A model generated the notes under the pieces. That model had not been told where the DNA came from and ran no database searches. It saw only the letters and a program-made list of their open reading frames with translations. From positions 30,774 through 94,773 of the forward strand of contig CAVAAT010000016.1 in the NCBI GenBank assembly GCA_963586925.1: a stretch of 64,000 bases of DNA, in the 5' to 3' direction. A program made the translations under genes and the position numbers. This DNA is from Erysipelotrichaceae bacterium. Lineage in GTDB: Bacteria > Bacillota_I > Bacilli_A > Erysipelotrichales > Erysipelotrichaceae. The number at the start of each line of letters is the position of its first letter. The stretch's first letter is position 1. Positions 1 through 64,000 of the stretch are shown here, one piece after another.

Positions 1-61
1 TTAGCTTTCTATCAAAATATTACTACTAAATACAAGTAAATGCTAGCACATAAACATATAC

Positions 62-89
62 AAAAAATGATAGAAATATCATCTATCAT
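62..89 (-). terminator. Rho-independent terminator downstream of the nifB-like gene (stem atgataga / tctatcat, then T-run on minus strand)
   Basis: 8-bp perfect inverted repeat at 67-74 / 82-89 followed by a T-tract read on the minus strand; lies directly after the stop of the 118..957 gene. Confidence 0.5.
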
Positions 90-117
90 AATTTTTGCAT
101 GCTTCCTTCATACACTT

Positions 118-957
118 TTACAAACAACCACAAGTCCTCGTAGTGCCATCACTTAATACTAAAACATCAGCACGACATCTACTACAAGTAGTCAACTCTT
201 CTAAATGTTTCGAACACAGATAACGCATTCTTTCTACTTCACCAATGTTAGGGATTTCTTCTTCTAAGATATTTTCATTAGGTATGACTGGTAAGATATT
301 ATGGATCAAGCAACCATACTCTTTAGCTTTGATAGCGATAGCTTCTATTTCAGAATCATTTCTCCCTTTGACATATACTGTATTGATCTTTACTTTTAAA
401 CCTGCTTCAATTGCCTTTTTAATACCGTTCCATTGTCCTTTTAAGAAAGCATCATATGCTTCATAAGTTTTTTTAGAAGCAATATGCTCATAGATCTTCA
501 TTGCTGTCTCTACCGTTAAAGCATTGACAGTAACAGTTAATGTATCAACTAATCCCTTTAGACTATCAACATTTTCCTCAAGTAATAAGCCATTAGTAGA
601 GACACAAAGTAATAACTTGGGATATTTTTCATGTATCACTTTAAAAGTCTCTATGGTTTTTTTAGACAATAAAGGTTCTCCAGGACCAGCAATACCTACT
701 ACTAAAAAATTTGGATCGATATTAACTGCCATATCTACTTTTTTTACTGCTTCTTCTACCGTCAATACATTAGAGGCGACTCCCGGCCTACAACCATGAT
801 AACAAGCATCAACAGTAGGTTTACAAAAACAACATTTGATATTACAAGGATAAGCCACTGGTAAATGCATTCTACCAGAAGCTTTAAAGCTATTATTAAA
901 ACAAGGATGCTTTCTAATAAGTTGTTCTCTTTCAAATAAATCATTACTAATATCCAT
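118..957 (-). CDS. NifB-family radical SAM protein (FeMo-cofactor-biosynthesis-like core, no NifX-like C-terminal domain)
   Basis: 279 aa; HPCFNN...RMHLPVAYPCNIKCCFC matches the NifB HPC...RMHLPVA..CNIQCNYC CxxxCxxC region; overlaps the upstream nifH-like gene by 11 nt. Confidence 0.85.
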   Translation of the reverse strand: MDISNDLFEREQLIRKHPCFNNSFKASGRMHLPVAYPCNIKCCFCKPTVDACYHGCRPGVASNVLTVEEAVKKVDMAVNIDPNFLVVGIAGPGEPLLSKKTIETFKVIHEKYPKLLLCVSTNGLLLEENVDSLKGLVDTLTVTVNALTVETAMKIYEHIASKKTYEAYDAFLKGQWNGIKKAIEAGLKVKINTVYVKGRNDSEIEAIAIKAKEYGCLIHNILPVIPNENILEEEIPNIGEVERMRYLCSKHLEELTTCSRCRADVLVLSDGTTRTCGCL

Positions 958-1753
958 ATAAGCTATTCATCTCTTCATAAAATTCTTTGCGATCCCAAGG
1001 AGTATTATTTATTACTTCATGTTGTTGTAAGATATATTCACTTGCTTGAAGATAAGCATCATAAGTTTCTTTGCTACAATTTTGATCAATAGCAGTCAAA
1101 CCTTTTAATTCATTTAAAGGGATCATTTCATCATGAGGAATGACACTGATAAGAGGCACATTAATTTTAGAAGCAAACTTCTCTACTATTACTTTTTCGT
1201 TATCAAATCCAGCACTATTTAGTATCAAACCTTTGACTACTTTCTTATTCTCATTCATACCTTTAGTGATATTATTTGCTGCATATAAAGAAGCTTGTTC
1301 ACCTGATGAAACAATATAGATCTCATTAGCGTAACCCTTAGATATCGGCGTAGCAAATCCTCCACAGACTACATCTCCTAAAACATCATATATGACTACA
1401 TCAAGATCATCTAATAACTTCTTTTGGGATAATAAACCTAATGCCATGATAAGACCTCTACCAGCGCATCCCACTCCTGGTTTTGGTCCTCCTACTTCCG
1501 CACATAAAATATCATATCTTCCTTTAATGACACATTCATTAATATCACATTCTTTTTCAATGATTTGTTCATACTTTTCTAAGATTGAGGAAATATAACC
1601 ACCAGTGATCAAACGCACAGTATCTTGTTTAGGATCACAACCAATTAGACCAACTTTATAGCCCTTTTGAGCTAAAAGAACCGCAAGATTAGCTGAAAAA
1701 GTTGATTTACCGATTCCACCTTTACCATAAATTGCTATCCTTTTTTTAATCAT
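947..1753 (-). CDS. NifH/BchL-family ATPase (nitrogenase iron protein-like)
   Basis: 268 aa; IAIYGKGGIGKST P-loop, CDPKQDT, GVGCAGRG and VVCGGFA (both 4Fe-4S Cys ligands) near-identical to NifH. Confidence 0.9.
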   Translation of the reverse strand: MIKKRIAIYGKGGIGKSTFSANLAVLLAQKGYKVGLIGCDPKQDTVRLITGGYISSILEKYEQIIEKECDINECVIKGRYDILCAEVGGPKPGVGCAGRGLIMALGLLSQKKLLDDLDVVIYDVLGDVVCGGFATPISKGYANEIYIVSSGEQASLYAANNITKGMNENKKVVKGLILNSAGFDNEKVIVEKFASKINVPLISVIPHDEMIPLNELKGLTAIDQNCSKETYDAYLQASEYILQQHEVINNTPWDRKEFYEEMNSLYGY

Positions 1754-2942
1754 GAAAATGCTCCTTTAACTTTCTAGTCAAATATTTCATTCCTGAAACA
1801 CCAAATAACGACTCATTATCTTCTACAGAATCCCAAACAGGAGCTGTAAAAGGTATATATAAACATTCTTCATTATGACCATAGACATTTGATGAACCAA
1901 AAGATATCGCACAATCTAATTCTTTTCTAAATTCATTTAATTCATAACCGCCAACATCAGCTTCTAACCAATCACATATACCTAATTCATCTAATTTTTC
2001 TACACCATAACTATCACTACTTACCGCAAGTTTACAATCAAATTCTTCCTTTAACATCTTAGCTAAGCTAACAGCATAATAACAATCAGCTTCGATCATA
2101 ACATATCTTTTAGAAAGATATGTTTTAAGATAATCGATATCGTCACTTAATTCTTCTCTTTCTTTATCTAACTTATCAAAGATATTTTGATCAATCTCTT
2201 TACCTGTGATCTCACTTATCTTTTTTATAAAATCTTTGATCGCAGAAAAACCGATCGGAGCATATGTATCACTACGCTCATTTAATAAACCAATGTAAAT
2301 CACTTTAGCTTTACTATATTCTTGTAGATCTTTATCTATATCAAACTCGACGGAAATGGAAGGTGCTAAAACTAAGCCACAATAATCTTCAACTATCTTT
2401 TTAAGTTCTAACATATTCTTTTTAGAATTATAAACCGAAGCTGCCATTCCATCTAACGCTATCCTTTTACCATCAAATTCATGCTCAATATTTAACCAAC
2501 TAATAAAATCATCATAACTCTTACGATAGCCATCATTATCCTCACCAAATAAACTACTACCATCTTCCAAAAATACCTTGATACCTGTATCCTTTTGATA
2601 TTGTTCAATGATATCTTGATAATCTTCGCCGATCATACTTGTTGCACAAGTCAATATCACAAATATGACTTTCGGACTATAAACTCTAGCTGCCTTATAT
2701 AAAGCTGCTTGTAATTTACTTGTAGTACCTAAAGCAAGTTCATATTGATAGATCGCAGTAGTAGGTAATATTGGACATTTATCAGCCAATAAGAATATCA
2801 TTCTATAACCACCAGCACAACCTGTAGGACCATGAACGATCGCTAAAGAGTTATTGATGCTACAAGAAAAAGAGATGATTCCACCCATTGCACAGCCATG
2901 ACTTGATTCAATCCTTGAACTTATTTGTGTAGTTGTATACAT
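1746..2942 (-). CDS. Nitrogenase component-1-type oxidoreductase, alpha-like subunit (NifD/NifE-like, short form)
   Basis: 398 aa; IVHGPTGCAGGY resembles NifD/NifE ISHGPVGCGQY; Cys-rich N-terminus; overlaps neighbours on both sides. Confidence 0.8.
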   Translation of the reverse strand: MYTTTQISSRIESSHGCAMGGIISFSCSINNSLAIVHGPTGCAGGYRMIFLLADKCPILPTTAIYQYELALGTTSKLQAALYKAARVYSPKVIFVILTCATSMIGEDYQDIIEQYQKDTGIKVFLEDGSSLFGEDNDGYRKSYDDFISWLNIEHEFDGKRIALDGMAASVYNSKKNMLELKKIVEDYCGLVLAPSISVEFDIDKDLQEYSKAKVIYIGLLNERSDTYAPIGFSAIKDFIKKISEITGKEIDQNIFDKLDKEREELSDDIDYLKTYLSKRYVMIEADCYYAVSLAKMLKEEFDCKLAVSSDSYGVEKLDELGICDWLEADVGGYELNEFRKELDCAISFGSSNVYGHNEECLYIPFTAPVWDSVEDNESLFGVSGMKYLTRKLKEHFHD

Positions 2943-4282
2943 TCTGGTAACTCCTTTGCGTTAAAGACGCTCTCTGTAAAATCAAAGCCTTGCATTGCCA
3001 TTCTTAGCTTATCGCCAAAATTAACTGCTCCTGCATAACCTTCATGAGGGACAGTATAAATAGTGATCGGAACAAAAGGAATATGATGTTTTTTACAAAC
3101 ATGTAATTCTTGATATCCACCAGCCCATACATCAAATTTGATCGTAGTAGCTAATTCCTCAAGTTCATATAAACTAGCAGAAACAATGAAATTTCTTACT
3201 TTCAAATGATGTGTTTCCAATAAATGTTTTAGATCTCTCTGAGAATTCTGATGAGGATAAAATAGGACAGCCGTATCGATATCCATTTCATAATCATTTA
3301 ATAAATGTAGTAAACCGATAAGTCTTCCTGGTCCTCCTGAGATAAATATCTTTTTACCCTTTAATTCAGCTTTATTTTCTTCAAACTTATAACGATATTC
3401 ATCTTCTAACTCTTTGATCTCTTTTGTTTTGTCTAAACCTAATTTAGTAGTGATCTCAGTTAACCATTCGGTAGTTCCAGAAAAGCCATAGGGCGAACGC
3501 CAACTTAACATTGGTACCCCATCTTTTTCCATATCATAAACATAATCACCACATACTGCAGGACAGACTACCGCATTACCTTTAGCAGTCATGGCTTTTT
3601 GTACATCTTCTAATTTACTTCCCCCAGATAAGACAGTCTTAACCTCTACACCAACTTTATCAAGCATCCTTAAACATTCACCGATCTCTCTTTCATTAGA
3701 GCGTGTAGGCCAATGCCAGCCTATTAAGTTAATGCCACTTCTTTCACCTTTATATTTTCCTAAAAAAGGTTTAATTAAAGCTGTCATTGCAGGATTATAT
3801 CCTGCTTGAGGACTTTGCCCCATGATATTAGATGCTTGGATTGATGTGGTAGTGATACCTGTATATTCTTCTATCTGTCTTTCTATATCATCTAGCTCAA
3901 TGCCAGAAACGATCAGCTCATCAGTAGGAACTAAAACAAATAACTTGGGATCCTTTTTACCAACTATCTTCATCAATCTATCGGTGAAAGATCTTCTCAC
4001 AATGAGATTTCCAGTGACAACCTGTGTAGGAGTAAATTCTAAAGTGATCGCTGGTATTTTACCTAAATCAAAATCAACTTCTCCCATAGCTACTACCGCA
4101 AAACGAACATGATAAGAGCAACCTTTAGCTCCTACCATGATAGGAAAAACATCATCCATAGTCGCTAATACTCGATAAGCAGACATTATTGGACCTAACA
4201 CTTGATAATCAGCCCATAACTCATTTTCCGATAATTTCCAATCGTTAGTTAATTTTTCTAAACTTCCGTTATACCATTTCAT
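2921..4282 (-). CDS. Nitrogenase component-1-type oxidoreductase, beta-like subunit (NifK/NifN-like, short form)
   Basis: 453 aa; MVGAKGCSYHVRF resembles NifK HGSQGCVAYFRS; family-typical alpha/beta domain layout; 1-nt gap to the upstream permease gene. Confidence 0.8.
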   Translation of the reverse strand: MKWYNGSLEKLTNDWKLSENELWADYQVLGPIMSAYRVLATMDDVFPIMVGAKGCSYHVRFAVVAMGEVDFDLGKIPAITLEFTPTQVVTGNLIVRRSFTDRLMKIVGKKDPKLFVLVPTDELIVSGIELDDIERQIEEYTGITTTSIQASNIMGQSPQAGYNPAMTALIKPFLGKYKGERSGINLIGWHWPTRSNEREIGECLRMLDKVGVEVKTVLSGGSKLEDVQKAMTAKGNAVVCPAVCGDYVYDMEKDGVPMLSWRSPYGFSGTTEWLTEITTKLGLDKTKEIKELEDEYRYKFEENKAELKGKKIFISGGPGRLIGLLHLLNDYEMDIDTAVLFYPHQNSQRDLKHLLETHHLKVRNFIVSASLYELEELATTIKFDVWAGGYQELHVCKKHHIPFVPITIYTVPHEGYAGAVNFGDKLRMAMQGFDFTESVFNAKELPECIQLHK

Positions 4283-4283
4283 A

Positions 4284-5249
4284 CTATTCTGATACTAATC
4301 CCTTTTGTAATTCTTCTTTAGTCTTTTTTCTTTCGATCGTATACTTGATATTTTTGATCGATGCACTTATGATCAAGATCAAAATTGTCGCAATATAAGG
4401 AATTGAAGAGATAAGATCAACGCTATAACCTGCAAGTTGTAATCTATTAGCTAAAGCTTGAGCTGCACCGAAGAAAACTGAAGCAAGTGCAGTATAGATT
4501 GGATCAGCACCTGTGATATTTGTAGCTGACATACCTATATAACCTCTTCCTGCTGTTATATCTCTTTGGAACCAACTAACATAACCCATCGACATAAAAC
4601 ATCCACCAAGTCCTGCCATGATACCAGCAATAGCGAATGATAAATAATAGATCTTAATAGGATCAATGCCAACAGAAGTTGCAGCAGCTGGATTTTCACC
4701 TACTGAACGGATCCTCAAACCTAAAACTGTCTTTTTTAAAACATAAGCCATTAACAAAGTGCAGATTATTGCTACATAAGTCAAGATATTATGCCCTGAT
4801 AATATTTCACCCAATACTGGTATATCTTTGATAAGAGGTATATCGATATTAGGTAATACTGGTGAATTCAAATGTCCAACAGTACTTGCTTTTTGACCAG
4901 TCAAGAGATACATGACAAATACAGTTGCTCCACTCATGCCGGTATTCATTGCGATCGAAGCTAAGTATAAGTCTACTTTCAAAGAGAATGTACAATAACT
5001 AAGTATTAAAGTGATGATGACTGAAGCAAGTACACCTGCTAATAAACCTAACCAAACATTTTGACTGTAACCTCCTACTAAGACACCAGTCAAAGAGGAA
5101 GCAAGCATCATACTTTCGATAGCCATATTTAATACACCAGACTTTTGAGTTATAACGGCCGATAATGCACCAAAAACCAAAGGTGTAGAGATACGGATGA
5201 TGTTATTGATAAATGAAGGCATGCTAGCCCACGTAAATAAAGATTCCAT
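4284..5249 (-). CDS. ABC transporter permease (BMP/nucleoside-type system, NupC/YufQ-like)
   Basis: 321 aa polytopic membrane protein; start overlaps the stop of the upstream permease. Confidence 0.8.
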   Translation of the reverse strand: MESLFTWASMPSFINNIIRISTPLVFGALSAVITQKSGVLNMAIESMMLASSLTGVLVGGYSQNVWLGLLAGVLASVIITLILSYCTFSLKVDLYLASIAMNTGMSGATVFVMYLLTGQKASTVGHLNSPVLPNIDIPLIKDIPVLGEILSGHNILTYVAIICTLLMAYVLKKTVLGLRIRSVGENPAAATSVGIDPIKIYYLSFAIAGIMAGLGGCFMSMGYVSWFQRDITAGRGYIGMSATNITGADPIYTALASVFFGAAQALANRLQLAGYSVDLISSIPYIATILILIISASIKNIKYTIERKKTKEELQKGLVSE

Positions 5250-6334
5250 TACTTACTTTCCTCCTTTATTGCTTCTTTTTGAGCTGATCTTATGATCGCT
5301 CTATTTTTAAGTCCACTCATAAAACTCTTAGCAGCGATAAGCAAGATGATCACTGATTGAGCTATATAAACAAATTCAATAGGTATATCTGTATTGACAT
5401 TTAAGATATTAGCTCCTGCTTTAATGTAAGCTAATAAGAATGCACCAAGAGGTACCATAAATGGATTCTTTCTAGCAAGTACTGCGACTAATAAGCCATC
5501 AGCAGCAAGTCCAGGTAAAGCAGTCCAGATATAACGGTCATAAACCCCCATTATATCTATTGCTCCTCCAATCGCACATAAGCTGATACCAATAGCTTCA
5601 GCTATCAAAACATTCTTATTGACATTTAATCCCGCATATCTAGCAAAATCAGGATTTTCACCACATATTCTCATCGAGAATCCACCTTTACTATAGTAGA
5701 ATAAGATACCTACAACTATTACTACGATAAGTCCTAATATCAAACCTGTATTGATATTAGAATTCTTGATAAATTCAAATAAAGAGATCTTACCATCAAA
5801 TTTCATTGAAGCAAGATAAGTGATATCCGGATCTCTAAGTACTGTCTTTAATAAATAGATACAAACATAAGTGATGATATAATTCATCATGATCGAGACA
5901 ACCACTTCATTTGCGCCAAACTTTTGATCCATTACTGTTGGTATGCTACCAACAACTGCTCCCATAATGGCACAAGCTATCAAAATCACAATGATAAGTA
6001 AGATGTGAGGCAAGTTGGCTCCAAATCCAGTTGTGATCATTGCGGTAAGACAGCCAGCTAACATATAAACGCCATCACCGATCATATTAAAACGATTGAC
6101 AGCGTAAATAAAACACATTCCTACACCTGTAAACAAATAAGGAATAAATCTACTCATGATCATACCAAAACGCCTAGCCGAGGTAAATGGACCAATACTG
6201 AACAAATAAACAGCTTCTGTTGGATCATCAGTTACTACTAACATCACAATGATACACAACAAATAAGCAATGACCATGCTTAAGACCGTCCTAAATATTT
6301 CAAAAGCAAACTCGATCTTTCTTGTCTTTTTCAT
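5249..6334 (-). CDS. ABC transporter permease (BMP/nucleoside-type system, NupB/YufP-like)
   Basis: 361 aa polytopic membrane protein; translationally coupled on both sides. Confidence 0.8.
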   Translation of the reverse strand: MKKTRKIEFAFEIFRTVLSMVIAYLLCIIVMLVVTDDPTEAVYLFSIGPFTSARRFGMIMSRFIPYLFTGVGMCFIYAVNRFNMIGDGVYMLAGCLTAMITTGFGANLPHILLIIVILIACAIMGAVVGSIPTVMDQKFGANEVVVSIMMNYIITYVCIYLLKTVLRDPDITYLASMKFDGKISLFEFIKNSNINTGLILGLIVVIVVGILFYYSKGGFSMRICGENPDFARYAGLNVNKNVLIAEAIGISLCAIGGAIDIMGVYDRYIWTALPGLAADGLLVAVLARKNPFMVPLGAFLLAYIKAGANILNVNTDIPIEFVYIAQSVIILLIAAKSFMSGLKNRAIIRSAQKEAIKEESK

Positions 6335-7884
6335 TAGTCATCACCTTCCATTTCTTCTTGACTCATCGTTTTTAAGCCTAACATATATTCACCTAAAGTA
6401 TCTTCATTCACATCACTCATCTTCTTGAAGTGAGCAACAAACTTTCCTTTATACATAACTAGCAAGCGATCAGAAACTTCTAATACTTCATTTAGATCAG
6501 AAGATATCAATAAGGCTCCAACTTTACCTGTTCTTGTCTTTTCAATCAACTTCTTATGGATGATCTCAGTAGTACCAACATCGATCCCTCTTGTTGGCTG
6601 ATTAGCTACGATGAAGTTCGCTCCACTATTGAACTCTCTAGCCACGATAACTTTTTGAATATTACCACCTGATAATAAACGAACTGGCTCAGTACGATCA
6701 TCACAGGCAATCTCATATTCGGCGATACAATCATCAATAAACTTATTCATTTTCTTCATGTCTAATAATAAGCCTTTATTAAACTCTTTATTAGACAAAT
6801 ATATAGAGGCGATATTCTCTCTTATCGATAAAGATTGAGCACAACCATATTTCATCCTATCTTCCGATATTGAACAAACGCCTAATTTTCTTATATTATC
6901 AATACTTAAATTATGGATACTCTTACCATTGATCAAGATTTTACCAAAATCAAAACTACGCATTCCCGTTAATATCTCAGATAATTGATTCTGTCCATTA
7001 CCTTCAACTCCTGCAATACCAACGATCTCACCAGCATGGATCTTCAAAGAAATGTTATCAATGATCTTTTTATTATTTTCATCAAAATAAGTTAGATCAT
7101 CGATCTCTGCGATCGTCTCCTTAACTTCGGCTTTAGCTTTTTCAATGGAATTAACCGCATCTCTTCCTACCATTAGTTGCGATATTTTCGCAGGGCTAAG
7201 ATTACAGATGTCATCATTAGCAACTAGCTTTCCCTTACGTAATACAGTGATCCTATCACATAACTCCATGATCTCTTCTAATTTATGAGAGATAAAGACG
7301 ATCGATAAACCTTGCTTAGCCATACTTTTTAATTGCACGAACAATTCTTTAGTTTCTTGAGGTGTCAATACAGCAGTTGGTTCATCTAGAATGAGTACTT
7401 TACAATTTCTGACTAAGGCTTTTAAGATCTCTACTTTTTGTTTAGTACCTACCCCAAGATCATTAACGATATCAGTAGCATTGATCTTTAAGTTATATTT
7501 ATCAGCAACTTCTTGGGTCTTTTTTATAGCCTCTTGATAATTAAAGTTAATGCCTTTATGTGGTTCAATACCTAACATAACATTTTCTGCTACACTTAAT
7601 GATGGTACTTGCATGAAATGTTGATGGACCATACCAATACCATAAGAGATAGCTTCTATAGGTGAAGTGATATTCACTTTCTCACCATTTATATAGACAT
7701 CTCCTTCTTGATGATCTTCTAATCCAAAAAGTATCTTCATTAATGTTGTTTTACCTGCTCCATTTTCACCAACAAGAGCATGTATCTCCCCTTCATTTAC
7801 CGATAGATCAATATGATCATTAGCTTTAAAGCCATTACTATAGATCTTGGTTATATTTTTCATTAGTAGGATTTCCTTAGCCAT
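6334..7884 (-). CDS. ABC transporter ATP-binding protein with duplicated ATPase domains (sugar/nucleoside-type, NupA/RbsA-like)
   Basis: Two Walker A/ABC-signature modules (GENGAGKTT, LSGG); start chosen at MAKEILLMKN (7884), preceded by GGAGGT RBS, not the upstream in-frame Met at 7932. Confidence 0.85.
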   Translation of the reverse strand: MAKEILLMKNITKIYSNGFKANDHIDLSVNEGEIHALVGENGAGKTTLMKILFGLEDHQEGDVYINGEKVNITSPIEAISYGIGMVHQHFMQVPSLSVAENVMLGIEPHKGINFNYQEAIKKTQEVADKYNLKINATDIVNDLGVGTKQKVEILKALVRNCKVLILDEPTAVLTPQETKELFVQLKSMAKQGLSIVFISHKLEEIMELCDRITVLRKGKLVANDDICNLSPAKISQLMVGRDAVNSIEKAKAEVKETIAEIDDLTYFDENNKKIIDNISLKIHAGEIVGIAGVEGNGQNQLSEILTGMRSFDFGKILINGKSIHNLSIDNIRKLGVCSISEDRMKYGCAQSLSIRENIASIYLSNKEFNKGLLLDMKKMNKFIDDCIAEYEIACDDRTEPVRLLSGGNIQKVIVAREFNSGANFIVANQPTRGIDVGTTEIIHKKLIEKTRTGKVGALLISSDLNEVLEVSDRLLVMYKGKFVAHFKKMSDVNEDTLGEYMLGLKTMSQEEMEGDD

Positions 7885-7947
7885 ATTTACCTCCATATAA
7901 AATAAATGGGGATGAAAAATTTCAATCCCCAATTTATATATTTTTAA

Positions 7948-9045
7948 CTATTGTTGAGCGCTTCTCCAAGCATCAAATTCTTCGAAATTTGCGAAAGAGA
8001 AATAATAAGATTTTGGTTCAACTTTGCCATTGATGATGTCATCCTTCAAAGCAGTAACAGCATCTTGAACTTCTTGAGAAACGATCTCTTTGTAATGATC
8101 ATTATAAGCAAGATCCATTGCTCCAGTATCTACACCTTGAACATCTACTTGTCCCCAAACAGAATCATCACCGTTCATGAACTTATCAAATACAGCAACG
8201 ATAGAAACATCGATCTTCTTAACAACAGAAGTAACGATTGAATCAACTAATTTAGCATCATCACTATCTTGATATGCTAACCATTGGTCATCATCAACAC
8301 CGATCAAATAGAAGCCATTATCACGACCACCCATGTCATAAGCAGCTTGCCAACATCCTTGATAACCTAATGCGAATACTACATCATAACCATTCTGCAT
8401 CAATTCTTTAGTTACATCACTGAATAAAGCAGCATCCCACTTGCCTGTGTGAGCATTGTAACAAGAGATTGAAGAATCATAGTACTTAGCACCATCAAAG
8501 AATCCAGCAACGAAATCATTGATCAATGGGCTATCGTTATCAGTAACAACAGCAACTTTCTTATTTGCTGATAGACTAGCAGCTACATAACCACCTAAGA
8601 AGCTTGCACTATTAGCACCATAAGCAATAGCAGTAACATTAGAATGTTCACCGATCTCAGCAGTTGGAGCTACATCAAAGATAACAAACTTGATATCAGG
8701 ATATTCATCTGCATGTTCTAAGATAATGTCAGATAATGTGTTACCGGCTTGTGAAACAACATATGAATACTTACCACTATCACATACATCCAAAACAGAT
8801 GATTCATAAGTAGCACCGTTATTGTTTCCCAATTCAATAGCAGTAGGGTCAAAGCCATACTTCTCAGAAACTTCTTGACATGCTTTCCAACCATTGTCGT
8901 TGTAAGATAAGTCACCAAGTTGCATACAGAAATATGCTAAACCAGGATTTTGATCGCTAGTACCGTTGTCATCCCCATTATTTGAACAGCCTACTAGAGA
9001 AAGTGTCATTAATAAAGCTAATAACACGATTGAAATTTTTTTCAT
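7948..9045 (-). CDS. BMP-family ABC transporter substrate-binding lipoprotein (PnrA/Med-like)
   Basis: 365 aa; signal peptide with lipobox LVGCS; BMP-family fold motifs; GAGGAGG RBS. Confidence 0.85.
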   Translation of the reverse strand: MKKISIVLLALLMTLSLVGCSNNGDDNGTSDQNPGLAYFCMQLGDLSYNDNGWKACQEVSEKYGFDPTAIELGNNNGATYESSVLDVCDSGKYSYVVSQAGNTLSDIILEHADEYPDIKFVIFDVAPTAEIGEHSNVTAIAYGANSASFLGGYVAASLSANKKVAVVTDNDSPLINDFVAGFFDGAKYYDSSISCYNAHTGKWDAALFSDVTKELMQNGYDVVFALGYQGCWQAAYDMGGRDNGFYLIGVDDDQWLAYQDSDDAKLVDSIVTSVVKKIDVSIVAVFDKFMNGDDSVWGQVDVQGVDTGAMDLAYNDHYKEIVSQEVQDAVTALKDDIINGKVEPKSYYFSFANFEEFDAWRSAQQ

Positions 9046-9068
9046 TTCATTTTCCTCCTCGGTTGACT

Positions 9069-9077
9069 ATTATAGCA
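9069..9077 (-). promoter_or_regulatory. Extended -10 promoter element (TGcTATAAT) for the ABC-importer / nitrogenase-like operon
   Basis: Perfect TATAAT with upstream TG, 22 nt upstream of GAGGAGG RBS; no convincing -35. Confidence 0.35.
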
Positions 9078-9123
9078 CGAGACTAGTGACGAATAATAGT
9101 GGCAACTTAACGATTTTACAAAC

Positions 9124-9156
9124 AAAATTAAAAAAGATGGTATATTTCAACCATCT
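9124..9156 (-). terminator. Rho-independent terminator of rpoD (agatggt / accatct stem, T-run)
   Basis: 7-bp inverted repeat overlapping the rpoD stop followed by tttttaatttt on the minus strand. Confidence 0.55.
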
Positions 9157-10369
9157 ATAGCTTATCAACAAAATCTTTTAAACGTTTGCTCTTTGTTGGA
9201 TGTTTTAACTTTCTTAAAGCTTTAGCTTCGATCTGTCTGATCCTTTCACGAGTAACATTGAATTCCTTACCAACTTCTTCTAGAGTTCTCTGTCTTCCAT
9301 CAATTAGACCAAATCTTAATTGAAGTACTTTTCTTTCTCTTTCTGTTAAAGTTGAAAGTACATTATCAATCTCATCCTTCAGTAATTCCTTACTAGCATA
9401 TTCATCAGGTGAGATAGCATGCTTATCCTCAATGAAGTCTCCTAAATGAGAATCATCTTCTTCACCAATTGGTGTTTCTAGCGAAACTGGATCTAAAGCG
9501 ATTTTTTGGATCTCTCTTACCTTTTCTGGAGTGATATTGCCCAATTTCTCAGCAATCTCTTCAGCTGAAGGTTCTCTACCCAATTCTTGTACTAACTGTC
9601 TTTGAACTCTTGTTAATTTATTTATTGTTTCCACCATGTGGACAGGAATTCTGATTGTTCTTGCCTGATCGGCAATAGCTCTGGTGATTGCTTGTCTGAT
9701 CCACCAAGTAGCGTAAGTTGAGAACTTAAATCCCTTTGTATAATCAAATTTCTCGACTGCTTTAACTAAGCCTAAGTTTCCTTCTTGGATAAGATCTAAG
9801 AATAATAAGCCTCTACCAACATATTTCTTAGCGATAGCAACTACAAGTCTTAAGTTAGCTACGATCAATTCTTCCTTAGCACCTTCATCGCCTTCTTGAA
9901 TCCTTCTAGCAATCTCTTTTTCTTCTTCAGATTTCAACAAAGGAACTTTACCAATGCTCTTAAGGTAGATCTTAACATTGTCGTAATTCTTGCTTAAGGA
10001 AGTATCAGCATATTCTTTATATTTCTCTTCTTCTTGTTCATCGACGTTGGAATAATCAAGATTACCGATTTCTTCATCAACATCTTCATCAGAATCAGAT
10101 TCTTCACCAACAAGATCTTCATCAGCATCGACTAACTCATCTCCAAGTTCGTCTTCCATGATGATACCATTATCTCGCGTCCATTCAATGAAAGCTTCCT
10201 GTTCATCATCAGTCAGTTTAAGTTCATCAACTGCCTTCATGACCTCATCTTGGGTAATGATTTCATCATTTTGAGTTTTTTCTAATAGACTTTGCTTAAC
10301 TTCATCTAGACTCTTGAATTTTGTTTCACGCATTATCTCTTCCTCCCGTCTTTTTCGATAGTTGTTCAT
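9155..10369 (-). CDS. rpoD: RNA polymerase sigma factor RpoD (sigma-A)
   Basis: Regions 2-4 fully conserved ([47 protein letters not shown]); acidic N-terminal region. Confidence 0.95.
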
Positions 10370-12116
10370 TTAATTTTTTGATCTCTTTTTGCACATTGAT
10401 ATAATTAACTGATAGCTTAGCTTTTAAATGTCCATCATTCAATTTTTCAATTTGAGAAGAGATCTCCTTCTTTTCTTTTGTCAGTTTGTCGATCTTTAAT
10501 TTGATGCAACAATCCTTCAATAAATCTTCACTTGCCATCTCACTTAATGTCTTATCAGCTAATATCCCTAATAATAGTGAATATTGTTCATCATCTAATT
10601 GTTCTGATAAAGATGCGATCTTAAACTTAGGTTCTTGTTGGTAAGAATCTGTGATAAGTGAAACATAATGTTGATACTTCTCATCAGGAAGATCAACTAA
10701 TTGATCTTGAAAGATACTGACATTAGTAGCTGATAACATAAGTTGCTTAATGATCGTTCTTTGGGCGATCTCAAGACCAGTAATAGATGCTTTTTTAACT
10801 CTTTTTGGCATTTGCACTGGTATAATATCAGTAGCATTGACCTTTTCTTTTCTTAATACTTCATAAGAGAAACCACTGATCTCAGATAATTTTCTTAAAT
10901 AAGTATCCTTATCTAATTCATCACTATTAGCATTGATCTCGTTAGCAACCTTATTAACAAATTCTTTTTTAGCCGAATAATTGTTTAGATCATATTGTCC
11001 TTGATAATAAACAAATATGAAATCTAACCAAGTCATCGATTTATTGATCATCGCTTTAAGCTCACCAGCACCGTATTTATTGACAATCTCATCTGGATCA
11101 AGATCAGTCTTGTTATTTATTACCTTAATTTCGAATCCAGCATTTATAGCCATTTTTCCTGCTCTTAGGATTGCTGATTGACCAGCTTTATCGCCATCAT
11201 AAGCTAATATCAGTTTGCTTGCCTGACGTTTTAATAACTTTAATTGGTTATCTGTCAAATTAGTACCTAATGAGCACACAGCATTAGATATACCTGCTCG
11301 ATCAAAAGCAATGACATCCATCGGTCCTTCAGCTAATATCGCAGTCTTATTCTCCCTAATAGTAGCTCTCGCATTATTTAGATTGAACAAAACATCACTC
11401 TTATGAAATATCGGAGTATCAGTACTATTTATATATTTACTTGGATTACTCTTATCGATACTTCTTGCTGTAAAGCCAATAGGATGATTGTATTCATCAA
11501 AGATTGGTATCATGATACGATCATAAAATACATCTCTAATGCCATTTTCTGTTAAACGACAGACATTAGCCTCAATGATATCATTATCCCTATAACCTTT
11601 TTGATGTAAGAAGTTATAAAGACGATCATGAGTTGGGTTATATCCTATCTGATATTTACGCAATATATCTTTATCTAAATGACGATCGATAAGATAATCC
11701 TTATAAAGTTTACCTTTCGAAGAATTAAGCTCATTTTGGCAAAAACTCACAGTATCTGCGATGATCTTATGAAATACAGTTTCCTCAAAGACATTAGTCC
11801 TATTGTTAGAAAATTCATACTTGTAACCAATCTTATCAGCTACTTCCTTTATTGCTTCGGGATATGATATCTTCTTATATTGCATAACAAAGCCAAAGAC
11901 ATCACCAGAAGTATGATTTTCACTTGGGCAAGAGAAACATTTATATATCTGCTTAGAAGTATTGATATGCAAAGAAGGATCATGGTCATCATGAAAAGGA
12001 CAATAAGCTTTATAGTTTACACCCGCTTTGATAACAGGGATATATGAGCCTATCACATCTTCAATCCTTGCTTTTTGCTTAATATCATTAATAACTTCTT
12101 GAGGAATACTTGCCAT
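10326..12116 (-). CDS. dnaG: DNA primase DnaG
   Basis: CHC2 zinc finger ([13 protein letters not shown]...YKCFSC), TOPRIM region, position upstream of rpoD. Confidence 0.9.
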
Positions 12117-12124
12117 TTAACACC

Positions 12125-13513
12125 TTAAAATTTAATCAGTTTATTTAAATAATCTTCAATCTCATCAATCTTGATAGTCTCTTGTTTCATGCTATCACGA
12201 TCACGGACTGTAACTGTTTGATTAGTCTCACTATCGAAATCAACAGTGATACAAACAGGAGTACCAATAGAATCTTGTCTTCTGTAACGTTTACCAATAG
12301 AACCATTCTCATCAAATTGAACATCAAATGATTTAGCTAGCTTAGTATAGATTTCCATAGCTAATGGTGATAGTTTCTTACTCAAAGGTAATACTGCAGC
12401 TTTAATAGGAGCTAATGCTGGATGTAAATGCATAACAGTTCTCTGATCTTCTTTTCCATTAGCATCTACTAAGTTTTCAATATCAAAACTATCACAAACA
12501 AAAGCTAAGAATAATCTTTCAACACCAACAGCTGGTTCAACACAATAAGGAACATATTTTTCATTTGTATATGGATCAAGATAAGAAAGATCTTCACCTG
12601 AATGTTCCATATGACGTTTTAAATCATAATCAGTCCTATCAGCGATGCCCCATACTTCACCCCAACCAAATGGGAATAAATATTCAACATCACAAGTACC
12701 TTTAGAATAGAAAGCTAATTCTTCTTTTGTATGATCACGCATACGCATATTTTCACTCTTTAAGCCAAGATTAGTCAACCAATCATAGCAGAATTGTTTC
12801 CAATAAGGATACCACTTATCATCTTCTCCTGGTGTACAGAAGAATTCCATTTCCATCTGTTCAAACTCTCTTGTACGGAAGATGAAGTTACCTGGAGTGA
12901 TCTCATTACGGAAACTCTTACCTACTTGACCAATACCAAAAGGTAATTTTTTTCTCATTGTTCTTTGAACATTCTTAAAGTTAACAAACATACCTTGAGC
13001 TGTCTCAGGACGTAAATAGATCGTACTCTTACTATCCTCAATGACTCCCTGGAATGTCTTAAACATTAAGTTAAACTGTCTGATATCTGTAAAATCAGTA
13101 GCTCCACAATTAGGACAAGCAATGTGTTTATCCTTGATATATTGAACCATATCCTCGCTCTTCATAGCTTCAACATTAACTGGTTCTGTTGCACATTGTT
13201 CGATCAATTGATCAGCACGATATCTACTCTTACATTTTTTACAATCGATCAATGGATCACTAAAGTTCTTAACATGTCCTGTAGCTACCCAAACCTCTGG
13301 ATTCATAAGGATCGCACTTTGAATACCAACATTATTAGGATCTTCTTGAATGAACTTCTTCCACCAAGCAGATTTGATATTTTTCTTTAAATTTGCACCT
13401 AACGGACCATAATCCCAAGTATTAGACAATCCACCATAAATTTCAGAACCCTGGAATACATAACCAGAAGTTCTTAAATGGTTTACGATCTGTTCAAAAG
13501 TATATTTTCCCAT
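12125..13513 (-). CDS. glyQS: Glycine--tRNA ligase (dimeric class II, GlyQS)
   Basis: 462 aa; [13 protein letters not shown]...[18 protein letters not shown]-terminus typical of glyQS. Confidence 0.9.
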
Positions 13514-13574
13514 AAAACTTTTACCTCTCTTATCTTTCTACATATAAATACGCTATTTTTACCCAAAAGTAAAC

Positions 13575-14297
13575 CTAACTATTTAAATTTGTTAAACTTT
13601 TATAACTATTTACTCTTATACCCGAATAAATGACTAAGATATTCATCATGATATCAACTAACTCAAATTCATTCAAATTTAAATTGACTAATTTATCAAT
13701 AATATTCATGTTAGCTTTATTTATATATCTAAACTTCATAAGTAAAGAAGGACTCATTGCTTTATTTTCTCCTTGATTACATTTACGACACAAAAAACCA
13801 CCATCCTCTAATGAGATGGTCTCAATATCATCACTTCTACCACATAAAACACAACCATCTACATATGGTGAAATCCCAAGTCTATTCAATATCTCTGATA
13901 AAAAGATATTTAATATCAAATAGGGTTGATCATTCTTATCAAGATTTTCTAAGCTTTTTAATAACAAGTCATAGATATCTTCTGTAGCACACTTATCTGT
14001 TATCTCACATATTAAAGAAGCAATGGTTATCTTTTCATAATCATTTCTAATGCCACTAAATGTGTCAATAAGAGTTGCACTTTTAAGATGTTGCATATTC
14101 CTATCAGGGTAATAATCAAATATAAATGAAGAACGATTTAAAAGTTGAGTTGCATAGATATTTTTACCACTAACTTTCTTTTGTCCTCTAACATAAAGAG
14201 CCAATTTGCCATGCTCTTTCGTTAAGATATTGATGATCGCATCATTGTCTTTATAGTCATTAACTGAAATGACTATCCCTTCAATCACATCATTCAT
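13575..14297 (-). CDS. recO: DNA repair protein RecO
   Basis: 240 aa; C-terminal CxxC...CxxC zinc motif (CVLCGRS...CRKC); conserved position between era and glyQS. Confidence 0.8.
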   Translation of the reverse strand: MNDVIEGIVISVNDYKDNDAIINILTKEHGKLALYVRGQKKVSGKNIYATQLLNRSSFIFDYYPDRNMQHLKSATLIDTFSGIRNDYEKITIASLICEITDKCATEDIYDLLLKSLENLDKNDQPYLILNIFLSEILNRLGISPYVDGCVLCGRSDDIETISLEDGGFLCRKCNQGENKAMSPSLLMKFRYINKANMNIIDKLVNLNLNEFELVDIMMNILVIYSGIRVNSYKSLTNLNS

Positions 14298-15189
14298 CGT
14301 TTTCCTTATCCCAATAACCTAACTGTTGTAATTGATACTTTTTATTACGCCAATTTTCTTCAACAATGACAAAAGTATCTAAGTAAACAGGAGCATTTAA
14401 TCTTTCTTCTAATTCTTCTCTAGCAAAGCTACCGATCTTTTTGATCATTTGACCATTTTCACCGATAATGATCTTCTTTTGAGAAGCTCTTTCGCAAACG
14501 ATAGTTGCTTGAATATATACGTTATTCTTTTTTCTTTGAATACTATCGATCCTTACAGCTGCACAATGTGGTATCTCTTCACCAGTGTTGATCATTAGCT
14601 TTTCCCTAATGATCTCACCGATCAAAAAGCTTTCAGGATAATCTGAGATCATATCAGCAGGATAGTATTGCAAGTCATCCTTTAAATAAGTCTTGATCGT
14701 CTTTACCAATTCATCAATGTTGTTTTTCCTTAATCCACTTATAGGAATGATCTCATCATATTTGTCTTGGTCGATACTTGCTAGTAGATCTAACAGATCA
14801 GACTTATTTAGCTTATCGATCTTATTGATCAATAAGAACTTTGGCTTATTGACTTTAGTTAAATATTCATCGATCACTTGATCAGCTTTATCAAATCCTT
14901 TAGTAGCATCGATCAAAAATAAGATGATATCAACATCTTTGATCGTATCATAAGCATGTTGGACCATTACTTCATTAAGCTTTATCTTAGCTTTATGAAT
15001 ACCTGGTGTATCAATGAAGATGATCTGTGCATCTTCTGTAGTCAATATCCCACGGATATTATCTCTTGTAGTTTGAGGCTTGCTTGTAGTGATAGCAACT
15101 TTTCTAGATAAGATACTATTAAGTAAAGTACTCTTGCCAACATTTGGCTTACCTATCAAAGCGACAAAGCCACTTTTTATTTTGTCCAT
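14290..15189 (-). CDS. era: GTPase Era
   Basis: GFVALIGKPNVGKSTLLN G1 motif, KH domain C-terminus. Confidence 0.9.
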   Translation of the reverse strand: MDKIKSGFVALIGKPNVGKSTLLNSILSRKVAITTSKPQTTRDNIRGILTTEDAQIIFIDTPGIHKAKIKLNEVMVQHAYDTIKDVDIILFLIDATKGFDKADQVIDEYLTKVNKPKFLLINKIDKLNKSDLLDLLASIDQDKYDEIIPISGLRKNNIDELVKTIKTYLKDDLQYYPADMISDYPESFLIGEIIREKLMINTGEEIPHCAAVRIDSIQRKKNNVYIQATIVCERASQKKIIIGENGQMIKKIGSFAREELEERLNAPVYLDTFVIVEENWRNKKYQLQQLGYWDKENDE

Positions 15190-15593
15190 TAAGCTAAATC
15201 CTCTTCATTAAATTGCATTGGTAGTAATTCAGCAATATTTGTAACTTTCGTCTCAGTACCATTACTTAAGATGATAGGCGTATCCTGATTTAATAATTCA
15301 CACAATACTTGGCGACAAATACCACATGGAGCAGCTAATTTCTTACCATAACTAACGATGCACAATGCTTGAATATCATCTTTACGATAACCGTAAGAAT
15401 AAGCAGCAAAAGTCGCACTCCTTTCAGCGCAATTAGTAGCACCAAAAGAAGCATTTTCAATATTGGCACCTAAAAAATGATTACCATCTTTACATAAAAT
15501 ACAAGCTCCTACCTTATAATTTGAATAAGGTGCATAAGCATTTTCGGCAGCAGTAAATGCTAAATTAATCAATTCCTGTTGATTCATATTCAT
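15189..15593 (-). CDS. cdd: Cytidine deaminase
   Basis: 134 aa; CAERSA and PCGICRQ zinc-binding motifs. Confidence 0.85.
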   Translation of the reverse strand: MNMNQQELINLAFTAAENAYAPYSNYKVGACILCKDGNHFLGANIENASFGATNCAERSATFAAYSYGYRKDDIQALCIVSYGKKLAAPCGICRQVLCELLNQDTPIILSNGTETKVTNIAELLPMQFNEEDLA

Positions 15594-16054
15594 TCTCCCT
15601 TATCATTTTCACTTACTATATCATCAAGTATCATCTTCTGATATTTGATCATTTCTTTTTCTTCTTCCTTAGTTTGATGATCAAAGCCATTTAAATGTAA
15701 TAAGCCATGAGTAAATAAGAAACATATCTCTCTTTTTTCACTATGATCATACTCTTTAGCTTGTCTTTTAGCTGCATCAACACTAATAAAGATATCACCA
15801 AGTTCTTCAGCTACATAATCATTATCTTCTTGATAATCACTTAATGCAAAAGAGATGACATCAGTTGGTCTATCGATATTACGATATTCTTTGTTGATCT
15901 GATGGATCTTTTTATCAGAAACAAATATGACACTAACAGATACATTATCACTTAATCCTAATGTAGTTATAGTCTTTTTAAATATTTCTTCAAATATCTT
16001 ACGATAAGAAGCATAACCTTTTTGTCTGCTACGATTATAAACATTCAATTCCAT
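15590..16054 (-). CDS. ybeY: Endoribonuclease YbeY (rRNA maturation)
   Basis: HGLLHLNGFDH metal-binding motif. Confidence 0.9.
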   Translation of the reverse strand: MELNVYNRSRQKGYASYRKIFEEIFKKTITTLGLSDNVSVSVIFVSDKKIHQINKEYRNIDRPTDVISFALSDYQEDNDYVAEELGDIFISVDAAKRQAKEYDHSEKREICFLFTHGLLHLNGFDHQTKEEEKEMIKYQKMILDDIVSENDKGE

Positions 16055-16059
16055 AATTC

Positions 16060-16983
16060 TTACTCCCCTTTATAAGCATCCACGATCTTTTGAACAACTG
16101 GATGACGCACAACATCTTTTGTACTCATTGAGATAACACCTATCTCATCTATTGAACTTACGACTTTCATCGCATGGATAAGACCAGATTTCTTATTTGT
16201 TGGAAGATCGATCTGAGTGATATCTCCAGTAATGATCATCTTTGAATTAAAGCCTAATCTAGTCAAGAACATCTTCATTTGTGTCTCTGTCGTATTTTGA
16301 GCTTCATCTAATATGACACAAGCATCATTTAATGTCCTACCACGCATATAGGCAAGTGGAGCTATCTCAATGATACCTTTTTCGATCATCTTCGTGGTAT
16401 TTTCCATTCCTACTAAAGCCTCAAAACAATCATAGATCGGTCTTAGGTAAGGATCAACCTTTTCCTGCAAATCACCCGGTAAAAATCCTAATGACTCACC
16501 AGATTCCACAACTGGTCTAGTGATAACGATCTTTTTGATCTCACCTTTTTTAAGTAAATCGTAAGCATAGACTACCGCTAAGAAAGTCTTACCCGTGCCA
16601 GCTGGGCCACAAACAAAAGTGATGACTTTACTTCTAAAAGAATCATATAACTTTTTTTGACCATAAGTACGAAGATAATACTTCTTACCAGCTAAACCAT
16701 TACAAATGAATTCTTTATAAAAGTTATCATTTAAAATAGCATTGATATCTTGTGTAGTAACTGTACCATTTTCTTTATTGATCTTTATGATATTTTCAAT
16801 AGCTCTACGAATAAGGATAGTCTTGTCCTTATTATCCACAGTCAATAAACCATTATCAAAAACAATATCAACATCATAATATTTATCAATAATCCTTAAC
16901 AAGCGATCATTCTCTTCAAAAAGAATAGAATAATCATTGAAATCATAGTTATTTAAATCTATAACGATATTATCCAAACGCAA
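16060..16983 (-). CDS. phoH: PhoH-like ATPase (PhoH/YbeZ)
   Basis: GPAGTGKTFLAV Walker A; conserved operon position. Confidence 0.9.
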   Translation of the reverse strand: MRLDNIVIDLNNYDFNDYSILFEENDRLLRIIDKYYDVDIVFDNGLLTVDNKDKTILIRRAIENIIKINKENGTVTTQDINAILNDNFYKEFICNGLAGKKYYLRTYGQKKLYDSFRSKVITFVCGPAGTGKTFLAVVYAYDLLKKGEIKKIVITRPVVESGESLGFLPGDLQEKVDPYLRPIYDCFEALVGMENTTKMIEKGIIEIAPLAYMRGRTLNDACVILDEAQNTTETQMKMFLTRLGFNSKMIITGDITQIDLPTNKKSGLIHAMKVVSSIDEIGVISMSTKDVVRHPVVQKIVDAYKGE

Positions 16984-17028
16984 TATCCTCCGAGTAAATT
17001 ATACAACAAAAAAAGTGGATTTTCACCA

Positions 17029-17205
17029 CTATTTCTTTCTTGCTTTACGAGCAGCTTCTTGTTTAAGCTTACGTTTAACGCCTGGCTTAACATAATACTC
17101 TCTTTTACGAGCTTCAGCAAGGGTACCATTGCGGGAAACCTGTCTCTTGAAACGACGTAATGCATCATCAAGTTGTTCATTTTCTTTAACGATTACTTTC
17201 GGCAT
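17029..17205 (-). CDS. rpsU: 30S ribosomal protein S21
   Basis: Manual translation of minus strand gives [58 protein letters not shown]; GGGAGGG RBS; not in ORF track (<60 aa). Confidence 0.85.
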
Positions 17206-17252
17206 AATTCTACCCTCCCTTCTGAAACTACCTTGTTTTTCACAACAAATAT

Positions 17253-17281
17253 ATTTTATGACATTCAGTCATTATTTTCAA
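17253..17281 (-). promoter_or_regulatory. Sigma-A-type promoter of the rpsU operon (TTGAAA-N17-TAAAAT)
   Basis: Near-consensus -35/-10 with 17-nt spacer about 45 nt upstream of rpsU start. Confidence 0.45.
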
Positions 17282-17305
17282 CAAAAAATGTGAAAATCGT
17301 GTGAA

Positions 17306-17345
17306 AAAGTTTGAAAAATCTTTACTATTCACCATTAAGTAAAGA
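17306..17345 (-). terminator. Rho-independent terminator downstream of deoC
   Basis: tctttact / agtaaaga 8-bp stem with 11-nt loop followed by tttttcaaacttttt on minus strand. Confidence 0.4.
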
Positions 17346-17481
17346 CTAAAGAAAAAGCAATGATCACCATCTCAATATTAAGTGTCTAGTTAATCAGTGC
17401 CTTTTTGTTTAATCCACTACTTTTGCAAAAGTTTCGTGTTTTTTTAAGTAATATCAACTTGTTATCTAAACAATATCAATA

Positions 17482-18141
17482 TTAATTATCTTTCAAATAA
17501 TCTTCCATGATCTTAACTGAAGCTGAACACCCTAATCTATCAGCACCAGCTTCGATCATCTTTTTAGCATCTTCATAAGTACGGATACCACCTGCTGCTT
17601 TTACAAAACATTGATCCTTAACAGTAGATTTCATTAAATAAACGTCTTCGACTGTAGCTCCAGCTGTTGAAAAACCTGTTGATGTCTTAACGAAATTAGC
17701 ATTAGCCATCATAGCACAGATACAGCTTTCAGCCTTTTCATCATCAGTAAGTAAACAAGTCTCGATGATGACTTTAACTGTTTTACCACTAGCAGCATTA
17801 ACTACTTCTTCAATATCTGCTTTTACATATTTCCAATCATGTTCTTTTGCTGCTCCTACATTAATGACCATATCGATCTCATCGGCACCATTCTCGATAG
17901 CTGCTTTAGTCTCATATGCTTTAGCTTTTGAATCCATAGCACCTAATGGAAAGCCAACGACACAACATACCTTAACATCGCTATCCTTCAATAATTCTTT
18001 GCAATATGAAGCATAACAACTATTGACACAAACACTAGCAAAATCAAATTTTAAAGCTTCTTTACATAATTTCTCAACCTGTTTATGTGTTGCATCAGCC
18101 TTTAACAATGTATGATCTATATATTTATTTAACTTCTTCAT
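17482..18141 (-). CDS. deoC: Deoxyribose-phosphate aldolase
   Basis: 219 aa; DHTLLK...FASVCVN...KVIIETCLL...active-site Lys context typical of DeoC. Confidence 0.85.
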
Positions 18142-19588
18142 CAGTATCTCCTTTTAACATTTTAATTAAGATCTCTTTAGCAGCATTATTATCGCCCATC
18201 CAATAAACTTTGCCATCACCGATCTTAAAATATTGCTCATCTGCTTTTCCTAAAATGCAGACTGTATCATCTTTATTGGCTAATTCTAAGCCTTGTCTAA
18301 TAGCATCATAACGATCTTCAATGTATAGCCAAGAATGCTTAGTTATACCTGTAGCGATCTCACTACATATCTCATATGGATCTTCCCAATGGTTATCTTC
18401 CGAACATAAGATGATGACATCGCTATTATCATCGACGATCTTACCGATCATTGGTCTCTTTTTATGATCTCTTGCTCCATGAGCACCAAAGACAGTGATG
18501 ATCCTACCATTTTCTTTAGTGATCGCATTGATATACTCAAAGATCTTATCATAACCATCTGGGGTATGAGCATAATCAACTATGACATTAAAATTTTGGC
18601 CACAATCAATAGTCTCTGCTCTACCCAATACTTGAGGGATTGTCTTTAAATAAGGCAATAAGTCTTCAATCTTATAACCATCTTCTATCAAAGTAGCTAA
18701 TACAGCTAATAAGTTATAAATATTAAACTCAGCTACTAAATTAGTTTCAATATGAACGCTATTTTCACCATAAACAAGATCAAAACAACTATGATCATTG
18801 AATAATTCAACATTTTTAGCCATATAAGCAGCATTATTCTTAATGCCATAGGTTATACATTCACAACGAGTATCATTTAATAATCTTTCACCATAAATAT
18901 CATCGATATTGATGATAGCTTTCTTGTCTTCACCGATCATCTTAAATAGCTTAGCCTTAGCCATATAATAGTTTTCCATTGTCCCATGATAATCTAAGTG
19001 ATCATGAGTAAGATTAGTAAAGATCGCATAGTCAAACTTAACAGCTTCTACTCTTCTTAAATCTAAGCCTTGTGAACTCACTTCAAGTGAAACAGTCCTA
19101 CAATCATGATCATAGATCTCTTTCAACATCCTATGTAAAACTTCCACATCTGGAGTAGTCAAGAAAGTATCGTTGATGGTTTCATCCCACATATAACCAA
19201 TAGTACCGATATAGCCACAATTTTCAAATCTTGAAACCAAATACCTGATGACCCAAGCGATCGTAGTCTTACCATTAGTACCAGTAACCCCGTAAACTTT
19301 CATCTTTTGACTCACATCACCGTAAAAATGTGATACAAACATATTTAAAGCACCTAAAGTATCATCAACTTTAAGATAGGTAACACCTTCATAATATTTA
19401 TCAAGGTCCTTACTATGAACAACGCAGATCGCTCCATTATCAATGGCTTGTTCAACATGATCATGTCCATCATTCACAAGACCAATGATACAGAAAAATA
19501 TCGCTTTTTCCATCTTTACACGTGAATCAGTCATGATGTTCTCAATGACTAAATGTGGTGCATTCTCAAATATCTCACTAATATCCAT
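18125..19588 (-). CDS. murE: UDP-N-acetylmuramoyl-tripeptide synthetase (MurE-type Mur ligase)
   Basis: [13 protein letters not shown]-binding motif, Mur ligase three-domain size (487 aa). Confidence 0.8.
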
Positions 19589-19607
19589 ACTATCCCCTTA
19601 TTTCCAA

Positions 19608-20885
19608 TTAGATCAAATGACCATAAAGCAGATCCCCATCTACTTTATCGATATATACCTTATGAATTTGGTTGAGTAAGTCTTCATCAGTTCTAACTTT
19701 AGTCACGATATATTGGCTACAATGTCCGATCAAATAACCATCTTGTTGCTTTTCAAAAAGCACCTCAACACTCTGTGATAGGAACTTACCCATATATGTA
19801 TTATATAATCGCTCACTTGTTTTAGTCAAACTACCAACTCTTTCTCTCTTGATATTTTCAGCCACTTGTCCTTTTTTATCATAGTTTACTGTAAATTTCT
19901 TTCTCGCATATGGGAAGACATGTAAGAAAGATAGTTCACATTTTTCAATGAACTTAGTAGTTTCTTCAAACTCCGTATCAGTTTCACTAGGTAAACCAAC
20001 AATGACATCACTACTGATCGATATATCAGGTATCAATTCTCTGATCTTTTTAACTTTTTGATAATAGTATTCTGTCGTATAAGGACGATTATTATCCTTT
20101 AACAAGCGATCATTACCAGTTTGTAATGGAATATGTAAATGTCTTGCGATTTTTTTATTTTTAACAATAAGATCGATCAATTTATCTGTAACTTCTGTTA
20201 CCTCAATAGAAGAAATCCTGATCCTTTGTAATCCATCCACCTCATTAGCCAATCTTTCGATCAGATCAGCTAGATCATAATCACCATCATGCCATCTACC
20301 AGTATGAATGCCGGTTAAGACTAATTCTAAATGACCAGTTGCTACTAACTGTTTAGCTTGCTTAATGACTAACTCCATTGGTAAACATCTTTCCCTTCCT
20401 CTAGCGAAAGGAATGACACAATAACTACAAAATTGATTACAACCATCTTGAATCTTTAGATATGCTCTGACTTGATTAAAACTTTCAATGAACATCTCTT
20501 CAAATTCTGTCTTAGTAAAGTCTTCCACTAAATAGATCTTTTCTTTATTCTTCAAATAATCTTCAATAAGTTTAGGTAATAAAGTCTTATATTTTGATCC
20601 TAAAACAATATCACAATCTTCAAAGATACTAGGATCATTTTTCTCAGTCTGCACATAACAGCCAACAACGACGATACAACTATCCTTGTTTTGCTTACGA
20701 GCTTTATGCATCATCTGTCTACTTTTTGAACCAGCCATATTGGTGACTGTACAAGTATTGATGATATAGATATCGCTATAACTTTTAAAATCTACTTCTT
20801 CATATTTTTGGGCTAATTGTTGTCTATACCAATTAGCTTCATAATTATTTACCTTACAACCAAGATTACATATTGCAAATTTCAT
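19608..20885 (-). CDS. mtaB: tRNA methylthiotransferase, radical SAM (MtaB/MiaB family)
   Basis: N-terminal MTTase Cys triad (CNLGCKVNNYE...), radical SAM CxxxCxxC (CNQFCSYC), TRAM-like C-terminus. Confidence 0.75.
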   Translation of the reverse strand: MKFAICNLGCKVNNYEANWYRQQLAQKYEEVDFKSYSDIYIINTCTVTNMAGSKSRQMMHKARKQNKDSCIVVVGCYVQTEKNDPSIFEDCDIVLGSKYKTLLPKLIEDYLKNKEKIYLVEDFTKTEFEEMFIESFNQVRAYLKIQDGCNQFCSYCVIPFARGRERCLPMELVIKQAKQLVATGHLELVLTGIHTGRWHDGDYDLADLIERLANEVDGLQRIRISSIEVTEVTDKLIDLIVKNKKIARHLHIPLQTGNDRLLKDNNRPYTTEYYYQKVKKIRELIPDISISSDVIVGLPSETDTEFEETTKFIEKCELSFLHVFPYARKKFTVNYDKKGQVAENIKRERVGSLTKTSERLYNTYMGKFLSQSVEVLFEKQQDGYLIGHCSQYIVTKVRTDEDLLNQIHKVYIDKVDGDLLYGHLI

Positions 20886-20887
20886 AG

Positions 20888-21595
20888 CTAACCTCTTTTC
20901 GCATCAATGACTGCTAATGTATATAATCCTGCAGTCTCTGCTCTTAATATATTTTCTCCCAAACTGCAACATTTAAAACCTAAATCAGTTAAAAATGTTA
21001 CCTCACTATCCTCAAATCCACCCTCAGGTCCAATGATGAAAGTGATAGACTTATCATCAACTAGATCGATAAGTTTTATATTATCCTCATTTTCATAAGG
21101 AACGATATTTACTTCACTTAAATATTTAGCGATATCTTTTAACTTGATCGGTCTTTCAACAGTACATAATTTTTCTCTATTAGATTGTTGGGCTGCTTCT
21201 AGCGCTATCTTATTCCAACGCACTAATTTTTTATCGATCTTCTCTTCATCATTTTTGATGATCGTTCTCTGGCTTATGATAGGTACGATCTTAGTAGCAT
21301 TTAACTCCACAGCTTTTTGGATCAACCACTCCCATTTGTCTTTTTTGATCATACATGCACAATAGATGATATCTTTACTGACTTTTTTATTACCTAAAAG
21401 TTCAACACAGTCAGCATATACTTCCTCATCAACAAATGTAAGTTTAGCTAAAAAGACTTGCGAGTCTTTATCTACGATCCTAATGATATCATTTTCTTTA
21501 TAACGTAAGACATTCTTCAAATGATGAGAGATTTCCGAAGATAATCTTACTTCCTCGTTAAGATGCAAGCTTTGATCGACAAAATATTGCCTCAT
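20888..21595 (-). CDS. rsmE: 16S rRNA (uracil1498-N3)-methyltransferase RsmE
   Basis: 235 aa; PUA-like N-terminus plus SPOUT C-terminus (FIIGPEGGF). Confidence 0.8.
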   Translation of the reverse strand: MRQYFVDQSLHLNEEVRLSSEISHHLKNVLRYKENDIIRIVDKDSQVFLAKLTFVDEEVYADCVELLGNKKVSKDIIYCACMIKKDKWEWLIQKAVELNATKIVPIISQRTIIKNDEEKIDKKLVRWNKIALEAAQQSNREKLCTVERPIKLKDIAKYLSEVNIVPYENEDNIKLIDLVDDKSITFIIGPEGGFEDSEVTFLTDLGFKCCSLGENILRAETAGLYTLAVIDAKRG

Positions 21596-22338
21596 TGCTC
21601 TTTTTCTCCTTCAGTAGCCATCTGCTTTAAAGATTTGATCTCATGAGGTCTTAATCTACGATAAGCTCCTGTAGGAAGATTATCATCCTTAACACAACCA
21701 AAACTACTACGATGTAATTTACTAACTTCATAACCTAAAGTTTCCATCATTCGACGTATCTGTCTATTTCTTCCCTCATAGATAGTTAATTCAAAACTAC
21801 ATCTTTGAGCCTCCAGATCATAATTGATCATCCTAATAGTAGCAGGTAATGTCTTTATTCCATCATCTAGGATGATACCTTTTCTGATAGATTGCATATC
21901 TTCTTTAGTTAAAACCCCTTTGATCGTTACTTTATATGTCTTAGGTAAATGATATTTAGGATGAGTCAAAAGATTATCAAAATTACCATCATTAGTTAAG
22001 ATTATAAGTCCTGTTGAATCATAGTCTAATCTACCAACAGGGAATATACGTTCTTTACAATCAATAAGATCAACGATCTTAGCTCTATCATGTTCATCTT
22101 CTACAGTACAGACATATTTACGAGGTTTATTGAGAAGAAAATAAACTAATTCTTCTTTTTCAATCGGTTTATCATTGACCATAACAATATCTTTATTAGT
22201 AACTGTAGTACCTAAAGTGGTGACTACTTCACCATTGACTTTAACTTTACCATCAGTGATAAGTTGTTCAGCTTTTCTTCTTGAAGCAATACCTGCTTTA
22301 GCGATCACTTTTTGTAATCTTTCTCTATTTTCTGCCAT
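21592..22338 (-). CDS. rluB: rRNA pseudouridine synthase (RluB/RsuA family)
   Basis: S4 domain N-terminus, GRLDYDSTGL catalytic motif. Confidence 0.8.
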   Translation of the reverse strand: MAENRERLQKVIAKAGIASRRKAEQLITDGKVKVNGEVVTTLGTTVTNKDIVMVNDKPIEKEELVYFLLNKPRKYVCTVEDEHDRAKIVDLIDCKERIFPVGRLDYDSTGLIILTNDGNFDNLLTHPKYHLPKTYKVTIKGVLTKEDMQSIRKGIILDDGIKTLPATIRMINYDLEAQRCSFELTIYEGRNRQIRRMMETLGYEVSKLHRSSFGCVKDDNLPTGAYRRLRPHEIKSLKQMATEGEKEQ

Positions 22339-22886
22339 TAGTCGAATAGTTCTCCTTCCTCTTTTTCTTCTTTATAATCTGGTAACTTTGGAAGTTCATC
22401 CAAAGACTTTAACTTAAAAGTATCCATAAACTCATCAGTAACTGAATATTGGAATGGTTTACCAGCTGTATCCAATCTTCCTGATTCTTGAATGAGATTT
22501 TTAGCTAATAACTTTCTGATCATCATATCACAGCTAACCCCTCTGATCTCTTCGATCTCTACTCTTGTGATCGGCTGTTTATAGGCGATTATCGCCAAAG
22601 TCTCTAAAGCAGCTTGAGAAAATTGTTTATTTGTTTCCTCAGAGAATATCTTTTGACAATAATCATGAGTATAAGCTTTAGTTACTAATTTATAACGATG
22701 ACCATAATTGACGATCTCTAAGCCCTTATCATCATCTTCATTATATTCAAGCATGATAGCATCCAATTTATCCATCATCTCTTGGTCAGTTAATTCAAAA
22801 ACTGATGCTATCTGCTCTAATAAAACTCCTTCATCACCTGCAACAAACAAAATTGCCTCAATGATCGCTTTATAATTTATATCCAT
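22338..22886 (-). CDS. scpB: Segregation and condensation protein B
   Basis: 182 aa; winged-helix ScpB signature, adjacent to scpA. Confidence 0.85.
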   Translation of the reverse strand: MDINYKAIIEAILFVAGDEGVLLEQIASVFELTDQEMMDKLDAIMLEYNEDDDKGLEIVNYGHRYKLVTKAYTHDYCQKIFSEETNKQFSQAALETLAIIAYKQPITRVEIEEIRGVSCDMMIRKLLAKNLIQESGRLDTAGKPFQYSVTDEFMDTFKLKSLDELPKLPDYKEEKEEGELFD

Positions 22887-22889
22887 AAT

Positions 22890-23609
22890 CTACACCTTCA
22901 TAAAATAAACTTCTTCATCTTTAATAGTGAAAGATAAGTAATTATCATTCACTAAATCCAAAACTGCTAAAAACGTAATAACAACATCATAGATATCTTC
23001 ACAATCTAATAATGTGTGATTAAGAGTAAAAGTCCTATCCCAGCTTGAGATCTTACTCTTTATCTGTTTCTTTCTATCATCAACCGAGATACTCTTACGA
23101 GTTATATTCACTTGATATGGTTGAGCGATCTTATATCTCTTGATACAACGATTCATCGCTTTGATCAGATCGTAAGGAGAGGTATTATCATAAGACTCTT
23201 CAATCTCCATCCATTGGTTAACGATCTCAGCTTGTGGTTTTTCAAACTGTCTCTGTCTTTCATCAAAAAGTTCTTGTAATTGAGAAGTGACTTCTTTATA
23301 TTTCTGATACTCAATAAGTCTTTTAACGAGATCTTCTTCACTATCTTCTTGTTGATAATCCTCTTCAATATCTTCATTATCCTTGTTTAAAAGACGTCTA
23401 CTTTTATATTCAATAAGAGTAGCTAACATAGCCAAATACTCACCAGCCACATCCAGCTGCATCTTTTTCATCGTATGAATATAATTGATATATTGTTCAG
23501 TCAATACTTCTATATTTAGATCAAAAAGATCTAATTCTTTTTCTTTGATCAGATGTAGCATCAGATCCAAAGGTCCTTCAAATTTATCGATAGTTACTTT
23601 AAAATCCAT
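22890..23609 (-). CDS. scpA: Segregation and condensation protein A
   Basis: 239 aa; kleisin ScpA N-terminal motif (FEGPLDLMLHLIKE). Confidence 0.85.
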   Translation of the reverse strand: MDFKVTIDKFEGPLDLMLHLIKEKELDLFDLNIEVLTEQYINYIHTMKKMQLDVAGEYLAMLATLIEYKSRRLLNKDNEDIEEDYQQEDSEEDLVKRLIEYQKYKEVTSQLQELFDERQRQFEKPQAEIVNQWMEIEESYDNTSPYDLIKAMNRCIKRYKIAQPYQVNITRKSISVDDRKKQIKSKISSWDRTFTLNHTLLDCEDIYDVVITFLAVLDLVNDNYLSFTIKDEEVYFMKV

Positions 23610-23693
23610 ATATTTCCTCTCAACTTATAAAGTATAACATAAAAAAAGCTTTATAGAGTTAAAATAAAAAGCAGCTGCCCTACTGCTTAATAC

Positions 23694-24104
23694 TTAATTA
23701 ACTTTTGATTTTTTGAATACAAGATCAATAAAATAAACAACCACTGTGATCACAAGTACAGCCGCAACAACAAATATATAGTTATTACAATAAATATTTA
23801 TCACTTCACTTGTCACATCTACTATCTTAATGACTTTATATTCTTTATAAAAATCAACCCAAGAGAAGATCGTTAAAGCTGTTAAGATCATAACAGCGTA
23901 GTCATTGATCCATTTAACTTTTCCAAATACCTCTACAAAGATCACTACAGCAGTCACTACTAGCAATTCTCTTAAAATTGACACTTCATAAATATGATAA
24001 TCAAAAGGGATTGAAAAATATTTATATGAAGCATACTTTATAAACAAACAAGCAATTAAAGCAATTGCTGACACGATCTTTGATGTCTTGATAACTTTTT
24101 TCAT
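23694..24104 (-). CDS. Small polytopic membrane protein (paralog of 25761..26171)
   Basis: Start set at MKKVIKT (AAGGAG RBS); 136 aa; clear paralogy with 25761..26171 (KW[IL]N[DN]Y...SW[VL]DF...KVIK[IV]). Confidence 0.6.
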   Translation of the reverse strand: MKKVIKTSKIVSAIALIACLFIKYASYKYFSIPFDYHIYEVSILRELLVVTAVVIFVEVFGKVKWINDYAVMILTALTIFSWVDFYKEYKVIKIVDVTSEVINIYCNNYIFVVAAVLVITVVVYFIDLVFKKSKVN

Positions 24105-24252
24105 CTTTTTTCTCCTTTTATTACCCAATGATAAACATCCTATCTTTACTACTATCATAGCACAATTTGAAACATTTAGAATTATTTTCTTATAAATTAG
24201 ATGAAAAAATCAGGCTAATTATAGCCTGATCAATATGTTTAACTATCTTGAC

Positions 24253-24687
24253 TTATTTATCTACACTTAGTCCATCCGCAAAAGCTTGAACCAAATTATC
24301 ATGGAAGTTTTCTGAAGTGATCTCATAACTCTTGCCATCTATATCACTTATAACTTGATCATTTGTTAAAACTGTGATTTCTGTACCATCACTTTTAACA
24401 AAAGTAAACCAAAATAATCCGATTAGATCTTCTCCCTCATCATTTGTAGAGCTTAAATGAATATCCGAATCTTTAAGTGAAAGAGACTTGAAAAAAGCAA
24501 ACACAGGGTCCATTTGCTTTCCTGTTACACTTTCTTCAGAGTATGGATAGCCTTTTATCTCTACTACTTCACTAAAAAAATCATCTGTAAATACATCATT
24601 ATTCATAGCTGTTTTATTATTTTTGCTACAACTAACTACACTTAGTACTATAACAATAGTTAACACTAAGCTAATAATTCTTTTCAT
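24253..24687 (-). CDS. Hypothetical lipoprotein
   Basis: 144 aa; signal peptide with lipobox VVSCS; no recognisable domain. Confidence 0.6.
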   Translation of the reverse strand: MKRIISLVLTIVIVLSVVSCSKNNKTAMNNDVFTDDFFSEVVEIKGYPYSEESVTGKQMDPVFAFFKSLSLKDSDIHLSSTNDEGEDLIGLFWFTFVKSDGTEITVLTNDQVISDIDGKSYEITSENFHDNLVQAFADGLSVDK

Positions 24688-24810
24688 AAATTTCTCTACC
24701 TCCTATGTGTGTACATATATTATAAATATTTTTTTCTCAAAAATATTTAAGATTTGTTTAAAATAACAGTTATATAATGTAAAATGATATATATAAAAGA
24801 GGTACACAAA

Positions 24811-25665
24811 ATGAATGATTACCAAGTGAGATTATTTCTATCACTTTCTGAAACTAGTAGCTTATCTAAGACCGCAAAAGAATTTGGTATAAACTATCAA
24901 AACGTTACCTATCAGCTAGATAGATTAGAAGAGGAATTTAATTCGAAGTTTTTTGAAAGAGACAAAAAGGGATGCATAATCACTCAATCAGGCATTGTAT
25001 TTCAAGCATTTGCTAAAAATTTCTTAACTAGTTATGAAAATACTAGAGAAAAGATAACTTTAGTAGAAGATAATATTTTATTTGGTGTTAATTATCAGAT
25101 TATCCAGCCAATCGTCTCTACTTTCTATAATAATTACCCAAATGAAAAAATCGTATATATCCCTATGGAATACTCTAATCTTTATAATGCTTTAAAAGAT
25201 GGAGAAATATCATGCTTTTTAGGTCATGAAAAAAAATGGGATAAAAATATATATTACGAGCCTCTACTCAAAGACTATTTATGCATAGTTACTAATGATA
25301 AGCAAACACTAAATAAAAAAGGATCCATTGCATTTTCTAAGCTGGAAGGTTTAACAATTGATATAAGTAAACATATTTATGTAAAAAATGCGATTCCACT
25401 AAAACAGCTCGCCTTAAAAAACACAATTAAAACAGACAGTATACCAGCAGTATTCGAGCATCAAATACTATACGGTCAGTCAGCAACTATTGTCCCTTCG
25501 TTATATAGAAAATTATATCCCATGGATAACCTTTTCACTCCGATCAGTGATTCTCATATTGCTTTCGGTCTATATTATAAAAATAAAAATAAACAAATTG
25601 ATGATCTAATTACTAAGTTAAAAACAATTTCTAAAGAATTTAACAAATCCTTAATAGATGATTGA
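24811..25665 (+). CDS. LysR-family transcriptional regulator
   Basis: N-terminal HTH (MNDYQVRLFLSLSETSSLSKTAKEFGINYQNVTYQLDRLEEEF); start at 24811 after AAAGAGGT RBS. Confidence 0.8.
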   Translation: MNDYQVRLFLSLSETSSLSKTAKEFGINYQNVTYQLDRLEEEFNSKFFERDKKGCIITQSGIVFQAFAKNFLTSYENTREKITLVEDNILFGVNYQIIQPIVSTFYNNYPNEKIVYIPMEYSNLYNALKDGEISCFLGHEKKWDKNIYYEPLLKDYLCIVTNDKQTLNKKGSIAFSKLEGLTIDISKHIYVKNAIPLKQLALKNTIKTDSIPAVFEHQILYGQSATIVPSLYRKLYPMDNLFTPISDSHIAFGLYYKNKNKQIDDLITKLKTISKEFNKSLIDD

Positions 25666-25760
25666 TTACTAATATTAAAAGAAGTCCGAAGACTTCCACT
25701 CAATTAATTTTAAACTTTTCACGATTATATGTGAAATCTGTTTTACGAATCATCACACGC

Positions 25761-26171
25761 CTATTTTTTCTTTACTGCAACTAATTCATAAATGTAGAAA
25801 ACCAATGTAACCATCAAAATCCCAGCAACTATAAATATTTTACAATTACTATTAAATTCAATTACATTTCCCGAAGTTTCGATCACTTTAATTACTTTAT
25901 TATTGTTAAAGAAATCAAGCCATGACAAGAAAGAAATTGATACAAAAGATATCACAACATAATTATTTAACCATTTTATATCAGTTAAAGCATCAAGTAA
26001 GATAACTATTGTGGTTATAAGTAAAAGTTTACTAAGTACTCCAACAGTTATAATAGTATATTGAATAGGGGTTGAGAAATAATCTAATGTTGCATACTCA
26101 ATATACAAACTAGCAAATAATCCTATCGCCAATAACACTTTGATAATTTTATTAATCAGACCATTGTGCAT
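25761..26171 (-). CDS. Small polytopic membrane protein (paralog of 23694..24104)
   Basis: 136 aa, about 4 predicted TM segments; overlaps 3' end of upstream secreted-protein gene by 20 nt. Confidence 0.6.
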   Translation of the reverse strand: MHNGLINKIIKVLLAIGLFASLYIEYATLDYFSTPIQYTIITVGVLSKLLLITTIVILLDALTDIKWLNNYVVISFVSISFLSWLDFFNNNKVIKVIETSGNVIEFNSNCKIFIVAGILMVTLVFYIYELVAVKKK

Positions 26172-27417
26172 ATTCAGACCTATAAGTACAAAGATTATTA
26201 TTTAATAGAAGATCATTATTGTAATTAGTTAAAGCAGTATTGCGAACTGTAGTATCTGAATAAGAATATACCGAACTTGGTTGATGAACCCAATTAAATT
26301 CTCCAGTATTCAAATATCCACCTCTAAATCTTCCTTGAGTATCTGCATATCTAATGACTAACACATATCCATGAACAACAGTTGGATCATTAACACAGCC
26401 CCTTTTAGTTGCTTTATAACTATAATTAGCACTACTGCTTAATCTTACTGACTCTTGCAATGTATTAGCAGCCGAATATCCAACTCCCAATACATCTAAA
26501 ATAATCTTAACTGCCGATACACTAACATCTAAAGCATCTCCAATCACAGTTAAAGCAGTACTAGTAACAAAATTAACCCAATTAGCTGATACCTTGGTAT
26601 AAGTATTCCTTGTTTCAGTAACTTTTACTGCGACAGAGCGGTTTAAAGCCGTACAAGTTAATTGAGTATTAGATTTAACTTTGTTGGTATACATTGGAAA
26701 TTTAGATTTAAGATGACTTAATAGTTGAGCATCGCTCTGTGGAACAGAACTACTAGATACAGTTGATGAATTATTCAATGATTCTAATAAAATATCAAAA
26801 TCTGGTTCTATAACAACATTACCATCATCATCAGTTATAACATTAATACCTTTGATCAATTTAACTTCATCTATCTTTCCTTCATCTAATAATTCATAGA
26901 TCTTTTCAAGTAATGTGTCACTGATCTCAAAATGATAACCTTCCCTAAAATGAGTTGTAATATAAGCTGTATCTTTTTCCTCAATATAAAGCCAATCTTC
27001 ATCAATATCATAAACTAATTTTTGTTTAAACCCATCTTGTCCATACCAAAGACAAACTTCTCTTCCATCATCAGTATAATATTGTATGTAAACATTATCA
27101 TCATCACAATAATATATTTCTCTGATCTTCAAAAACTTTTTTAATAATTTTTCAAATTGTGGACAATCGTATGCTGTTTCTTCTCCACCAGTAGCTTCAA
27201 TTACTGCATTGACTGCTTCTAATTCATCAAATTCATCTACAAAACCGTAAGCTAGAAACTCTTTCTTCTGTGAATCATCTAACTCTTTAGTACGAGAGTT
27301 AAAAGTAAAAATGATTCCAGAATCAATCTCAGTGTTATCTGCAAATACTAATCTTGTAGAAAAGCAACTCAAAAAGATTGTAAATATAGCCAACATCAAA
27401 CATAACTTTTTTTTCAT
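26152..27417 (-). CDS. Secreted protein of unknown function
   Basis: 421 aa; N-terminal signal peptide (MKKKLCLMLAIFTIFLSCFSTRLVFA); Ser/Thr/Asn-rich C-terminal half; no recognisable domain. Confidence 0.6.
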   Translation of the reverse strand: MKKKLCLMLAIFTIFLSCFSTRLVFADNTEIDSGIIFTFNSRTKELDDSQKKEFLAYGFVDEFDELEAVNAVIEATGGEETAYDCPQFEKLLKKFLKIREIYYCDDDNVYIQYYTDDGREVCLWYGQDGFKQKLVYDIDEDWLYIEEKDTAYITTHFREGYHFEISDTLLEKIYELLDEGKIDEVKLIKGINVITDDDGNVVIEPDFDILLESLNNSSTVSSSSVPQSDAQLLSHLKSKFPMYTNKVKSNTQLTCTALNRSVAVKVTETRNTYTKVSANWVNFVTSTALTVIGDALDVSVSAVKIILDVLGVGYSAANTLQESVRLSSSANYSYKATKRGCVNDPTVVHGYVLVIRYADTQGRFRGGYLNTGEFNWVHQPSSVYSYSDTTVRNTALTNYNNDLLLNNNLCTYRSEYAQWSD

Positions 27418-27762
27418 AAACTAACTCCTTTCTGTTTGAATTTTTACCATCATCAATTTTTGTATTACTTATTATTAAATCAATAAACGAATTTAGACTT
27501 ATGTATCAAACTAATCTATCTAGTTTCAATTTCATTAAATTCTATTACATTTTCAGTATAAAATATGATAGAGACTCAAACAACACAAAAGATTTTTATC
27601 TTAATATAAATTTTTTTGAAGTCAGACTCTAATTAATCTAGTCTTCACATTAAAGATCATTTTATATGTTTTACAAATGAATGCCCTAACAAACAATTTG
27701 ATAGCAATCGCTGAAGAACTCGCTGATCAGCCAAATTATCAATAAAAATGTATTGTCATCAC

Positions 27763-27808
27763 AAAAAAACATCGATGTTACCTATGATTAAGGTACTATC
27801 GATGTTTT
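27763..27808 (-). terminator. Rho-independent terminator ending the SPFH/TPM module operon
   Basis: Long hairpin (aacatcgat...tacct...aggta...atcgatgtt) followed by a 7-T run on the minus strand, 20 nt after the stop of 27830..28312. Confidence 0.5.
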
Positions 27809-27829
27809 AATTTGATCAAGAATGATCAC

Positions 27830-28312
27830 CTATTTCCAAGGGTCTTCTTCTTTTGGTAAACGAATACCGACCATCAGATTATTTTGCCATAAGAAATACT
27901 GATCAGCTTTCTTACGTAATTTTACACTTCTATCACTATCTGCTCCTGAAGAAGTAATATAAAGAGTCACATAACCATCTTGAGAATAAGAATAAGGATT
28001 ATCTCTAACCGTGATCGTATAAGGAATAGTAGGTGTGTAGTTATTTTCTACACTTGTCCCGACTAAATAAGAACGCATTAAATATTTCTTATCTGCTAGT
28101 CTATCTCTTAAAAACTGTTTATCTATGTTGTTCAATTCAACTGGACCTTTTAAATAGTTTATCATTTCAATAGTCCTATCAACATCTTTCTCATAATGAC
28201 ATAATGCTAAAACGACCATTGCTGCTACTTCATACTCATCTTTAAGATCAGACATAACTTTTAATTCTTCCACATTTTGTGGAAGTTTATCATAACTAAA
28301 AGTTTTTTCCAT
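27830..28312 (-). CDS. Hypothetical cytosolic protein (last gene of SPFH/TPM module)
   Basis: 160 aa; no TM or signal; stop/start overlap with upstream TPM gene. Confidence 0.55.
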   Translation of the reverse strand: MEKTFSYDKLPQNVEELKVMSDLKDEYEVAAMVVLALCHYEKDVDRTIEMINYLKGPVELNNIDKQFLRDRLADKKYLMRSYLVGTSVENNYTPTIPYTITVRDNPYSYSQDGYVTLYITSSGADSDRSVKLRKKADQYFLWQNNLMVGIRLPKEEDPWK

Positions 28313-29391
28313 TAGAAATGTCCTCCTCCTCTTCCTCCACTTCTGCTTCCTGATGAGCCTGAGAAGCTACTACCTCCAGAATGATGAGAAGAATGAGATG
28401 AACCACCTCTATCATTATCCTTTGGTCTAGGAGTCTTTGATACATGACTATACAAGAAGATATCTCTTTGATCATTTAATCTAAATGAATTTTTACGTAA
28501 ATAAGAAGTTGCATCATATTTTCTTCTTACTGACTTATTCTTACCTTTTAATATACCCGTATAAACTAAGGCAGCCACAAGTCCTGATCCACCAGCTACT
28601 CCTGCAGGAAGACCTAAATCATTTAAATGAAACTGCTCTTTATCAACTTTTACTTTAATAGGAGAACTATTAACATTGAATACTATATTTTCTGGTCTTT
28701 CATAATTGTCATCAATATAAGTACAAACAGCAGTATATTGCTGTCCTGCTTCGATTTCAACTTGGCCTTTACCATTACTACAATAAATAGAATCCCAATA
28801 ATTACCATCTGAGTCATAGATATCAAAATTAGAATCAACATGATTTCCGTCAGCATCCTGAACAACAAATTCAATTATTTCTGTTTTAACATCAACGATC
28901 TGTCCACCTTCACCTGAAGTAAGTAAACTATCAACTGATTTGATCCAGCCTTTAACTGCCTCGTACAAACCATAATTCGAATAATCATCAGCAAACTCAT
29001 CGCCAAGGTTATCGATAGAATAATCAGTAATATAATTGAAACATTTACCGTTTTTATCATTAGTCATGTAATAAGTTCTTGAACCCATATCAATTGTAAG
29101 TAATATGCCATCATAATTTGAACCCATGCCATAATCATATTCTTCATAAATCTTATTAGCATAGTCATCAATATCATAACCTAAAGTATCACTAACAACT
29201 GCCACACAAATATCAGCTTGATGCGTTTCACTTAAACTATCAGCTAGTTGATTAAGCTCTGTTAACTGATCTTGAGTTAATTCACCTGTATTATCAGTAA
29301 CACGGCTATTTTTAGCTGACAAACCTTTTGGTACAACCATTAGGAAAACGATGAACATAATAAATAATATCTTACTAATCTTTTTGATCAT
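28312..29391 (-). CDS. TPM-domain protein (YgcG-like) with C-terminal TM segment and Gly/Ser/His-rich tail
   Basis: Signal peptide; TPM motif (ADICVAVVSDTLGYDIDDYANKIYEEYDYG...DGILLTIDMGSRTYY); TM helix then GGSSHSSHHSGGSSFSGSSGSRSGGRGGG tail. Confidence 0.75.
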   Translation of the reverse strand: MIKKISKILFIMFIVFLMVVPKGLSAKNSRVTDNTGELTQDQLTELNQLADSLSETHQADICVAVVSDTLGYDIDDYANKIYEEYDYGMGSNYDGILLTIDMGSRTYYMTNDKNGKCFNYITDYSIDNLGDEFADDYSNYGLYEAVKGWIKSVDSLLTSGEGGQIVDVKTEIIEFVVQDADGNHVDSNFDIYDSDGNYWDSIYCSNGKGQVEIEAGQQYTAVCTYIDDNYERPENIVFNVNSSPIKVKVDKEQFHLNDLGLPAGVAGGSGLVAALVYTGILKGKNKSVRRKYDATSYLRKNSFRLNDQRDIFLYSHVSKTPRPKDNDRGGSSHSSHHSGGSSFSGSSGSRSGGRGGGHF

Positions 29392-29394
29392 CTG

Positions 29395-30471
29395 TTACCT
29401 CCCAACTAAGAATGCAATGACACCAGCGATCAAAGCTACGATCAAGAAAGCAATCATAAACCTCTTGAAATATAAACCTTTATCAACTGGTAGATCGCCA
29501 ACAAACTTACCTGTCTGACCATTCATCGCAAATGTATACTTTTTACCTTTATAGGTAGTATTTAATAACCACACTGGTAATAAGCAATACTTAACATAAC
29601 CATCATTTAGTTGCATATAAGAGCCTTCACACATCAAGGAACTGTAACCAAAGATCGTTGAGCGTAATTGTTCTTCAGAAGAATTTCTGATCCTCGTATC
29701 TGCTCTTGATTGAGATTCATTTTCATCTAAGTCATATTTATCAGCTAGATAACCAGCAAGATAAGCAGTTCGGAAATCTACTGCCTCACTCATATCAAAT
29801 GGTTCGATCGATTCCATTAAAGTAGCATCGATCTTTGTTGAGCCATCTACTGGTACATCATCAAAAGCCATAGTACCACCACGACGGATAGCATAATAAT
29901 CTGTCTTAGTATAATCGAAATCACGATCTGACCAAGATTGAACCTTAGTTCCTCTAAAATTAGCACTTGCATTAACATCAGCTGTATATAACCAGAATGG
30001 TACATATACACCCTTTATCTCATCTAAATGATTCTCACTTTTAAATGATACAGGAACTAAAGGTTTGTCTTTTAAATGCTCCAAATATTTTTCTTTGGCG
30101 TCTTTCTTATCCAACTTAAATGGAATGACATAGTCTGGTTTTAAAGAACCAGAGAACGTACTATTTAAAACTACTGGTGCTCCACAATATGGACAACTAG
30201 TAGCTCCCGTTGTTTCATCAGTGATGATCTCACCACCACAAGACTTACATACATAAGATCTAACTTTATCTTCTTCACTCCACTCACTATTTGGTTGAGA
30301 ATTCCAGCTTAGTTCTTCTTGGATCGGTTGAGAAAGATCTTGTTCATACTGTTTCATTGTCTCAATATCGACTTCAGTTCCACAATATGGACATTTTAAT
30401 TTGCCGCTCTCTGCATCATATTTTATCTGCCCACCACAAGATGGACACTTAAATTCTTGCAAATCACTCAT
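29395..30471 (-). CDS. Double zinc-ribbon protein with C-terminal membrane anchor
   Basis: Two CPxCG...CPYCG ribbons in first 100 aa, C-terminal TM helix (FMIAFLIVALIAGVIAFLV). Confidence 0.65.
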   Translation of the reverse strand: MSDLQEFKCPSCGGQIKYDAESGKLKCPYCGTEVDIETMKQYEQDLSQPIQEELSWNSQPNSEWSEEDKVRSYVCKSCGGEIITDETTGATSCPYCGAPVVLNSTFSGSLKPDYVIPFKLDKKDAKEKYLEHLKDKPLVPVSFKSENHLDEIKGVYVPFWLYTADVNASANFRGTKVQSWSDRDFDYTKTDYYAIRRGGTMAFDDVPVDGSTKIDATLMESIEPFDMSEAVDFRTAYLAGYLADKYDLDENESQSRADTRIRNSSEEQLRSTIFGYSSLMCEGSYMQLNDGYVKYCLLPVWLLNTTYKGKKYTFAMNGQTGKFVGDLPVDKGLYFKRFMIAFLIVALIAGVIAFLVGR

Positions 30472-30516
30472 AATATACCTTTCTAATATTCGACCGGAAT
30501 AGACCGGCCGAATATA

Positions 30517-31401
30517 TTAATTCAATTGCTTGCCACACTGTGGACAGAATCTAACAGTTGGATCAACCTTTGTTCCACAATTTGAACAGAATCTATTAAC
30601 AGATTGTACAACTGGCTTAGCAGTACCACACTTACCACAGAAATTACCATCATTAACATTTCCGCAATTTGGACAAGTCCAACCTGTTTGTTGACTATTA
30701 CTATAAGTGTTAGTCTGACAAGTATTGTAATTAGTAGTAGTGTTTTGATAATTGTAACTAGTTGTTACAGGTGCAGTAAAGCCACTCTTATCTAATGAAT
30801 ATGGTTTGCCTGTTAAAGCTTGTGATAATTCATTGATCATATTTTCATATTCCACAAATAATTGTGAAGTACAACTATCAGGTCTTTCAGTAAATGACAA
30901 TTCACAATCAATATCATCAAAATAAGGATTATTGACATAGACAGTCACATCAAATCTATACTCATAATCGAAACGCGGTGGATCATAAGAAACACTATTA
31001 CCCTCACTATCTTTTGTATAGATCTCATCACTATCTTCTGTTACCTTCGCTTCAAATCTAACTACTGATGAAATATCGATAAGATCAGCATTTTCTTTTC
31101 TATAATCACTAATTGCTGAAAGCACAAATCTCTTAGTGTTAGTATCAATATAAAATTTCCATTTTTTACCAATGATCTTAGTAGGAGAAAAGCTATTTAA
31201 TTTAATTGAATTCTGTTGACGATATTCCAATTGCTTCTTGATATCGGCTACTGTACTTTTCTTTCGATCAGAAAAGAATGGCGATAATTTAGCTGCACAA
31301 TCCTTACAGATATTACCATCTTCGACTTTTCTATTGCCTAAAAACTTGATCTGATTACCACAGATATCGCAATATTTTTTATCGAATAATCCCATAAGCA
31401 C
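30517..31401 (-). CDS. Zinc-ribbon protein (N-terminal CDICG...CKDC; C-terminal GWTCPNCG...FCGKCGT and CSNCG...CPQCG ribbons)
   Basis: 294 aa; C-terminal ribbon module shares the GWTCxxCGxxNxGxFCxxCGTxKP pattern with the adjacent SPFH protein. Confidence 0.65.
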   Translation of the reverse strand: MLMGLFDKKYCDICGNQIKFLGNRKVEDGNICKDCAAKLSPFFSDRKKSTVADIKKQLEYRQQNSIKLNSFSPTKIIGKKWKFYIDTNTKRFVLSAISDYRKENADLIDISSVVRFEAKVTEDSDEIYTKDSEGNSVSYDPPRFDYEYRFDVTVYVNNPYFDDIDCELSFTERPDSCTSQLFVEYENMINELSQALTGKPYSLDKSGFTAPVTTSYNYQNTTTNYNTCQTNTYSNSQQTGWTCPNCGNVNDGNFCGKCGTAKPVVQSVNRFCSNCGTKVDPTVRFCPQCGKQLN

Positions 31402-31406
31402 TCCTA

Positions 31407-32612
31407 CTATTCAGGTTTTTTAGTTCCACAATTTGAGCAGAATTTACCAGTATTTACTGTTCCACAACTACAAGTCCAACTATTAGACTCAGGTTTTTTA
31501 GTTCCACAATTTGAACAGAATTTACCAGTATTTACTGTTCCACAACTACAAGTCCAACCTTGCTGTTGACTAGTCTGAGAAGCTTGTTGATCATTTGCCA
31601 TATTGAAGAAATTCATCGCATTCATACCACCAGCATTCTGAGCCATGTTCATGCCCATAAAGCCAACTGTAGCTCCGGCAGCATTAGATGAAGCATTCTT
31701 CATCGCTTCGATCTGAGCATCAACTAAACCAGCACCTGCCATAGCAGCATTAGTATACATACCTGCCTTTTGAGCAGCTTTGATCATTTCAGCATCTTCT
31801 TCTGGTAATGTTACAGTTGAGATAGCAACATTAACAACTTTGATTCCTCTTGTTTGAGCCCACTTAGCTGATAATGCTTCATTTAAATAAACTTCTAATT
31901 CGGCATTATGATTAACGATCTCACTAGGTCTCATCTCTAATGAAGATAATTTACCAATAGCTGGCTGTAATGCACTGATGAATTCAGCCTTTAATGTGCT
32001 ATCGATCTCATCTCTTGAATAATAACTACTTACATTTCCACAAACATTACTATAGAAAAGTACTGGATCAACGATACGATAAGAATATTGACCAGCTAAG
32101 CGAACAGAAACATCAACATCTAGATTGATCTTCTTATCAACTACTTTAAATGGAATAGGGTTAGCTGTACCAAACTTATTATCTAAGATCTCTTTTGTAT
32201 TGAAGTAATAAACTCTTTGATCTTTTGCTGTCTCACCACCATAAACAAAACGTTCTTTGATCTCGTTAAATGTAGCTGATAGATTGTCTAATAAATTACC
32301 ACCGAATAATGAAGGTGATGTTGAGCTGTCATAAGTAAATCCACCTGCCTCAGCACATAATTCTACTACCTTACCTTGATCAACGATGATCATGCATTGT
32401 CCATCATTTACGATGATATTACTACCATTAGTGATGATATTATCACCATTATTGTTAGCGAATAAACCACTAGTGTGTTTTTGTCCTTTCGCAACTAAAA
32501 CATCATTAGCCAATGAATCACAGTAGAAATAATCCTTCCATGAATCTTTCAATGTGCTGACTGCAGCACTTAAACCTGCTTTAATAAGTCCCATTTTTAT
32601 AACTCCTTTCAC
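31407..32612 (-). CDS. SPFH/band-7-like domain protein with C-terminal tandem zinc ribbons (COG4260/YdjI-like)
   Basis: 401 aa; SPFH-like core (RIVDPVLFY...GIKVVNVAISTVTLPEEDAEMIKAAQKA), Ala/Gly/Met-rich linker, two identical 26-aa Zn-ribbon repeats at C-terminus. Confidence 0.75.
   Translation of the reverse strand: MKGVIKMGLIKAGLSAAVSTLKDSWKDYFYCDSLANDVLVAKGQKHTSGLFANNNGDNIITNGSNIIVNDGQCMIIVDQGKVVELCAEAGGFTYDSSTSPSLFGGNLLDNLSATFNEIKERFVYGGETAKDQRVYYFNTKEILDNKFGTANPIPFKVVDKKINLDVDVSVRLAGQYSYRIVDPVLFYSNVCGNVSSYYSRDEIDSTLKAEFISALQPAIGKLSSLEMRPSEIVNHNAELEVYLNEALSAKWAQTRGIKVVNVAISTVTLPEEDAEMIKAAQKAGMYTNAAMAGAGLVDAQIEAMKNASSNAAGATVGFMGMNMAQNAGGMNAMNFFNMANDQQASQTSQQQGWTCSCGTVNTGKFCSNCGTKKPESNSWTCSCGTVNTGKFCSNCGTKKPE
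31412..31558. repeat. In-frame tandem direct repeat, 2 x 69 nt with a 78-nt period (encodes duplicated Zn ribbon)
   Basis: Copies at 31412-31480 and 31490-31558 differ by a single g/a; encode KPESNSWTCSCGTVNTGKFCSNCGTK twice. Confidence 0.8.
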
Positions 32613-32633
32613 TTATTACTTTTTGTTTTTTTA

Positions 32634-34103
32634 TTACTCAACAACAACTAAACGATCTTCTAATGAAATATCGATGATGTTGTTAGTAGCTAAATATTCA
32701 TAGATATTGTCAAAATCATTGGTAGAGACCACTTTGCTCGCCCCATTTTCCAATACCTTTTTTAATGGTAAACCAAAGAATTCATCAAAGTTATTGAAGT
32801 GGAAATTTTGAACACCTACTGTTAATAGTTTATCTCCACTCATTGTTTCTCCACAATATTGATACTTTGTGAAATCCTTGAGAGTCTTGTTATAAACACA
32901 ACTCATACCTTTCGATAATTGATAGAACTCGGTATGATCAAGCCAAGCTTCATCTCGACATATGTGTTTAAGCATACGCATTAGTTGATCACAAGTTACC
33001 TTGATCATATGAACCTTACCGTGATAAGGAAAGCATTCTTTCAAACACCCCAAGGTAACAATCGGTCCTAATTTTTCATTCCTAATTGAACCAGAGCCAT
33101 ATAACATGACATCAAGTCCTAACGATTCTTTTAATATATCAGCAGCTAAACTACCTAAAGTAGTCTGTTGATTCCTTTTTGGATGAGTCAACTGATGTTT
33201 GAATTTAGTTACGATCTTGCCATATTTTAGATCTGTCATACTCTTATAGTTATGGATGATATCATCTAACTGTTGATCTTTTTGACAAGTTAACTCATTT
33301 ATTGGTATATAATTCCAAGAGTAACTATCAATACAATTACTATCTGTATCAACATCAATATCAAATCTCCCTATACCATCTGTTCCCATAGCAGCTTGTA
33401 CAATAGGAATGCCATTAACAACTACTGGTTCACTTAATAATGTATGAGAGTGACCACCAATGATGATATCCACTCCCCATTCAGGATCTAATAATTCAGC
33501 TAATTTCTTATCTTCTTCAATACCAATATGAGTAAGCAAGACGGTAAAATCAATATCGATCCCATTATGAGCATTGCAGATCTTACCAACTTCCTTGGCA
33601 GCATCTTCCGTATCAATGATCGTACCTATAAGTCCTTCCGATTTAGCACAAGCTAATATCTCTTCTGTGACAATACCAATGAATAAGATCTTCATCCCAT
33701 CAATCTCAATGATCTTATATGGATTAAATAGTCTTGCACCATTAGTCTTGATATACATATTCGCATTGACTATCGGAAACTTAGCACACTTTTCAATGAA
33801 CAACAGATGAGCAATACCATAATCAACTTCATGATTACCAATAGAAACCACATCAGGTGCTAAAGCATTCATGATCTCAATAGTTGATATGCCTTTATAC
33901 TCACTATCGATAACTGAACCTCGAAACATATCACCAGCAATACAATAGATGACATTCTTTTCTTCATCCCTTACCTTATTTACGTAGCTAGACAAATAAG
34001 CAACACCACCAACTAATTTTTCATCTATCTTTTCGGCTAGGAAATCACCATGAAGATCATTTGAATGTAAGATAGTCAATTTTTTGATATTTTTCATTGT
34101 CAT
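32634..34103 (-). CDS. Cytoplasmic bifunctional metallophosphatase / 5'-nucleotidase (UshA/YfkN family)
   Basis: 489 aa; no signal peptide; N-terminal calcineurin-like motifs (HSNDLHG, GDMF, GNHEVDYG, GGHSH) plus 5'-nucleotidase C-terminal domain. Confidence 0.8.
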   Translation of the reverse strand: MTMKNIKKLTILHSNDLHGDFLAEKIDEKLVGGVAYLSSYVNKVRDEEKNVIYCIAGDMFRGSVIDSEYKGISTIEIMNALAPDVVSIGNHEVDYGIAHLLFIEKCAKFPIVNANMYIKTNGARLFNPYKIIEIDGMKILFIGIVTEEILACAKSEGLIGTIIDTEDAAKEVGKICNAHNGIDIDFTVLLTHIGIEEDKKLAELLDPEWGVDIIIGGHSHTLLSEPVVVNGIPIVQAAMGTDGIGRFDIDVDTDSNCIDSYSWNYIPINELTCQKDQQLDDIIHNYKSMTDLKYGKIVTKFKHQLTHPKRNQQTTLGSLAADILKESLGLDVMLYGSGSIRNEKLGPIVTLGCLKECFPYHGKVHMIKVTCDQLMRMLKHICRDEAWLDHTEFYQLSKGMSCVYNKTLKDFTKYQYCGETMSGDKLLTVGVQNFHFNNFDEFFGLPLKKVLENGASKVVSTNDFDNIYEYLATNNIIDISLEDRLVVVE

Positions 34104-34110
34104 CCCCTTT

Positions 34111-35019
34111 CTATTGTTGATAAACTTTCAAGTAATACTTTTTGATATTTTCTATCTTGATAAGTTGTTCTTTACCACTATAGTCAAATTCTTCTAAAGC
34201 TAATTTAACTAAATAAGAACCTTCATAAATGCCATAAGTTTTGATCACTAACTCACATAACAAGTACATACTTTCCGAAAGGTAGACTTTATCCTTATTA
34301 TCAGGCAATTCAATCAAGTTCTTTAGATAGGGGCCATTTTTCGAAGTATAGAAATCTTCATTAAAGGCAACTTGGTCAAATAGATAAGCACTAAGCCCTT
34401 GTAAGAAATACAACATACAGTTTAATTTAACTAAATTCATCTTACTACCATCAACAACTTTTTTTTGATAGTTGTTATATAAATATTTTGCTACATCAGA
34501 TAAGTCAGCTCTAACGAAATTCCCTTTGATCTTATCTAATTGTTCTTGAGATATAAGACGATGTTTTTGAAGTTGAAGGTATTTTTGTAAAGTTTCAACT
34601 ATCTCTTGATAACGATCATTTTCAAAGCTATCTTTACTTTCCTCTAACATCAATAAGAATAGTTCAGGATTCTTACTTAGGGTCATTAGTTGATTATCCC
34701 CAAATGATTGGATTGCTCCTTTCTCATAACGATGAACAGTTATCTCTCCTAAGCCTAAAGCAAAGGAGTACTCTCTTTGAGACAAGTCATATTTTTTTCG
34801 GATATCTTTTATATCATCACTAGTAAGTAAGCCAATCTTTTTCTTATAAGCGTTGATATAACGTAATTGGTTATCTTTTTCAACATTTTTGAAATAGACC
34901 TCTTCATTAGTAGAACTATCAAGATAATAAATTTCAACATATTCTACTATTTCATTATGATAATGCCTTTTAATAGTTCTCTTCTTTTCAATATATTTCT
35001 TGTCTAATACCTGTTTCAT
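34111..35019 (-). CDS. MqsA-like HTH fused to Panacea (DUF4065/SocA-like) domain protein, antitoxin-like
   Basis: 302 aa; HTH segment LSQREYSFALGLGEITVHRYEKG; C-terminal KLNCMLYFLQGLSAYLFDQVAFNEDFYTSKNGPY matches DUF4065 core (KLQKLLYYAQGW...W..GPV); 7-nt gap to downstream nucleotidase gene. Confidence 0.6.
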   Translation of the reverse strand: MKQVLDKKYIEKKRTIKRHYHNEIVEYVEIYYLDSSTNEEVYFKNVEKDNQLRYINAYKKKIGLLTSDDIKDIRKKYDLSQREYSFALGLGEITVHRYEKGAIQSFGDNQLMTLSKNPELFLLMLEESKDSFENDRYQEIVETLQKYLQLQKHRLISQEQLDKIKGNFVRADLSDVAKYLYNNYQKKVVDGSKMNLVKLNCMLYFLQGLSAYLFDQVAFNEDFYTSKNGPYLKNLIELPDNKDKVYLSESMYLLCELVIKTYGIYEGSYLVKLALEEFDYSGKEQLIKIENIKKYYLKVYQQ

Positions 35020-35046
35020 ATCTATAGTATAGCACTACATCAAAAA

Positions 35047-35085
35047 TTATCAATAGATAATTTTATTTTTGTTATCAAATGATAA
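35047..35085. promoter_or_regulatory. Two palindromic operator-like sites (TTATCAatAGATAA and TTATCAaaTGATAA) in the promoter region upstream of the HTH-Panacea gene
   Basis: Two 14-nt TTATCA-N2-TGATAA-type inverted repeats 25 nt apart, 28-66 nt upstream of the HTH-Panacea start. Confidence 0.35.
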
Positions 35086-35153
35086 TTTTTAATTATATAT
35101 TGTCTTAAATCTCAGCTCATGATAAAATATCAACAGAATTGAGGCTATTTTTT

Positions 35154-35861
35154 ATGAAGTATTATATTTCAGATCTACATTTTTTTCATCGTAATATCTA
35201 CACTTTAGATTATAGGGACTTTGAAACTCTTTTTGATATGCATGATAACATGATCAAGAATTGGAATGAAAAAGTCACAGATAATGATGAGGTATATATT
35301 GTTGGTGATTTCTCTTTTGGTAATGGCTCGCAAACTTGGGAAGTTTTAAATAAACTTAATGGTACCCTTATCCTCATTGAGGGTAATCACGATAATTTCT
35401 ACCTAGATGACCCAGAGTTTGTAGACACCTTTGATTATGTCTGCTCATATATGGAGTTACAAGATCAACAGAGAAAAGTAATCTTATCACACTACCCTAT
35501 GGCTTTCTATAATGGTCAATTCTATAAAGATAATAATGGGAACTATTCAACTTATATGTTATATGGTCATGTTCATAATACCTATGATGAATATCTTCTC
35601 AATCACACAATGAACTTTATAAATTCTCAAGATAGAACAGATATAACAAACCAAATAGTTCAGACTCCTCAACAAATGATCAATGTCTTCTGTTGTTTCA
35701 GTAATTATCAACCTATGTCCTTAGATGAATGGATAGAGATCGATAAAAAAAGACGTCAGCTTATCAATAAATGGGAAGCTGACTATGGAACTTTAGACTA
35801 CGAAAAATGGCAACAATTAAACCACACCATGATCCAACAAGGAAAAAAACAATTTAAATAG
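35154..35861 (+). CDS. Calcineurin-like metallophosphoesterase
   Basis: ISDLHF, GDFSFG, GNHDN, HYP, GHVH motifs; start chosen at MKYYISDLHF. Confidence 0.75.
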   Translation: MKYYISDLHFFHRNIYTLDYRDFETLFDMHDNMIKNWNEKVTDNDEVYIVGDFSFGNGSQTWEVLNKLNGTLILIEGNHDNFYLDDPEFVDTFDYVCSYMELQDQQRKVILSHYPMAFYNGQFYKDNNGNYSTYMLYGHVHNTYDEYLLNHTMNFINSQDRTDITNQIVQTPQQMINVFCCFSNYQPMSLDEWIEIDKKRRQLINKWEADYGTLDYEKWQQLNHTMIQQGKKQFK

Positions 35862-36408
35862 TCTTTGTAACAAGAATGACTTCTGGTGGACACTTATCAC
35901 TATTAAGTGTATCGATCTTTCTTATATGATATTTTTTATCTAGAGTAGATATATATTCTAATAAATCTGCTCTTTCTTTTTTCCCTTCAGTGTGACCATA
36001 GTAACAAGTTATCACTAATAGTCCATTAACTTTCAATAATCCTAATGATTTTTCTACAGCTTTGATCGTTGTATCAGAAACAGTAGTAATAGCCTTATCC
36101 CCTTTTGGAAGATAACCTAGGTTAAATAAGATTACATCACATTTTTCTTTGACATATTTATCAATATTTTCATGACCATCTAAGATCAATCGATAATTAC
36201 TTTTAGCATTTTCTTTTAATAATCTTTCAGTAGCCTCTAAAGCTTGTTTTTGGATATCAAAGCCATAAACAAACTTAGAAGATTTAGCTAAAAACAAAGT
36301 ATCATTGCCATTACCGCAAGTACAATCAACTGTTATGGCATCTTTATTTAAATACATACTACAAAGATATTGGACAAGACTAGTAGTCTTTACAACGATA
36401 TTGTTCAT
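35854..36408 (-). CDS. Class I SAM-dependent methyltransferase (YtqB/MnmM-like small RNA methyltransferase)
   Basis: 184 aa; DCTCGNGNDTLFLAK motif I. Confidence 0.7.
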   Translation of the reverse strand: MNNIVVKTTSLVQYLCSMYLNKDAITVDCTCGNGNDTLFLAKSSKFVYGFDIQKQALEATERLLKENAKSNYRLILDGHENIDKYVKEKCDVILFNLGYLPKGDKAITTVSDTTIKAVEKSLGLLKVNGLLVITCYYGHTEGKKERADLLEYISTLDKKYHIRKIDTLNSDKCPPEVILVTKTI

Positions 36409-36836
36409 CTTTTTCTTCCTTTCACTATAAGAAAAAATATATAACCGATGATCGCACCCACAACATTTAAGATGACATCATCAATATCTGTTGTTCCTAA
36501 TTTAGTCAAGTATTGAACTATTTCTACTAAAGTTGAAATAGCGATCACTGTCAGTAACATGTAAAAGAATTTTCTTTGTTTTCTAAAAAGAGTTGGCAAG
36601 AAAAAACCCATAGGTATAAATAAAAGCACATTACCAAATAAATTTTCAAAAGCTAAATATCTATATGGCATATATTCGCTTTTCAATAAAGGATAAAACA
36701 TCCTAAAAGAATAAAATGGTTTTAAATTGAGTCCTGCATCAGGATCAAACTCTCTTTCTAAAAACAATAGATATATTAATATAAGGATATAAACGATAAA
36801 TAGATAAGGTTCTATCCTTTTTATCTTCTTAGCCAT
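36405..36836 (-). CDS. VanZ-family membrane protein
   Basis: 143 aa, 4 TM; C-terminal TDIDDVILNVVGAIIGY VanZ signature. Confidence 0.65.
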   Translation of the reverse strand: MAKKIKRIEPYLFIVYILILIYLLFLEREFDPDAGLNLKPFYSFRMFYPLLKSEYMPYRYLAFENLFGNVLLFIPMGFFLPTLFRKQRKFFYMLLTVIAISTLVEIVQYLTKLGTTDIDDVILNVVGAIIGYIFFLIVKGRKR

Positions 36837-36936
36837 GGCTTCACCTCGCTATTATTATACTCTTTTTATTTATAGTAAGCATTTAGCTTGCACAAAAGCT
36901 ATACTTTAATGTAAATTAACTTTAGGAGGTAGTAAT

Positions 36937-37959
36937 ATGAAAATCGCATTCTTTGATAGCAAGCCTTACGATATCACTTCCTTTGAAAAATATCAAAGTG
37001 AAGATCTAGAATTTAAGTTTTATGAAACCAAACTAAACATCGACACCGTCTCTCTAGCAAAAGGTAATGATGCAATATGCTTATTTGTCAATGATACTTG
37101 TAATAAGGAAGTCATTGATAAATTAGTAGAATATGGCATCAAATTAATAGTATTGCGTTGTGCAGGATACAACAATATCGATCTTTCTTATTGTTATGGT
37201 AAGATCCATGTTATGCATGTACCTGCTTACTCACCATACGCAGTAAGCGAACATGCTATGGCTCTACTATTAACTTCTGTAAGAAGGATCCATAAAGCCT
37301 ATAATCGTGTCAAAGAATACAATTTTTCTTTAAATGATCTTATAGGTTTTGACCTTCATGATAAGACTGTTGGAGTCATCGGTACTGGCAAGATCGGTAG
37401 ATGTTTTATCAACATCTGTAAAGGATTTGGTATGAACATACTTGCTTATGATCCCTATCCAAGTGGTGAATATAACTACACCGATCTTAATACAATATTT
37501 AAAGAAAGTGATATCATCTCACTTCATTGCCCTTTAACTAAAGATACTTATCATCTAATAGATAAAGAAAGCATTGACAAAATGAAGAAAGGGGTCATCA
37601 TCATCAACACTTCTCGAGGAGCTCTCATTGATTCTAATGATCTACTTGAAGGTATCAAGGCTCGTAAGATCGGAGCTGCTTGTTTAGATGTATACGAAGA
37701 AGAAGCAGATATCTTTTATCATGACTACTCTAACCACATCTTAGATGATGACTTATTAGCCCGTCTTATATCGATGCCTAATGTCATCATCACTTCTCAT
37801 CAAGCATATTTGACTAATGAAGCTTTAGATAATATAGCCGAGACTACCATCAACAATATCCGAGACTTCTCAAAAGGAAATATAAGCAATAATGAGTTAT
37901 GTTACAATTGTTCAAAAATTGAAGATTGTAAGAAGAAAAGAGCACAAAAATGTTTTTAA
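36937..37959 (+). CDS. ldhA: D-lactate / D-2-hydroxyacid dehydrogenase (NAD-dependent)
   Basis: GVIGTGKIGRCF Rossmann motif, catalytic R/E/H context of D-isomer-specific 2-hydroxyacid dehydrogenases; unusual Cys-rich C-terminal tail. Confidence 0.85.
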   Translation: MKIAFFDSKPYDITSFEKYQSEDLEFKFYETKLNIDTVSLAKGNDAICLFVNDTCNKEVIDKLVEYGIKLIVLRCAGYNNIDLSYCYGKIHVMHVPAYSPYAVSEHAMALLLTSVRRIHKAYNRVKEYNFSLNDLIGFDLHDKTVGVIGTGKIGRCFINICKGFGMNILAYDPYPSGEYNYTDLNTIFKESDIISLHCPLTKDTYHLIDKESIDKMKKGVIIINTSRGALIDSNDLLEGIKARKIGAACLDVYEEEADIFYHDYSNHILDDDLLARLISMPNVIITSHQAYLTNEALDNIAETTINNIRDFSKGNISNNELCYNCSKIEDCKKKRAQKCF

Positions 37960-37983
37960 AAAAGTGGGACAAACCCACTTTTA

Positions 37984-38250
37984 TCATCTTAAAGAATCTT
38001 GCTTTTTTAGATCTACAGTTATCATTTCTTCAAGCCCAACTTTAAATATCAGAGCAAGCTTAACTAGATCTTCTAAATCTGGTGTCTTTATGCCATTGAC
38101 CCATTGGCCAATGAGAAAGACCATATCAGTTTCATAGCCTAAACTTACTAATAACTCTTTATAAGTCATCTTACTCTTTTTTAAAAGATACTTCAGATTT
38201 TCAACAAAATAGATCGTTATCTTTTGATCTTGAAAATCGATCTTCATCAT
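37984..38250 (-). CDS. XRE-family HTH transcriptional regulator (small)
   Basis: MTYKELLVSLGY...GQWVNGIKTPDLEDLVKLALIF HTH_XRE pattern; 4-nt overlap with upstream SIMPL gene. Confidence 0.55.
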   Translation of the reverse strand: MMKIDFQDQKITIYFVENLKYLLKKSKMTYKELLVSLGYETDMVFLIGQWVNGIKTPDLEDLVKLALIFKVGLEEMITVDLKKQDSLR

Positions 38251-38915
38251 TCAAACTCCCATTCAAAACTAGCAGAATCATTAACTGTAATATCTTGAGC
38301 CGTGATATCCATAGTACTTGCTTCTAAACAGTCATCAGCATCTAAATCATTAGAACAGCCATAAGTTGTATTACTATAAAATTTAACAGTTGAATATGAA
38401 TAATTGATATCGACTAAAGAACCTAATTTGACATTATTAGCTTTGGCTAAGATCTTAGCCTTGTTAGTAGCATCAAAAGTGATCTTTTCTAGTAATTCTC
38501 TTTTAACTTTTTCTGTGTCTTTTACAGTGAAACGAATACTAAAATCAGCATGTGCTGCACAATTAGACAAAGTCTTAATGATCAAAGATAATCTTTCATT
38601 ATCGTAGTCGCATTTTAAGATAAGTTTATGGTTAACTTGATAACCAACCATTTTACTTACATAATTATTCTTTTCATCACGATAACTCTCATAACGCTTA
38701 TCAACATTAAAAGAAACAGTCTTGATATCTTCTTTCTCAAAGCCGATTTTGATAAGATCAAGTTGTAATTGTTCTAATTGATGTTGAGCTAATTTATAAG
38801 CCTCATCATATACTTCGTTGATTGATTGTAAAGAAATATTAAATTCAATCTGATCAACTTTAACAGATAGACTACCTTCCCCAGTTATTCGTATCCTTTT
38901 ATCCATAATGATCAC
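38247..38915 (-). CDS. SIMPL-domain (DUF541) protein
   Basis: 222 aa; IRITGEGSLSVKVDQIEFNISL...N.KAKILAKANNVKLGSLVDINYS pattern typical of SIMPL/26-kDa periplasmic immunogenic protein family. Confidence 0.65.
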   Translation of the reverse strand: MIIMDKRIRITGEGSLSVKVDQIEFNISLQSINEVYDEAYKLAQHQLEQLQLDLIKIGFEKEDIKTVSFNVDKRYESYRDEKNNYVSKMVGYQVNHKLILKCDYDNERLSLIIKTLSNCAAHADFSIRFTVKDTEKVKRELLEKITFDATNKAKILAKANNVKLGSLVDINYSYSTVKFYSNTTYGCSNDLDADDCLEASTMDITAQDITVNDSASFEWEFE

Positions 38916-38988
38916 TCCTCACTATCATTATCTTACCGTTTTTTTTACCATAATTCAATAAATAGCTATTTATAGCAAATATATTTTA

Positions 38989-39017
38989 TTGCATTTTGAA
39001 TATAGGTTTGTTAAAAT
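38989..39017 (+). promoter_or_regulatory. Sigma-A-type promoter of rpsT (TTGCAT-N17-TAAAAT)
   Basis: Hexamers at 38989-38994 and 39012-39017, about 35 nt upstream of the rpsT start. Confidence 0.4.
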
Positions 39018-39050
39018 ATTAAGGCAAAAGAAACTAAAGGGAGGTAAGTT

Positions 39051-39315
39051 TATGCCTAATATCAAGTCTCAGAAGAAACGTGCTATCACAAACTTAAAAG
39101 CTAACGCTGTTAATAAAGCATTAAAGAGCGAATTAAAGACTGCAATTAAGAAAGTTTTAGAAGCTGTTGAAGCTAAAGATGCTGAAACTGCAAAGACTGC
39201 TTTAAATGAAGCTGTTTCTAAGTTAGATAAATCTGTAACTAGTGGTATTCATCATAAAAACTATGCTAGTCGTCAAAAAGCACGTTTAGCAAAGGCTGTT
39301 AATTCATTAGCTTAA
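39051..39315 (+). CDS. rpsT: 30S ribosomal protein S20
   Basis: MPNIKSQKKRAITNLKANAVNKALKSELKTAIKK; GGGAGG RBS 8 nt upstream; the longer track ORF start at 38989 was not used. Confidence 0.9.
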
Positions 39316-39353
39316 AAAAACAACTAAGGACCTCATTTGAGGCCCTTTTGTTT
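39314..39353. terminator. Bidirectional Rho-independent terminator between rpsT (+) and the lipoprotein gene (-)
   Basis: aggacctca-ttt-tgaggccct hairpin flanked by A-run upstream and T-run downstream. Confidence 0.5.
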
Positions 39354-39732
39354 ACTTCCAATAAGGTCTTTCTTCTTTACTACCAGCAGTATACATACCA
39401 GTTTGTTCATTATAATTAGAAGAAATGACTTTCCAAGTCTGAACATATAATCCTTTAGTGACATCAGCATCATATGTTGCTGTTAGTTCACTATCCTTTG
39501 TTACAATCCTAACTAAATCTTGATCATCACTATAAATTTTCTCTTGCATATAGTAATCATCCTTTGAAATAACAGAATACTCATTAACTACCCAAATACG
39601 TTTGTCATCATCATACTCAACAACACGCCAATCGGATTGCTCATTATCATGATCATCCTCACCATTATTGTTTGTCGTAGTACAACCAAATAAAGCCAAC
39701 AAAACCAAAAGTAACAGTATTAATTTTTTCAT
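39352..39732 (-). CDS. Hypothetical lipoprotein
   Basis: 126 aa; lipobox LFGCT; no known domain. Confidence 0.55.
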   Translation of the reverse strand: MKKLILLLLVLLALFGCTTTNNNGEDDHDNEQSDWRVVEYDDDKRIWVVNEYSVISKDDYYMQEKIYSDDQDLVRIVTKDSELTATYDADVTKGLYVQTWKVISSNYNEQTGMYTAGSKEERPYWK

Positions 39733-39862
39733 AAACTTTCTCCTTTCTTTAAAAAATTATCAGATATAAATATACTCAATACATTTATATCTTTTACTTT
39801 ATTACAATTTTTATTTTGTCTTTTTTTTCGTATTGTCAACAAAAAAGGACTATTACAGTCCT

Positions 39863-41080
39863 CTAACATCCTAATGGATCTTTCTTACAAGGAACTACCT
39901 CAGCTAAGCCACCTAGAGAAGTCTCTTTTAATTCCATCGCAATCTTTTGCCCTGTATAATTCATAGCTGCTACGATCATATCAAAGCTTACTTTGTTATC
40001 TCTGATCTTACCTAAATATTTAGCATAGATCATAGAATCAATGCTTCTTAAAGCAGCCTGTCCATTTCTTTCTATACAAGGAACTTGAACATAACCACCG
40101 ACAGGATCACAAGTCAAACCCAAATTGTGCTCCATAGCGATCTCAGCAGCATATTCAATCTGATTAATAGGTAATCCTTCTAAATAAGCGCTAAAGGCTG
40201 CTGCCATTGAACAAGCTGTGCCGATCTCAGCTTGACAGCCTCCCACTGCCCCTGAAATAGAAGCATTAGTTTTTACTAAATTACCAAAAACACCAGCTAC
40301 TGCTAATCCATCTATCAATTTTTCAATATCATAACCTTTTTGATGGTAAAATCTTAATACCGCACTGAGTACGCCACAGCTCCCTAAAGTAGGGGCTGTA
40401 ACAACAGTTTTTCCACAAGCATTCTCTTCCATAGCTGCATAAGCATAAGCACTTATCTGTAATTTTTGTCTTATTGCTTCATCACTACATTCTAAAGATT
40501 GGACCCACAAAGAACGTGATACCTTTAGTAGTCGTAACTCTCCTGGCAAAATTCCCTCGCTACTTAGACCATTTTCAATCTCAGTTAACATCTGTTTAGC
40601 TACTTTATAAAGATACTCAACAATATCAGGCTCATAATGATAAACATATTGAGCTAGATCGATATTATTCTGAGCAATAAATTCTTTGATCTGTTTCAAA
40701 GAATTTTGTGGGTAAACAAACTCATTAACAAGTGATGGCTTTCCCTCAATTTCAATAGCTCCTCCACCTCTAGAGATGATGACCTCTTGATTTGAAATTT
40801 TACTATCAACAATAGTATGAAATATCATGACATTAGGAATATCTTTATACATTTTTTTAGTAAAAATGACTTCAACATTCTCTTTACCAAAGACTGATTC
40901 TATTATCTTATCGGTCATATGACCTTTACCAGTTAAAGCCAAAGAGCCACATAACTCTACAGAATATTTCTTAAAATGAGGATATTCATTTAAATAATAT
41001 AAACAAGCTTTTTGAACAGCTAAGGTATGGGATGAGGATGGTCCTGGTCCGATACGATATAATTCTCTTAATGATTCCAT
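39863..41080 (-). CDS. sdaA: L-serine dehydratase, iron-sulfur-dependent, single-chain (fused beta-alpha)
   Basis: 405 aa; N-terminal beta-subunit motif LYRIGPGPSSSHT followed by alpha-subunit region (CGVLSAV...GGCQAEIGTACSMAAA). Confidence 0.8.
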   Translation of the reverse strand: MESLRELYRIGPGPSSSHTLAVQKACLYYLNEYPHFKKYSVELCGSLALTGKGHMTDKIIESVFGKENVEVIFTKKMYKDIPNVMIFHTIVDSKISNQEVIISRGGGAIEIEGKPSLVNEFVYPQNSLKQIKEFIAQNNIDLAQYVYHYEPDIVEYLYKVAKQMLTEIENGLSSEGILPGELRLLKVSRSLWVQSLECSDEAIRQKLQISAYAYAAMEENACGKTVVTAPTLGSCGVLSAVLRFYHQKGYDIEKLIDGLAVAGVFGNLVKTNASISGAVGGCQAEIGTACSMAAAFSAYLEGLPINQIEYAAEIAMEHNLGLTCDPVGGYVQVPCIERNGQAALRSIDSMIYAKYLGKIRDNKVSFDMIVAAMNYTGQKIAMELKETSLGGLAEVVPCKKDPLGC

Positions 41081-41083
41081 AAA

Positions 41084-42037
41084 CTAACCCCTTATCGTTT
41101 TAACTATAAATAATTCTGATCCAATAACTGGATCGATCTTTCCACTTTTGATATTTTGATCTAGTAAAGCCAAGTTATTTAATATCTCCAATAATTGTTT
41201 ACTACTACGACCATTACATGCTTCTAATTTATAATAGACACTTCCTGTTTTAACATTCATCTTAGTAGCTATCTGTTGATTAGATAATCCCATTTCTTGT
41301 AACATCTTGTATTGACTCATAGTCCTAAATTGCGTTGCGATCAAAGCAAGTAAGCCATGCAAGGCATTCTTATCAACAGTCAAAAGATCTCTAAATACTC
41401 TTAATGCTTGATCTAGATCATTATTACTGATCGCATTAGTCAAACTAAATGAATCTTTCTCTAGTTGACGGCTGATGAGATTATCAACAGCAACCTTATC
41501 TAATGGCTCACCATAAATGAGAAGTTTTTCTAATTCACTCTTCCAATTTTCGACATTGTTAGGCAATCGCTTTAATAATAGATCCAACCCTCTTTTATCT
41601 ATCTTGATATGATTTTCATTTAGGTCTTTAATGACAAGATCTTTAAATTGCGTTTCATCTAAAGTATCATACTTCTCTATCTTGATATATTTAGTTAATT
41701 GTTTGATAGCCGATTGACTTACAATGCCTGTCTTTTCAACACAAATGATAAGATCTGTAGTATCTGAAGGTTGTTTTAAATAATTGATGATCCTATCAAG
41801 ATCATTCTTATCTGCTGATTTACTATCAATGATAAAAGACGGATTTTGTAAAATGACTAGCTTTTTATCCGCAAAGAAAGGAATAGTCTGACAATCACTG
41901 ATCATCTCATCAAGATCGGCTCCCGTACAATTATCATAGATAAGTAAGTTAAGATCACTAACCTCAGCTTTCTTAACTAATTCATCTTTCCTTTTACGCA
42001 AGTTATAAAACTCATTTCCAATAAGTAAATAATTCAT
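41084..42037 (-). CDS. holA: DNA polymerase III delta subunit
   Basis: Start moved to MNYLLIGNEF (GGAGAG RBS), removing the overlap with comEC; size and position downstream of comEC typical for holA. Confidence 0.65.
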   Translation of the reverse strand: MNYLLIGNEFYNLRKRKDELVKKAEVSDLNLLIYDNCTGADLDEMISDCQTIPFFADKKLVILQNPSFIIDSKSADKNDLDRIINYLKQPSDTTDLIICVEKTGIVSQSAIKQLTKYIKIEKYDTLDETQFKDLVIKDLNENHIKIDKRGLDLLLKRLPNNVENWKSELEKLLIYGEPLDKVAVDNLISRQLEKDSFSLTNAISNNDLDQALRVFRDLLTVDKNALHGLLALIATQFRTMSQYKMLQEMGLSNQQIATKMNVKTGSVYYKLEACNGRSSKQLLEILNNLALLDQNIKSGKIDPVIGSELFIVKTIRG

Positions 42038-42074
42038 TTTTCTCTCCGTTATCATTATACCACTAAAAATAAAC

Positions 42075-43988
42075 TTACTTAATATAAAAACCCCAATGAG
42101 CATTACTAGTGACATACATTAACAGATGATTAAAGACATAAAACTTGATCGCATGATCTTCTTTAGTAGAAAGATAATCGATATGATAATTGTTTAATCT
42201 CTCAATGACTTCTTCACTTGGATGAGAATAATGATTATTTCTTCCGGCAGATATGATAGCTAACTTAAATTGATATTTACCTAAAAGTTTATCACTAGTA
42301 GCTGTTTTAGAGCCATGATGAGATAGTTTAACAACATCTACATCCAATTGCCCATATTCATTTACGAGATCTTGTTCGACAGTTGAACTGATATCAGCTA
42401 AAAAGAGAAAACAAAATTGTTTTAGTTTAAAATAAGACAATAGCGAATCATCATTTTCATTATCATATCTTCTGTCATATAAAGGATCAAATACTTCAGT
42501 TCCACATATTTCGATCAATCTTTCTTTATCCTTATACACTTCATTAACTTCATAATTCTTTTCTAATGAAGCTAATCCACCTGAATGGTCATGATCTTCA
42601 TGAGTGATGATGATATCAATTGAATTTATTCCCATACTTTCTAAATAAGGGATTGTGATATCACTACTTACATCTTTGTAAACATTGCCACCTGTATCAA
42701 TGAGTAAACCTTTAGATTCATTAGGAAAAGTTATAAGGCAGCAATCACCTTGACCAATATCTAAAAAAGTAACAGTATGATAGCACCTAATATAAGCATA
42801 ATCATTGACTAGAATAAATATCAAGCCTTGATAGATCAAATACTTTTTATATCCCGTCTTTAACCACCAATAAATGAACTTTAAGACAAAGATGAAAAAA
42901 ATAATATTTATCCTTCCATTGATCTCTAATAAAGATAAACTATCAATTAACTCTACATAAGACAAAACAAGACCATTTAGATCTAAAGGAAAATGAATTA
43001 ACAAAGCTAAAACAAATAAGTAAGAACTTACACTCCTAATAAAACTAAGCAAGAAGATCTGAACTAGATCACACTTATGATAAAAAAGCAATTGAAGAAA
43101 GACCATATAAAACATATTCATCACTTTTGATCTTTTATTAGAAAACAAATTTATTGTCTTTATGCCTTCAACTGCTAAAAAAGGTAAAGATAAAACATAG
43201 TATGGTTTTAACAAACATAAACTCATCATTTCTAAAGCTAATCTATTCCTTTTATCATCAGTTAGTAACTCTATTAATAAGGAGATAAATACTCTTAAAC
43301 AACTATAAGGAAATCTCATCAATAAACCATAGATAAAAGATATCGCAACACATACTTTCAATGATGATCTCTTATACATATGCCGATTTAAGATATTTCT
43401 TATCATAAGTATCACAAAAGAAATATGCATTCCTGATTGTGTTATCAAATAGATATTACTACTCTCGCTATCTAATCCTCTAGAAAAGATTAATCTATTA
43501 GCCCAATGATTACCAATACTCTTATTGTGCTGATACCACAAAGTCCTTAAAGAAAAGCTAGTTTCTATTATCTCACAACTATCAACATAACCTAAAATGT
43601 TATTCCCTTTACAATAGGTAGAAAAATCTGTTAATTCAAAGTTATCATAAGTATTGATCTTCTTGATCTCACTATTTACGCTTACTTTACAATCATAACT
43701 GATATTTTCATCATAAGAATAGACTATCACTTTATAAAGACCATTACTGATGGTATAGTAACTATCTCTGATGCTGTCAACTCGACCGGTAGTAAATTGA
43801 GTGGTATTTATTGGTAAAGAAACTAATAGTAAGATAACTAAAGCAAAACGATATACTATTCTTTCTTTACCACAATAAAAACGATAAGTGATCGCTAATA
43901 ATAAAGCAATCACAACTCTTGTTTTAAAGTCATTAAAAAGACATGTAAATACAAAGCTAAAAGCTATAACTAAATAATTTATCTTCAT
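42075..43988 (-). CDS. comEC: Competence protein ComEC/Rec2 (DNA internalisation channel)
   Basis: Polytopic N-terminal region plus C-terminal metallo-beta-lactamase domain (HEDHDHSGG). Confidence 0.85.
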   Translation of the reverse strand: MKINYLVIAFSFVFTCLFNDFKTRVVIALLLAITYRFYCGKERIVYRFALVILLLVSLPINTTQFTTGRVDSIRDSYYTISNGLYKVIVYSYDENISYDCKVSVNSEIKKINTYDNFELTDFSTYCKGNNILGYVDSCEIIETSFSLRTLWYQHNKSIGNHWANRLIFSRGLDSESSNIYLITQSGMHISFVILMIRNILNRHMYKRSSLKVCVAISFIYGLLMRFPYSCLRVFISLLIELLTDDKRNRLALEMMSLCLLKPYYVLSLPFLAVEGIKTINLFSNKRSKVMNMFYMVFLQLLFYHKCDLVQIFLLSFIRSVSSYLFVLALLIHFPLDLNGLVLSYVELIDSLSLLEINGRINIIFFIFVLKFIYWWLKTGYKKYLIYQGLIFILVNDYAYIRCYHTVTFLDIGQGDCCLITFPNESKGLLIDTGGNVYKDVSSDITIPYLESMGINSIDIIITHEDHDHSGGLASLEKNYEVNEVYKDKERLIEICGTEVFDPLYDRRYDNENDDSLLSYFKLKQFCFLFLADISSTVEQDLVNEYGQLDVDVVKLSHHGSKTATSDKLLGKYQFKLAIISAGRNNHYSHPSEEVIERLNNYHIDYLSTKEDHAIKFYVFNHLLMYVTSNAHWGFYIK

Positions 43989-44461
43989 AGCCTTATATAA
44001 TCCTTCATCTTTTCATATTTCTTTTTACCAATGCCCTTAACATTCATTAAATCTTCTAAAGATTGAAAAGGGCCAATCTCTTGACGATAGTCTATGATCT
44101 TTTGAGCTGTCTTTTCTCCAACATATGGAATAGTACAAAGTTGTTCTAAAGATGCTGTGTTTATCGATACCTTCTGCACTTCTTGTTTTTTATCAATGAC
44201 GATCACATCACTATCTTTTAAAACTAGTGTTTGATTAAGAGAAGACAAATCAGCCTCATCGGTTAATGTTATCAACTTTAATAGATCTTCCACAGTACTA
44301 TATGCCTCTAATTGATAGACTCCAGGTTTACTTACTTCCCCTTTAACCTCCACACTGATCTTATCAGTCGTAAGCATTCCAATTTCTAAAGAACTATCAC
44401 TAGGTAATAGTAAGAACAAAGCCAAAAATAAAAGAGATATCCAATATAATAGTTTCTTCAT
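43985..44461 (-). CDS. comEA: Competence protein ComEA (DNA receptor, helix-hairpin-helix)
   Basis: N-terminal membrane anchor; C-terminal tandem HhH (INTASLEQLCTIPYVGEKTAQKIIDYR...GIGKKKYEKM). Confidence 0.8.
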   Translation of the reverse strand: MKKLLYWISLLFLALFLLLPSDSSLEIGMLTTDKISVEVKGEVSKPGVYQLEAYSTVEDLLKLITLTDEADLSSLNQTLVLKDSDVIVIDKKQEVQKVSINTASLEQLCTIPYVGEKTAQKIIDYRQEIGPFQSLEDLMNVKGIGKKKYEKMKDYIRL

Positions 44462-44493
44462 ACTATATATTAGTATCTCTTATCAGTAAATTC

Positions 44494-45183
44494 CTAATTG
44501 ATCTCTTTAATTTTTACTTTATATGGATGTTGAACCATGACAGTAACTGTGTCATCAACCCTCTTATCCATTAAAGCAATAGCAAGAGGTGATTCGTTAG
44601 AGATCTTACCATTTAATGGATCAGCTTCTACTGTACCTACGATCGTATAAGTCTCTTCTTCATCTTCATCTAATGTTAAGATTGTGACAGTAGAACCTAA
44701 CTTAACAACTTTTCTGCCTTTGCTCTTACCAGTTTCAGAAGCATTAGCTATTACATATTCGATAGTCTTGATCCTTGTTTCAGTATTGACTAAATCCTCT
44801 ATAGCATCATTTAAGGCTTGGTTATCATCACTTAAGCCAAGTTTCTTAGCTTCATTGACAGCTTCAACCTTGCCATCTTTTCCAGCTTTTAATTCCTCTA
44901 ACTCTTTTTGAAGCTTCTCTTTGCTCTTAGTTTCCCTAACTCCAATAAGTTCAAAGTTAGATAACATATAATCGTATTCTTTGATAGAAGCTTCTACTCT
45001 ACCCTGACGATCTCTAGCAGCATCATAATCAGCGTTTTCTGATAAGTCTCCTTGAGCTCTAGCAGCTTTTAATTCTTCGATTGTTTGATCACGTTCAACG
45101 TGCAACAATCTGATATAAGTCATTTCTGATTTTCTTAAACCATCTAGGGTCAAAACAACAGTTCTATTCTCTTCCATATTCAT
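44494..45183 (-). CDS. greA: Transcription elongation factor GreA-like with ~70-aa internal insertion
   Basis: N-terminal coiled-coil (GDLSENADYDAARDRQGRVEASIKE) and C-terminal FKBP-like domain (TVTILTLDEDEEETYTIVGTVEADPLNGKISNESPLA) align to GreA; inserted charged segment between them. Confidence 0.7.
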   Translation of the reverse strand: MNMEENRTVVLTLDGLRKSEMTYIRLLHVERDQTIEELKAARAQGDLSENADYDAARDRQGRVEASIKEYDYMLSNFELIGVRETKSKEKLQKELEELKAGKDGKVEAVNEAKKLGLSDDNQALNDAIEDLVNTETRIKTIEYVIANASETGKSKGRKVVKLGSTVTILTLDEDEEETYTIVGTVEADPLNGKISNESPLAIALMDKRVDDTVTVMVQHPYKVKIKEIN

Positions 45184-45189
45184 TCACTC

Positions 45190-45837
45190 CTATATATTCT
45201 TATTCTCATGTAGATTCTTTTCTACTATACTACTGATCTTTGTCATTAATAGATCTATAGCAACAACGTTATGGGAACCTTCAGGTATGATGATATCAGC
45301 ATACTTCTTACTAGGTTCAACAAAAGCATTGTGCATTACTCTAACGGTAGTCATATATTGATCACAGACATTTTCTAAAGTCCTGCCTCTTTCCTTAACA
45401 TCCCTTTTTAATCTACGGATGAAACGGATATCAGCATCAGTATCAATATAGATCTTCATATCTAATTTTTTTCTGATGGCTTCATCTTGCAAAACAAATA
45501 GTCCTTCTAAGACGATAACATCAGCTGGTGAGATCTCTTCAGTAACATCACTTCTTGTATGATGTACATAATCATAAGTTGGCTTATCGATCTTATTGCC
45601 TAAGATAAGTTCATCAAGCTGTTTGATCAATAGATCATTGTCAAAAGCAAATGGATGGTCATAATTTGTCTTTAATCTTTCCGAAAATTCCATATGTGAT
45701 TGATCTTTGTAATAATCATCTTGACGAATAATGGCAACTGATTTATTACCGGCAAAAGCATCTCTTAAAATCTCAGCAACTGAAGTCTTGCCACTAGCAC
45801 TACCTCCTGCGATCCCTATAATGACTGGTTTAGACAT
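45190..45837 (-). CDS. udk: Uridine kinase
   Basis: [15 protein letters not shown]-loop; full-length similarity to Udk. Confidence 0.9.
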
Positions 45838-45849
45838 AATTTACTCCTT

Positions 45850-46926
45850 TTAATATAAATATTTTTCTACATTCTGCAGGTGCTCTGCATATGTCTCAGC
45901 GAAATAAGTTCTTCCTGTACTCAGATCAGCGACAAAGTAATAATAATTACTTGGTGTAGGATTTAAAGCTGCCTCAATAGCTGTCTCATTAGCATTGCAT
46001 ACCGGTCCTACTGGTAGTCCTGGATAAACATAAGTGTTATACTTTGAATCTTTATCAATTGCTGTTTCGCAATCTTGCCAACTGTCATAGTTATATAAAG
46101 CATAACAAACAGTTACTGATGATTGTAGATAATATCCATCATCCAATCTGTTATGGAACACTGAACTAACTAATTTCATATCTTCTTGAGTATTAGCTTC
46201 AAAGATGACCATACTTGCTAAAGTATAGATCTCATAAGTACTATAACCTGAAGACGCGATCTGACTAGCATATTTTTGATAAACTTCATTTTGTCTATCT
46301 AAGATCTTCTCTGTTACTTGCTCTACTGAAGTCTCTTTGTAGAAATTGTAAGTATCAGGATAGATAAATCCCTCAAGATAACAATGCTCAGAGTTAAAGA
46401 TATCTTCAGTTAAGAAATCATATTTATCTATAAGTTTATAAATGTAATCTAGATCATTCCACTTATCCAAGATTTCTTCTTCTGTAAGATTAGTTGCCTC
46501 AGCTATAGCTTTAGCTGCATCCTTAGCCCAATCACCATCAACAATAGTGACTGTAACTTCTTCCACATAAGAATTATTGACATCAGCTAGAGTATCAAAT
46601 ATCTCAGAGACACTCATATTCTTATCAAGCATATAATTACCAGCATAATAATCATTACGTTTATTCAATTTAACATAGACCTTGACCATCTTTTTGTCTC
46701 TGATCAAACCTTCATCATATAAGGAATCAATGACATCATCCATATATGAACCTTCATCTATAGTAAATACGACTTTTTCACTAGTATCACTCATTGGTTT
46801 TAATGAATTGAGATAACTACGATAAACTACTAATAATGCTCCAAGAACGATCACTAAGATCAATAAAAAAATGATCAATCTAACTTTTTTCTTAGTTTTC
46901 TTGCTGCTCATCGTTCCATGCCTCAA
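45850..46926 (-). CDS. mltG: Endolytic murein transglycosylase MltG (YceG-like)
   Basis: N-terminal TM anchor; C-terminal YceG-like motif (YYFVADLSTGRTYFAETYAEH). Confidence 0.8.
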   Translation of the reverse strand: MRHGTMSSKKTKKKVRLIIFLLILVIVLGALLVVYRSYLNSLKPMSDTSEKVVFTIDEGSYMDDVIDSLYDEGLIRDKKMVKVYVKLNKRNDYYAGNYMLDKNMSVSEIFDTLADVNNSYVEEVTVTIVDGDWAKDAAKAIAEATNLTEEEILDKWNDLDYIYKLIDKYDFLTEDIFNSEHCYLEGFIYPDTYNFYKETSVEQVTEKILDRQNEVYQKYASQIASSGYSTYEIYTLASMVIFEANTQEDMKLVSSVFHNRLDDGYYLQSSVTVCYALYNYDSWQDCETAIDKDSKYNTYVYPGLPVGPVCNANETAIEAALNPTPSNYYYFVADLSTGRTYFAETYAEHLQNVEKYLY

Positions 46927-47143
46927 ATACTTCTTCGATCATTTCCCATTCTTCATCTGTTTCTACAGCGTATAAGTTCTTGTCTTCATCGAAACTCATC
47001 GCGTAAACTTGCCCATCATCACTTTGGGGATCAATATAAAGAACATAGGATTTGTTATATTGATCACTATAAAAGTTAAATAATTGTTCCATTTTCATTT
47101 CTTTACCATCATCGGTCGTAATGAAAAGAATATTATCGTCCAT
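46892..47143 (-). CDS. DUF1292-family small acidic protein
   Basis: 83 aa; conserved position upstream of mltG in Firmicutes. Confidence 0.5.
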   Translation of the reverse strand: MDDNILFITTDDGKEMKMEQLFNFYSDQYNKSYVLYIDPQSDDGQVYAMSFDEDKNLYAVETDEEWEMIEEVFEAWNDEQQEN

Positions 47144-47155
47144 TTTTCTTCACTC

Positions 47156-47575
47156 CTAACTTTTGGCATCGAGATAACTTTGTAAGATTATCACAGCGGC
47201 CATTGTATCTATCATCTTGTGTCTTTTTTGCCTGTTCATATTAGATGCAATCATACTTTTTTGTGCTGAAACCGTAGTCAAACGCTCATCCCATAATATG
47301 ACATTTACATTACGAGCTTCTACTAGCATCTCTTTAAATTTCTTTGAAATGTCGGCGCGGATACCTTCATCACCATTCATGTGCTTCGGTAGTCCTAATA
47401 CCACAGTTTCAACTTTGTTCTCATCGATGATATTACATACTTTTTCTAAAGCTGTCTTATAATCATCTTCTTCAAAACGGATAGTTTCCTTACCACTAGC
47501 AATCATCTGTAAGCTATCACTTAATGCTACACCGCAAGTCTTGCTTCCTAAATCTAAACCCATGATCTTATTCAT
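47156..47575 (-). CDS. ruvX: Holliday junction resolvase-like nuclease RuvX/YqgF
   Basis: MGLDLGSKTCGVALSD N-terminus typical of YqgF. Confidence 0.85.
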   Translation of the reverse strand: MNKIMGLDLGSKTCGVALSDSLQMIASGKETIRFEEDDYKTALEKVCNIIDENKVETVVLGLPKHMNGDEGIRADISKKFKEMLVEARNVNVILWDERLTTVSAQKSMIASNMNRQKRHKMIDTMAAVIILQSYLDAKS

Positions 47576-47828
47576 TGTTGCTCAAATAACTCCTAACTAT
47601 TTCTTTTAAGATCTCATCACGATCTACTGTTTGGATCAAGGTACGAGCATTCTTGTAACTTGAAATATAAGCAGGGTCATTAGTTACAAGATAGCCTACA
47701 ATCTGAGTTACAGCACTGTAGCCCCTCTCATTCAAAGCTTCATTGACTGTTTTCAAGATATATTTAATATTTTCTTGTTTGATCTGTTCAGAATTAAAGA
47801 TCAAGGTTGTCTGCTGATTATCCTTCAT
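47568..47828 (-). CDS. UPF0297/IreB-family protein
   Basis: 86 aa; conserved position between alaS and ruvX. Confidence 0.65.
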   Translation of the reverse strand: MKDNQQTTLIFNSEQIKQENIKYILKTVNEALNERGYSAVTQIVGYLVTNDPAYISSYKNARTLIQTVDRDEILKEIVRSYLSNNE

Positions 47829-47885
47829 AACAATGATACCTCCTGCTTATATTTTACTAAATTAGTCACTAAAATTAAAGGTCTA

Positions 47886-50498
47886 TTATTTTAATAATTC
47901 CTTAACTGCACTAATAGCTTGTTCGACTTTACTACTATCTTTTCCACCAGCAGAAGCAATGTCATCTTTTCCACCGCCATTACCTCCAGTTGCGATAGCT
48001 GCAGCCTTAACGATAGCACTTGCCTTGATGCCTTTAGCAATAGCATCTTTTGAACATGCTGCTGTAAATGTCACTTTCTCACCATTTATCGTATATAACA
48101 AGATAACTGAATTAGTCAACTTCTGAGATAATTGTTGTGCTAATGCTTTAACATTATCATTATTTACTTTCTTGATAAGAACATTGTAACCATTGATAAC
48201 TGTAGCATCTTTTAACATATCATTACTTTCACTTGCTGATAATTTCTCTTTCAACTCTTTAATAGTTGATGATAATTGATTATTTTCTTTGATGATCTGA
48301 GTCAATTTTTCTTCGATCTTACTAGTGTTAGTTACTTTTAACATATCTGCTAGAGCTAATAATTGTTGTTGTTGCTTAGCTACTTCAAGATAAGCACCAT
48401 AGTTAGTCTTGACAGTTATTCTTCTGATACCTGAACCGACTGATTCTTCAGAAATGATCTTAAATAAACCAACTTCGGCAGTATTAGTAACATGAGTTCC
48501 TCCACATAATTCTTTAGAGAAATCACCCATGCTCACTACTCTAACAACATCATCATATTTTTCATCAAACAAAGCCATTGCTCCAGAATGTTTTGCTGTT
48601 TCAACATCCATTAGATCAGTCTTAACTTCGATCTTACGACTGATGACTTCATTTACTAATTGTTCGATCTCTTCTAATTGTTGATTATTGACTTTTTCAA
48701 AGTGGGTAAAGTCAAATCTTCCATAATCTCTACATACATAAGAACCTGCTTGGTGAACATGCTTACCAACAACTTTCTGTAAAGCAGCTTGTAATAAGTG
48801 TAAAGCTGAGTGATTAGCTCTAATAAGATTTCTATCTTCAAGATTGATCACAAGATTGAACTTATCACCAAAATGAACAGTGCCGCCTTTGACTTTAACA
48901 TGATGTAAGAATTGTTTTAATGGTGCTTTATTCACTTTAACGACTTCCATCTGGCAGTCATCATTATAGATGATACCTGTATCATAGATTTGTCCACCAC
49001 TTTCAGCATAGAAACAAGTTTGAGCAAATACTACTTCACCCTCATCACTTATTTCATCGACTTTTTGTCCATTTTTGAATAAGCCAACAACATAAGAAAC
49101 ATTAGAATTATGATCATAGCCTACAAATTCACTATGTGCAGTGAAATTCAATAAGTCAACAGATTGAGAACCCATTGATTGATCATCACTTCTCGCATTT
49201 CTTGCTCTTTCTCTTTGTTGTTCCATACATTTTTCAAAACCATCTTTATCAAGAGTAAAGCCTTTTTCTTGAGCGATCTCCTCTGTTAATTCAACAGGGA
49301 AACCATATGTATCATATAACTTGAAGACTGTTTCACCATCTAAAACATTACCCTTAGTTGATTGTAAAACATTCTGTAAGATCTTTTCACCTTCATTTAA
49401 AGTAGTTTCAAATCTTTCTTCCTCAGCCTTAACAAGCTTTTGGATATATTCAACTTTTTCTAACAAATATGGATAGTAGTCCTTCATATTTTCAGCAACC
49501 ACTGGAACTAACTTATACATATATGCTTTTTGAATGTTCAATTTCTTTCCATATCTAACTGCTCTTCTTAATACTCTTCTTAAGATATAACCTCTGCCTT
49601 CATTAGAGAATGTAGCACCATCAGCTAAAGCAAAAGTAACAGTACGGATGTGATCAGCGATGACTCTATATGCCATTTTGTTTTCACCCTCGTACTTTTT
49701 ATCAGTCATAGCTTCTGTAGCTCTGATGACAGGCAAGAATAGATCAGTATCAAAGTTAGTCTCACCATCTTGGACAATAGATACAAGTCTTTCTAGACCC
49801 ATACCAGTATCGATATTCTTTTGTGGTAATTCTTTGTAATCTTTTCTATCAACACCTTCTTGAGAATTGTATTGTGAGAAGACTATGTTCCAAATCTCGA
49901 TATAACGATCATTTTCCATTTCTTCAAAGAATAACTTTTCTCCTAAATGTTGAGGATCATATTTATCACCACGATCATAGAAGATCTCACTATCTGGTCC
50001 ACATGGTCCATTACCGATCTCCCAGAAGTTTTCAGGAGTCCTTAAGATATGACTAGGATCAACACCACATACCTTAGTCCAAATATCAAAAGCTTCTTGA
50101 TCATCAATATAAACTGTGATATATAGTTTGCTCTTATCAAAGCCCATCCAACGTTCATCTGTTAAGAAATGCCAAGCAAAAGGAATAGCTTCTTTCTTAA
50201 AGTAATCACCGATCGAGAAGTTACCTAACATTTCAAAGAAAGTGTGGTGTCTTGCTGTCTTACCAACATTTTCAATATCATTAGTTCTGATAGACTTTTG
50301 AGCATTTGTGATCCTTTTGTTCTTTGGCTTTTCAGTTCCATCAAAATACTTCTTTAAAGCAGCAACACCAGCATTGATCCATAATAAAGTAGGATCATTA
50401 TGTGGTATAAGAGATGCACCTGGTTCGATCATATGACCATTTTCAGCGAAATAATCCAAGAACATCTGTCTGATCTGAGCACTAGTTAATTGTTTCAT
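47886..50498 (-). CDS. alaS: Alanine--tRNA ligase
   Basis: 870 aa; class II aaRS catalytic core, editing domain (HSALHLLQ...CGGTHV), C-terminal DHHA1-like region. Confidence 0.95.
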   Translation of the reverse strand: MKQLTSAQIRQMFLDYFAENGHMIEPGASLIPHNDPTLLWINAGVAALKKYFDGTEKPKNKRITNAQKSIRTNDIENVGKTARHHTFFEMLGNFSIGDYFKKEAIPFAWHFLTDERWMGFDKSKLYITVYIDDQEAFDIWTKVCGVDPSHILRTPENFWEIGNGPCGPDSEIFYDRGDKYDPQHLGEKLFFEEMENDRYIEIWNIVFSQYNSQEGVDRKDYKELPQKNIDTGMGLERLVSIVQDGETNFDTDLFLPVIRATEAMTDKKYEGENKMAYRVIADHIRTVTFALADGATFSNEGRGYILRRVLRRAVRYGKKLNIQKAYMYKLVPVVAENMKDYYPYLLEKVEYIQKLVKAEEERFETTLNEGEKILQNVLQSTKGNVLDGETVFKLYDTYGFPVELTEEIAQEKGFTLDKDGFEKCMEQQRERARNARSDDQSMGSQSVDLLNFTAHSEFVGYDHNSNVSYVVGLFKNGQKVDEISDEGEVVFAQTCFYAESGGQIYDTGIIYNDDCQMEVVKVNKAPLKQFLHHVKVKGGTVHFGDKFNLVINLEDRNLIRANHSALHLLQAALQKVVGKHVHQAGSYVCRDYGRFDFTHFEKVNNQQLEEIEQLVNEVISRKIEVKTDLMDVETAKHSGAMALFDEKYDDVVRVVSMGDFSKELCGGTHVTNTAEVGLFKIISEESVGSGIRRITVKTNYGAYLEVAKQQQQLLALADMLKVTNTSKIEEKLTQIIKENNQLSSTIKELKEKLSASESNDMLKDATVINGYNVLIKKVNNDNVKALAQQLSQKLTNSVILLYTINGEKVTFTAACSKDAIAKGIKASAIVKAAAIATGGNGGGKDDIASAGGKDSSKVEQAISAVKELLK

Positions 50499-50504
50499 CT
50501 TTTT

Positions 50505-50770
50505 CTCTCCTTATACTAAAAAAACTCATTCCAACAGGAACGAGTGAGATCGCGGTACCATCCTGATTCAGACAATAGTCTGCACCTTAATTAATAACGG
50601 TTAACGCCCGTAAACGTCAATGTTTTCATTGCACTTTTTTGTGAGCTTCGATCATCTTATCTGACACATTTCCACCAACAGCATCTCTCTTTAAGAATCA
50701 AACGATCTACTAATACAAAAATAATCGCTTTAACGCAAAAAATTATAACACACTTTTTATTTAATATGTT
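50505..50770 (-). promoter_or_regulatory. T-box riboswitch leader of alaS
   Basis: Minus-strand T-box core aatcaGGATGGTACCGCG (50546-50563) followed by terminator hairpin and U-run about 50 nt upstream of the alaS start. Confidence 0.6.
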
Positions 50771-50778
50771 AAATATTC

Positions 50779-51201
50779 TTATTTTTTAACTTGCATCTCT
50801 TTTATTTTTTCTGCTAAAGCACGATGAGCTGCCTTAGGATCATCAATATCTTTTACAGTCTTTTCCATCGGACACATATCATCTCCAGTCCTATTGATGA
50901 TATACTCCACTAATTGACGATAATATACGGGTATATTGTTTTCTTCTAACACTTTTAAACCGGCAACACTGATCGTATCGGCATAAACCGCTTTTACTTC
51001 TAATAAAATGAACAAATATGCTGCCGCTTTACCAACGATCTTATCAGCTACATAATACCCTTTTTTATCTTCTTGTATGAACTGCATAAGTGGTCTTATT
51101 CCTTTTAGATCACTATAGAAATAAGTTTCTTCATTGCCAAAAACACAACTATGCTCTTGAGCTAATAATAAGTTTTTTAATTTCTCTAATATCTTTTCCA
51201 T
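50779..51201 (-). CDS. DUF1893-family protein
   Basis: 140 aa; no catalytic motifs recognised. Confidence 0.5.
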   Translation of the reverse strand: MEKILEKLKNLLLAQEHSCVFGNEETYFYSDLKGIRPLMQFIQEDKKGYYVADKIVGKAAAYLFILLEVKAVYADTISVAGLKVLEENNIPVYYRQLVEYIINRTGDDMCPMEKTVKDIDDPKAAHRALAEKIKEMQVKK

Positions 51202-51730
51202 AATCTTTCTCCTGTGTCAAGATGACATCCATCTTTATATCTTGTTCATTTGTTATGATCAAATCTTGTTTTTGTATCTCATAAGCTACTGCTACTTTTA
51301 ATGCCCTAGTGTTTTCTAAGAAACGATCGTAATAACCTTTACCTCTGCCTAACCTATTTAAATTTTCATCAAAACCAATAAGAGGGATGATGACAAGTTC
51401 AATATCTTGCTTGTCGATCGTTATACCATTAACCGGTTGTCTTATTCCATATTGATCAAGATCAAATTCTTTAGAACTTATAGCTATTAGATCATCACCA
51501 ACGATCCTAGGATAACAAATTTGAATGTCTTTCTCTTCAATATATTGACTAAACCAATTCATATCAACTTCTTTTTGAATAGGTTGATAAGACATGATGA
51601 TCTTAACATTTGTTTTCTCAACTAGATCTATCAATTTGTCACAAATGATCTTGGAATATTCTTCTCTATCACTCCGTGATAAATTAGCTAATCTACTTTT
51701 AATAGTCTTGCGTTGAATTAGTTTTTCCAT
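51149..51730 (-). CDS. 5-formyltetrahydrofolate cyclo-ligase
   Basis: 193 aa; MTHFS-family size and motifs (GYYDRFL). Confidence 0.7.
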   Translation of the reverse strand: MEKLIQRKTIKSRLANLSRSDREEYSKIICDKLIDLVEKTNVKIIMSYQPIQKEVDMNWFSQYIEEKDIQICYPRIVGDDLIAISSKEFDLDQYGIRQPVNGITIDKQDIELVIIPLIGFDENLNRLGRGKGYYDRFLENTRALKVAVAYEIQKQDLIITNEQDIKMDVILTQEKDYGKDIREIKKLIISSRA

Positions 51731-53894
51731 AACAATCTATCAATCTTTCTTTTAGTGTAGTCTTTCTACTATAGTGTTCAGTAGTACGGATGCCCCTATA
51801 AAATGCACTCTTATCACCAATAAAGATCAGTGACTTATATGCTCTTGTAACAGCAGTATAGATAAGTCTTTTCTGTAACATGATGCTATATTGGTTAGTC
51901 ATTGGTAAGATGACAATTGGATATTCACTGCCTTGAGCTTTATGCACACTCATACAATAAGCATGAGTGATATTAACAAAGTTTTCATTAGTATATTCAA
52001 CTATCCTACCATCAAAATCCACGATGATCCTATCTAAGTTATCAATATCTTCTTTAGCATAAATGATCTCAATGATGATACCGATATCGCCATTATAGAC
52101 ATCATCATCAGGTTGATTTTTTAGCTGTAATACTTTATCTTTTTCCCTAAAGATATGATAGCCAACATTTAGCTGTCTTTTATCTTTACTATTAGGATTG
52201 AACTCTTGTTGTAATTCTTGATTTAGTCTATCAATGCCATTAGGTCCATTATGCATCGGAGCTAATATCTGCACATTCATAAAACCTTCTTCTTGGCTCT
52301 CGTAACTGTTCAAGGCTCTATCAACTACTTGCATCAATACATCTTTTATCTGAGAAGAGTCACATTGAAAGAAACGGATATCCTTATCAGTAGGAATCTT
52401 TTCAACACAATTATTTTTGATATCATAAGCTAAAGTGATGATATCACTACCTTCTTTCTGGCGATAGATCTTATCTAATCTAATTGTTGAAAATAGATCA
52501 CAATCAATAAGATCTCTTAAGACTGATCCCATTGAAACAGAAGGTAATTGATCACTATCACCGATGATGACGATCTTCTTACAATAAGTGGCCGCTTTTA
52601 ATAAACTATAAAAAAGATATTGATCGACCATAGAAAACTCATCAATGATCAAGATATCTGTAGTCAATGGATTTCTTTCATCTTTAGCAAACTTGCCACT
52701 TTCCTTATCCCATAATAATATCGAATGGATAGTCTTTGCTTCATGATCCGTTAATTGCGATAATCTTTTGGCTGCCCTACCAGTAGGAGCAAGTAAAGAT
52801 AAAGTATAGTTTGGATAGATCTTCTCACATAAATGTAACATAGCAGCTACGATCGTTGTCTTACCAGTGCCGGGGCCACCTGTGATGATGAGCATATCAT
52901 TTTCAAAGAAAGCCATTATCGCTTGTAGTTGTTTTTCTTGATAAGTGATGTTCATTTCTTCTTGTAAGGAATTTATCTCATCGAATAAGACCTTACTGTC
53001 AGCTCTTGGCAATTTATCATTAGGAAAATCACAAAGATATCTACTGATAAATCTCTCACTATCATATTGACTGATCGGGTAGATACGATCTTTTTCGATC
53101 GCAACTCTGCCATTACTAGCTAAAAACTTCATCATTTCGGAAATATCAATATCATATTGAGATAACTTTTTACTAATGTAGTTACGATATTGTTCAAGAT
53201 CAACATAACTATCACCTGTTTTCATACACATATCCATTAGTAAAGACTCACCATATGCACATAAACGATAAAAGTTATCTTCCTTTACACCGATAGATAA
53301 AGCAAACTTATCAACTTTTCCAAATCCTAAACCCTCAATATCCCCGATCAACCTATAAGGATTATCATAAATGACTGTCATTAGATCAGATTTATATTTA
53401 TTTCTTAGTTTTATGGCATCAGCCATTGTTAAATGATGTCCCAATAAGAAAGTAAGATCATCATCACTTTCTTTCGCAATACCATCTAAGATGATCTTTT
53501 TTCTTTTCTCTGTCATCTGCGGTACAGTATCTAAGATATCACTATCGATCTTGATCTGCCTTACTGCTTCTGCTCCTAGTGTTTTAACGATCTTTCTAGC
53601 ATATGCTTTTCCAATACCTTTAAATAAAGCACTAGAAAAATATTTGACAAGACCACTTTCACTATCATCTTTTTCAATGGTAAAACTCTCTACTTTAAAT
53701 TGGTAACCGTATTTAGGATGATCAACATAATCACCAACTAATACATATACTTCATCACTTTTAACTTCACCTAAGATACCAGTAACAGTCGTAGCTCGAT
53801 CATTTTCGGACTTAAATGGCTTAAAAAGAGCCACAGCATAGCCATTCTGTTGATCATGAAAGAGTATCTTAAAAAAACGACCTCTTAATTCCAT
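51699..53894 (-). CDS. recD2: ATP-dependent RecD2-like DNA helicase
   Basis: 731 aa; SF1B motifs (ITGGPGTGKTT, DEFSMVD, C-terminal V..MSVHKAQGSE). Confidence 0.85.
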   Translation of the reverse strand: MELRGRFFKILFHDQQNGYAVALFKPFKSENDRATTVTGILGEVKSDEVYVLVGDYVDHPKYGYQFKVESFTIEKDDSESGLVKYFSSALFKGIGKAYARKIVKTLGAEAVRQIKIDSDILDTVPQMTEKRKKIILDGIAKESDDDLTFLLGHHLTMADAIKLRNKYKSDLMTVIYDNPYRLIGDIEGLGFGKVDKFALSIGVKEDNFYRLCAYGESLLMDMCMKTGDSYVDLEQYRNYISKKLSQYDIDISEMMKFLASNGRVAIEKDRIYPISQYDSERFISRYLCDFPNDKLPRADSKVLFDEINSLQEEMNITYQEKQLQAIMAFFENDMLIITGGPGTGKTTIVAAMLHLCEKIYPNYTLSLLAPTGRAAKRLSQLTDHEAKTIHSILLWDKESGKFAKDERNPLTTDILIIDEFSMVDQYLFYSLLKAATYCKKIVIIGDSDQLPSVSMGSVLRDLIDCDLFSTIRLDKIYRQKEGSDIITLAYDIKNNCVEKIPTDKDIRFFQCDSSQIKDVLMQVVDRALNSYESQEEGFMNVQILAPMHNGPNGIDRLNQELQQEFNPNSKDKRQLNVGYHIFREKDKVLQLKNQPDDDVYNGDIGIIIEIIYAKEDIDNLDRIIVDFDGRIVEYTNENFVNITHAYCMSVHKAQGSEYPIVILPMTNQYSIMLQKRLIYTAVTRAYKSLIFIGDKSAFYRGIRTTEHYSRKTTLKERLIDCYGKTNSTQDY

Positions 53895-55042
53895 TATTTA
53901 TCTCCATGAATATGTTCGATCAGCATTTGATTATGCCATTTGTTATTGATGTATGTCTTCTCTATGACAGCTCCACCTAAACAGATATCACCATCATAGA
54001 AAACAGCTTGTTGACCTGGTGTAACAGCTTTGATCTTTTGTGGATAAGAAACAAGTAATTCTTCTTCATTTAAATAAGATAGTGTTATCGGATTATCTTT
54101 TTGACGATATCTAAACTTACAATTACCTTCTTTTGGCATTTCAAAATCAGCTAGTTTGTTAAAAGTACTAACTGTACAGCTATCAGAATATAACCAATCT
54201 TCCTCATTTTGACAAGTTACATATAATTCATTAGTTTCCACATCTTTTCCCACGACAAACCATCTACCGTGATCGCCACCAATGCCTAAACCTTTTCTTT
54301 GACCGATCGTGTAATACAAAACACCCATATGCTTTCCTACTACTTGTTTAGTAGCAATATCAATGATATTTCCTTCTTTGGAAGGAAGATAGTTCTGTAA
54401 GAATTGTCTAAAGTTTCTTTCTCCGATAAAACAGATACCGGTAGAATCTTTCTTCTCAGCAACTGGTAAATCTTGTTCTAAAGCGATCTTTCTAACAAGA
54501 GGCTTTTCAATATCTCCCAAAGGGAATAAAGTTCTTTCTAAAACATTTCTATTTATCTGAGCTAAAAAGTAAGATTGATCTTTATTAGTATCTTTACCCT
54601 TTAGTAAGCAATATTTACCATCTATCTTTTCTACTCGGGCATAATGGCCAGTAGCTACTTTATCAAATCCTTTGTCTAATGCGAACTTAAAAAAAGCATC
54701 AAATTTGATATATTTATTGCACAAGATATCAGGATTAGGTGTTCTACCTTTTTTATGTTCACTGATGAAATTAGTAAAAACATCATCCCAATACTCTTTG
54801 ACAAAGTCTACTCTTAATAATTCAATGCCCAACTTATCTGCAACTTTTTGAGCATCCTTATAATCTTTTTCTTGAGGACAAACATCATCCTTGATCGTTG
54901 GATTACCTAAAATATCATTATTAGTCGCCGCATCCCAGTTACGCATAAAAGCTCCGACAACCTCGTAGCCCTGTTGCTTTAAAAGATAGGCTGCAACAGC
55001 ACTATCCACTCCTCCTGATAGTCCGACTAATACTTTCTCCAT
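53894..55042 (-). CDS. mnmA: tRNA-specific 2-thiouridylase MnmA
   Basis: VGLSGGVDSAVAA PP-loop, catalytic Cys context. Confidence 0.9.
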   Translation of the reverse strand: MEKVLVGLSGGVDSAVAAYLLKQQGYEVVGAFMRNWDAATNNDILGNPTIKDDVCPQEKDYKDAQKVADKLGIELLRVDFVKEYWDDVFTNFISEHKKGRTPNPDILCNKYIKFDAFFKFALDKGFDKVATGHYARVEKIDGKYCLLKGKDTNKDQSYFLAQINRNVLERTLFPLGDIEKPLVRKIALEQDLPVAEKKDSTGICFIGERNFRQFLQNYLPSKEGNIIDIATKQVVGKHMGVLYYTIGQRKGLGIGGDHGRWFVVGKDVETNELYVTCQNEEDWLYSDSCTVSTFNKLADFEMPKEGNCKFRYRQKDNPITLSYLNEEELLVSYPQKIKAVTPGQQAVFYDGDICLGGAVIEKTYINNKWHNQMLIEHIHGDK

Positions 55043-55064
55043 TTTAAGATTACTTCCTTCCTTA

Positions 55065-55496
55065 CTACTTTTCTTCTCTTAACTTGCCACAAATAGAATA
55101 ATTTGGGCAACTATCTTTGGCACATTCAAACTTCAACTTGGGAGCTTGTTGTTCAAAGATTTCAATTTCTTCTTCATCATAACCAACAAGAATACTCTTT
55201 TCATTGATTATGATCGGTCTTTTAAGAACTGACGGGTTCTTTCTAACAAAAGCTATGAGTTCATTTAAAGACATACTATCTATATCGATATTGTTCTCTT
55301 TGATGACCTTACTTCTTTTAGAAATAAGATCTTCCGTTCCATTTTCTGAACGAGTCAATAAAAAACGGATCTCTTTTTCATTTAATAAGGTGGTAAAGAT
55401 ATTTCTCTCTGTATATTTAATATTGCGGTCTTTCAACCATTGTTTTGCTTTACGACAGCTTGCACAACCGGCAGATGTATATAATAAGATCATCAT
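55065..55496 (-). CDS. spx: ArsC-family redox-sensing regulator Spx
   Basis: MMILLYTSAGCASCRKAKQWL (CxxC) aligns with B. subtilis Spx N-terminus; start moved from the 55544 track start to the Met pair after a GAGAGGTG RBS. Confidence 0.75.
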   Translation of the reverse strand: MMILLYTSAGCASCRKAKQWLKDRNIKYTERNIFTTLLNEKEIRFLLTRSENGTEDLISKRSKVIKENNIDIDSMSLNELIAFVRKNPSVLKRPIIINEKSILVGYDEEEIEIFEQQAPKLKFECAKDSCPNYSICGKLREEK

Positions 55497-55569
55497 GATC
55501 ACCTCTCTCACTAACATTATAAAAAAAAGCAATATCGCTGACAAGTTGAAAATTTACAACTAACTATTG

Positions 55570-55800
55570 AAATTAATGATGAAAATGGTAAAATGAGTCT
55601 AGCAATGAGCTTGTCAAGAGTCAAACTCCTCCGGTACAAAGCGAATCAGTTACGGTGAAAGTCTGATCCGAGTGTTTGATAAATTGGGACAAGGGAGCTA
55701 TATGGTCTGTTTACCTTACAACAATCGAGAGACTTCCACAAGGAAGTAATTTGGGTGGCACCGCCCTATTGGGTCCCAAAAAGGTGTTTTTTTTATATCT
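55570..55800 (+). promoter_or_regulatory. T-box riboswitch leader of trpS
   Basis: T-box core AATTTGGGTGGCACCGCC (55748-55765) then terminator hairpin and T8 run immediately upstream of the trpS RBS. Confidence 0.65.
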
Positions 55801-55815
55801 ATAGGAGGATTTATT

Positions 55816-56802
55816 ATGAAAAGAATGCTAAGTGGCATCAAGCCAACCGGTCAACTTCATTTAGGCAATTATATCGGTGCCTTAAGAAATTTCGTTAATT
55901 ACCAAGATGATTATGAATTATTTGTCTTTATCGCTAATCTTCACTGTGTCACATTCTACCAAGAACCAGCACAATTAAGAAAGAACTTAAAAGATGCTAT
56001 CGCATTATATTTAGCTTGTGGACTAGATCCAGAAAAGTGTACGATCTTTTTACAGTCTGATGTCTTGGCACATGCTCAACTTGGCTGGTTATTGACTTGT
56101 CAAAGTTACATGGGTGAACTATCAAGAATGACCCAATTTAAAGAAAAGAGTGCTAAACAAACAGATGGTATCACTGCTGGCTTATTTACATATCCATCAT
56201 TAATGTCAGCAGATATCTTACTATATGATGCTGATTATGTACCTGTAGGTGATGATCAAAAACAACATGTTGAATTAGCAAGAAACTTAGCTAGTCGTTT
56301 CAACAACAAATATAGTGAAACTTTTGTCTTACCTGAACCATTGACTCAAAAAGTTGGTGCTAGGATCATGTCACTATCTGATCCAACTAAGAAGATGAGT
56401 AAATCAGATGAAACAAATAAAGGTTGTATCTACTTACTAGATGACTTAAATGTTGCTCGTAAAAAAGTTATGTCAGCTGTTACTGATATGGTTGGTAAAG
56501 TCAACTATGATAAAGTAAATCAACCTGGTATCTCTAATTTACTAGAGATCTTATCTTCACTAACTGGAGAACCGATTGAAGATATCGTAGCTCGTTATGA
56601 TGGTATTGGTTATGGCGTATTTAAGAAAGAAGTAGCTGATGCAGTATGTGATACCCTTTCTAAGATACAAGACAAATACAACGAAGTCTTAAAATCTGGC
56701 ATCATGGAAGAAGTCTTAAAACAAGGAGCTGAAAAAGCAAGTAAGATCGCCTTTAAAAAACTAAGAAAAGTTCAAAAGAAAATGGGTATCGACATATTCT
56801 AA
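55816..56802 (+). CDS. trpS: Tryptophan--tRNA ligase
   Basis: 328 aa; class I HIGH (TGQLHLGNY) and KMSKS motifs. Confidence 0.95.
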   Translation: MKRMLSGIKPTGQLHLGNYIGALRNFVNYQDDYELFVFIANLHCVTFYQEPAQLRKNLKDAIALYLACGLDPEKCTIFLQSDVLAHAQLGWLLTCQSYMGELSRMTQFKEKSAKQTDGITAGLFTYPSLMSADILLYDADYVPVGDDQKQHVELARNLASRFNNKYSETFVLPEPLTQKVGARIMSLSDPTKKMSKSDETNKGCIYLLDDLNVARKKVMSAVTDMVGKVNYDKVNQPGISNLLEILSSLTGEPIEDIVARYDGIGYGVFKKEVADAVCDTLSKIQDKYNEVLKSGIMEEVLKQGAEKASKIAFKKLRKVQKKMGIDIF

Positions 56803-57869
56803 TGTCTTAATGCCGATAATATCGTAACTTTGCTAGCTTGCAATGCTGGATAAATACCACTGATAACACCTAATAAAGTTACAATAAATATGACAGATAA
56901 GTTATCTTTTAAACTTATCTCTATCTCAAGATCAAATGATACTCTTAATAAAATAATAACGATAGCTAAAGCTGTATAAGCTACAAGTATAGATATGATC
57001 ATCACAGTTAATGTTTCTAACAAGAATTGTCTATAGATATCTTTATCAGTAGCTCCTACAGCTTTTTTTATGCCGATCTCTTGTCTTCTATTTTGAATAT
57101 TAGCTAATGAATTATTGATGATGCCAATAAAAGATACGATAAGTGAAACAAAGGATAAAGCTAACAAAATATCTTTTGTTACTTTTAAGATCGTATCAAA
57201 TGCGTCTTCGCTCTGTTTTTGTGATAACAGCAGATAAGAATCTTCATTAAGATATCTTTCAACAACTTCTTCATTAATCTCTTTTTCACTCTGAAAAAAA
57301 TATAGTCTATTTTGCTTTCCAAAACGATGATCTATTGGAAAGAATGCCGAATCATCACAATCAAAGAACAGATTAGAACATCCTTCTTCGATCACACCTA
57401 TCACTTTAAATAAAGCACCATTGATCGATATATACTCTCCTATATTAGGATGATCAAGATCTTCATATATCTTATAACCTAATACAACGACATTATCATT
57501 GTATTCAACTTGATACTGTTTAAAAAAACTACCTTTAACAAACGAAAGATCAAATAGACTAGCTAAAGAACTATCACAAGATACTAATCGATATTGTTGA
57601 TAGACTGAATAATAATAACGACTTATTTTTTTAACTTTATTTTCTTCAAATAAAAGATCAATACTTTCTTGTCTGATACTATCATCGACAATTTGGATGT
57701 TTTCTATGGAAACAGCAAGCTTGTCTAATTGTTGTTGAAATTGTCTGATCAAAAAGTTAGAAAAAGTATTAACACACAATAGTAAAAATATCGCTACAGT
57801 ATTAGCTAAAATAGTCAAAATGAGAGATCTTCTCTGATAATATAACTGTCTAAATAAGAACATGACCAT
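56799..57869 (-). CDS. ABC transporter permease, FtsX/MacB-like
   Basis: 356 aa; N-terminal TM, large extracytoplasmic domain, C-terminal 3 TM FtsX-like. Confidence 0.75.
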   Translation of the reverse strand: MVMFLFRQLYYQRRSLILTILANTVAIFLLLCVNTFSNFLIRQFQQQLDKLAVSIENIQIVDDSIRQESIDLLFEENKVKKISRYYYSVYQQYRLVSCDSSLASLFDLSFVKGSFFKQYQVEYNDNVVVLGYKIYEDLDHPNIGEYISINGALFKVIGVIEEGCSNLFFDCDDSAFFPIDHRFGKQNRLYFFQSEKEINEEVVERYLNEDSYLLLSQKQSEDAFDTILKVTKDILLALSFVSLIVSFIGIINNSLANIQNRRQEIGIKKAVGATDKDIYRQFLLETLTVMIISILVAYTALAIVIILLRVSFDLEIEISLKDNLSVIFIVTLLGVISGIYPALQASKVTILSALRH

Positions 57870-58506
57870 TTTCCATCCTAACTATCTTTTTACAACGTTT
57901 CGCTACCTTTTCATCGTGAGTAACGATTATCACAGTCAGACCATCTTGATGCAATTTATCAAAGATATCCATGATAAGTTCACTATTAACTTTATCTAAA
58001 GCTCCAGTTGGTTCATCAGCTAATATCAACTTCTTTTGTGATAATAAAGTTCTTGCTAATGCTACTCTTTGTTTTTCTCCTCCAGATAATTGCCAAGGAT
58101 ACTTACTTAGTAATTCTGATATTTTTAAACGATCACAGATATTCTTTAACTTATCATGATTGATCTTTTTATTAATGTAATAACTACCTAATAAGATATT
58201 CTCTCTTACTGGATAATAATTAAGCAATTGATAATCTTGAAAAACAAAACCGATCTTCTTATTAAATTCATCATATCTTTCTTTGGTTAATTCCCCAACA
58301 TTCTTATCATTATAAATATATTGACCTTCATCTAATCTCTCATAGCCTGCTAACACATTTAATAAAGTACTTTTGCCACTACCAGAATGACCAACGATAC
58401 CAACATAATCTTTGTCTTCAAAAGTGATATTAACTTTATTAAGTGCCACTACTCTTTTACCACAAGAAAGATCATAGTACTTACTACCATCAATTATTTG
58501 AAGCAT
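57850..58506 (-). CDS. ABC transporter ATP-binding protein (MacB/LolD-type)
   Basis: GHSGSGKSTLLN Walker A, LSGGEKQRVALARTL signature. Confidence 0.85.
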   Translation of the reverse strand: MLQIIDGSKYYDLSCGKRVVALNKVNITFEDKDYVGIVGHSGSGKSTLLNVLAGYERLDEGQYIYNDKNVGELTKERYDEFNKKIGFVFQDYQLLNYYPVRENILLGSYYINKKINHDKLKNICDRLKISELLSKYPWQLSGGEKQRVALARTLLSQKKLILADEPTGALDKVNSELIMDIFDKLHQDGLTVIIVTHDEKVAKRCKKIVRMENGHVLI

Positions 58507-59311
58507 TTTCTATCACCTGCCTTAAAGTATCATCAACGATACAAACAGTTAAATTTTCCAAGCCAACTGCTTCAATAAGAGAATTACTACCATCATCATA
58601 AACTACTTTGATCCTTATCTTATGAGCATCAGCATTACTGATGTCATTAACATAATCTTGATCTAAAAGATAATCACCTTGATCATCTTGAAGTATCGCC
58701 TTACTATCTACTATAAGTCCATATTCTGATTCGATAGTAAACTTAACAATCACATTTTGAGATAGTAAAAGATCATTAGTCTCTGGTTTAAACTTGACAA
58801 CAAATAACAACTGACCATCTTTCTCAATAGCTTTATCACTTTTACTGATAAAACTTGCTAAAAAGTAATTATCCCCACTAAGATAAACCAAAGTAGTATT
58901 TTCATCTAGTTGTTGATAAATCTCTTGTTTTACTTCTAATTGCAGATAATGATTTGAATCAATGATCTTTACATAATTAGATGAAAACTCAATTAAATGA
59001 CCATCGTACTCAGATTTTAGTTTTTGTACTTTATCATAAACATCATAGTATTCTAAAATAATAGAATCTTTACTTATCTTATCGTTAAGTGAGTAATTGA
59101 TACTTTTAATGTTGCCATTAAAAAATTGATAATGTTCATTAGAGTTAACAGTAGCTACCATGCTATATTGCTTATCTAACTTGCCATAATTTACTTGGCA
59201 ATAAGAAACTTTGCCCTTTAATAAACTATCTGAAAAAATCAAAGTTAAAATGATCGTAACTATCAAAAAAGCAATGATAGATATTAAGATCTTTCTTTTC
59301 ATATAAAACAC
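58490..59311 (-). CDS. Membrane-anchored protein, possible periplasmic-adaptor-like (YknX/HlyD-like) partner of the ABC exporter
   Basis: 273 aa; single N-terminal TM; operon position upstream of ATPase+FtsX permease; no strong motifs. Confidence 0.4.
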   Translation of the reverse strand: MFYMKRKILISIIAFLIVTIILTLIFSDSLLKGKVSYCQVNYGKLDKQYSMVATVNSNEHYQFFNGNIKSINYSLNDKISKDSIILEYYDVYDKVQKLKSEYDGHLIEFSSNYVKIIDSNHYLQLEVKQEIYQQLDENTTLVYLSGDNYFLASFISKSDKAIEKDGQLLFVVKFKPETNDLLLSQNVIVKFTIESEYGLIVDSKAILQDDQGDYLLDQDYVNDISNADAHKIRIKVVYDDGSNSLIEAVGLENLTVCIVDDTLRQVIENASNN

Positions 59312-59354
59312 CTCAATATATCATTGTCGTAAAAATTGAAAATTCCTAAATTAT

Positions 59355-59600
59355 TTATTGTTTGTGATGATCTTTATATTTAATAACTAAACCTACAGAT
59401 TTCTTAGATGTACATAAATGATAGATCACATACCCAGTAATGAAAGTAGCAACCATTGTTGCCATTTCTATCCAATATAATATCTTCTTGTTCTTTTTGG
59501 CAAACAAATCATTCCAAAAATAGTAAAAGCGATCATAGATCACCATAAGCGATAAATAAAATATCAACTTAAATACACCTAACCCAACAACAAGAAACAA
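59355..59600 (-). CDS. Small membrane protein, hypothetical
   Basis: 81 aa, two predicted TM helices. Confidence 0.35.
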   Translation of the reverse strand: MFLVVGLGVFKLIFYLSLMVIYDRFYYFWNDLFAKKNKKILYWIEMATMVATFITGYVIYHLCTSKKSVGLVIKYKDHHKQ

Positions 59601-59619
59601 TCATTTTTTTTACAATCAC

Positions 59620-59644
59620 AAAAAAACTAGGACATAAATCCTAG
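59620..59644 (-). terminator. Rho-independent terminator of yitT-like gene
   Basis: ctagga-cataaa-tcctag hairpin overlapping stop codon, followed by 7-T run on minus strand. Confidence 0.4.
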
Positions 59645-60507
59645 TAATATGGTTTCTCATGGAAATTACCTATAACTCTTTGAGAATGAGTAATATTGAT
59701 AAATGCTTTTTCATCTAAAGATAAGATCTTTCTTATTAATCTATTTGTCTCATATTGACCACAAACTGTGTAAAGCACTTGTCTTTTTTCTTGGGTAAAG
59801 CCACCAACACCTTGCAAAATTGTAACAGTGTGATGAAAATCTTCATAGATTGCTTTACATACTTCATCCGTCTTATGAGTGATGATGATAAGACAAGACC
59901 TCTTATAACGATTATCATAATAATTAACTACTTGCGTACTAACAAATTGATAGATAATAGAATATAAGGCAGCATCCCAACCAAAGATGACTCCTGAAAT
60001 ACAGATCATCATACCATTGATCATCATTGCTTCGTTCCAAAATGACTTTTTAAACTTATTGGCACAATAAATTGAGATGAAGTCTAATCCTCCACCACAG
60101 CCATCAGCCATCAGCATTAGTGAGTTTGATATTCCATTTAAAATACCGCCAAATACACCTGCAAGTAACAGATCATCAGTTATATCAAAATAAGGTAATA
60201 TTTCAACAAATAAACTTGTAAGTACAACATCTATAAGTGAAATAAAAGTAAACCTCTTGCCAACTGCTGTGACTACCAATATTAAGGCAGGTATATTAAA
60301 TGCTATGTATAATATTGAATAGCTGGGAGTAGCAAAGTCATACTTAACTCCTAAACGAGTGATAAGCACTGCTAATCCTGAAAATCCACTTGGAATAGTA
60401 TTTCCTGAGTGAACAAATGAATTGATATTTATTGCCGCAATAAAAGCAGCTATGATTGCTAAAATGATGTCTCTGACCAAAATCTTATTGCCATTTTTTG
60501 TTTGCAT
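59641..60507 (-). CDS. YitT-family membrane protein (DUF161 + DUF2179)
   Basis: 288 aa; polytopic N-terminal half, C-terminal DUF2179 (ILQGVGGFTQEKRQVLYTVC). Confidence 0.8.
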   Translation of the reverse strand: MQTKNGNKILVRDIILAIIAAFIAAININSFVHSGNTIPSGFSGLAVLITRLGVKYDFATPSYSILYIAFNIPALILVVTAVGKRFTFISLIDVVLTSLFVEILPYFDITDDLLLAGVFGGILNGISNSLMLMADGCGGGLDFISIYCANKFKKSFWNEAMMINGMMICISGVIFGWDAALYSIIYQFVSTQVVNYYDNRYKRSCLIIITHKTDEVCKAIYEDFHHTVTILQGVGGFTQEKRQVLYTVCGQYETNRLIRKILSLDEKAFINITHSQRVIGNFHEKPYY

Positions 60508-60515
60508 ATAAACTA

Positions 60516-60668
60516 TTTTCTCTTTTCGTAATCGTAATAATGAACTTCCTTACGGACATTCTTTTCTATCTGTTTCAAATTCATAAAATATATGACTACC
60601 CCGGCCATAAATGCTAAGATAATGAATATAGCAATGATCGATAAGTAATCATTCATATTTTCTAACAT
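60516..60668 (-). CDS. Unannotated small membrane protein (~50 aa)
   Basis: Manual translation MLENMNDYLSIIAIFIILAFMAGVVIYFMNLKQIEKNVRKEVHYYDYEKRK after an AGGAGGTG RBS; below the ORF-track length cutoff. Confidence 0.3.
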
Positions 60669-60714
60669 CTGAAACACCTCCTATTAAAATTATAACACAT
60701 AAAAATTATATCTT

Positions 60715-61248
60715 TTAATAATTGTCTTCAAACTCGTTATCAGTTAGGAAATCTGCTCCTTTGAATACTTCAGTCTGACTTAACCCAGGATAATCTAATT
60801 GTCTCAACACTTCGTAGACCATGATCGCAACAGTGTTAGATAAATTCAAACTTCGCGCGTTAGCCACCATTGGTAAACGAATACAATGCTCAAGATCTTT
60901 TTTTAAAATATTCTTAGGAATACCTGTAGACTCTTTACCAAAGACTAAGTAGATATCTCCACTTACACTCTTATAATCATAAGAAGCTGGTAATTTCTTA
61001 CCATATCTAGTCAGATAATACAGTTGATCATTTTCTTTAACCGTACTAATGAAATCAGCCCAATTCTCATGTTGAACGATCTCAGCTAGATCGATATAAT
61101 CCATCGAAGCTCTCTGTAAATGTTTTTCATTTAAGATAAAACCATATGGCTTGATGAGATGTAAAGTAGAACCTGTTGCCATAGCAGTTCTAATGATATT
61201 ACCTGTATTTTGCGGTATCTCTGGTTCAAATAAAACAATATGTATCAT
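60715..61248 (-). CDS. trmL: tRNA (cytidine34/uridine34-2'-O)-methyltransferase TrmL (SpoU family)
   Basis: 177 aa SPOUT fold with C-terminal extension. Confidence 0.85.
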   Translation of the reverse strand: MIHIVLFEPEIPQNTGNIIRTAMATGSTLHLIKPYGFILNEKHLQRASMDYIDLAEIVQHENWADFISTVKENDQLYYLTRYGKKLPASYDYKSVSGDIYLVFGKESTGIPKNILKKDLEHCIRLPMVANARSLNLSNTVAIMVYEVLRQLDYPGLSQTEVFKGADFLTDNEFEDNY

Positions 61249-61823
61249 ATATTCTTTTCCTTTAAGTACTCTAATAACTTTCTAGAAGCTTTTCCACGAT
61301 GGGAAACAGCATTCTTCTCTTCTGGAGAAATCTCTGCACTAGTCTTACCATATTGTGGAACAACAAAGATCGGATCATAACCAAAGCCATTTTCTCCTTT
61401 TGCTTCATAACCGATAGATCCTTCCATTACACCTTCAAATACATGTTCTTCTTCATCGACTAAAGCGATAGCACAGATAAATCTAGCACTACGATCTTTT
61501 ACATCTTTTAATCTGTCAAGAATGACTTGATTCTTATACTTATAATCATGTCCTTGTAAATATCTTGCTGAATGAATTCCTGGCTCTTTATTTAAAGCAT
61601 CGATCTCCAAACCTGAATCATCAGAAATGACGATCATGTCACATTTGTCTTTAATACTTTTAGCTTTGATAAGAGCATTTTGAGCAAATGTACTACCATT
61701 TTCATCAATATCAACATGCTCTATTTCACATAGTGAATGAACTTCATAACCTAATGGTTCTAATATTTCTTTGTATTCTTTAACTTTGCCATTATTTGAA
61801 GTGGCGATCATGATATCTTTCAT
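61245..61823 (-). CDS. rdgB: Non-canonical purine NTP pyrophosphatase (RdgB/HAM1)
   Basis: 192 aa; TSNNGKVKE N-terminus and FGYDPIF motif. Confidence 0.85.
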   Translation of the reverse strand: MKDIMIATSNNGKVKEYKEILEPLGYEVHSLCEIEHVDIDENGSTFAQNALIKAKSIKDKCDMIVISDDSGLEIDALNKEPGIHSARYLQGHDYKYKNQVILDRLKDVKDRSARFICAIALVDEEEHVFEGVMEGSIGYEAKGENGFGYDPIFVVPQYGKTSAEISPEEKNAVSHRGKASRKLLEYLKEKNI

Positions 61824-61824
61824 C

Positions 61825-62367
61825 CTAAAACTCCTTTGTTATCTTATATAACTCACAATTATTGATCTTTATCGCAAATAAGTCAGTCGTATTGGGATCT
61901 AAGTCCTCTAATACTACTTTCAAAGCCCTAAAGAAAGCTCCATGAGTAACGATCAATACATTGTCTACTCTTGCAAGATCATTAATGAACGAGTTTGCTC
62001 TCTGTAACATATGAGCGAAAGTTTCCTCATTTCTTAGTGGCTTATCTATTGGTTGAGCCCAAATCTTTTCAACATCTTTAATAACGATATCGATGCCTTC
62101 CATATCGCCAAAGTCCCTTTCAATGATCCTTTCGTCAACAATGATGGGATATCTGTTCCCTGTTACAAGAGAAGCAGTCTGTCGGGCCCTTGTCAATGGC
62201 GAACAATAGACTACGTCATAGTCGATATCTTTTAATTTATAGAATGCTTCACTAGCTTGCTCTATTCCCATTTCATTTAAAGGGATATCCGTTAATCCCT
62301 GTATCTTTTTTTCTAAGTTCCAATCCGTCAAGCCATGACGCATAATGTAAATATTCAAGATCATCAA
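61825..62367 (-). CDS. Histidine phosphatase family protein (phosphoglycerate mutase-like)
   Basis: IMRHGLTDWN catalytic RHG motif; 180 aa. Confidence 0.7.
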   Translation of the reverse strand: MMILNIYIMRHGLTDWNLEKKIQGLTDIPLNEMGIEQASEAFYKLKDIDYDVVYCSPLTRARQTASLVTGNRYPIIVDERIIERDFGDMEGIDIVIKDVEKIWAQPIDKPLRNEETFAHMLQRANSFINDLARVDNVLIVTHGAFFRALKVVLEDLDPNTTDLFAIKINNCELYKITKEF

Positions 62368-62458
62368 CTCCCACTTGATAATATTAACACAACGCGAGAA
62401 ATTTGATAATAATTATTTGTTGTTATGTGCTATCATATTTGCGTTGGGAGATAAAAAC

Positions 62459-63079
62459 ATGGAATATTTATTAGGAATTTTGATCGGTTATGCATTGGGG
62501 TGTATCAATCCAGCATACTTTTTCGCTAAAGCTAAAGGCTTCGACATTCGTACAAGAGGTACAATGAGTGCTGGAGCATCTAACGCTAAAACAACAATGG
62601 GTTGGAAATATGGTATCATCTGTGCTTTATATGATGCTTGCAAAGCAATACTTGCTATGATGATCGTAAGACATGTATTAAAGTACTCTGAATCCGTAGT
62701 GATCGTAACAGGATGTGCTACAGTCATCGGACATATCTTCCCTTTCTATCTTAATTTTAAAGGTGGCAAAGGATTTGCAGCTTATATTGGTATGGTATTT
62801 ACTCTTAATTGGAAATTAGGATTAATCTTACTAGCCGTTGGAGTAATATTATCTTTATTGACAAACTGGATAGTCATGGCAACCCTAACCTTCATCTTAT
62901 CATTTCCAATCTACAATATCATCACTGAAGCTTCAATTATAACTATCGTGGTAACGATCTTAACGACGCTATTGATCTTATATAAACATATACCTAATTT
63001 CAAAAAGATAATGAACAATGCTGAGATCGGTATTAATGGTAAAAATGTCGGCTTCAATATTAAAAAAGTTCAAGACTAA
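62459..63079 (+). CDS. plsY: Glycerol-3-phosphate acyltransferase PlsY
   Basis: Start chosen at MEYLLGILIGY; GSGN-like ASNA, FKGGKG motifs of PlsY. Confidence 0.85.
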   Translation: MEYLLGILIGYALGCINPAYFFAKAKGFDIRTRGTMSAGASNAKTTMGWKYGIICALYDACKAILAMMIVRHVLKYSESVVIVTGCATVIGHIFPFYLNFKGGKGFAAYIGMVFTLNWKLGLILLAVGVILSLLTNWIVMATLTFILSFPIYNIITEASIITIVVTILTTLLILYKHIPNFKKIMNNAEIGINGKNVGFNIKKVQD

Positions 63080-63081
63080 TA

Positions 63082-63118
63082 AAGGACACAAATAATTGGC
63101 TGTGTCCTTTTTCTTTAG
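63082..63118. terminator. Bidirectional Rho-independent terminator between plsY (+) and acetyltransferase gene (-)
   Basis: aaggacaca...tgtgtcctt 9-bp stem, T-run on plus strand, A-run upstream. Confidence 0.45.
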
Positions 63119-63120
63119 TC

Positions 63121-63705
63121 TTAATATACATCTTTATCATCAGTTTTATGAAAACTACCATCTTGCCAATACTCAACAGTACCATCGTCTTGTAAAACAT
63201 AAAACTTGTTATCTAATACTTCTTCTTGAGGTATGATCCTTGTTGGAGCACAGACTACTACAGAATTATCCGGTACATCTTTATACACACAAGCATTTGT
63301 ACCAATCCTAACATTATTACCTATTTTGATATTACCAACGATTTTTGCTCCAGCTCCAATATAACAATTATCTCCAATGGTTGGATTGCCGATATTCTTA
63401 CTGCCTTTAGTTCTAACAGCACCGATCGTAACATGTTGAAAGATCACACAATTTTTACCAATCTTCGTATCCCCAGAGATGAAGATTCCATGCAAGCCAT
63501 GAGGGAAATAAGGCCTACTAGCAAACTGAGCAAAATTACCAATGAAGCAGCCTTTCTTTTCACACATATAGGAAAAAACACTAGCATAAATTCCCGATTC
63601 AATCTTATTTTCATAAAGATGATCATATAAATCCATTAAATTCTTAAATCTAAAGAATACAAATATCGCTAATATCTCTTTTATCCAATTTTTTAAGATC
63701 AACAT
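63121..63705 (-). CDS. Hexapeptide-repeat acyltransferase (serine O-acetyltransferase-like)
   Basis: Left-handed beta-helix repeats (IGKNCVIFQHVTIGA...IGDNCYIGAGAKIVGNIKIGNNVRIGTNACV). Confidence 0.65.
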   Translation of the reverse strand: MLILKNWIKEILAIFVFFRFKNLMDLYDHLYENKIESGIYASVFSYMCEKKGCFIGNFAQFASRPYFPHGLHGIFISGDTKIGKNCVIFQHVTIGAVRTKGSKNIGNPTIGDNCYIGAGAKIVGNIKIGNNVRIGTNACVYKDVPDNSVVVCAPTRIIPQEEVLDNKFYVLQDDGTVEYWQDGSFHKTDDKDVY

Positions 63706-63837
63706 ATCATAATCCCTCTTTTTTCTTTATTAATTTAATCATTTTACTACTCAACGAGTCAAGATTTTTAAATAAACTCAAAAGATAAATAGTGATCAAA
63801 AGACATGACCACTATTAACCTTTGATTAAGCTACTAA

Positions 63838-64000
63838 TTTCTTTTTCTTTTCTATAAAAGATAAAGCAACAACACTTGTTAACATACTAGCTGTAGCTAA
63901 ATAGATAGTCATATCTTCACCCGTATTTGGTGTTTTATCTTCTTCCATTGGTTTTACTTTAATTTCAGCTTGTGGTACAACTTCTGAGAAGCAAGCAGCA
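63838..64000 (-). CDS. Partial (C-terminal end only) putative cell-surface protein with sortase-like sorting signal; gene continues beyond window end
   Basis: Manual translation ...KTPNTGEDMTIYLATASMLTSVVALSFIEKKKKLVA*: xPxTG-like motif, hydrophobic stretch, lysine-rich tail. Confidence 0.4.

What the first reader, a model, noticed from the sequence alone, without database searches (positions are those of the whole stretch)
118..9077. Nitrogenase-like NifK/D/H/B-type enzyme genes fused into one operon with a BMP-family ABC importer
Seen in sequence: eight co-oriented genes run 9045->118 with 1-nt gaps or overlapping reading frames (4282/4284, 2921-2942, 1746-1753, 947-957). They are bracketed by an extended -10 promoter (9069-9077, directly downstream of the rpoD terminator) and a terminator hairpin (62-89). 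Gene order is SBP lipoprotein, double ATPase, two permeases, NifK/N-like (453 aa), NifD/E-like (398 aa), NifH-like (268 aa, both 4Fe-4S Cys ligands and P-loop intact), NifB-like radical SAM (279 aa).

Established knowledge: genuine NifD/NifK are roughly 480-520 aa, and N2 fixation needs nifE/nifN and usually nifV/X. None of those is here, and the host context is plain housekeeping. Among nitrogenase-like families, BchLNB/ChlLNB, CfbCD and NflHD do not use a NifB homolog. The methylthio-alkane reductase MarBHDK is the characterised group with a NifB-like gene, but its reported order in Rhodospirillum is B-H-D-K.

Inference: this is a group-IV/Mar-like reductase carrying a complex NifB-derived cofactor, whose substrate is delivered by the dedicated importer. 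I do not recognise this as a described architecture.
Basis: partly seen in the sequence, partly recalled or inferred. Interest (0 to 1): 0.9.

Follow-up and report, generated by a model that had tools for sequence, protein, structure and literature searches.

The report
Importer-linked nitrogenase-like reductase, new clade
A low-GC gut-type bacterium carries one operon that joins a nucleoside-type uptake pump to a rare, uncharacterised relative of nitrogenase with its own cofactor-building enzyme; its relatives sit next to pyrimidine-nucleoside-splitting enzymes, which suggests a new kind of substrate for this enzyme superfamily.

Summary
The eight co-oriented, overlapping genes are real, at the stated coordinates. 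They are a Bmp-type ABC importer (four genes), then two nitrogenase component-1 homologues, a NifH-like ATPase and a minimal NifB-like radical SAM enzyme.

The 453-aa protein is the alpha (D/E)-like one and the 398-aa protein the beta (K/N)-like one, so the order is D-K-H-B.

It is not Mar-like. The D subunit keeps only one of three P-cluster cysteines, with an invariant Asp at another position. It keeps the Cys275 equivalent but lacks both the MarD Arg-His motif and His442. The K subunit keeps all three cysteines. This predicts a [4Fe-4S] interface cluster plus a NifB-made 8Fe cluster, as in NifEN.

The family is tiny: four full-length 50%-identity clusters among 1.84 billion representatives, and 22 loci in 185,579 species genomes. 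It is monophyletic with no resolved sister.

Nearly every member sits beside an ABC importer, usually Opp/Dpp-type and Bmp-type only in the window's lineage. Nucleoside or nucleotide enzymes recur next to it: uridine phosphorylase, pyrimidine-nucleoside phosphorylase, five nucleoside hydrolases, and nucleotidases.

Best reading: an ATP-driven reductase acting on an imported, probably pyrimidine, nucleoside-derived substrate. The chemistry is unknown.

The parts
9069..9077 (-). Extended -10 promoter element TGCTATAAT, about 24 nt upstream of the SBP start codon. The leader is short and holds no riboswitch.
   Evidence: Read directly. The consensus scan did not list it because there is no -35 match. 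Rfam gave no hit anywhere in the window.
9135..9156 (-). Intrinsic terminator of the upstream rpoD gene. It marks the 5' boundary of the operon.
   Evidence: Terminator scan; sequence.
7948..9045 (-). Bmp/PnrA-family substrate-binding lipoprotein (365 aa). It has a signal peptide ending in a lipobox (LVGC).
   Evidence: Pfam PF02608, E = 8e-36. The nearest solved structures are Lbp, BmpD, BmpA and PnrA (nucleoside binders) at E = 1e-15 to 1e-10, with the DxSYN and GVDDDQ motifs aligned.
6334..7932 (-). Double-cassette ABC ATPase. The likely true start is the ATG at 7884, giving 516 aa.
   Evidence: Two ABC_tran domains. The gene is called as 516 aa on the identical contig L023.
5249..6334 (-). 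ABC permease 1 (BPD_transp_2, 361 aa).
4284..5249 (-). ABC permease 2 (BPD_transp_2, 321 aa). Its stop codon lies 1 nt before the start of the D-like gene.
2921..4282 (-). Alpha (NifD/NifE)-like component-1 subunit, 453 aa. C55 corresponds to NifD Cys88, G30 replaces Cys62, and the invariant D121 replaces Cys154. C240 corresponds to Cys275 and MarD Cys270. G389-Y390 replace MarD Arg428-His429, and T407 replaces His442. H394 is invariant and C396 is nearly invariant.
   Evidence: NCBIfam best hits are NifE (93 bits) and N2ase-I-alpha (76 bits), all below cutoff. Profile against PDB. Conservation. Ligand columns. AF2 model has pLDDT 88 and the nitrogenase component-1 fold.
1746..2942 (-). Beta (NifK/NifN)-like component-1 subunit, 398 aa. 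It keeps all three P-cluster-type cysteines (C17, C42, C99, matching NifK Cys70, Cys95, Cys153).
   Evidence: The three cysteines are invariant in 22 of 22 members. Column mapping. hhalign scores: NifN 232 and NifK 162, against NifE 200 and NifD 155.
947..1753 (-). NifH-like Fe-protein ATPase, 268 aa. The P-loop, switch I and II, and cluster cysteines C96 and C130 are present.
   Evidence: PF00142, E = 2e-75. Best NCBIfam hits are CfbC (283 bits) and NifH (266 bits), both below cutoff. Invariant residues.
118..957 (-). Minimal NifB-like radical SAM enzyme, 279 aa, without a NifX domain. It has CxxxCxxC (C38, C42, C45) plus invariant C19, H31, C118, C258 and C261.
   Evidence: PDB NifB entries 6y1x and 7jmb at E = 3e-56 and 7e-53. 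TIGR01290 nifB scores 196 bits over model positions 7-275. Conservation.
62..89 (-). AT-rich hairpin followed by a T-run, about 30 nt after the NifB-like stop codon. Probable operon terminator.
   Evidence: Read. The scan did not flag it because it has too few G-C pairs.

Best explanation
The operon encodes an uptake-coupled, ATP-dependent low-potential reductase of the nitrogenase superfamily. It belongs to a small, previously uncharacterised clade.

Proposed mechanism (inferred unless marked otherwise):
1. The Bmp-type ABC importer brings in a riboside-type compound.
2. The NifB-like enzyme builds an 8Fe, L-cluster-type core.
3. That core is held in the alpha-like subunit at Cys240, possibly with His394, Cys396 or Tyr390.
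4. The NifH-like dimer, with a [4Fe-4S] cluster on Cys96 and Cys130, hydrolyses ATP and passes electrons to a [4Fe-4S]-type interface cluster. That cluster is ligated by three cysteines of the beta-like subunit (C17, C42, C99) and by Cys55, with or without Asp121, of the alpha-like subunit.
5. Electrons then pass to the active-site cluster, which reduces the substrate.

The predicted cluster complement resembles NifEN ([4Fe-4S] plus L-cluster) more than nitrogenase or MAR (P-cluster plus cofactor).

From the recurrent gene neighbours in relatives, the substrate is most likely a pyrimidine nucleoside or something derived from one: a modified base, side chain or sugar. The reaction type is unknown. 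It could be reductive bond cleavage, as in MAR and ISR, or ring reduction, as in DPOR, COR and CfbCD.

Shown here: gene content, ligand patterns, clade distinctness and synteny. Inferred: cluster types, electron path and substrate class.
For: Gene set and tight coupling.

NifB identity: E = 3e-56 to solved minimal NifB, with all radical-SAM and auxiliary-cluster Cys/His positions invariant in 16 of 16 members.

Ligand pattern: 'G-C-D / C275 kept / G-Y / T' in the D-like protein of the window and all 12 family representatives placed in the superfamily alignment, and C-C-C in all K subunits. Three independent alignments agree: phmmer, profile against PDB including MarD in native numbering, and MAFFT of 151 superfamily members.

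Distinct clade: members score at least 479 bits against the family profile and everything else at most 169 bits among 1.84 billion representatives. Bootstrap support for monophyly is 100%, with no sister above 11%.

Importer linkage: in about 30 loci the D-K-H(-B) genes are adjacent to an ABC importer. It is Opp/Dpp-type in most lineages and Bmp-type in the window's lineage, a non-orthologous replacement. The Bmp+DKHB module occurs in different chromosomal neighbourhoods.

Nucleoside link (operon-adjacent genes):
- Five tandem nucleoside hydrolases (UriH/RihA/RihC-like) between the importer and D, in the 72%-identical relative.
- Uridine phosphorylase, 317 bits against a cutoff of 280, after NifB in L001.
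- Pyrimidine-nucleoside phosphorylase, 601 bits against a cutoff of 559, after NifB in L035 and L003.
- NT5C nucleotidase in the Halanaerobiales type.
- YqeG-type HAD phosphatase and a nucleotide pyrophosphatase/phosphodiesterase in the Anaerotruncus type.
- PfkB kinases, cyclic amidohydrolases and a carbamoyltransferase in Anaerolineales L021.

The window's SBP is nearest to nucleoside-binding Bmp/PnrA proteins.
Against: No biochemical data exist for any member.

The window's own operon has no nucleoside-cleaving enzyme, so the nucleoside link is borrowed from relatives at 36-72% identity.

In most of the family the importer is Opp/Dpp-type. Its nearest solved relatives bind peptides, opines or nickel, which fits a nucleoside less well than a conjugate such as a peptidyl- or aminoacyl-nucleoside or an Amadori-type compound.

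The window's SBP is only about 20-25% identical to characterised nucleoside binders.

The L-cluster is inferred only from NifB co-occurrence and one conserved Cys. The second ligand used by MarD (His429) and by NifD (His442) is absent.

The alpha/beta assignment rests on modest score differences, and the fold search cannot separate the two.

The trees are neighbour-joining on a distant alignment. I had no labelled Group IV-A, IV-D, IV-E or VI reference sequences, so the clade could coincide with a published but unnamed or uncharacterised group.
Confidence: 0.5

Rival explanations
1. It is the same kind of importer-coupled nitrogenase-like reductase, but the substrate is not nucleoside-derived. 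It could be a peptide-like, opine/Amadori-type or other small conjugate taken up by the Opp/Dpp systems. On this reading the nucleoside enzymes are neighbours by chance or act on a by-product.
For: Most members use Opp/Dpp-type importers whose closest solved relatives bind peptides, agropinic acid or nickel. The TIM-barrel neighbour weakly resembles fructoselysine 3-epimerase, and a PfkB neighbour weakly resembles fructoselysine kinase. YhfZ-type regulators accompany many members.
Against: Four unrelated nucleoside- or nucleotide-cleaving enzyme families recur in operonic positions in separate lineages. The importer was replaced by a Bmp (nucleoside-type) system in the window's lineage.
Confidence: 0.22
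2. It is a Mar- or Isr-like carbon-sulfur bond reductase used for sulfur salvage.
For: The closest characterised systems with a B-H-D-K set, MAR and ISR, both cleave C-S bonds (PMC13474568, PMC11423573). The '1 Cys in D + 3 Cys in K' pattern is the one reported for IsrDK. ISR is also linked to ABC importers. The substrate could be a thio- or methylthio-nucleoside, which would reconcile this reading with the context.
Against: The MarD P-cluster cysteines and the Arg428-His429 motif are absent. IsrD lacks Cys275 and IsrB is BciD-like rather than NifB-like, whereas here Cys275 is kept and NifB is genuine. The family does not group with the Mar-like or Isr-like clades. No cysteine, methionine or sulfite genes lie next to any of the loci examined. 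The habitats are sulfide-rich (gut, hypersaline sediment).
Confidence: 0.13
3. It is a cofactor-biosynthesis or scaffold system, with the ABC transporter supplying a metal or a precursor. This would be NifEN-like maturation, or a tetrapyrrole-type reduction as in CfbCD, DPOR or Group VI.
For: The predicted cluster complement is NifEN-like. Dos Santos et al. 2012 proposed metal transport coupled to cofactor assembly for transporter-linked homologues. One member lies about 6 kb from cobalamin genes.
Against: No downstream client enzyme or tetrapyrrole pathway is conserved with the cluster. The importers are of the organic-solute type and come with GntR/UTRA, YhfZ or Crp regulators typical of catabolic operons. 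Catabolic nucleoside enzymes recur.
Confidence: 0.06
4. It is a cryptic nitrogenase that fixes N2.
For: It has a NifH/D/K/B-like gene set. Group IV-A Nfa systems have been linked to N2 fixation despite missing residues (PMC13474568).
Against: Two alpha P-cluster cysteines, His442 and the homocitrate-region residues are missing. There are no nifE, nifN, nifV or PII genes. All hits fall far below the NifD and NifK cutoffs. It is fused to a solute importer.
Confidence: 0.01

Closest known systems
Methylthio-alkane reductase MarBHDK (Group IV-C; PDB 9FMG, 9D9U)
   Same: It is a NifH-like, D-K, NifB-like four-protein system. The Cys equivalent to MarD Cys270 and NifD Cys275 is conserved. There is no His442 and no NifEN. 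The predicted fold matches (TM 0.75 to 9fmg_A).
   Different: D lacks Cys66 and Cys158 (Gly and Asp here) and the Arg428-His429 cofactor ligand pair (Gly-Tyr here). The gene order is D-K-H-B, not B-H-D-K. It is fused to an importer. There is no sulfur-metabolism context. The profile score to MarD is only 100 bits, against at least 479 within the family.
Isethionate reductase IsrBHDK (Group IV-F, Rhodobacter capsulatus)
   Same: It shows the same '1 Cys in D (equivalent to Cys88) + 3 Cys in K' pattern, which predicts a [4Fe-4S] interface cluster. It is genetically linked to ABC importers that deliver the substrate.
   Different: IsrD has no Cys275 equivalent, and has Arg and Pro/Ser where this family has Gly and Asp. 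IsrB is BciD-like, not NifB-like. An Isr-like clade (99% bootstrap) is separate from this family.
NifEN (FeMo-cofactor maturase)
   Same: The predicted metallocluster complement is the same: one [4Fe-4S] at the subunit interface (3 + 1 Cys) and a NifB-derived 8Fe cluster near a single Cys (NifE Cys250, equivalent to Cys275), with no His442. Among curated models the best hit of the 453-aa protein is NifE.
   Different: The three-cysteine donor is the beta-like subunit, not the alpha-like one. There is no NifDK client. The context is catabolic and importer-linked. Scores are far below the NifE cutoff (93 against 505 bits).
DPOR (BchLNB/ChlLNB)
   Same: An aspartate sits at a cluster-ligand position of one subunit, opposite a three-cysteine subunit. 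It is an ATP-dependent reduction of an organic heterocycle.
   Different: DPOR has no NifB and no Cys275 equivalent. Its Asp is in the beta-like BchB. Its substrate is made in the cell, not imported.
Transporter-linked nitrogenase-like clusters noted by Dos Santos et al. 2012 (e.g. Clostridium botulinum, Alkaliphilus oremlandii)
   Same: Nitrogenase-like E/N-type genes are co-located with NifH-like and ABC-transporter genes in Firmicutes.
   Different: Those have three Cys in the E-like subunit and none in the N-like subunit, and lack the FeMo-co ligands. Here the pattern is 1 (+Asp) and 3, with Cys275 kept and NifB present.

Membership tests
Nitrogenase NifDK/VnfDK/AnfDK (Groups I-III) | Three P-cluster cysteines in each of alpha (Cys62, 88, 154) and beta (Cys70, 95, 153) | tested here: not met
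   Alpha-like: Gly30, Cys55, Asp121. Beta-like: Cys17, Cys42, Cys99.
Nitrogenase NifDK/VnfDK/AnfDK (Groups I-III) | Cofactor ligands alpha-Cys275 and alpha-His442 | tested here: not met
   Cys240 is present, but Thr407 sits at the His442 position and is invariant.
Nitrogenase NifDK/VnfDK/AnfDK (Groups I-III) | Scores above the curated NifD, NifK, VnfD or AnfD model cutoffs; nifE and nifN present | tested here: not met
   Best scores are 57-93 bits against cutoffs of 427-874. There is no nifEN in the cluster or in the 64-kb window. The rest of the genome was not examined.
Methylthio-alkane reductase MarDK (Group IV-C) | P-cluster ligands MarD Cys66, 91, 158 and MarK Cys32, 56, 121 | tested here: not met
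   Two of the three D ligands are replaced by Gly and Asp. The K ligands are present.
Methylthio-alkane reductase MarDK (Group IV-C) | mar2-cluster ligands Cys270 and His429, with Arg428 | tested here: not met
   Cys240 aligns with Cys270, but Gly389-Tyr390 align with Arg428-His429 (9fmg_A native numbering).
Methylthio-alkane reductase MarDK (Group IV-C) | Branches within the Mar clade | tested here: not met
   The NJ tree and bootstrap place it outside the clade that contains R. rubrum MarD. This is NJ only, using a partial MarD sequence.
Isethionate reductase IsrDK (Group IV-F) | IsrD has a single Cys (equivalent to Cys88); IsrK has three Cys | tested here: met
   Same 1+3 pattern.
Isethionate reductase IsrDK (Group IV-F) | No Cys275 equivalent; radical SAM partner is BciD-like rather than NifB-like; branches with IsrD | tested here: not met
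   Cys240 is invariant. The partner is NifB-like at E = 3e-56. The putative Isr-like clade is separate. That clade was identified by ligand pattern only, because no labelled IsrD sequence was available.
CfbCD (Group IV-B) | A single homomeric D subunit, no K and no NifB; methan_mark_13 model | tested here: not met
   Two different component-1 genes plus NifB are present. TIGR03282 hits only the 398-aa protein, at 46 bits against a cutoff of 268.
DPOR/COR (Group V) | BchN/B/Y/Z models; three Cys in the N/Y subunit and Asp in B; no NifB | tested here: not met
   Scores are 21-57 bits against cutoffs of 324-912. NifB is present and the Cys275 equivalent is present.
Group VI NflHDK (Elusimicrobia type) | No NifB in the genome; no Cys275 or His442; at most four of six P-cluster cysteines; tetrapyrrole and radical-SAM-rich context | tested here: inconclusive
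   The four-of-six cysteine feature is met. NifB and Cys275 are present, so those features are not met. The context differs. No Group VI sequences were available for a tree.
Group IV-D / IV-E (published clades of unknown function) | Clade membership in the North et al. 2020 tree | not testable with these tools
The review says nearly all Group IV sequences keep Cys270, Arg428 and His429, which this family does not.
NifB (radical SAM carbide-inserting cofactor synthase) | CxxxCxxC plus the Cys/His ligands of the two auxiliary (K1, K2) clusters; similarity to solved NifB | tested here: met
   E = 3e-56 and 7e-53 to 6y1x and 7jmb over 258 residues. C19, H31, C38, C42, C45, C118, C258 and C261 are invariant and C52 is mostly conserved. 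Mapping these to K1 and K2 ligands is from memory of the published NifB structures. The hit is below the TIGR01290 cutoff because the NifX domain is absent.
NifH/Fe-protein family | P-loop, switch I and II, and two cluster cysteines (Cys97, Cys132) | tested here: met
   PF00142 at 254 bits. K11, K16, D40, D123, D127, C96 and C130 are invariant. Scores are below the equivalog cutoffs for NifH, CfbC and BchL.
Bmp/PnrA nucleoside ABC importers | Bmp-fold lipoprotein, double ATPase and two BPD_transp_2 permeases; nucleoside-binding residues | tested here: inconclusive
   The architecture is met. The nearest solved proteins are nucleoside binders, but at E = 1e-15 only. The DxSYN and GVDDDQ motifs align. 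The ligand was not tested. NCBIfam 'putative B6' transporter models hit below their cutoffs.

The most novel reading that the evidence does not exclude
This would be the first nitrogenase-superfamily enzyme dedicated to nucleoside or nucleobase metabolism. It would be an ATP-driven enzyme carrying an L-cluster that reductively dearomatises, or cleaves a substituent from, an imported and possibly modified pyrimidine nucleoside. The base or sugar could then be salvaged by ordinary phosphorylases and hydrolases. It occurs in gut and hypersaline anaerobes, including the cultured human-gut species Anaerotruncus colihominis. It would use a cluster arrangement not yet seen in a catalytic homologue: [4Fe-4S] with a 3+1 Cys/Asp ligand set donated mainly by the beta subunit, plus a NifB-derived cluster without the Mar or Nif histidine.
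Probability: 0.35. Interest if true: 0.85.

Novelty: new variant of a known kind. Interest (0 to 1): 0.68.

Why it matters
[quoted passage not shown] The 2026 Chem Rev review names the uncharacterised clades as a main open problem, and notes that gene context has rarely helped (PMC13474568).

Here the context does point somewhere. It gives a specific, testable substrate class: pyrimidine nucleosides or their conjugates. It also gives two importer binding proteins that can be screened directly, and a cultured host, Anaerotruncus colihominis DSM 17241.

If NifB really supplies a cluster to a protein that lacks both known histidine ligands and most P-cluster ligands, that would widen what is known about how nitrogenase-type cofactors are bound and used. 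It would also extend the chemistry of the superfamily beyond N2, tetrapyrroles and C-S cleavage.

Tried and rejected
1. Riboswitch or leader RNA upstream of the operon. Rfam gave no hit in the whole window, and the leader is only about 24 nt.

2. Promoter and terminator statistics. They are kept only as plausible.

3. Host identification. Exact-sequence look-ups returned contig accessions but no organism names. The gene order (era-recO-glyS-dnaG-rpoD ... trmK) and 33% GC indicate a Bacillota member, no finer.

4. Assignment to Group IV-D, IV-E or VI. North 2020 and the Méheust 2020 PMC version are not held. The bioRxiv version gave only descriptive features.

5. Deep placement by neighbour-joining. 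No sister group had more than 11% bootstrap support. Profile-profile scores are nearly flat across alpha-like groups. I do not claim a position.

6. Alpha versus beta assignment by fold. Foldseek gives TM 0.72-0.77 to both NifD- and NifK-type chains, so it does not decide.

7. Ligand type of the Opp-type SBP from PDB neighbours. Only generic peptide, opine and nickel binders came up.

8. NIF3 downstream of NifB in L027. It is probably the conserved housekeeping neighbour (the sigA-...-trmK/NIF3 block in Bacillota, from memory), so I do not count it as part of the system.

9. An earlier mapping of mine mis-assigned NifD Cys62 and Cys88. I corrected it against the S. fredii NifD motifs.

Full report
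**1. The observation**

The junctions are as stated:
- a 1-nt gap between the second permease and the first nitrogenase-like gene (position 4283);
- overlaps of 22, 8 and 11 nt between the four downstream genes;
- 1-nt overlaps among the transporter genes.

Pfam and NCBIfam give the following content:
- a Bmp-family lipoprotein;
- a double ABC ATPase;
- two BPD_transp_2 permeases;
- two Oxidored_nitro (component-1) proteins;
- a Fer4_NifH protein;
- a radical SAM protein whose best family match is NifB.

None of the four nif-like proteins reaches any curated NCBIfam cutoff.

The extended -10 (TGCTATAAT, 9077-9069), the rpoD terminator and the 3' hairpin with T-run can all be read in the sequence. 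Only the rpoD terminator is picked up by the scan, and promoter-like sites are not enriched over shuffles. There is no Rfam hit in the window.

The identical operon is on a public MAG contig, GCA_963621175.1. There it lies between dnaG-rpoD and a sigma-70/trmK block, and the ATPase is called from the ATG that corresponds to window position 7884.

**2. Which subunit is which**

The 453-aa protein scores best against alpha-type models. NifE gives 93 bits, N2ase-I-alpha 76 and NifD 57, against 18 for NifK.

A family profile matches alpha chains in the PDB at 87-110 bits and beta chains at 55 bits or less.

Profile-profile scores point the same way, by modest margins:

| Family profile | NifE | NifD | NifN | NifK |
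|---|---|---|---|---|
| 453-aa family | 261 | 226 | 204 | 146 |
| 398-aa family | 200 | 155 | 232 | 162 |

The fold does not decide. The AF2 model (pLDDT 88) matches NifK, NifD, VnfK and MarD equally well, at TM 0.72-0.77.

**3. Metal-ligand anatomy**

I anchored NifD Cys62, Cys88, Cys154, Cys275 and His442 on a real NifD sequence (S. fredii). MarD Cys270, Arg428 and His429 were anchored on PDB 9FMG in native numbering.

Alpha-like protein:

| Reference position | Residue here |
|---|---|
| NifD Cys62 | Gly30 |
| NifD Cys88 | Cys55 |
| NifD Cys154 | Asp121 |
| NifD Cys275 / MarD Cys270 | Cys240 |
| MarD Arg428-His429 | Gly389-Tyr390 |
| NifD His442 | Thr407 |

The pattern G-C-D-C-G-Y-T is identical in the window protein and all 12 family representatives in the tree. 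The individual residues C55, D121, C240, Y390 and H394 are invariant in 22 of 22 sequences taken from the fetched loci. His394 is also invariant and Cys396 nearly so, one helical turn after the Mar ligand position.

The beta-like protein keeps all three cysteines: C17, C42 and C99, equivalent to NifK Cys70, Cys95 and Cys153. They are conserved in 22 of 22 sequences.

This '1 + 3' pattern is what Morimoto et al. reported for IsrDK, for which they proposed a [4Fe-4S] cluster. IsrD, however, has no Cys275 equivalent, and IsrB is BciD-like rather than NifB-like.

Here the radical SAM protein is a genuine minimal NifB. It matches 6y1x and 7jmb at E = 3e-56 and 7e-53. The CxxxCxxC motif and the additional Cys/His positions are invariant.

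The NifH-like protein has all the functional motifs.

The predicted complement is therefore a [4Fe-4S]-type interface cluster plus a NifB-derived 8Fe cluster held by a single Cys. This is the NifEN arrangement, with the three-cysteine donor on the other subunit. That step is inference.

**4. A small, distinct clade**

A word-indexed search found 59 relatives. All were within the family, at 35-96% identity.

An exhaustive HMMER search of 1.84 billion representatives found four full-length 50%-identity clusters, at 479-760 bits. There is then a gap to 169 bits or less.

Only 22 loci turned up in one-genome-per-species GTDB, which holds 185,579 species. They come from:
- Anaerotruncus colihominis (two genomes, including DSM 17241);
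- Oscillospiraceae and Christensenellales gut MAGs;
- Halanaerobiales;
- Anaerolineales;
- a Rhodospirillaceae MAG.

The window's own species is not among them.

In an NJ tree of 151 superfamily members, with labelled NifD/K/E/N, VnfD/K/E/N and partial MarD and 9spz_A, the results were as follows:
- the D family is monophyletic (100% bootstrap);
- the K family is monophyletic (100%);
- a putative Isr-like clade (x-C-P/S, no Cys275) is separate (99%);
- the clade holding R. rubrum MarD and its Arg-His-motif relatives lies elsewhere in the point-estimate tree, though it was not recovered as a set in any bootstrap replicate;
- no sister of the family exceeds 11%.

Typical uncharacterised Group IV alpha-like proteins score 150-225 bits on the NifE and N2ase-I-alpha models. 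The window's protein scores 93 and 76. It is unusually divergent.

I could not test identity with the published Groups IV-D, IV-E or VI, because no reference sequences were available.

**5. Context across the family**

The order D-K-H is conserved in every locus. NifB is either adjacent or follows an inserted transporter.

There are four synteny types:
- **Window lineage.** Bmp SBP, ATPase and two permeases, then D-K-H-B.
  - The 81% relative has the same importer-D junction in a different neighbourhood.
  - The 72% relative has five tandem IU-nucleoside hydrolases inserted between the importer and D.
- **Oscillospirales/Christensenellales, including Anaerotruncus.**
  - Upstream elements: a nucleotide pyrophosphatase/phosphodiesterase and a YhfZ regulator.
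  - Operon order: D-K-H, OppD-OppF-SBP5-OppB-OppC, then NifB and a HAD phosphatase.
  - Variant endings: one lineage ends instead with pyrimidine-nucleoside phosphorylase (601 bits, cutoff 559), and another with uridine phosphorylase (317 bits, cutoff 280).
- **Halanaerobiales.** A GntR/UTRA regulator, SBP5-OppB-OppC, a TIM-barrel protein (AP_endonuc_2), an NT5C nucleotidase, then D-K-H-B.
- **Anaerolineales and Rhodospirillaceae.** Variants with:
  - a fused NifH-NifH protein;
  - PfkB kinases;
  - cyclic amidohydrolases, a carbamoyltransferase and a creatininase;
  - a queuosine-salvage protein.

Two points follow:
- The importer is a constant partner, but its type is replaced between lineages. 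That argues for an imported substrate rather than a biosynthetic role.
- Four unrelated families of nucleoside- or nucleotide-cleaving enzymes, two of them equivalog-level pyrimidine enzymes, sit in operonic positions in separate lineages.

The window's SBP is nearest to nucleoside-binding Bmp/PnrA proteins, though distantly. The Opp-type SBP is uninformative.

**6. Interpretation**

The best-supported reading is an uptake-coupled, ATP-dependent reductase acting on a (pyrimidine) nucleoside-derived compound.

The reaction type is open. Options include:
- reductive cleavage of a substituent, by analogy with MAR and ISR, for example thio-, methylthio- or side-chain-modified uridines;
- ring reduction, by analogy with DPOR, COR and CfbCD.

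The rivals and their weights are given in the Rival explanations section.

**7. What is known**

The review by North and Shafaat (2026) lists Nfa, CfbCD, MAR and ISR as the only Group IV systems with assigned roles.

Dos Santos et al. (2012) already noted nitrogenase-like genes next to ABC transporters and next to NifH/NifB-like genes. ISR depends on an ABC importer. The general architecture is therefore not new.

My searches for this family, for Anaerotruncus, and for any link between nitrogenase-like enzymes and nucleosides or pyrimidines found nothing. The library is incomplete, so absence there is weak evidence.

**8. Verdict**

It is wrong in family: it is not Mar-like.

It is a new variant of a known kind. 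It has an unusual ligand set and a concrete, testable substrate hypothesis in a culturable gut bacterium.

Noticed in passing
L019 13399-15228; L040 3678-5444: In the Anaerolineales-type members the Fe protein is a single ORF of about 590-610 aa with two Fer4_NifH domains. This would be a covalently fused NifH dimer.
   Followed up: partly
L027 4902-9944 (also L028-L030): Five tandem inosine-uridine nucleoside hydrolase paralogs (UriH/RihA/RihC-like, below the curated cutoffs) sit between the Bmp importer and the D gene. This is in the relative whose D protein is 72% identical to the window's.
   Followed up: partly
window 6334-7932: The ORF listing starts the ABC ATPase at a TTG (532 aa). The identical public contig calls it from the ATG at window position 7884 (516 aa, MAKEILL...), which leaves a 63-nt spacer after the SBP gene.
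   Followed up: yes
window 118-9077 versus the contig of P0002: The window module lies between rpoD and a sigma-70/trmK block. In an 81%-identical relative the same Bmp importer-D junction follows PtsI and glycosyltransferase genes (its contig ends inside the next gene). The module appears to move as a unit. There is no GC anomaly in the window (0.32-0.36).
   Followed up: partly
L031 7464-9802; L032 3844-6182: In the 59%-identical Oscillospiraceae member, a YjjI-like glycyl-radical enzyme and its activase lie directly upstream of D, after a Crp-type regulator. Cobalamin biosynthesis genes lie further upstream on the other strand.
   Followed up: no
L020 522-9981: In the Rhodospirillaceae MAG member the NifB is the long form with a NifX-like domain. 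Nearby are B12-binding and SPASM radical SAM genes, an ECF S-component and a queuosine-salvage (DUF2419) gene.
   Followed up: no
window 24000-28000: A stretch of lower GC (0.28-0.29 against about 0.33). It carries small secreted or lipoprotein-like ORFs and a divergently oriented regulator-like ORF (293 aa). It may be an islet.
   Followed up: no
PDB 9spz_A and 9sq3: The best solved match to the family profile is an entry named only 'Nitrogenase protein alpha chain' (477 aa). Over the aligned region (residues 47-454) it has the Cys88, Cys154, Cys275 and His442 equivalents; the Cys62 position lies just upstream of the aligned region. It looks like a true nitrogenase rather than an NFL. I could not identify it further.
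   Followed up: no
Superfamily hits P0232, P0156, P0172, P0168, P0149: Other uncharacterised component-1 proteins share the Gly/Ser-Cys-Asp pattern at the three P-cluster positions, but have Thr or His instead of the Cys275 equivalent. Their profile-profile score to the family is high (317). They may be related [4Fe-4S]-only systems.
   Followed up: no

What the first reader, a model, noticed from the sequence alone, without database searches (positions are those of the whole stretch)
118..957. Stand-alone NifB-core radical SAM protein (no NifX/NafY-like domain) as terminal gene of the cluster
Seen in sequence: HPCFNN...RMHLPVAYPCNIKCCFC reproduces the NifB HPC...RMHLPVA..CNIQCNYC region. That is the SAM-cluster CxxxCxxC plus the upstream HPC motif. 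The protein is only 279 aa, so it is the radical-SAM core without the C-terminal NifX-like carrier domain.

Established knowledge: NifB makes the Fe8S9C NifB-co precursor. Its presence implies the partner D/K-like proteins carry a carbide-containing or otherwise complex cluster, rather than the simple 4Fe-4S of BchNB/CfbD.
Basis: partly seen in the sequence, partly recalled or inferred. Interest (0 to 1): 0.6.

Follow-up and report, generated by a model that had tools for sequence, protein, structure and literature searches.

The report
NifB-type cofactor maker in nitrogenase-like operon
The gene really encodes a single-domain NifB-type enzyme (the protein that builds the iron-sulfur-carbon core of nitrogenase cofactors), but it serves a rare, uncharacterised nitrogenase-like reductase in a non-nitrogen-fixing gut Erysipelotrichia bacterium, possibly acting on an imported nucleoside-derived compound.

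Summary
Confirmed. ORF 118..957 (-) encodes a 279-aa radical-SAM protein. Its best family hit is NifB (TIGR01290, 1e-57; next is MoaA, 6e-20). Its best solved relatives are the three single-domain archaeal NifB structures (E 3e-56; model TM 0.81-0.86). All residues that hold the SAM, K1 and K2 clusters in those NifBs are present and invariant among its relatives. There is no NifX domain.

It deviates from canonical NifB in two of six fingerprint motifs (ExRP, DAxG) and scores below the TIGR01290 cut-off.

[quoted passage not shown] The host is an uncultured Erysipelotrichia.

The D/K pair belongs to a very small, well separated nitrogenase-like clade. Only four full-length 50%-identity clusters exist among 1.84 billion representatives. 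Every sufficiently long locus of this clade carries a NifB homologue.

D keeps the cofactor cysteine (C240 = MarD C270 = NifD C275). Only four of the six P-cluster cysteines remain, with an invariant Asp at the NifD-C154 position. No characterised system has this hybrid ligand set.

Neighbouring genes repeatedly concern nucleosides or nucleotides. The substrate is unknown.

The NifB itself is ordinary; the system it serves is a new variant.

The parts
118..957 (-). NifB-like single-domain radical SAM protein (279 aa), last gene of the operon
   Evidence: ORF. TIGR01290 at 1e-57. Solved NifB structures at 3e-56. Fold TM 0.81-0.86 to NifB structures.
901..909 (-). HPC motif (H17-P18-C19). C19 is the K1-cluster Cys, equivalent to MthNifB C18 and MaNifB C30.
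   Evidence: Sequence. Alignment. Invariant. Ligand role from PMC8179604 and PMC7145814.
823..846 (-). Radical-SAM cluster motif C38-x3-C42-x2-C45
   Evidence: invariant.
787..810 (-). Flexible loop D50-A-C52-Y-H-G-C56-R57. C52 corresponds to MthNifB C52. The canonical ExRP motif reads GCRP here.
   Evidence: alignment. The model is low-confidence at residues 49-58. Motif definition from PMC5715403.
166..186 (-). C258-x2-C261-R-A-D264: the K2-cluster CxxC, equivalent to MthNifB C260/C263 and MaNifB C274/C277
   Evidence: invariant.
947..1753 (-). NifH/CfbC-like ATPase reductase (268 aa). It has the P-loop GKGGIGKS and the [4Fe-4S] cysteines C96 and C130.
   Evidence: PF00142 at 1.8e-75. CfbC model 283.5 bits and nifH model 265.8 bits, both below their cut-offs. 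Cys conservation.
1746..2942 (-). NifK-like subunit (398 aa). C17, C42 and C99 correspond to NifK C70, C95 and C153.
   Evidence: PF00148. Alignment to NifK. Invariant in 21 sequences.
2921..4282 (-). NifD-like subunit (453 aa). C55 = NifD C88. D121 sits at the NifD C154 position. There is no Cys at the NifD C62 position. C240 = MarD C270 = NifD C275. C203 and H394 are invariant within this family.
   Evidence: Model pLDDT 89.5, TM 0.72-0.77 to nitrogenase/Mar component 1.
4284..5249 (-). ABC permease (BPD_transp_2)
5249..6334 (-). ABC permease (BPD_transp_2)
6334..7932 (-). Tandem ABC ATPase (532 aa)
7948..9045 (-). Bmp/PnrA-family substrate-binding lipoprotein (365 aa)
   Evidence: PF02608 at 8e-36. 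Nearest solved relatives are BmpD, BmpA and TmpC/PnrA.
9069..9121 (-). Promoter-like region of the operon: TTGTAA-17-TATTAT at 9121..9093 and an extended -10 TGcTATAAT at 9077..9069
   Evidence: Consensus scan. Sequence read. These are consensus matches only.
9135..9156 (-). Terminator-like hairpin plus T-run after rpoD, separating the operon from the upstream housekeeping genes

Best explanation
**What it is.** The gene encodes a dedicated single-domain NifB-family maturase (an 'NflB'). It belongs to a four-protein nitrogenase-like reductase (D, K, H, B) that is co-transcribed with a Bmp-type ABC importer. The host is an uncultured Erysipelotrichia bacterium.

**Shown.**
- The protein has the NifB fold.
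- It has the SAM-cluster cysteines, the K1 ligands (C19, H31, C52, C118) and the K2 CxxC (C258, C261).
- It is translationally coupled to H, K and D.
- A NifB homologue accompanies this D/K clade in every locus long enough to show it.
- D keeps the cysteine that anchors the [Fe8S9C] cluster in MarD and FeMo-co in NifD.

**Inferred mechanism.**
1. B fuses two [4Fe-4S] units and inserts a SAM-derived carbide, giving an L-cluster (NifB-co).
2. B passes the cluster to D without NifEN or a NifX carrier. It binds at C240, with a second ligand from the invariant Y390/H394/C396 loop.
3. The H dimer hydrolyses ATP and sends electrons through a reduced interface cluster to the L-cluster. The interface ligands are D-C55 (possibly also D-D121) plus K-C17/C42/C99, so the cluster is probably [4Fe-4S].
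4. The L-cluster reduces an imported small molecule.

**More weakly inferred.** The substrate is nucleoside- or nucleotide-derived. It could be a base or a thio/deoxy-sugar moiety, scavenged as a nutrient in the way Mar and Isr scavenge sulfur.
For: **NifB identity.**
- TIGR01290 at 1e-57 versus MoaA at 6e-20.
- Solved NifB structures at 3e-56.
- Model TM 0.81-0.86 to NifB, with a 17-log gap to other radical-SAM enzymes.
- H17, C19, H31, C38, C42, C45, C118, C258 and C261 are invariant in 18, 11 and 40-sequence alignments. Ligand roles come from PMC7145814 and PMC8179604.
- 42-46% identity to archaeal NifBs.

**Coupling to D/K/H.**
- Gene overlaps of 22, 8 and 11 nt.
- 17 of 22 genome loci with this D clade carry a NifB homologue. 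The other five contigs end too early.
- One member (L025) uses a full-length 487-aa NifB scoring 569 bits. This shows the clade needs generic NifB chemistry.
- The B proteins of the Firmicutes members form one subclade in a rough NJ tree.

**Cofactor site in D.**
- C240 aligns exactly with MarD C270 (counted on 9FMG numbering).
- C240 is invariant.
- Precedent: Mar carries [Fe8S9C] made by MarB/NifB (PMC12552129, PMC13474568).

**Nucleoside link.**
- The window's binding protein is Bmp/PnrA family.
- L029-31 carry the same Bmp transporter plus five IU-nucleoside hydrolases directly upstream of D.
- Eight type-B loci (Halanaerobiales and other Bacillota MAGs) carry an NT5C nucleotidase directly upstream of D.
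- Clostridia loci carry a PF01663 nucleotide pyrophosphatase, a HAD phosphatase and a PNP_UDP_1 phosphorylase.
Against: **Against a canonical NifB.**
- Two of the six NifB fingerprints deviate. ExRP reads GCRP, and CxxCRxDAxG reads CSRCRADVLV (PMC5715403).
- The TIGR01290 score of 195.8 is below the 343.65 cut-off. It is also below the roughly 280 bits scored by two single-domain proteins that their sources label NifB.

**Against a nitrogenase-like cluster set in D/K.**
- No His aligns with NifD H442 (T407 instead) or with MarD H429 (Y390 instead).
- Only four of the six P-cluster cysteines remain. The electron path therefore differs from Mar and nitrogenase.

**Against a nucleoside substrate.**
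- Most family members carry Opp/Dpp-type (peptide/nickel) transporters, not nucleoside transporters.
- The link rests on gene neighbourhood only.

**Other.**
- No biochemical data exist for any member.
- A close relative (L001) has lost D, K and the transporter yet keeps an intact B. The dN/dS values suggest the deletion is recent.
Confidence: 0.6

Rival explanations
1. B is a NifB-derived enzyme that no longer makes a carbide-containing L-cluster. It either builds a different Fe-S cluster (for example a carbide-free 8Fe double cubane) or acts on the substrate itself, as has been suggested for the radical-SAM partner IsrB of isethionate reductase.
For: The ExRP loop is replaced by C-Y-H-G-C-R-P, and the AxG after CxxCRxD is lost. 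The NifB HMM score is the lowest tier among the members tested. D/K shares the 1+3 cysteine pattern of IsrDK, which is predicted to hold only a [4Fe-4S] cluster (PMC11423573).
Against: All K1, K2 and SAM-cluster ligands are invariant. IsrB is BciD-like and shares only the CX3CX2C motif with NifB (PMC11423573), whereas this protein is 41-44% identical to proteins that their sources label as archaeal NifB or radical SAM. D keeps the cofactor Cys that IsrD lacks. One clade member pairs D/K/H with a canonical full-length NifB.
Confidence: 0.2
2. The operon is a cofactor-biosynthesis system of the CfbCD/Group VI type. The ABC transporter imports a metal or a tetrapyrrole precursor, and D/K/H reduces a macrocycle.
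For: The H protein's best NCBIfam model is CfbC (283.5 bits). Most relatives sit next to peptide/nickel-type (Opp/Nik family) transporters. One relative lies near cobalamin genes (L032). Metal transport coupled to cofactor assembly was proposed for transporter-linked nitrogenase-like genes in PMC3464626.
Against: The CfbC score is below its cut-off of 402. CfbD is a single homomeric subunit with no NifB partner (PMC13474568). Here D and K are distinct, and NifB is always present. The window's transporter is Bmp/CUT2 type, not a metal importer. No tetrapyrrole genes lie in the operon.
Confidence: 0.1
3. The cluster is a minimal alternative nitrogenase (Nfa-like) that fixes N2.
For: A B-H-D-K gene set without NifEN is what the N2-fixing Group IV-A Nfa systems have (PMC13474568). 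D keeps the Cys275 equivalent.
Against: Two P-cluster cysteines are missing and there is no His442 equivalent. The operon is fused to a solute importer and, in relatives, to nucleoside hydrolases. No nifV/E/N/X or other nif-like paralogue exists in the window. The D clade is well separated from every other component-1 protein in the 1.84-billion library (479 to 168 bits). By profile it matches a true nitrogenase (M. infernus NifD, 110 bits) and MarD (99 bits) equally weakly.
Confidence: 0.03
4. The ORF is a generic radical-SAM enzyme (MoaA/PqqE-like) that only resembles NifB around the CX3CX2C motif.
For: Pfam reports only the generic PF04055 domain. The TIGR01290 score is below its cut-off.
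Against: There is a 38-order E-value gap between NifB and MoaA. The alignment to solved NifBs runs full length. The fold gap is TM 0.85 versus 0.61. The NifB-specific HPC, H31, C118 and C-terminal CxxC residues are all conserved.
Confidence: 0.01

Closest known systems
Single-domain (SAM-radical only) NifB of archaea and Firmicutes, e.g. Methanothermobacter thermautotrophicus (7BI7/7JMA/7JMB), Methanotrix thermoacetophila (6Y1X) and M. infernus NifB
   Same: Same one-domain architecture and fold (TM 0.81-0.86). It is 35-44% identical to these and other single-domain NifBs (35-40% to the solved structures; 42-44% to named archaeal sequences). All SAM, K1 and K2 ligands sit at almost the same residue numbers. 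The HPC, AGPG and TxTxN motifs are present.
   Different: It is not next to nifHDK(EN). The ExRP motif is replaced by GCRP inside a Cys/His-rich loop. The AxG after CxxCRxD is lost. The TIGR01290 score is 196 bits versus about 280 bits for single-domain NifBs that their sources label NifB. It forms its own subclade with the NifB-like genes of the same nitrogenase-like family.
MarB of methylthio-alkane reductase MarBHDK (Group IV-C; Rhodospirillum rubrum, PDB 9FMG)
   Same: It is a NifB homologue encoded with a nitrogenase-like H/D/K set and no NifEN. In Mar the D subunit binds an [Fe8S9C] cluster through a Cys that aligns with C240 here (PMC12552129).
   Different: MarD/K have all six P-cluster cysteines and the R428-H429 loop ligand. 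Here only four cysteines remain, with an Asp added, and G389-Y390 occupy those positions. Gene order is D-K-H-B, not B-H-D-K. The context is a Bmp importer rather than methionine/sulfur genes. The D profile matches MarD only at 99 bits. The MarB sequence itself could not be compared.
Isethionate reductase IsrBHDK (Group IV-F; Rhodobacter capsulatus)
   Same: A four-gene B/H/D/K system linked to an ABC importer. It has the same reduced pattern of one Cys in D (NifD C88 position) plus three in K (PMC11423573).
   Different: IsrB is BciD-like and shares only the CX3CX2C motif with NifB. IsrD lacks the Cys275 equivalent and has Pro/Ser, not Asp, at the C154 position. Sequences whose key residues match the published IsrD description score only about 84-95 bits against this D profile.
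DPOR (BchLNB/ChlLNB) NB-cluster
   Same: An interface [4Fe-4S] cluster held by an asymmetric 3 Cys + 1 Asp ligand set from two subunits (PMC13474568). Here three Cys come from K, and one Cys plus an invariant Asp come from D.
   Different: DPOR has no NifB partner and no Cys275-type cofactor ligand. The Asp lies in the other subunit and at another position. The D profile matches BchB/BchN far more weakly.

Membership tests
NifB (radical-SAM L-cluster/NifB-co synthase) | Radical-SAM Cx3Cx2C motif | tested here: met
   C38, C42 and C45 are invariant.
NifB (radical-SAM L-cluster/NifB-co synthase) | HPC motif and K1-cluster ligands (MaNifB C30, H43, C63, C129; MthNifB C18, H31, C52, C115) | tested here: met
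   H17-P18-C19, H31 and C118 are invariant. C52 is present here and in at least 90% of 40 homologues. Ligand roles are from PMC7145814 and PMC8179604.
NifB (radical-SAM L-cluster/NifB-co synthase) | K2-cluster C-terminal CxxC (MaNifB C274/C277; MthNifB C260/C263) | tested here: met
   C258 and C261 are invariant. C248 lies 10 residues upstream, the same spacing as MaNifB C264, but is Cys in only 10 of 18 family members.
NifB (radical-SAM L-cluster/NifB-co synthase) | AGPG and TxTxN fingerprint motifs (PMC5715403) | tested here: met
   A90-G-P-G93 and T141-V-T-V-N145.
NifB (radical-SAM L-cluster/NifB-co synthase) | ExRP fingerprint motif (PMC5715403) | tested here: not met
   The sequence reads H54-G-C56-R-P58, with no Glu. 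The same change occurs across the Firmicutes members of this subclade. The Chloroflexi and Rhodospirillaceae members keep NExRP.
NifB (radical-SAM L-cluster/NifB-co synthase) | Full Cx2CRxDAxG fingerprint (PMC5715403) | tested here: not met
   The sequence is C258-S-R-C-R-A-D-V-L-V. The Cx2CRxD core is present, but A is replaced by V and G by V.
NifB (radical-SAM L-cluster/NifB-co synthase) | Score above the curated TIGR01290 cut-off (343.65 bits) | tested here: not met
   The score is 195.8 bits. The model is 441 positions long and includes the NifX domain. Two single-domain proteins that their sources label NifB also fail, at about 280 bits.
NifB (radical-SAM L-cluster/NifB-co synthase) | NifB fold, distinct from other radical-SAM enzymes | tested here: met
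   TM 0.81-0.86 and rmsd 2.3-2.9 A to 7BI7, 7JMB and 6Y1X. The next hit is PFL-AE at TM 0.61.
NifB (radical-SAM L-cluster/NifB-co synthase) | Converts two [4Fe-4S] units plus SAM into an [Fe8S9C] cluster | not testable with these tools
   This needs biochemistry: EPR and 14C-SAM labelling.
Bona fide nitrogenase (Nif/Vnf/Anf) | Six P-cluster Cys, Cys275 plus His442 in D, and NifEN (or at least NifE) | tested here: not met
   Four of six Cys are present. C240 is present, but T407 sits at the H442 position. No nifE/N paralogue is in the window.
[quoted passage not shown] | MarD Cys270 cofactor ligand | tested here: met
   C240 aligns to C270 of 9FMG_A.
[quoted passage not shown] | Arg428-His429 Loop I hallmark and a full P-cluster ligand set | tested here: not met
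   G389-Y390 align to R428-H429. The NifD C62 equivalent is missing and the C154 equivalent is Asp.
Isethionate reductase (Isr, Group IV-F) | One Cys in D (C88 position) plus three Cys in K | tested here: met
   D C55; K C17, C42 and C99. The pattern is described in PMC11423573.
Isethionate reductase (Isr, Group IV-F) | No Cys275 equivalent in D; a BciD-like (non-NifB) radical-SAM partner | tested here: not met
   C240 is invariant, and B is NifB-like.
CfbCD (Group IV-B) | A single homomeric catalytic subunit with no NifB partner | tested here: not met
   Separate D (453 aa) and K (398 aa) genes plus B. H scores 283.5 bits against the CfbC model, below its cut-off of 402.
Named Group IV sub-clade (IV-D or IV-E of North et al. 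2020) | Phylogenetic placement with the reference sequences of those clades | not testable with these tools
   The reference sequences were not retrievable. The 2026 review gives no members or features for IV-D/E.

The most novel reading that the evidence does not exclude
The D-K-H-B module is a previously unrecognised catalytic class of nitrogenase-like enzyme. It would be an ATP-driven reductase that combines a DPOR/Isr-like 4-Cys(+Asp) electron-transfer cluster with a NifB-made carbide cluster. Gut and halophilic anaerobes would use it to reduce or cleave an imported nucleoside- or nucleotide-derived compound. Candidate reactions are C-S cleavage of a thionucleobase or of 5'-methylthio-ribose/adenosine, or dearomatising reduction of a nucleobase ahead of amidohydrolase ring opening. 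That would extend the biology of the L-cluster to nucleoside catabolism or salvage in non-diazotrophic gut Firmicutes.
Probability: 0.2. Interest if true: 0.85.

Novelty: new variant of a known kind. Interest (0 to 1): 0.55.

Why it matters
Until 2025 the carbide-containing [Fe8S9C] cluster made by NifB was known only in nitrogenase assembly. Methylthio-alkane reductase, and probably the MCR activation complex, now show it is used more widely. Reviews state that the NifB homologues next to other nitrogenase-like clusters have unknown function.

This locus offers a compact, tractable example:
- four genes, with no NifEN and no NifX;
- a host lineage that does not fix nitrogen;
- a D subunit whose ligand set mixes the features that separate the 'simple 4Fe-4S' enzymes (DPOR, Isr) from the 'complex cluster' enzymes (Mar, nitrogenase).

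It could therefore show which parts of the nitrogenase metallocluster system are really needed to use an L-cluster. It could also reveal a new substrate class. The linked transporter and hydrolase genes give concrete candidates to test.

As a stand-alone observation (a NifB without NifX), it is ordinary.

Tried and rejected
1. **Exact-sequence look-ups found nothing.** Neither the window's B nor cluster member P0180 is on record. Context therefore came from homologues.
2. **My first mapping of the P-cluster ligands was wrong and was corrected.**
   - I had equated the HGPxGC cysteine with NifD C62 and treated the Cys in the M. infernus 'YCFSTDMQE' stretch as the C88 equivalent.
   - Counting along the NifK alignment fixed this, together with the VnfD/AnfD offsets and the statements in PMC11423573 and PMC3464626.
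   - HGPxGC is alpha-C88 / beta-C95. The upstream Cys is alpha-C62 / beta-C70.
   - Residual weakness: the alpha-subunit side still leans partly on Av NifD and VnfD ligand numbers recalled from memory. The assignment is consistent with the three sources above.
3. **No RNA regulator.** I looked for a riboswitch or leader upstream of the operon, which could have named the ligand. Rfam found nothing at gathering threshold over the window, and nothing at E<=1 over 8900..9400. There are no tRNAs.
4. **The clade could not be given a published sub-group letter (IV-D/IV-E).** The review, the Mar paper, the Heliophilum paper and Dos Santos 2012 give no usable membership lists. A search for 'Anaerotruncus' plus 'nitrogenase-like' found no paper.
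5. **The Cys-rich C-terminal tail (TRTCGCL) is not a family feature.** I considered it as a substitute for NifX, but it is not conserved across the family.
6. **The intact B in relative L001 does not show an independent role.** L001 has lost D/K. The leftover H fragment has the same dN/dS (0.14) as B (0.11), so the deletion is simply recent.
7. **Fold search with the D model does not discriminate.** NifD, NifK, VnfD/K, AnfK and MarD all give TM 0.72-0.77.
8. **The Opp-type binding protein of relatives gives no ligand clue.** It matches generic peptide-binding proteins only.
Full report
**1. The observation**

It is the last of eight tightly packed co-directional genes. Only 117 nt of window remain downstream.

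**2. Is it NifB?**

- *Family models.* Among NCBIfam models the best hit is TIGR01290 nifB (E=1e-57, 195.8 bits, residues 12-268 on model positions 7-275 of 441). The next family, MoaA, is at 5.8e-20. Pfam sees only the generic Radical_SAM domain.
- *Solved structures.* The only four distinct sequences matched at E<=0.01 are NifB entries. They are Methanotrix thermoacetophila 6Y1X (3.1e-56) and Methanothermobacter thermautotrophicus 7JMB/7BI7/7JMA (about 7e-53), aligned over essentially the whole protein.
- *Fold.* An AlphaFold model built on 40 homologues (pLDDT 88.2) superposes on those structures at TM 0.81-0.86 and rmsd 2.3-2.9 Å. The next radical-SAM enzymes (PFL-AE, viperin, MoaA) come at TM about 0.6, with E-values 17 orders weaker.

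The generic radical-SAM reading is therefore excluded.

**3. Cluster ligands and fingerprints**

I combined the HMMER alignment to MthNifB with the ligand assignments in PMC8179604 and PMC7145814.

| Cluster | This protein | MthNifB | MaNifB |
|---|---|---|---|
| SAM | C38, C42, C45 | not given | C50, C54, C57 |
| K1 | C19, H31, C52, C118 | C18, H31, C52, C115 | C30, H43, C63, C129 |
| K2 | C258, C261 | C260, C263 | C274, C277 |

- C248 lies ten residues upstream of C258, the same spacing as MaNifB C264.
- H17, C19, H31, C38, C42, C45, C118, C258 and C261 are invariant in three alignments (18 locus-derived, 11 mixed, 40 database homologues).
- C52 is at least 90% conserved. C248 is Cys in only 10 of 18.

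Of the six strict fingerprints of Arragain et al. (PMC5715403):
- Four are intact: HPC, Cx3Cx2C, AGPG and TxTxN.
- ExRP reads G-C-R-P, inside a Cys/His-rich loop D-A-C52-Y-H-G-C56-R-P. This is also the only low-confidence stretch of the model (residues 49-58).
- Cx2CRxDAxG reads CSRCRADVLV.

The TIGR01290 score is below the curated cut-off of 343.65. So are two single-domain proteins that their sources label NifB, from Butyrivibrio and ANME-2 (about 280 bits). This protein is in the lower tier, alongside members at 178-183 and 242 bits.

There is no NifX/NafY-like domain in the protein. A single-sequence search found none anywhere in the 64-kb window. Single-domain NifB is itself common: 104 of 289 curated NifBs (PMC5715403).

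**4. The operon**

After the rpoD stop comes a terminator-like hairpin (9156..9135) and promoter-like elements (9121..9069). The genes follow in this order:

| Gene | Coordinates |
|---|---|
| Bmp/PnrA-family binding lipoprotein | 7948..9045 |
| Tandem ABC ATPase | 6334..7932 |
| Permease | 5249..6334 |
| Permease | 4284..5249 |
| D-like | 2921..4282 |
| K-like | 1746..2942 |
| NifH-like | 947..1753 |
| B | 118..957 |

- D/K, K/H and H/B overlap by 22, 8 and 11 nt.
- No other nif-like paralogue exists in the window.
- No riboswitch or tRNA was found.
- The host is an uncultured Erysipelotrichia. Its GlyRS is 90% identical to a MAG so labelled and 71% to Holdemania. GC content is about 33%.

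**5. The partners**

*H.* It has the P-loop and the two [4Fe-4S] cysteines (C96, C130). It scores best against CfbC (283.5 bits) and NifH (265.8 bits), below both cut-offs.

*K.* It keeps all three P-cluster cysteines. C17, C42 and C99 correspond to NifK C70, C95 and C153. This was counted on the NifK alignment, and the residues are invariant in 21 sequences.

*D.*
- It keeps only the NifD-C88 equivalent (C55).
- The C62 position is an invariant Q-V-L-G.
- The C154 position is an invariant Asp (D121).
- C240 aligns exactly with MarD C270, which equals NifD C275 (counted on 9FMG numbering; PMC12552129).
- T407 sits at the H442 position.
- G389-Y390 align to the MarD hallmark R428-H429.
- H394 is invariant and C396 is present in 17 of 22, a few residues downstream in that loop.
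- C203 is a further family-specific invariant.

*Comparison across the library.* Only this family combines Asp at position 121, no C62-type Cys, and C240. This holds among 91 representative component-1 proteins from a 1.84-billion-protein library. Its nearest neighbours have the full C/C/C + C set. Sequences whose pattern matches the published IsrD description (C, P, N) are more distant.

*Fold.* The D model (pLDDT 89.5) has the component-1 fold, at TM 0.72-0.77 to NifD/K, VnfD/K and MarD.

**6. Distribution and context**

The D family is tiny.
- 59 database clusters reach E<=1e-10.
- Four full-length 50%-identity representatives exist, followed by a drop from 479 to 168 bits.
- Members occur in gut Clostridia (including cultivable Anaerotruncus colihominis), Halanaerobiales, Anaerolineales and a Rhodospirillaceae MAG.

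A NifB homologue is present in 17 of 22 genome loci. The other five contigs end before its expected position. One member uses a canonical full-length NifB (487 aa, 569 bits).

In a rough NJ tree the B proteins fall into three places:
- those of the Firmicutes members form one subclade;
- those of the type-B loci (Halanaerobiales and UBA5493) form a long branch;
- those of Chloroflexi and Rhodospirillaceae sit among ordinary NifBs.

Gene neighbours differ between lineages but recur in theme.

| Locus type | Neighbours |
|---|---|
| Window and L028 | Bmp ABC importer |
| L029-31 | Same importer plus five diverged IU-nucleoside hydrolases directly upstream of D |
| Eight type-B loci (Halanaerobiales and other Bacillota MAGs) | GntR regulator, Opp binding protein and permeases, xylose-isomerase-like TIM barrel, NT5C nucleotidase, then D |
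| Clostridia loci | PF01663 nucleotide pyrophosphatase/phosphodiesterase, YhfZ-type regulator, Opp importer, HAD phosphatase; PNP_UDP_1 phosphorylase in two |
| One Anaerolineales locus | Carbamoyltransferase-like (STRTR carbamoyl-phosphate motif read by eye, not profile-checked) and hydantoinase-like amidohydrolase genes upstream |

The window's binding protein is nearest to the solved Bmp-family lipoproteins BmpD, BmpA and TmpC (2FQW). From my own knowledge these bind purine nucleosides and TmpC is also called PnrA. The match is only E about 1e-15 to 5e-10.

**7. Mechanism**

*Shown.* The protein is a NifB-family enzyme with a complete ligand set. It is genetically locked to a D/K/H reductase whose D subunit keeps the cofactor cysteine.

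*Inferred.* The inference rests on the Mar precedent, where MarB or NifB supplies an [Fe8S9C] cluster bound by Cys270 and a loop His (PMC12552129, PMC13474568).
- B makes an L-cluster that is inserted directly into D at C240.
- The second ligand would come from the Y390/H394/C396 loop.
- H delivers electrons in an ATP-dependent way. They pass through an interface cluster that, with four Cys and an Asp, is more likely [4Fe-4S] than a P-cluster.
- The L-cluster reduces an imported compound.

*Substrate.* The nucleoside-derived assignment rests on neighbourhood alone and conflicts with the Opp-type transporters of most members. I put it at about 0.3.

**8. Comparison and verdict**

The gene works like, and by most tests is, a single-domain NifB. 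Two fingerprint motifs and the curated score threshold are not met. It is best called a divergent NifB-family member dedicated to a nitrogenase-like enzyme, comparable to MarB and NfaB.

The system is not any of the following:
- Mar: no R-H loop, incomplete P-site.
- Isr: it has the Cys275 equivalent, and its B is not BciD-like (PMC11423573).
- Cfb: it is heteromeric and has NifB.
- Nitrogenase.

NifB-like genes and ABC transporters next to nitrogenase-like genes have been noted since 2012 (PMC3464626). They are explicitly listed as being of unknown function in the 2026 review (PMC13474568).

Overall:
- The stand-alone NifB is unremarkable.
- The hybrid ligand set, the small sharply separated clade and the nucleoside-linked context make the operon a new variant worth experimental follow-up.

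**9. Limits**

- Only 64 kb of the genome was visible.
- The published sub-group letter could not be assigned.
- The tree is a rough neighbour-joining tree.
- Residue roles in D/K are by alignment, not structure.
- No member has been studied biochemically.

Noticed in passing
L001:8374-10011 (ENA contig k141_40872) versus window 947..9141: A close relative of the window genome (GlyRS 99%, NifB-like 92%) has deleted the transporter, D, most of K and the 5' half of H. What remains is a 110-nt K fragment, the last 103 codons of H and an intact B. dN/dS is 0.11 for B and 0.14 for the H remnant, so the deletion looks recent. The operon is evidently dispensable and being lost in some lineages.
   Followed up: yes
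L029:4902-9944 (also L030, L031): Five tandem, diverged paralogues of inosine-uridine nucleoside hydrolase (41-61% identical to each other, all with an N-terminal D-x-D-T-G-x-D-D motif). They sit between the Bmp ABC importer and the D-K-H-B genes in a relative whose D is 72% identical.
   Followed up: partly
L024:13399-15228 (Anaerolineales MAG JANQED010000168.1): A 609-aa ORF consists of two NifH-like domains fused in tandem. It has two P-loops and two CAGRG/CAGQG cluster motifs, making a covalently linked Fe-protein 'dimer'. It lies in a D-K-B-HH arrangement of the same family.
   Followed up: no
window 787..810 and 118..141 (B residues 50-57 and 273-279): B proteins of the Firmicutes members replace the canonical NifB loop D-C-x-N-E-x-R-P with D-A-C-Y-H-G-C-R-P, which adds an extra His and Cys. 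The window protein also ends in a Cys-rich tail, TRTCGCL. The tail is not conserved across the family.
   Followed up: partly
L025:8518-9981 (Rhodospirillaceae MAG PBQI01000173.1): In this member a canonical two-domain NifB with a NifX-like domain (487 aa, TIGR01290 569 bits) sits directly upstream of D-K-H of the same nitrogenase-like clade (D 39% identical).
   Followed up: partly
L032:7464-9802 (also L033): In a relative whose D is 59% identical, a Crp-family regulator and a YjjI-like glycyl-radical enzyme with its activating radical-SAM enzyme lie immediately upstream of D. Cobalamin-biosynthesis genes lie further upstream on the opposite strand.
   Followed up: no
window 1..64000: Nearly all genes lie on the minus strand, and GC skew is uniformly negative (-0.05 to -0.29) across the whole window. 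This fits a single replichore of a low-GC Bacillota genome. The operon is inserted directly downstream of the conserved era-recO-glyS-dnaG-rpoD block.
   Followed up: no

Follow-up and report, generated by a model that had tools for sequence, protein, structure and literature searches.

A candidate riboside importer encoded in a predicted single operon with a nitrogenase-like reductase of uncharacterized function in an Erysipelotrichaceae bacterium

The stretch of DNA that we analyzed (the window; 64,000 nucleotides) carries a cluster of eight genes in which the four genes of an ABC importer are followed by those for the nitrogenase-like proteins NflD, NflK and NflH and for a NifB-like maturase (Table 1). 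The cluster possesses one promoter-like site and is flanked by two terminator hairpins. A reading made from the sequence alone had placed a BMP lipoprotein, a double ATPase and two permeases between positions 4284 and 9045, and all four are present there, on the minus strand. The open reading frame listed for the ATPase opens at a TTG codon (7932); the ATG codon at 7884, located behind a GGAGG site, is the likelier start, and the resulting 516-amino-acid protein is also the one given by gene callers on identical contigs.

Table 1. Genes and predicted signals of the importer-reductase cluster, listed in the direction of transcription.
Feature	Position	Strand	Basis
rpoD terminator hairpin	9135..9156	(-)	AGATGGT...ACCATCT and T run; pattern scan; fold -8.6 kcal/mol, z -3.1
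Promoter-like extended -10 box TGcTATAAT (9077-9069) and ribosome-binding site GAGGAGG (9060-9054)	9054..9077	(-)	Sequence; predicted
BMP/PnrA-family lipoprotein substrate-binding protein, 365 aa	7948..9045	(-)	Pfam, PDB matches, AlphaFold, Foldseek
Spacer hairpin GGGGAT...ATCCCC	7908..7930	(-)	Sequence; modest fold, centroid -9.9 kcal/mol, z -1.3
Fused double ABC ATPase, 516 aa	6334..7884	(-)	Two ABC_tran domains; start from GGAGG site
Permease 1, BPD_transp_2, 361 aa	5249..6334	(-)	Pfam profile
Permease 2, BPD_transp_2, 321 aa	4284..5249	(-)	Pfam profile
NflD, NifD/NifE-like catalytic subunit, 453 aa	2921..4282	(-)	Pfam Oxidored_nitro 171 bits; PDB alignments
NflK, NifK/NifN-like subunit, 398 aa	1746..2942	(-)	Oxidored_nitro 114 bits
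NflH, NifH/CfbC-like ATP-dependent iron protein, 268 aa	947..1753	(-)	Fer4_NifH 254 bits
NifB-type radical SAM maturase, 279 aa, without NifX domain	118..957	(-)	nifB TIGR01290 E 1e-57
Operon-end terminator hairpin and T run	58..100	(-)	Sequence; fold -14.5 kcal/mol, z -2.9

The gene upstream of the cluster is rpoD, which ends with a terminator hairpin of its own; such hairpins were seen at two places only, ahead of the binding-protein gene and behind the NifB-like gene. The related loci L012 and L011 share the TATAAT box and the ribosome-binding site with the window. Overlaps of 1 nt join the ATPase gene to permease 1 and permease 1 to permease 2, and the stop codon of permease 2 (4286-4284) is followed, after a single base, by the ATG codon of nflD at 4282. 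No RNA structure was predicted at this last junction (-2.6 kcal/mol, z -0.35). The importer genes had all been described as coupled, which applies to the ATPase and the two permeases but not to the binding protein/ATPase pair, whose genes lie 63 nt apart, with a hairpin of modest stability in the gap; judged from its sequence, this hairpin might terminate transcription in part or stabilize the mRNA. Because there is one promoter-like site, an unstructured permease/NflD junction, and terminators at the ends only, the importer and enzyme genes look like a single transcription unit. Their proposed regulation as one unit thus agrees with the predicted promoter, terminators and junction, with one reservation. 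A pattern scan found a promoter-like site within permease 2 (4672-4644), which remains a candidate internal promoter.

NflH, NflD, and NflK are encoded together in overlapping genes, the arrangement by which a nitrogenase-like (NFL) two-component reductase is recognized. The gene that begins 1 nt behind the last permease had been labeled NifK-like; the spacing is correct, but the label is not. Among the NCBIfam models, NflD scored 92.8 bits with nifE and 76.5 bits with nitrogenase alpha, both below the respective cut-offs, as compared with 18.3 bits for nifK, and its Cys240 is the equivalent of NifD Cys275; hence, NflD is a NifD/NifE-like protein. The PDB alignments from which this equivalence was derived also equate NflD Cys55 with NifD Cys88 and place Asp121 at the position of Cys154. 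NflD therefore keeps one of the three P-cluster cysteines, and there is no cysteine before residue 55. A histidine is missing at what we take to be the His442 position, mapped by eye on the NifD sequence. A nitrogenase proper has six P-cluster cysteines and, as ligands to the cofactor of its active site, Cys275 and His442. Lacking both the full cysteine set and this histidine, NflD was rejected as a nitrogenase proper, the Cys275 equivalent notwithstanding. Invariant columns of NflD were taken from 20 homologues; the invariant cysteines of NflK are residues 17, 42, and 99. NflH scored 283 bits with the CfbC model and 266 bits with nifH, both below the cut-offs. The maturase matches the NifB structures 6y1x, 7jma, and 7bi7 over its full length with an E value of 3e-56.

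The binding protein carries a signal peptide (MKKISIVLLALLMTLSLVGC) with the lipobox LVGC and Cys20, and its residues 43-342 score 124 bits with the Pfam Bmp profile (PF02608; cut-off 24.1). Sequence matches in the PDB are Lbp, BmpD, BmpA, PnrA, and TmpC. The AlphaFold model (pLDDT 89.5) yielded Foldseek matches to PnrA, BmpD, Lbp, and TmpC with E values from 7e-23 to 3e-20 and TM-scores of 0.68-0.82, the best being nucleoside-bound PnrA, BmpD, and Lbp; the twelve highest-ranking hits in the PDB are without exception BMP proteins, and the ligand is a nucleoside wherever the title of the entry names one. Next in rank are RfuA, AtzT, and the Brucella protein 3s99. The importer hence shares with the PnrA/BMP systems (PnrA/TmpC of T. 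pallidum, BmpD/BmpA of B. burgdorferi, PnrA of S. pneumoniae, and Lbp of C. thermocellum) the fold, the lipoprotein anchoring and the same partners, namely a fused double ATPase and two BPD_transp_2 permeases. With only 21-24% identity to these proteins, however, the binding protein of the window represents a separate subfamily, distinguished by an insertion after the GVDxDQ motif and by a C-terminal tail, and the genes coupled to its importer encode a reductase instead of salvage enzymes.

In the sequence alignment, eight of the nine nucleoside-contact positions of BmpA, BmpD, and PnrA are either identical or conservatively replaced. D45, Y48, N49, and D124 align with BmpA Asp24, Phe27, Asn28, and Asp98, and F178, W203, V250/D251, and K276 align with Phe151, Phe176, Val224/Asp225, and Lys242. 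By this alignment, the trio of polar residues on the ribose side (D124, D251, and K276) is retained, and the base sandwich is aromatic, with Y48 and W203 in place of the Phe/Phe pair, together with F178. The base-side aspartate (Asp19 in BmpA and BmpD, Asp27 in PnrA) is absent; Cys40 occupies its place in a loop, FCMQLGD, which differs from that of BmpA and BmpD and is conserved in the five clade members. A pocket resembling those specific for sugars or other non-nucleosides, an outcome that would have spoken against nucleoside import, did not appear. The "putative B6 ABC transporter" models NF047927-NF047930 are the top NCBIfam matches for all four importer parts, but were rejected as an assignment since the cut-offs were missed by far (46.6 vs. 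400, 438 vs. 670, 125 vs. 400, and 159 vs. 465).

The block of importer and reductase genes occurs in at least four distinct genomic contexts, which argues against a chance neighborhood. It is found after rpoD (L001, L012), after genes for PTS-EI and a glycosyltransferase (P0023/L045), and after an HTH-PfkB gene (L007, L015); an importer after an aldo-keto reductase gene (L011) possibly represents a further context, its contig stopping before the position of the reductase. Every close relative of the binding protein (at least 53% identity) that lies on a long enough contig adjoins NflD. In the sister loci L007 and L015, the binding protein is 53% and NflD 72% identical to the counterparts in the window, and between the window and L015 the extent of divergence is comparable for importer and enzyme proteins (51-72% identity), which fits their inheritance as one unit. 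Both sister loci contain seven paralogous nucleoside hydrolases of the IU type, five between the permease and NflD and two upstream, and all of them retain the DxDTGxDD motif; no nucleoside hydrolase is encoded in the operon of the window itself. L068 (binding protein 37% identical) is organized in the same way, with four hydrolases. This locus has in common with L007/L015 the binding-protein subfamily, a YeiI-like HTH-PfkB protein, a DUF6198 membrane protein and IU-type hydrolases after the permeases, but its last genes encode a cyclic amidohydrolase and a ribokinase-like kinase, in the place taken by nitrogenase-like genes in L015 and the window's lineage; the window has lost the hydrolases or never had them. 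Together with the yeiI/rihB region of E. coli, we count L068 among the nucleoside utilization loci. Relatives within the binding-protein subfamily are also found without any nitrogenase-like genes. Taken together, the retained ribose-side residues, the aromatic sandwich, the nucleoside-bound structural matches, and the hydrolases and kinase in related loci indicate that the ligand of the binding protein is probably nucleoside-like, in keeping with the nucleoside-type import suggested by the sequence-only reading.

In the wider reductase clade, importer genes lie within the operon in 37 of 47 loci, and the ten exceptions are for the most part truncated contigs. These importers are mostly of the Opp/Dpp type (32 loci); the BMP type is confined to the window's lineage (five loci). 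The description of the BMP importer as dedicated to the enzyme was hence overstated, although operons of this clade almost invariably include an importer of some type. A functional link between importer and enzyme is very likely in the wider clade, given that the importer genes sit between nflH and nifB. The binding protein of the peptide-type importer belongs to SBP_bac_5, and its nearest solved relatives bind peptides. Since most of the clade uses this type, the substrate need not be a plain nucleoside, and BMP- and Opp-type importers may carry different compounds. Recurrent neighbors include an NPP-like nucleotide pyrophosphatase/phosphodiesterase, NT5C/PNKP-like HAD phosphatases, a uridine phosphorylase (317 bits against a cut-off of 280; only 33-43 bits with MTA nucleosidase models), and catabolic-type regulators (GntR, YhfZ, Crp, and HTH-PfkB). 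The nucleoside-cleaving neighbors are thus IU-type hydrolases and uridine phosphorylase. No genes for methionine salvage, MTA nucleosidase, cysteine or methionine synthesis, or sulfur regulators were recognized among the recurrent neighbor families of the 47 loci, a survey in which many singleton neighbors lacked annotation. An Rrf2/IscS/NifU set near L042, an exception to this picture, is probably of a housekeeping nature.

We somewhat favor the view that the window encodes, in a single eight-gene operon, a riboside importer coupled to a nitrogenase-like reductase of uncharacterized function. The lipoprotein would capture a ribonucleoside, probably a non-canonical one, outside the cell, with the polar residues holding the ribose and the Tyr/Trp pair sandwiching the base, and the two permeases and the double ATPase would bring it in. 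The ATP-dependent reductase, comprising NflH and NflDK and served by the NifB-type maturase, which probably builds a complex iron-sulfur cluster, would then act on the riboside itself or on the released base or sugar. Pocket and related loci support the class of ligand proposed in the sequence-only reading; that the imported compound is also the substrate of the reductase, or its precursor, we infer, and the same applies to the reaction catalyzed. The best precedent for using an importer as a clue to the substrate is the isethionate reductase IsrBHDK of Rhodobacter capsulatus, a Group IV nitrogenase-like enzyme that shares a co-induced cluster with its own substrate importer, SsuCAB; a mutant lacking the importer does not grow on the substrate. 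The enzyme itself (ISR, Group IV-F) was rejected as an identity for the window system: its radical SAM partner, IsrB, is BciD-like and is described as having no resemblance to NifB beyond the radical SAM motif, whereas the partner in the window is NifB-type. Moreover, the Isr importer is of the sulfonate type and stands in sulfur-metabolism surroundings; those of the window's clade are of a nucleoside and phosphoester character.

A sulfur-salvaging role was part of the original proposal, according to which 5'-methylthioadenosine or a similar thio-nucleoside is imported and then cleaved at its C-S bond by a Mar-like enzyme. The characterized Group IV enzymes Mar and Isr do acquire sulfur through C-S bond cleavage, a nucleoside-like ligand is probable for the importer, and the window resembles MarBHDK (Group IV-C) in its H, D, and K set, its NifB-like maturase and the cysteine at the Cys275 position, which suggests, at the level of the sequence, an L-cluster-like cofactor. 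We nevertheless consider this role very improbable. MarD (9fmg, 9d9u) is a remote match to NflD (E 5e-10), weaker than the alpha subunit of a true nitrogenase (M. infernus NifD, 9spz; E 2.6e-16), and a Mar-like identity is not supported by this comparison of E values. Mar has a P-cluster, two of whose three cysteines are missing from NflD; the importer lies inside the operon in the window system; and, the L042 set aside, the recurrent neighbors across the 47 loci include no recognized sulfur or methionine genes, the associated phosphorylase being a uridine phosphorylase and not an MTA nucleosidase. By inference, the three polar residues kept on the ribose side also suit a free 5'-hydroxyl better than a 5'-thioether.

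That an ordinary salvage importer came to lie by chance upstream of an unrelated nitrogenase-like operon, sharing its promoter but not its pathway, is unlikely. BMP/PnrA systems are general importers for nucleoside salvage, the canonical pocket is retained, related BMP loci occur without the reductase, and the enzyme clade has another importer type elsewhere; set against this are the recurrence of the translationally coupled block in four contexts, the close binding-protein relatives that all adjoin NflD, and the importer genes between nflH and nifB in the wider clade. It is quite unlikely that the ligand is another heterocycle (riboflavin or deazaflavin, a free purine-like base, or a B6 vitamer), with the reductase acting on the ring or making a cofactor. 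Of the four discriminating residues of RfuA, from the spirochete riboflavin importer RfuABCD of the same fold (Y27, N82, Y157, and W189), the stacking pair is matched by Y48 and W203, but the other two positions (G101 and F178) are PnrA-like, as are the ribose-holding residues. The ranking of RfuA, AtzT, and 3s99 among the structural matches, the B6 models, and the best score of NflH with CfbC, a component of a cofactor-building enzyme, favor such a ligand; the B6 scores, however, fall far under their cut-offs, and the substrates of IU-type hydrolases, as encoded in the sister loci, are N-ribosides rather than ribityl compounds or free bases. An anabolic reductase resembling CfbCD or DPOR, to which the importer feeds a biosynthetic precursor, would account for the best or notable matches of NflH and NflK to the CfbC and CfbD models and for a predicted bridging cluster held by three cysteines of one subunit and one cysteine or Asp121 of the other, which recalls DPOR. 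Such a function is distinctly improbable, since the neighbors are hydrolases, phosphatases, phosphorylases and catabolic-type regulators rather than biosynthetic genes, and the CfbCD and DPOR systems lack a NifB-type maturase.

The function of most Group IV and of all Group VI nitrogenase-like enzymes is not known, and a 2026 review found gene context of little help so far beyond links to sulfur and tetrapyrrole genes; our search of the literature found no paper that connects nitrogenase-like enzymes with nucleosides. The uncharacterized clade studied here shows a consistent and different context, with an importer in the operon that is nucleoside-type in the window's lineage and accompanied there by inserted hydrolases, and this narrows the search for the substrate to ribosides and their breakdown products. 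As the clade is also present in the cultured gut bacterium Anaerotruncus colihominis DSM 17241, its physiology is within reach. We raise, as a tentative and rather doubtful extension of the riboside-importer reading, that in this clade a nitrogenase-like enzyme would, for the first time, serve in the breakdown of nucleosides or nucleotides. Driven by ATP and working at low potential, the reductase would act on a riboside taken up from outside or on the base released from it, supplied by whichever importer, BMP-type or Opp-type, the lineage carries. Its chemistry might then be the reduction of a heterocycle before hydrolytic ring opening, or bond cleavage within a modified nucleoside. Should a nucleoside or base indeed be the substrate of the reductase, the known chemistry of the superfamily would gain a new substrate class.

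Every gene of the importer-reductase region in the window lies on the minus strand. A single base separates the stop codon of permease 2 from the start codon of nflD, the gene for the NifD/E-like subunit of the nitrogenase-like reductase, and RNA folding showed no structure at this junction (-2.6 kcal/mol, z -0.35); from the NflD start onwards, neighbouring genes share 8 to 22 nt. The sequence-only reading had the reductase begin 1 nt behind the last permease with a NifK-like gene; the gene order is as described, but the gene concerned encodes an alpha-type (NifD/NifE-like) chain. The sole loose joint of the eight-gene operon is the hairpin-bearing spacer behind the binding-protein gene, an arrangement that we interpret as a common way of raising the dose of the binding protein. 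The ATPase gene most likely starts at the ATG at 7884 and not at the TTG at 7932 that is given in the mechanical ORF list.

Features of the importer-reductase operon and its borders (window coordinates)
Feature	Position	Strand	Remarks
rpoD	9155-10369	-	upstream of the operon
Terminator hairpin after rpoD	9156-9135	-	pattern scan; RNA fold z -3.1
Extended -10 box TGcTATAAT	9077-9069	-	sequence; after the rpoD terminator
Ribosome-binding site GAGGAGG	ahead of binding-protein gene	-	sequence
BMP-family binding protein	7948-9045	-	365 aa; lipobox LVGC; Pfam Bmp 124 bits
Spacer	7885-7947		63 nt, between binding-protein and ATPase genes; modest hairpin GGGGAT...ATCCCC
Double ABC ATPase	6334-7884	-	516 aa; two ABC_tran domains
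Permease 1	5249-6334	-	361 aa; BPD_transp_2
Permease 2	4284-5249	-	321 aa; BPD_transp_2
Promoter-like site	4644-4672	-	TTGGCA, 17 nt, TATTAT; inside permease 2, ~360 nt upstream of NflD
NflD (NifD/E-like)	2921-4282	-	453 aa; family profile matches
NflK (NifK/N-like)	1746-2942	-	398 aa; family profile matches
NflH (NifH-like)	947-1753	-	268 aa; family profile matches
NifB-type radical SAM	118-957	-	279 aa; family profile matches
Second terminator hairpin	100-58	-	closes the operon; fold z -2.9

Promoter-like matches are rarer in this region than in shuffled sequence, and the site inside the permease 2 gene is hence not evidence of an internal promoter, although there may be one. The -10 box and the ribosome-binding site are all that five aligned regions upstream of the binding-protein gene have in common, with no conserved operator. 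A riboswitch or leader RNA was dropped as a clue to the ligand, since the leader spans a mere 25 nt or so and no Rfam family reached its gathering score (positions 1-14000 at permissive settings, the whole window at gathering scores).

Cys240 of NflD aligns with the NifD cofactor ligand Cys275. One of the three P-cluster cysteines is kept (Cys55, the equivalent of Cys88), an invariant aspartate (Asp121) occupies the Cys154 position, and no cysteine precedes residue 55; judged by eye, there is presumably no histidine at the His442 position. The NifK/N-like (beta-type) partner NflK has kept all three of its cysteines (17, 42 and 99), which are invariant in 40 sequences, and the NifB-like protein aligns from end to end with NifB proteins of solved structure (E 3e-56). 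To judge from these residues, the enzyme probably carries a NifB-made cluster together with an unusual bridging cluster held by a 3+1 cysteine set. This pattern in NflK and NflD resembles the DPOR cluster more than a P-cluster, yet the operon also encodes a NifB-type maturase and NflD has the Cys275 equivalent. Membership in the methylthio-alkane reductase (Mar) or isethionate reductase (Isr) family was rejected: MarD is a weak match to NflD (E 5e-10), surpassed by a true archaeal nitrogenase alpha chain, and IsrB, according to the isethionate reductase literature, is unlike NifB, which the partner protein here resembles throughout. The enzyme is thus neither Mar nor Isr. The idea that a Mar-like enzyme in this operon might act on 5'-methylthioadenosine has no specific support.

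From public genomes and metagenomes we collected 47 loci that encode NflD relatives (36-100% identity), many of them in metagenome bins of uncertain taxonomy, and clustered their neighbours with a conservation-weighted choice of reading frame. An ABC importer is present in 37 of the 47 loci, counts that exceed the number of separate events because the loci are not phylogenetically independent; six of the ten loci without an importer are on contigs that end early and have importer-associated genes at their ends. To call a BMP-type importer dedicated to this enzyme, as was done from the operon in the window, is an overstatement. This type was found only with NflD proteins at least 70% identical to that of the window (5 loci), whereas an Opp/Dpp-type (SBP_bac_5) importer is present in 32 loci, those with NflD relatives at 60-66% identity included. 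The importer family switches between NflD relatives of 66% (Opp/Dpp-type below) and 72% identity (BMP-type above), as seen in L017, L042, L035 and about 30 other related loci. Either two unrelated binding proteins serve the same compound, or the substrate has changed; the Opp-type binding protein resembles generic peptide binders only and was dropped as a clue to the ligand.

Four layouts recur. In gut Clostridia, e.g., Anaerotruncus colihominis DSM 17241, an NPP-like phosphodiesterase gene on the opposite strand and a YhfZ-like regulator precede nflD, nflK and nflH, which are followed by two ATPases, a binding protein, two permeases, the NifB-like protein, a HAD phosphatase and sometimes a uridine phosphorylase. 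With the importer genes sitting between nflH and nifB, there is little room for doubt that importer and enzyme are linked. Halanaerobiales and others have a GntR regulator, binding protein, permeases, a sugar-epimerase/CbiR-like TIM barrel protein and an NT5C/PNKP-like HAD phosphatase ahead of the three reductase genes and the NifB-like gene. The relatives at 60-66% identity combine a Crp-type regulator, the three reductase genes and an Opp-type importer; L017 continues with a NifB-like protein and a uridine phosphorylase, and the L042 contig stops at the binding-protein gene. In the lineage of the window, a BMP-type importer, with or without hydrolases, precedes the reductase and NifB-like genes. 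In L018 (NflD 59% identical), the genes immediately before NflD encode a YjjI-like glycyl-radical enzyme with its activase (7464-9802) and are preceded by a Crp-type regulator; no importer is visible up to the contig end.

Accessory enzymes of the clade comprise a nucleotide pyrophosphatase/phosphodiesterase, nucleotide-type phosphatases, nucleoside hydrolases and a uridine phosphorylase that scores over its curated cut-off. This pattern, which is not proof and in which the TIM barrel and HAD proteins belong to generic families, points to a pathway that starts from a phosphoester or nucleotide-like compound and leads via a nucleoside to base and sugar.

The binding protein in the window shares only 21-24% identity with BMP proteins of solved structure; its predicted structure is confident (pLDDT 89.5), and its nearest sequence and structure matches are nucleoside binders, namely Clostridium thermocellum Lbp (guanosine), BmpD (adenosine), BmpA, and the PnrA proteins of Streptococcus pneumoniae (uridine, adenosine or thymidine) and Treponema pallidum (inosine). 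We mapped the pocket through residue-by-residue sequence alignments, as opposed to coordinates, onto its description in the BmpA paper, in which Asp98, Asp225 and Lys242 engage the ribose and Phe27 and Phe176 form an aromatic sandwich. The ribose-engaging residues align with D124, D251 and K276, the sandwich with Y48 and W203, and Phe151, Asn28, Asp24 and Val224 with F178, N49, D45 and V250. A single position deviates: the base-side Asp19 is replaced by Cys40 in the loop FCMQLGD, which is conserved within the clade. The Tyr/Trp pair is shared with the riboflavin binder RfuA, but the other two riboflavin-marking residues are PnrA-like (G101, F178), and RfuA membership was rejected; so was a B6 transporter, since the 'putative B6 transporter' models that are the best NCBIfam matches of all four importer parts score far under their cut-offs. 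In our reading of the aligned pocket, the ligand is probably a riboside, with a base that may be non-standard.

A word-indexed search had found only four close clusters (95, 76, 76 and 53% identity), but the exhaustive HMMER search recovered a subfamily of 64 cluster representatives with 31-41% identity and E-values no worse than 1e-30, and the notion of an 'orphan' binding protein was dropped. Members of this subfamily have a C-terminal tail in common, and extra residues inserted behind the GVDxDQ motif. The same search also turned up three very large proteins with repeated BMP-like domains (P0150, P0182 and P0191; one of 3060 aa with nine matched stretches, the others of 1155 and 1047 aa). 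NflD adjoins every close relative on a contig of sufficient length; the more distant relatives do not adjoin it, and the subfamily probably works for a variety of catabolic cassettes. L067, which also encodes a YeiI-like HTH-PfkB protein, has a subfamily member (35% identical) whose neighbours are a PHB-depolymerase-like esterase and a 580-aa protein without family match (1259-2683 and 7500-9242). L068 is a plain nucleoside-utilisation locus: genes for a YeiI-like HTH-PfkB protein and a DUF6198 membrane protein precede those of the importer, after which come four IU-type nucleoside hydrolases and, at the end, a cyclic amidohydrolase of the allantoinase, dihydroorotase or dihydropyrimidinase type and a kinase resembling ribokinase.

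The layout of L068 matches that of the sister locus of the window, L007/L015 (binding protein 53%, NflD 72% identical), which encodes a YeiI-like HTH-PfkB protein, two IU-type hydrolases, DUF6198, the importer, five more IU-type hydrolases, NflD, NflK, NflH, a NifB-like and a NIF3-like protein; the reductase genes stand where L068 has the amidohydrolase and kinase. All seven hydrolases (L015 4902-9944; L007 7256-9210) carry the calcium-binding motif DxDTGxDD, and their pairwise identities of 37-60% mark them as old paralogues, probably of differing specificity, which points to an enzyme set covering different ribosides. The parts of the importer and those of the reductase differ to a similar degree between the window and L015 (51-72% identity), as expected if they travel together.

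From sequence and gene order, on which the whole functional interpretation is based, we propose that the lipoprotein would bind a riboside, that the ABC system would import it, and that the reductase would then act on the riboside or on what it releases. The operon in the window has no hydrolase gene; hence, unless another part of the genome supplies a hydrolase, the riboside itself would be the substrate. By analogy with DPOR, COR and CfbCD, the reaction could be the reduction of a heterocyclic ring, preparing it for hydrolytic opening; by analogy with Mar and Isr, which act on C-S bonds, it could be a reductive bond cleavage in a modified nucleoside.

Isr and Ssu provide a precedent for a nitrogenase-like enzyme paired with the importer of its substrate, and the importer by itself adds a new member to a known family. 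A 2026 review lists only sulfur and tetrapyrrole gene contexts for nitrogenase-like enzymes, and our literature search (nitrogenase-like enzymes with Anaerotruncus, nucleoside hydrolase, nucleosides, uridine or thiouridine) found no link to nucleosides. The new element is the consistent tie of one uncharacterised clade to genes for nucleoside uptake and cleavage.
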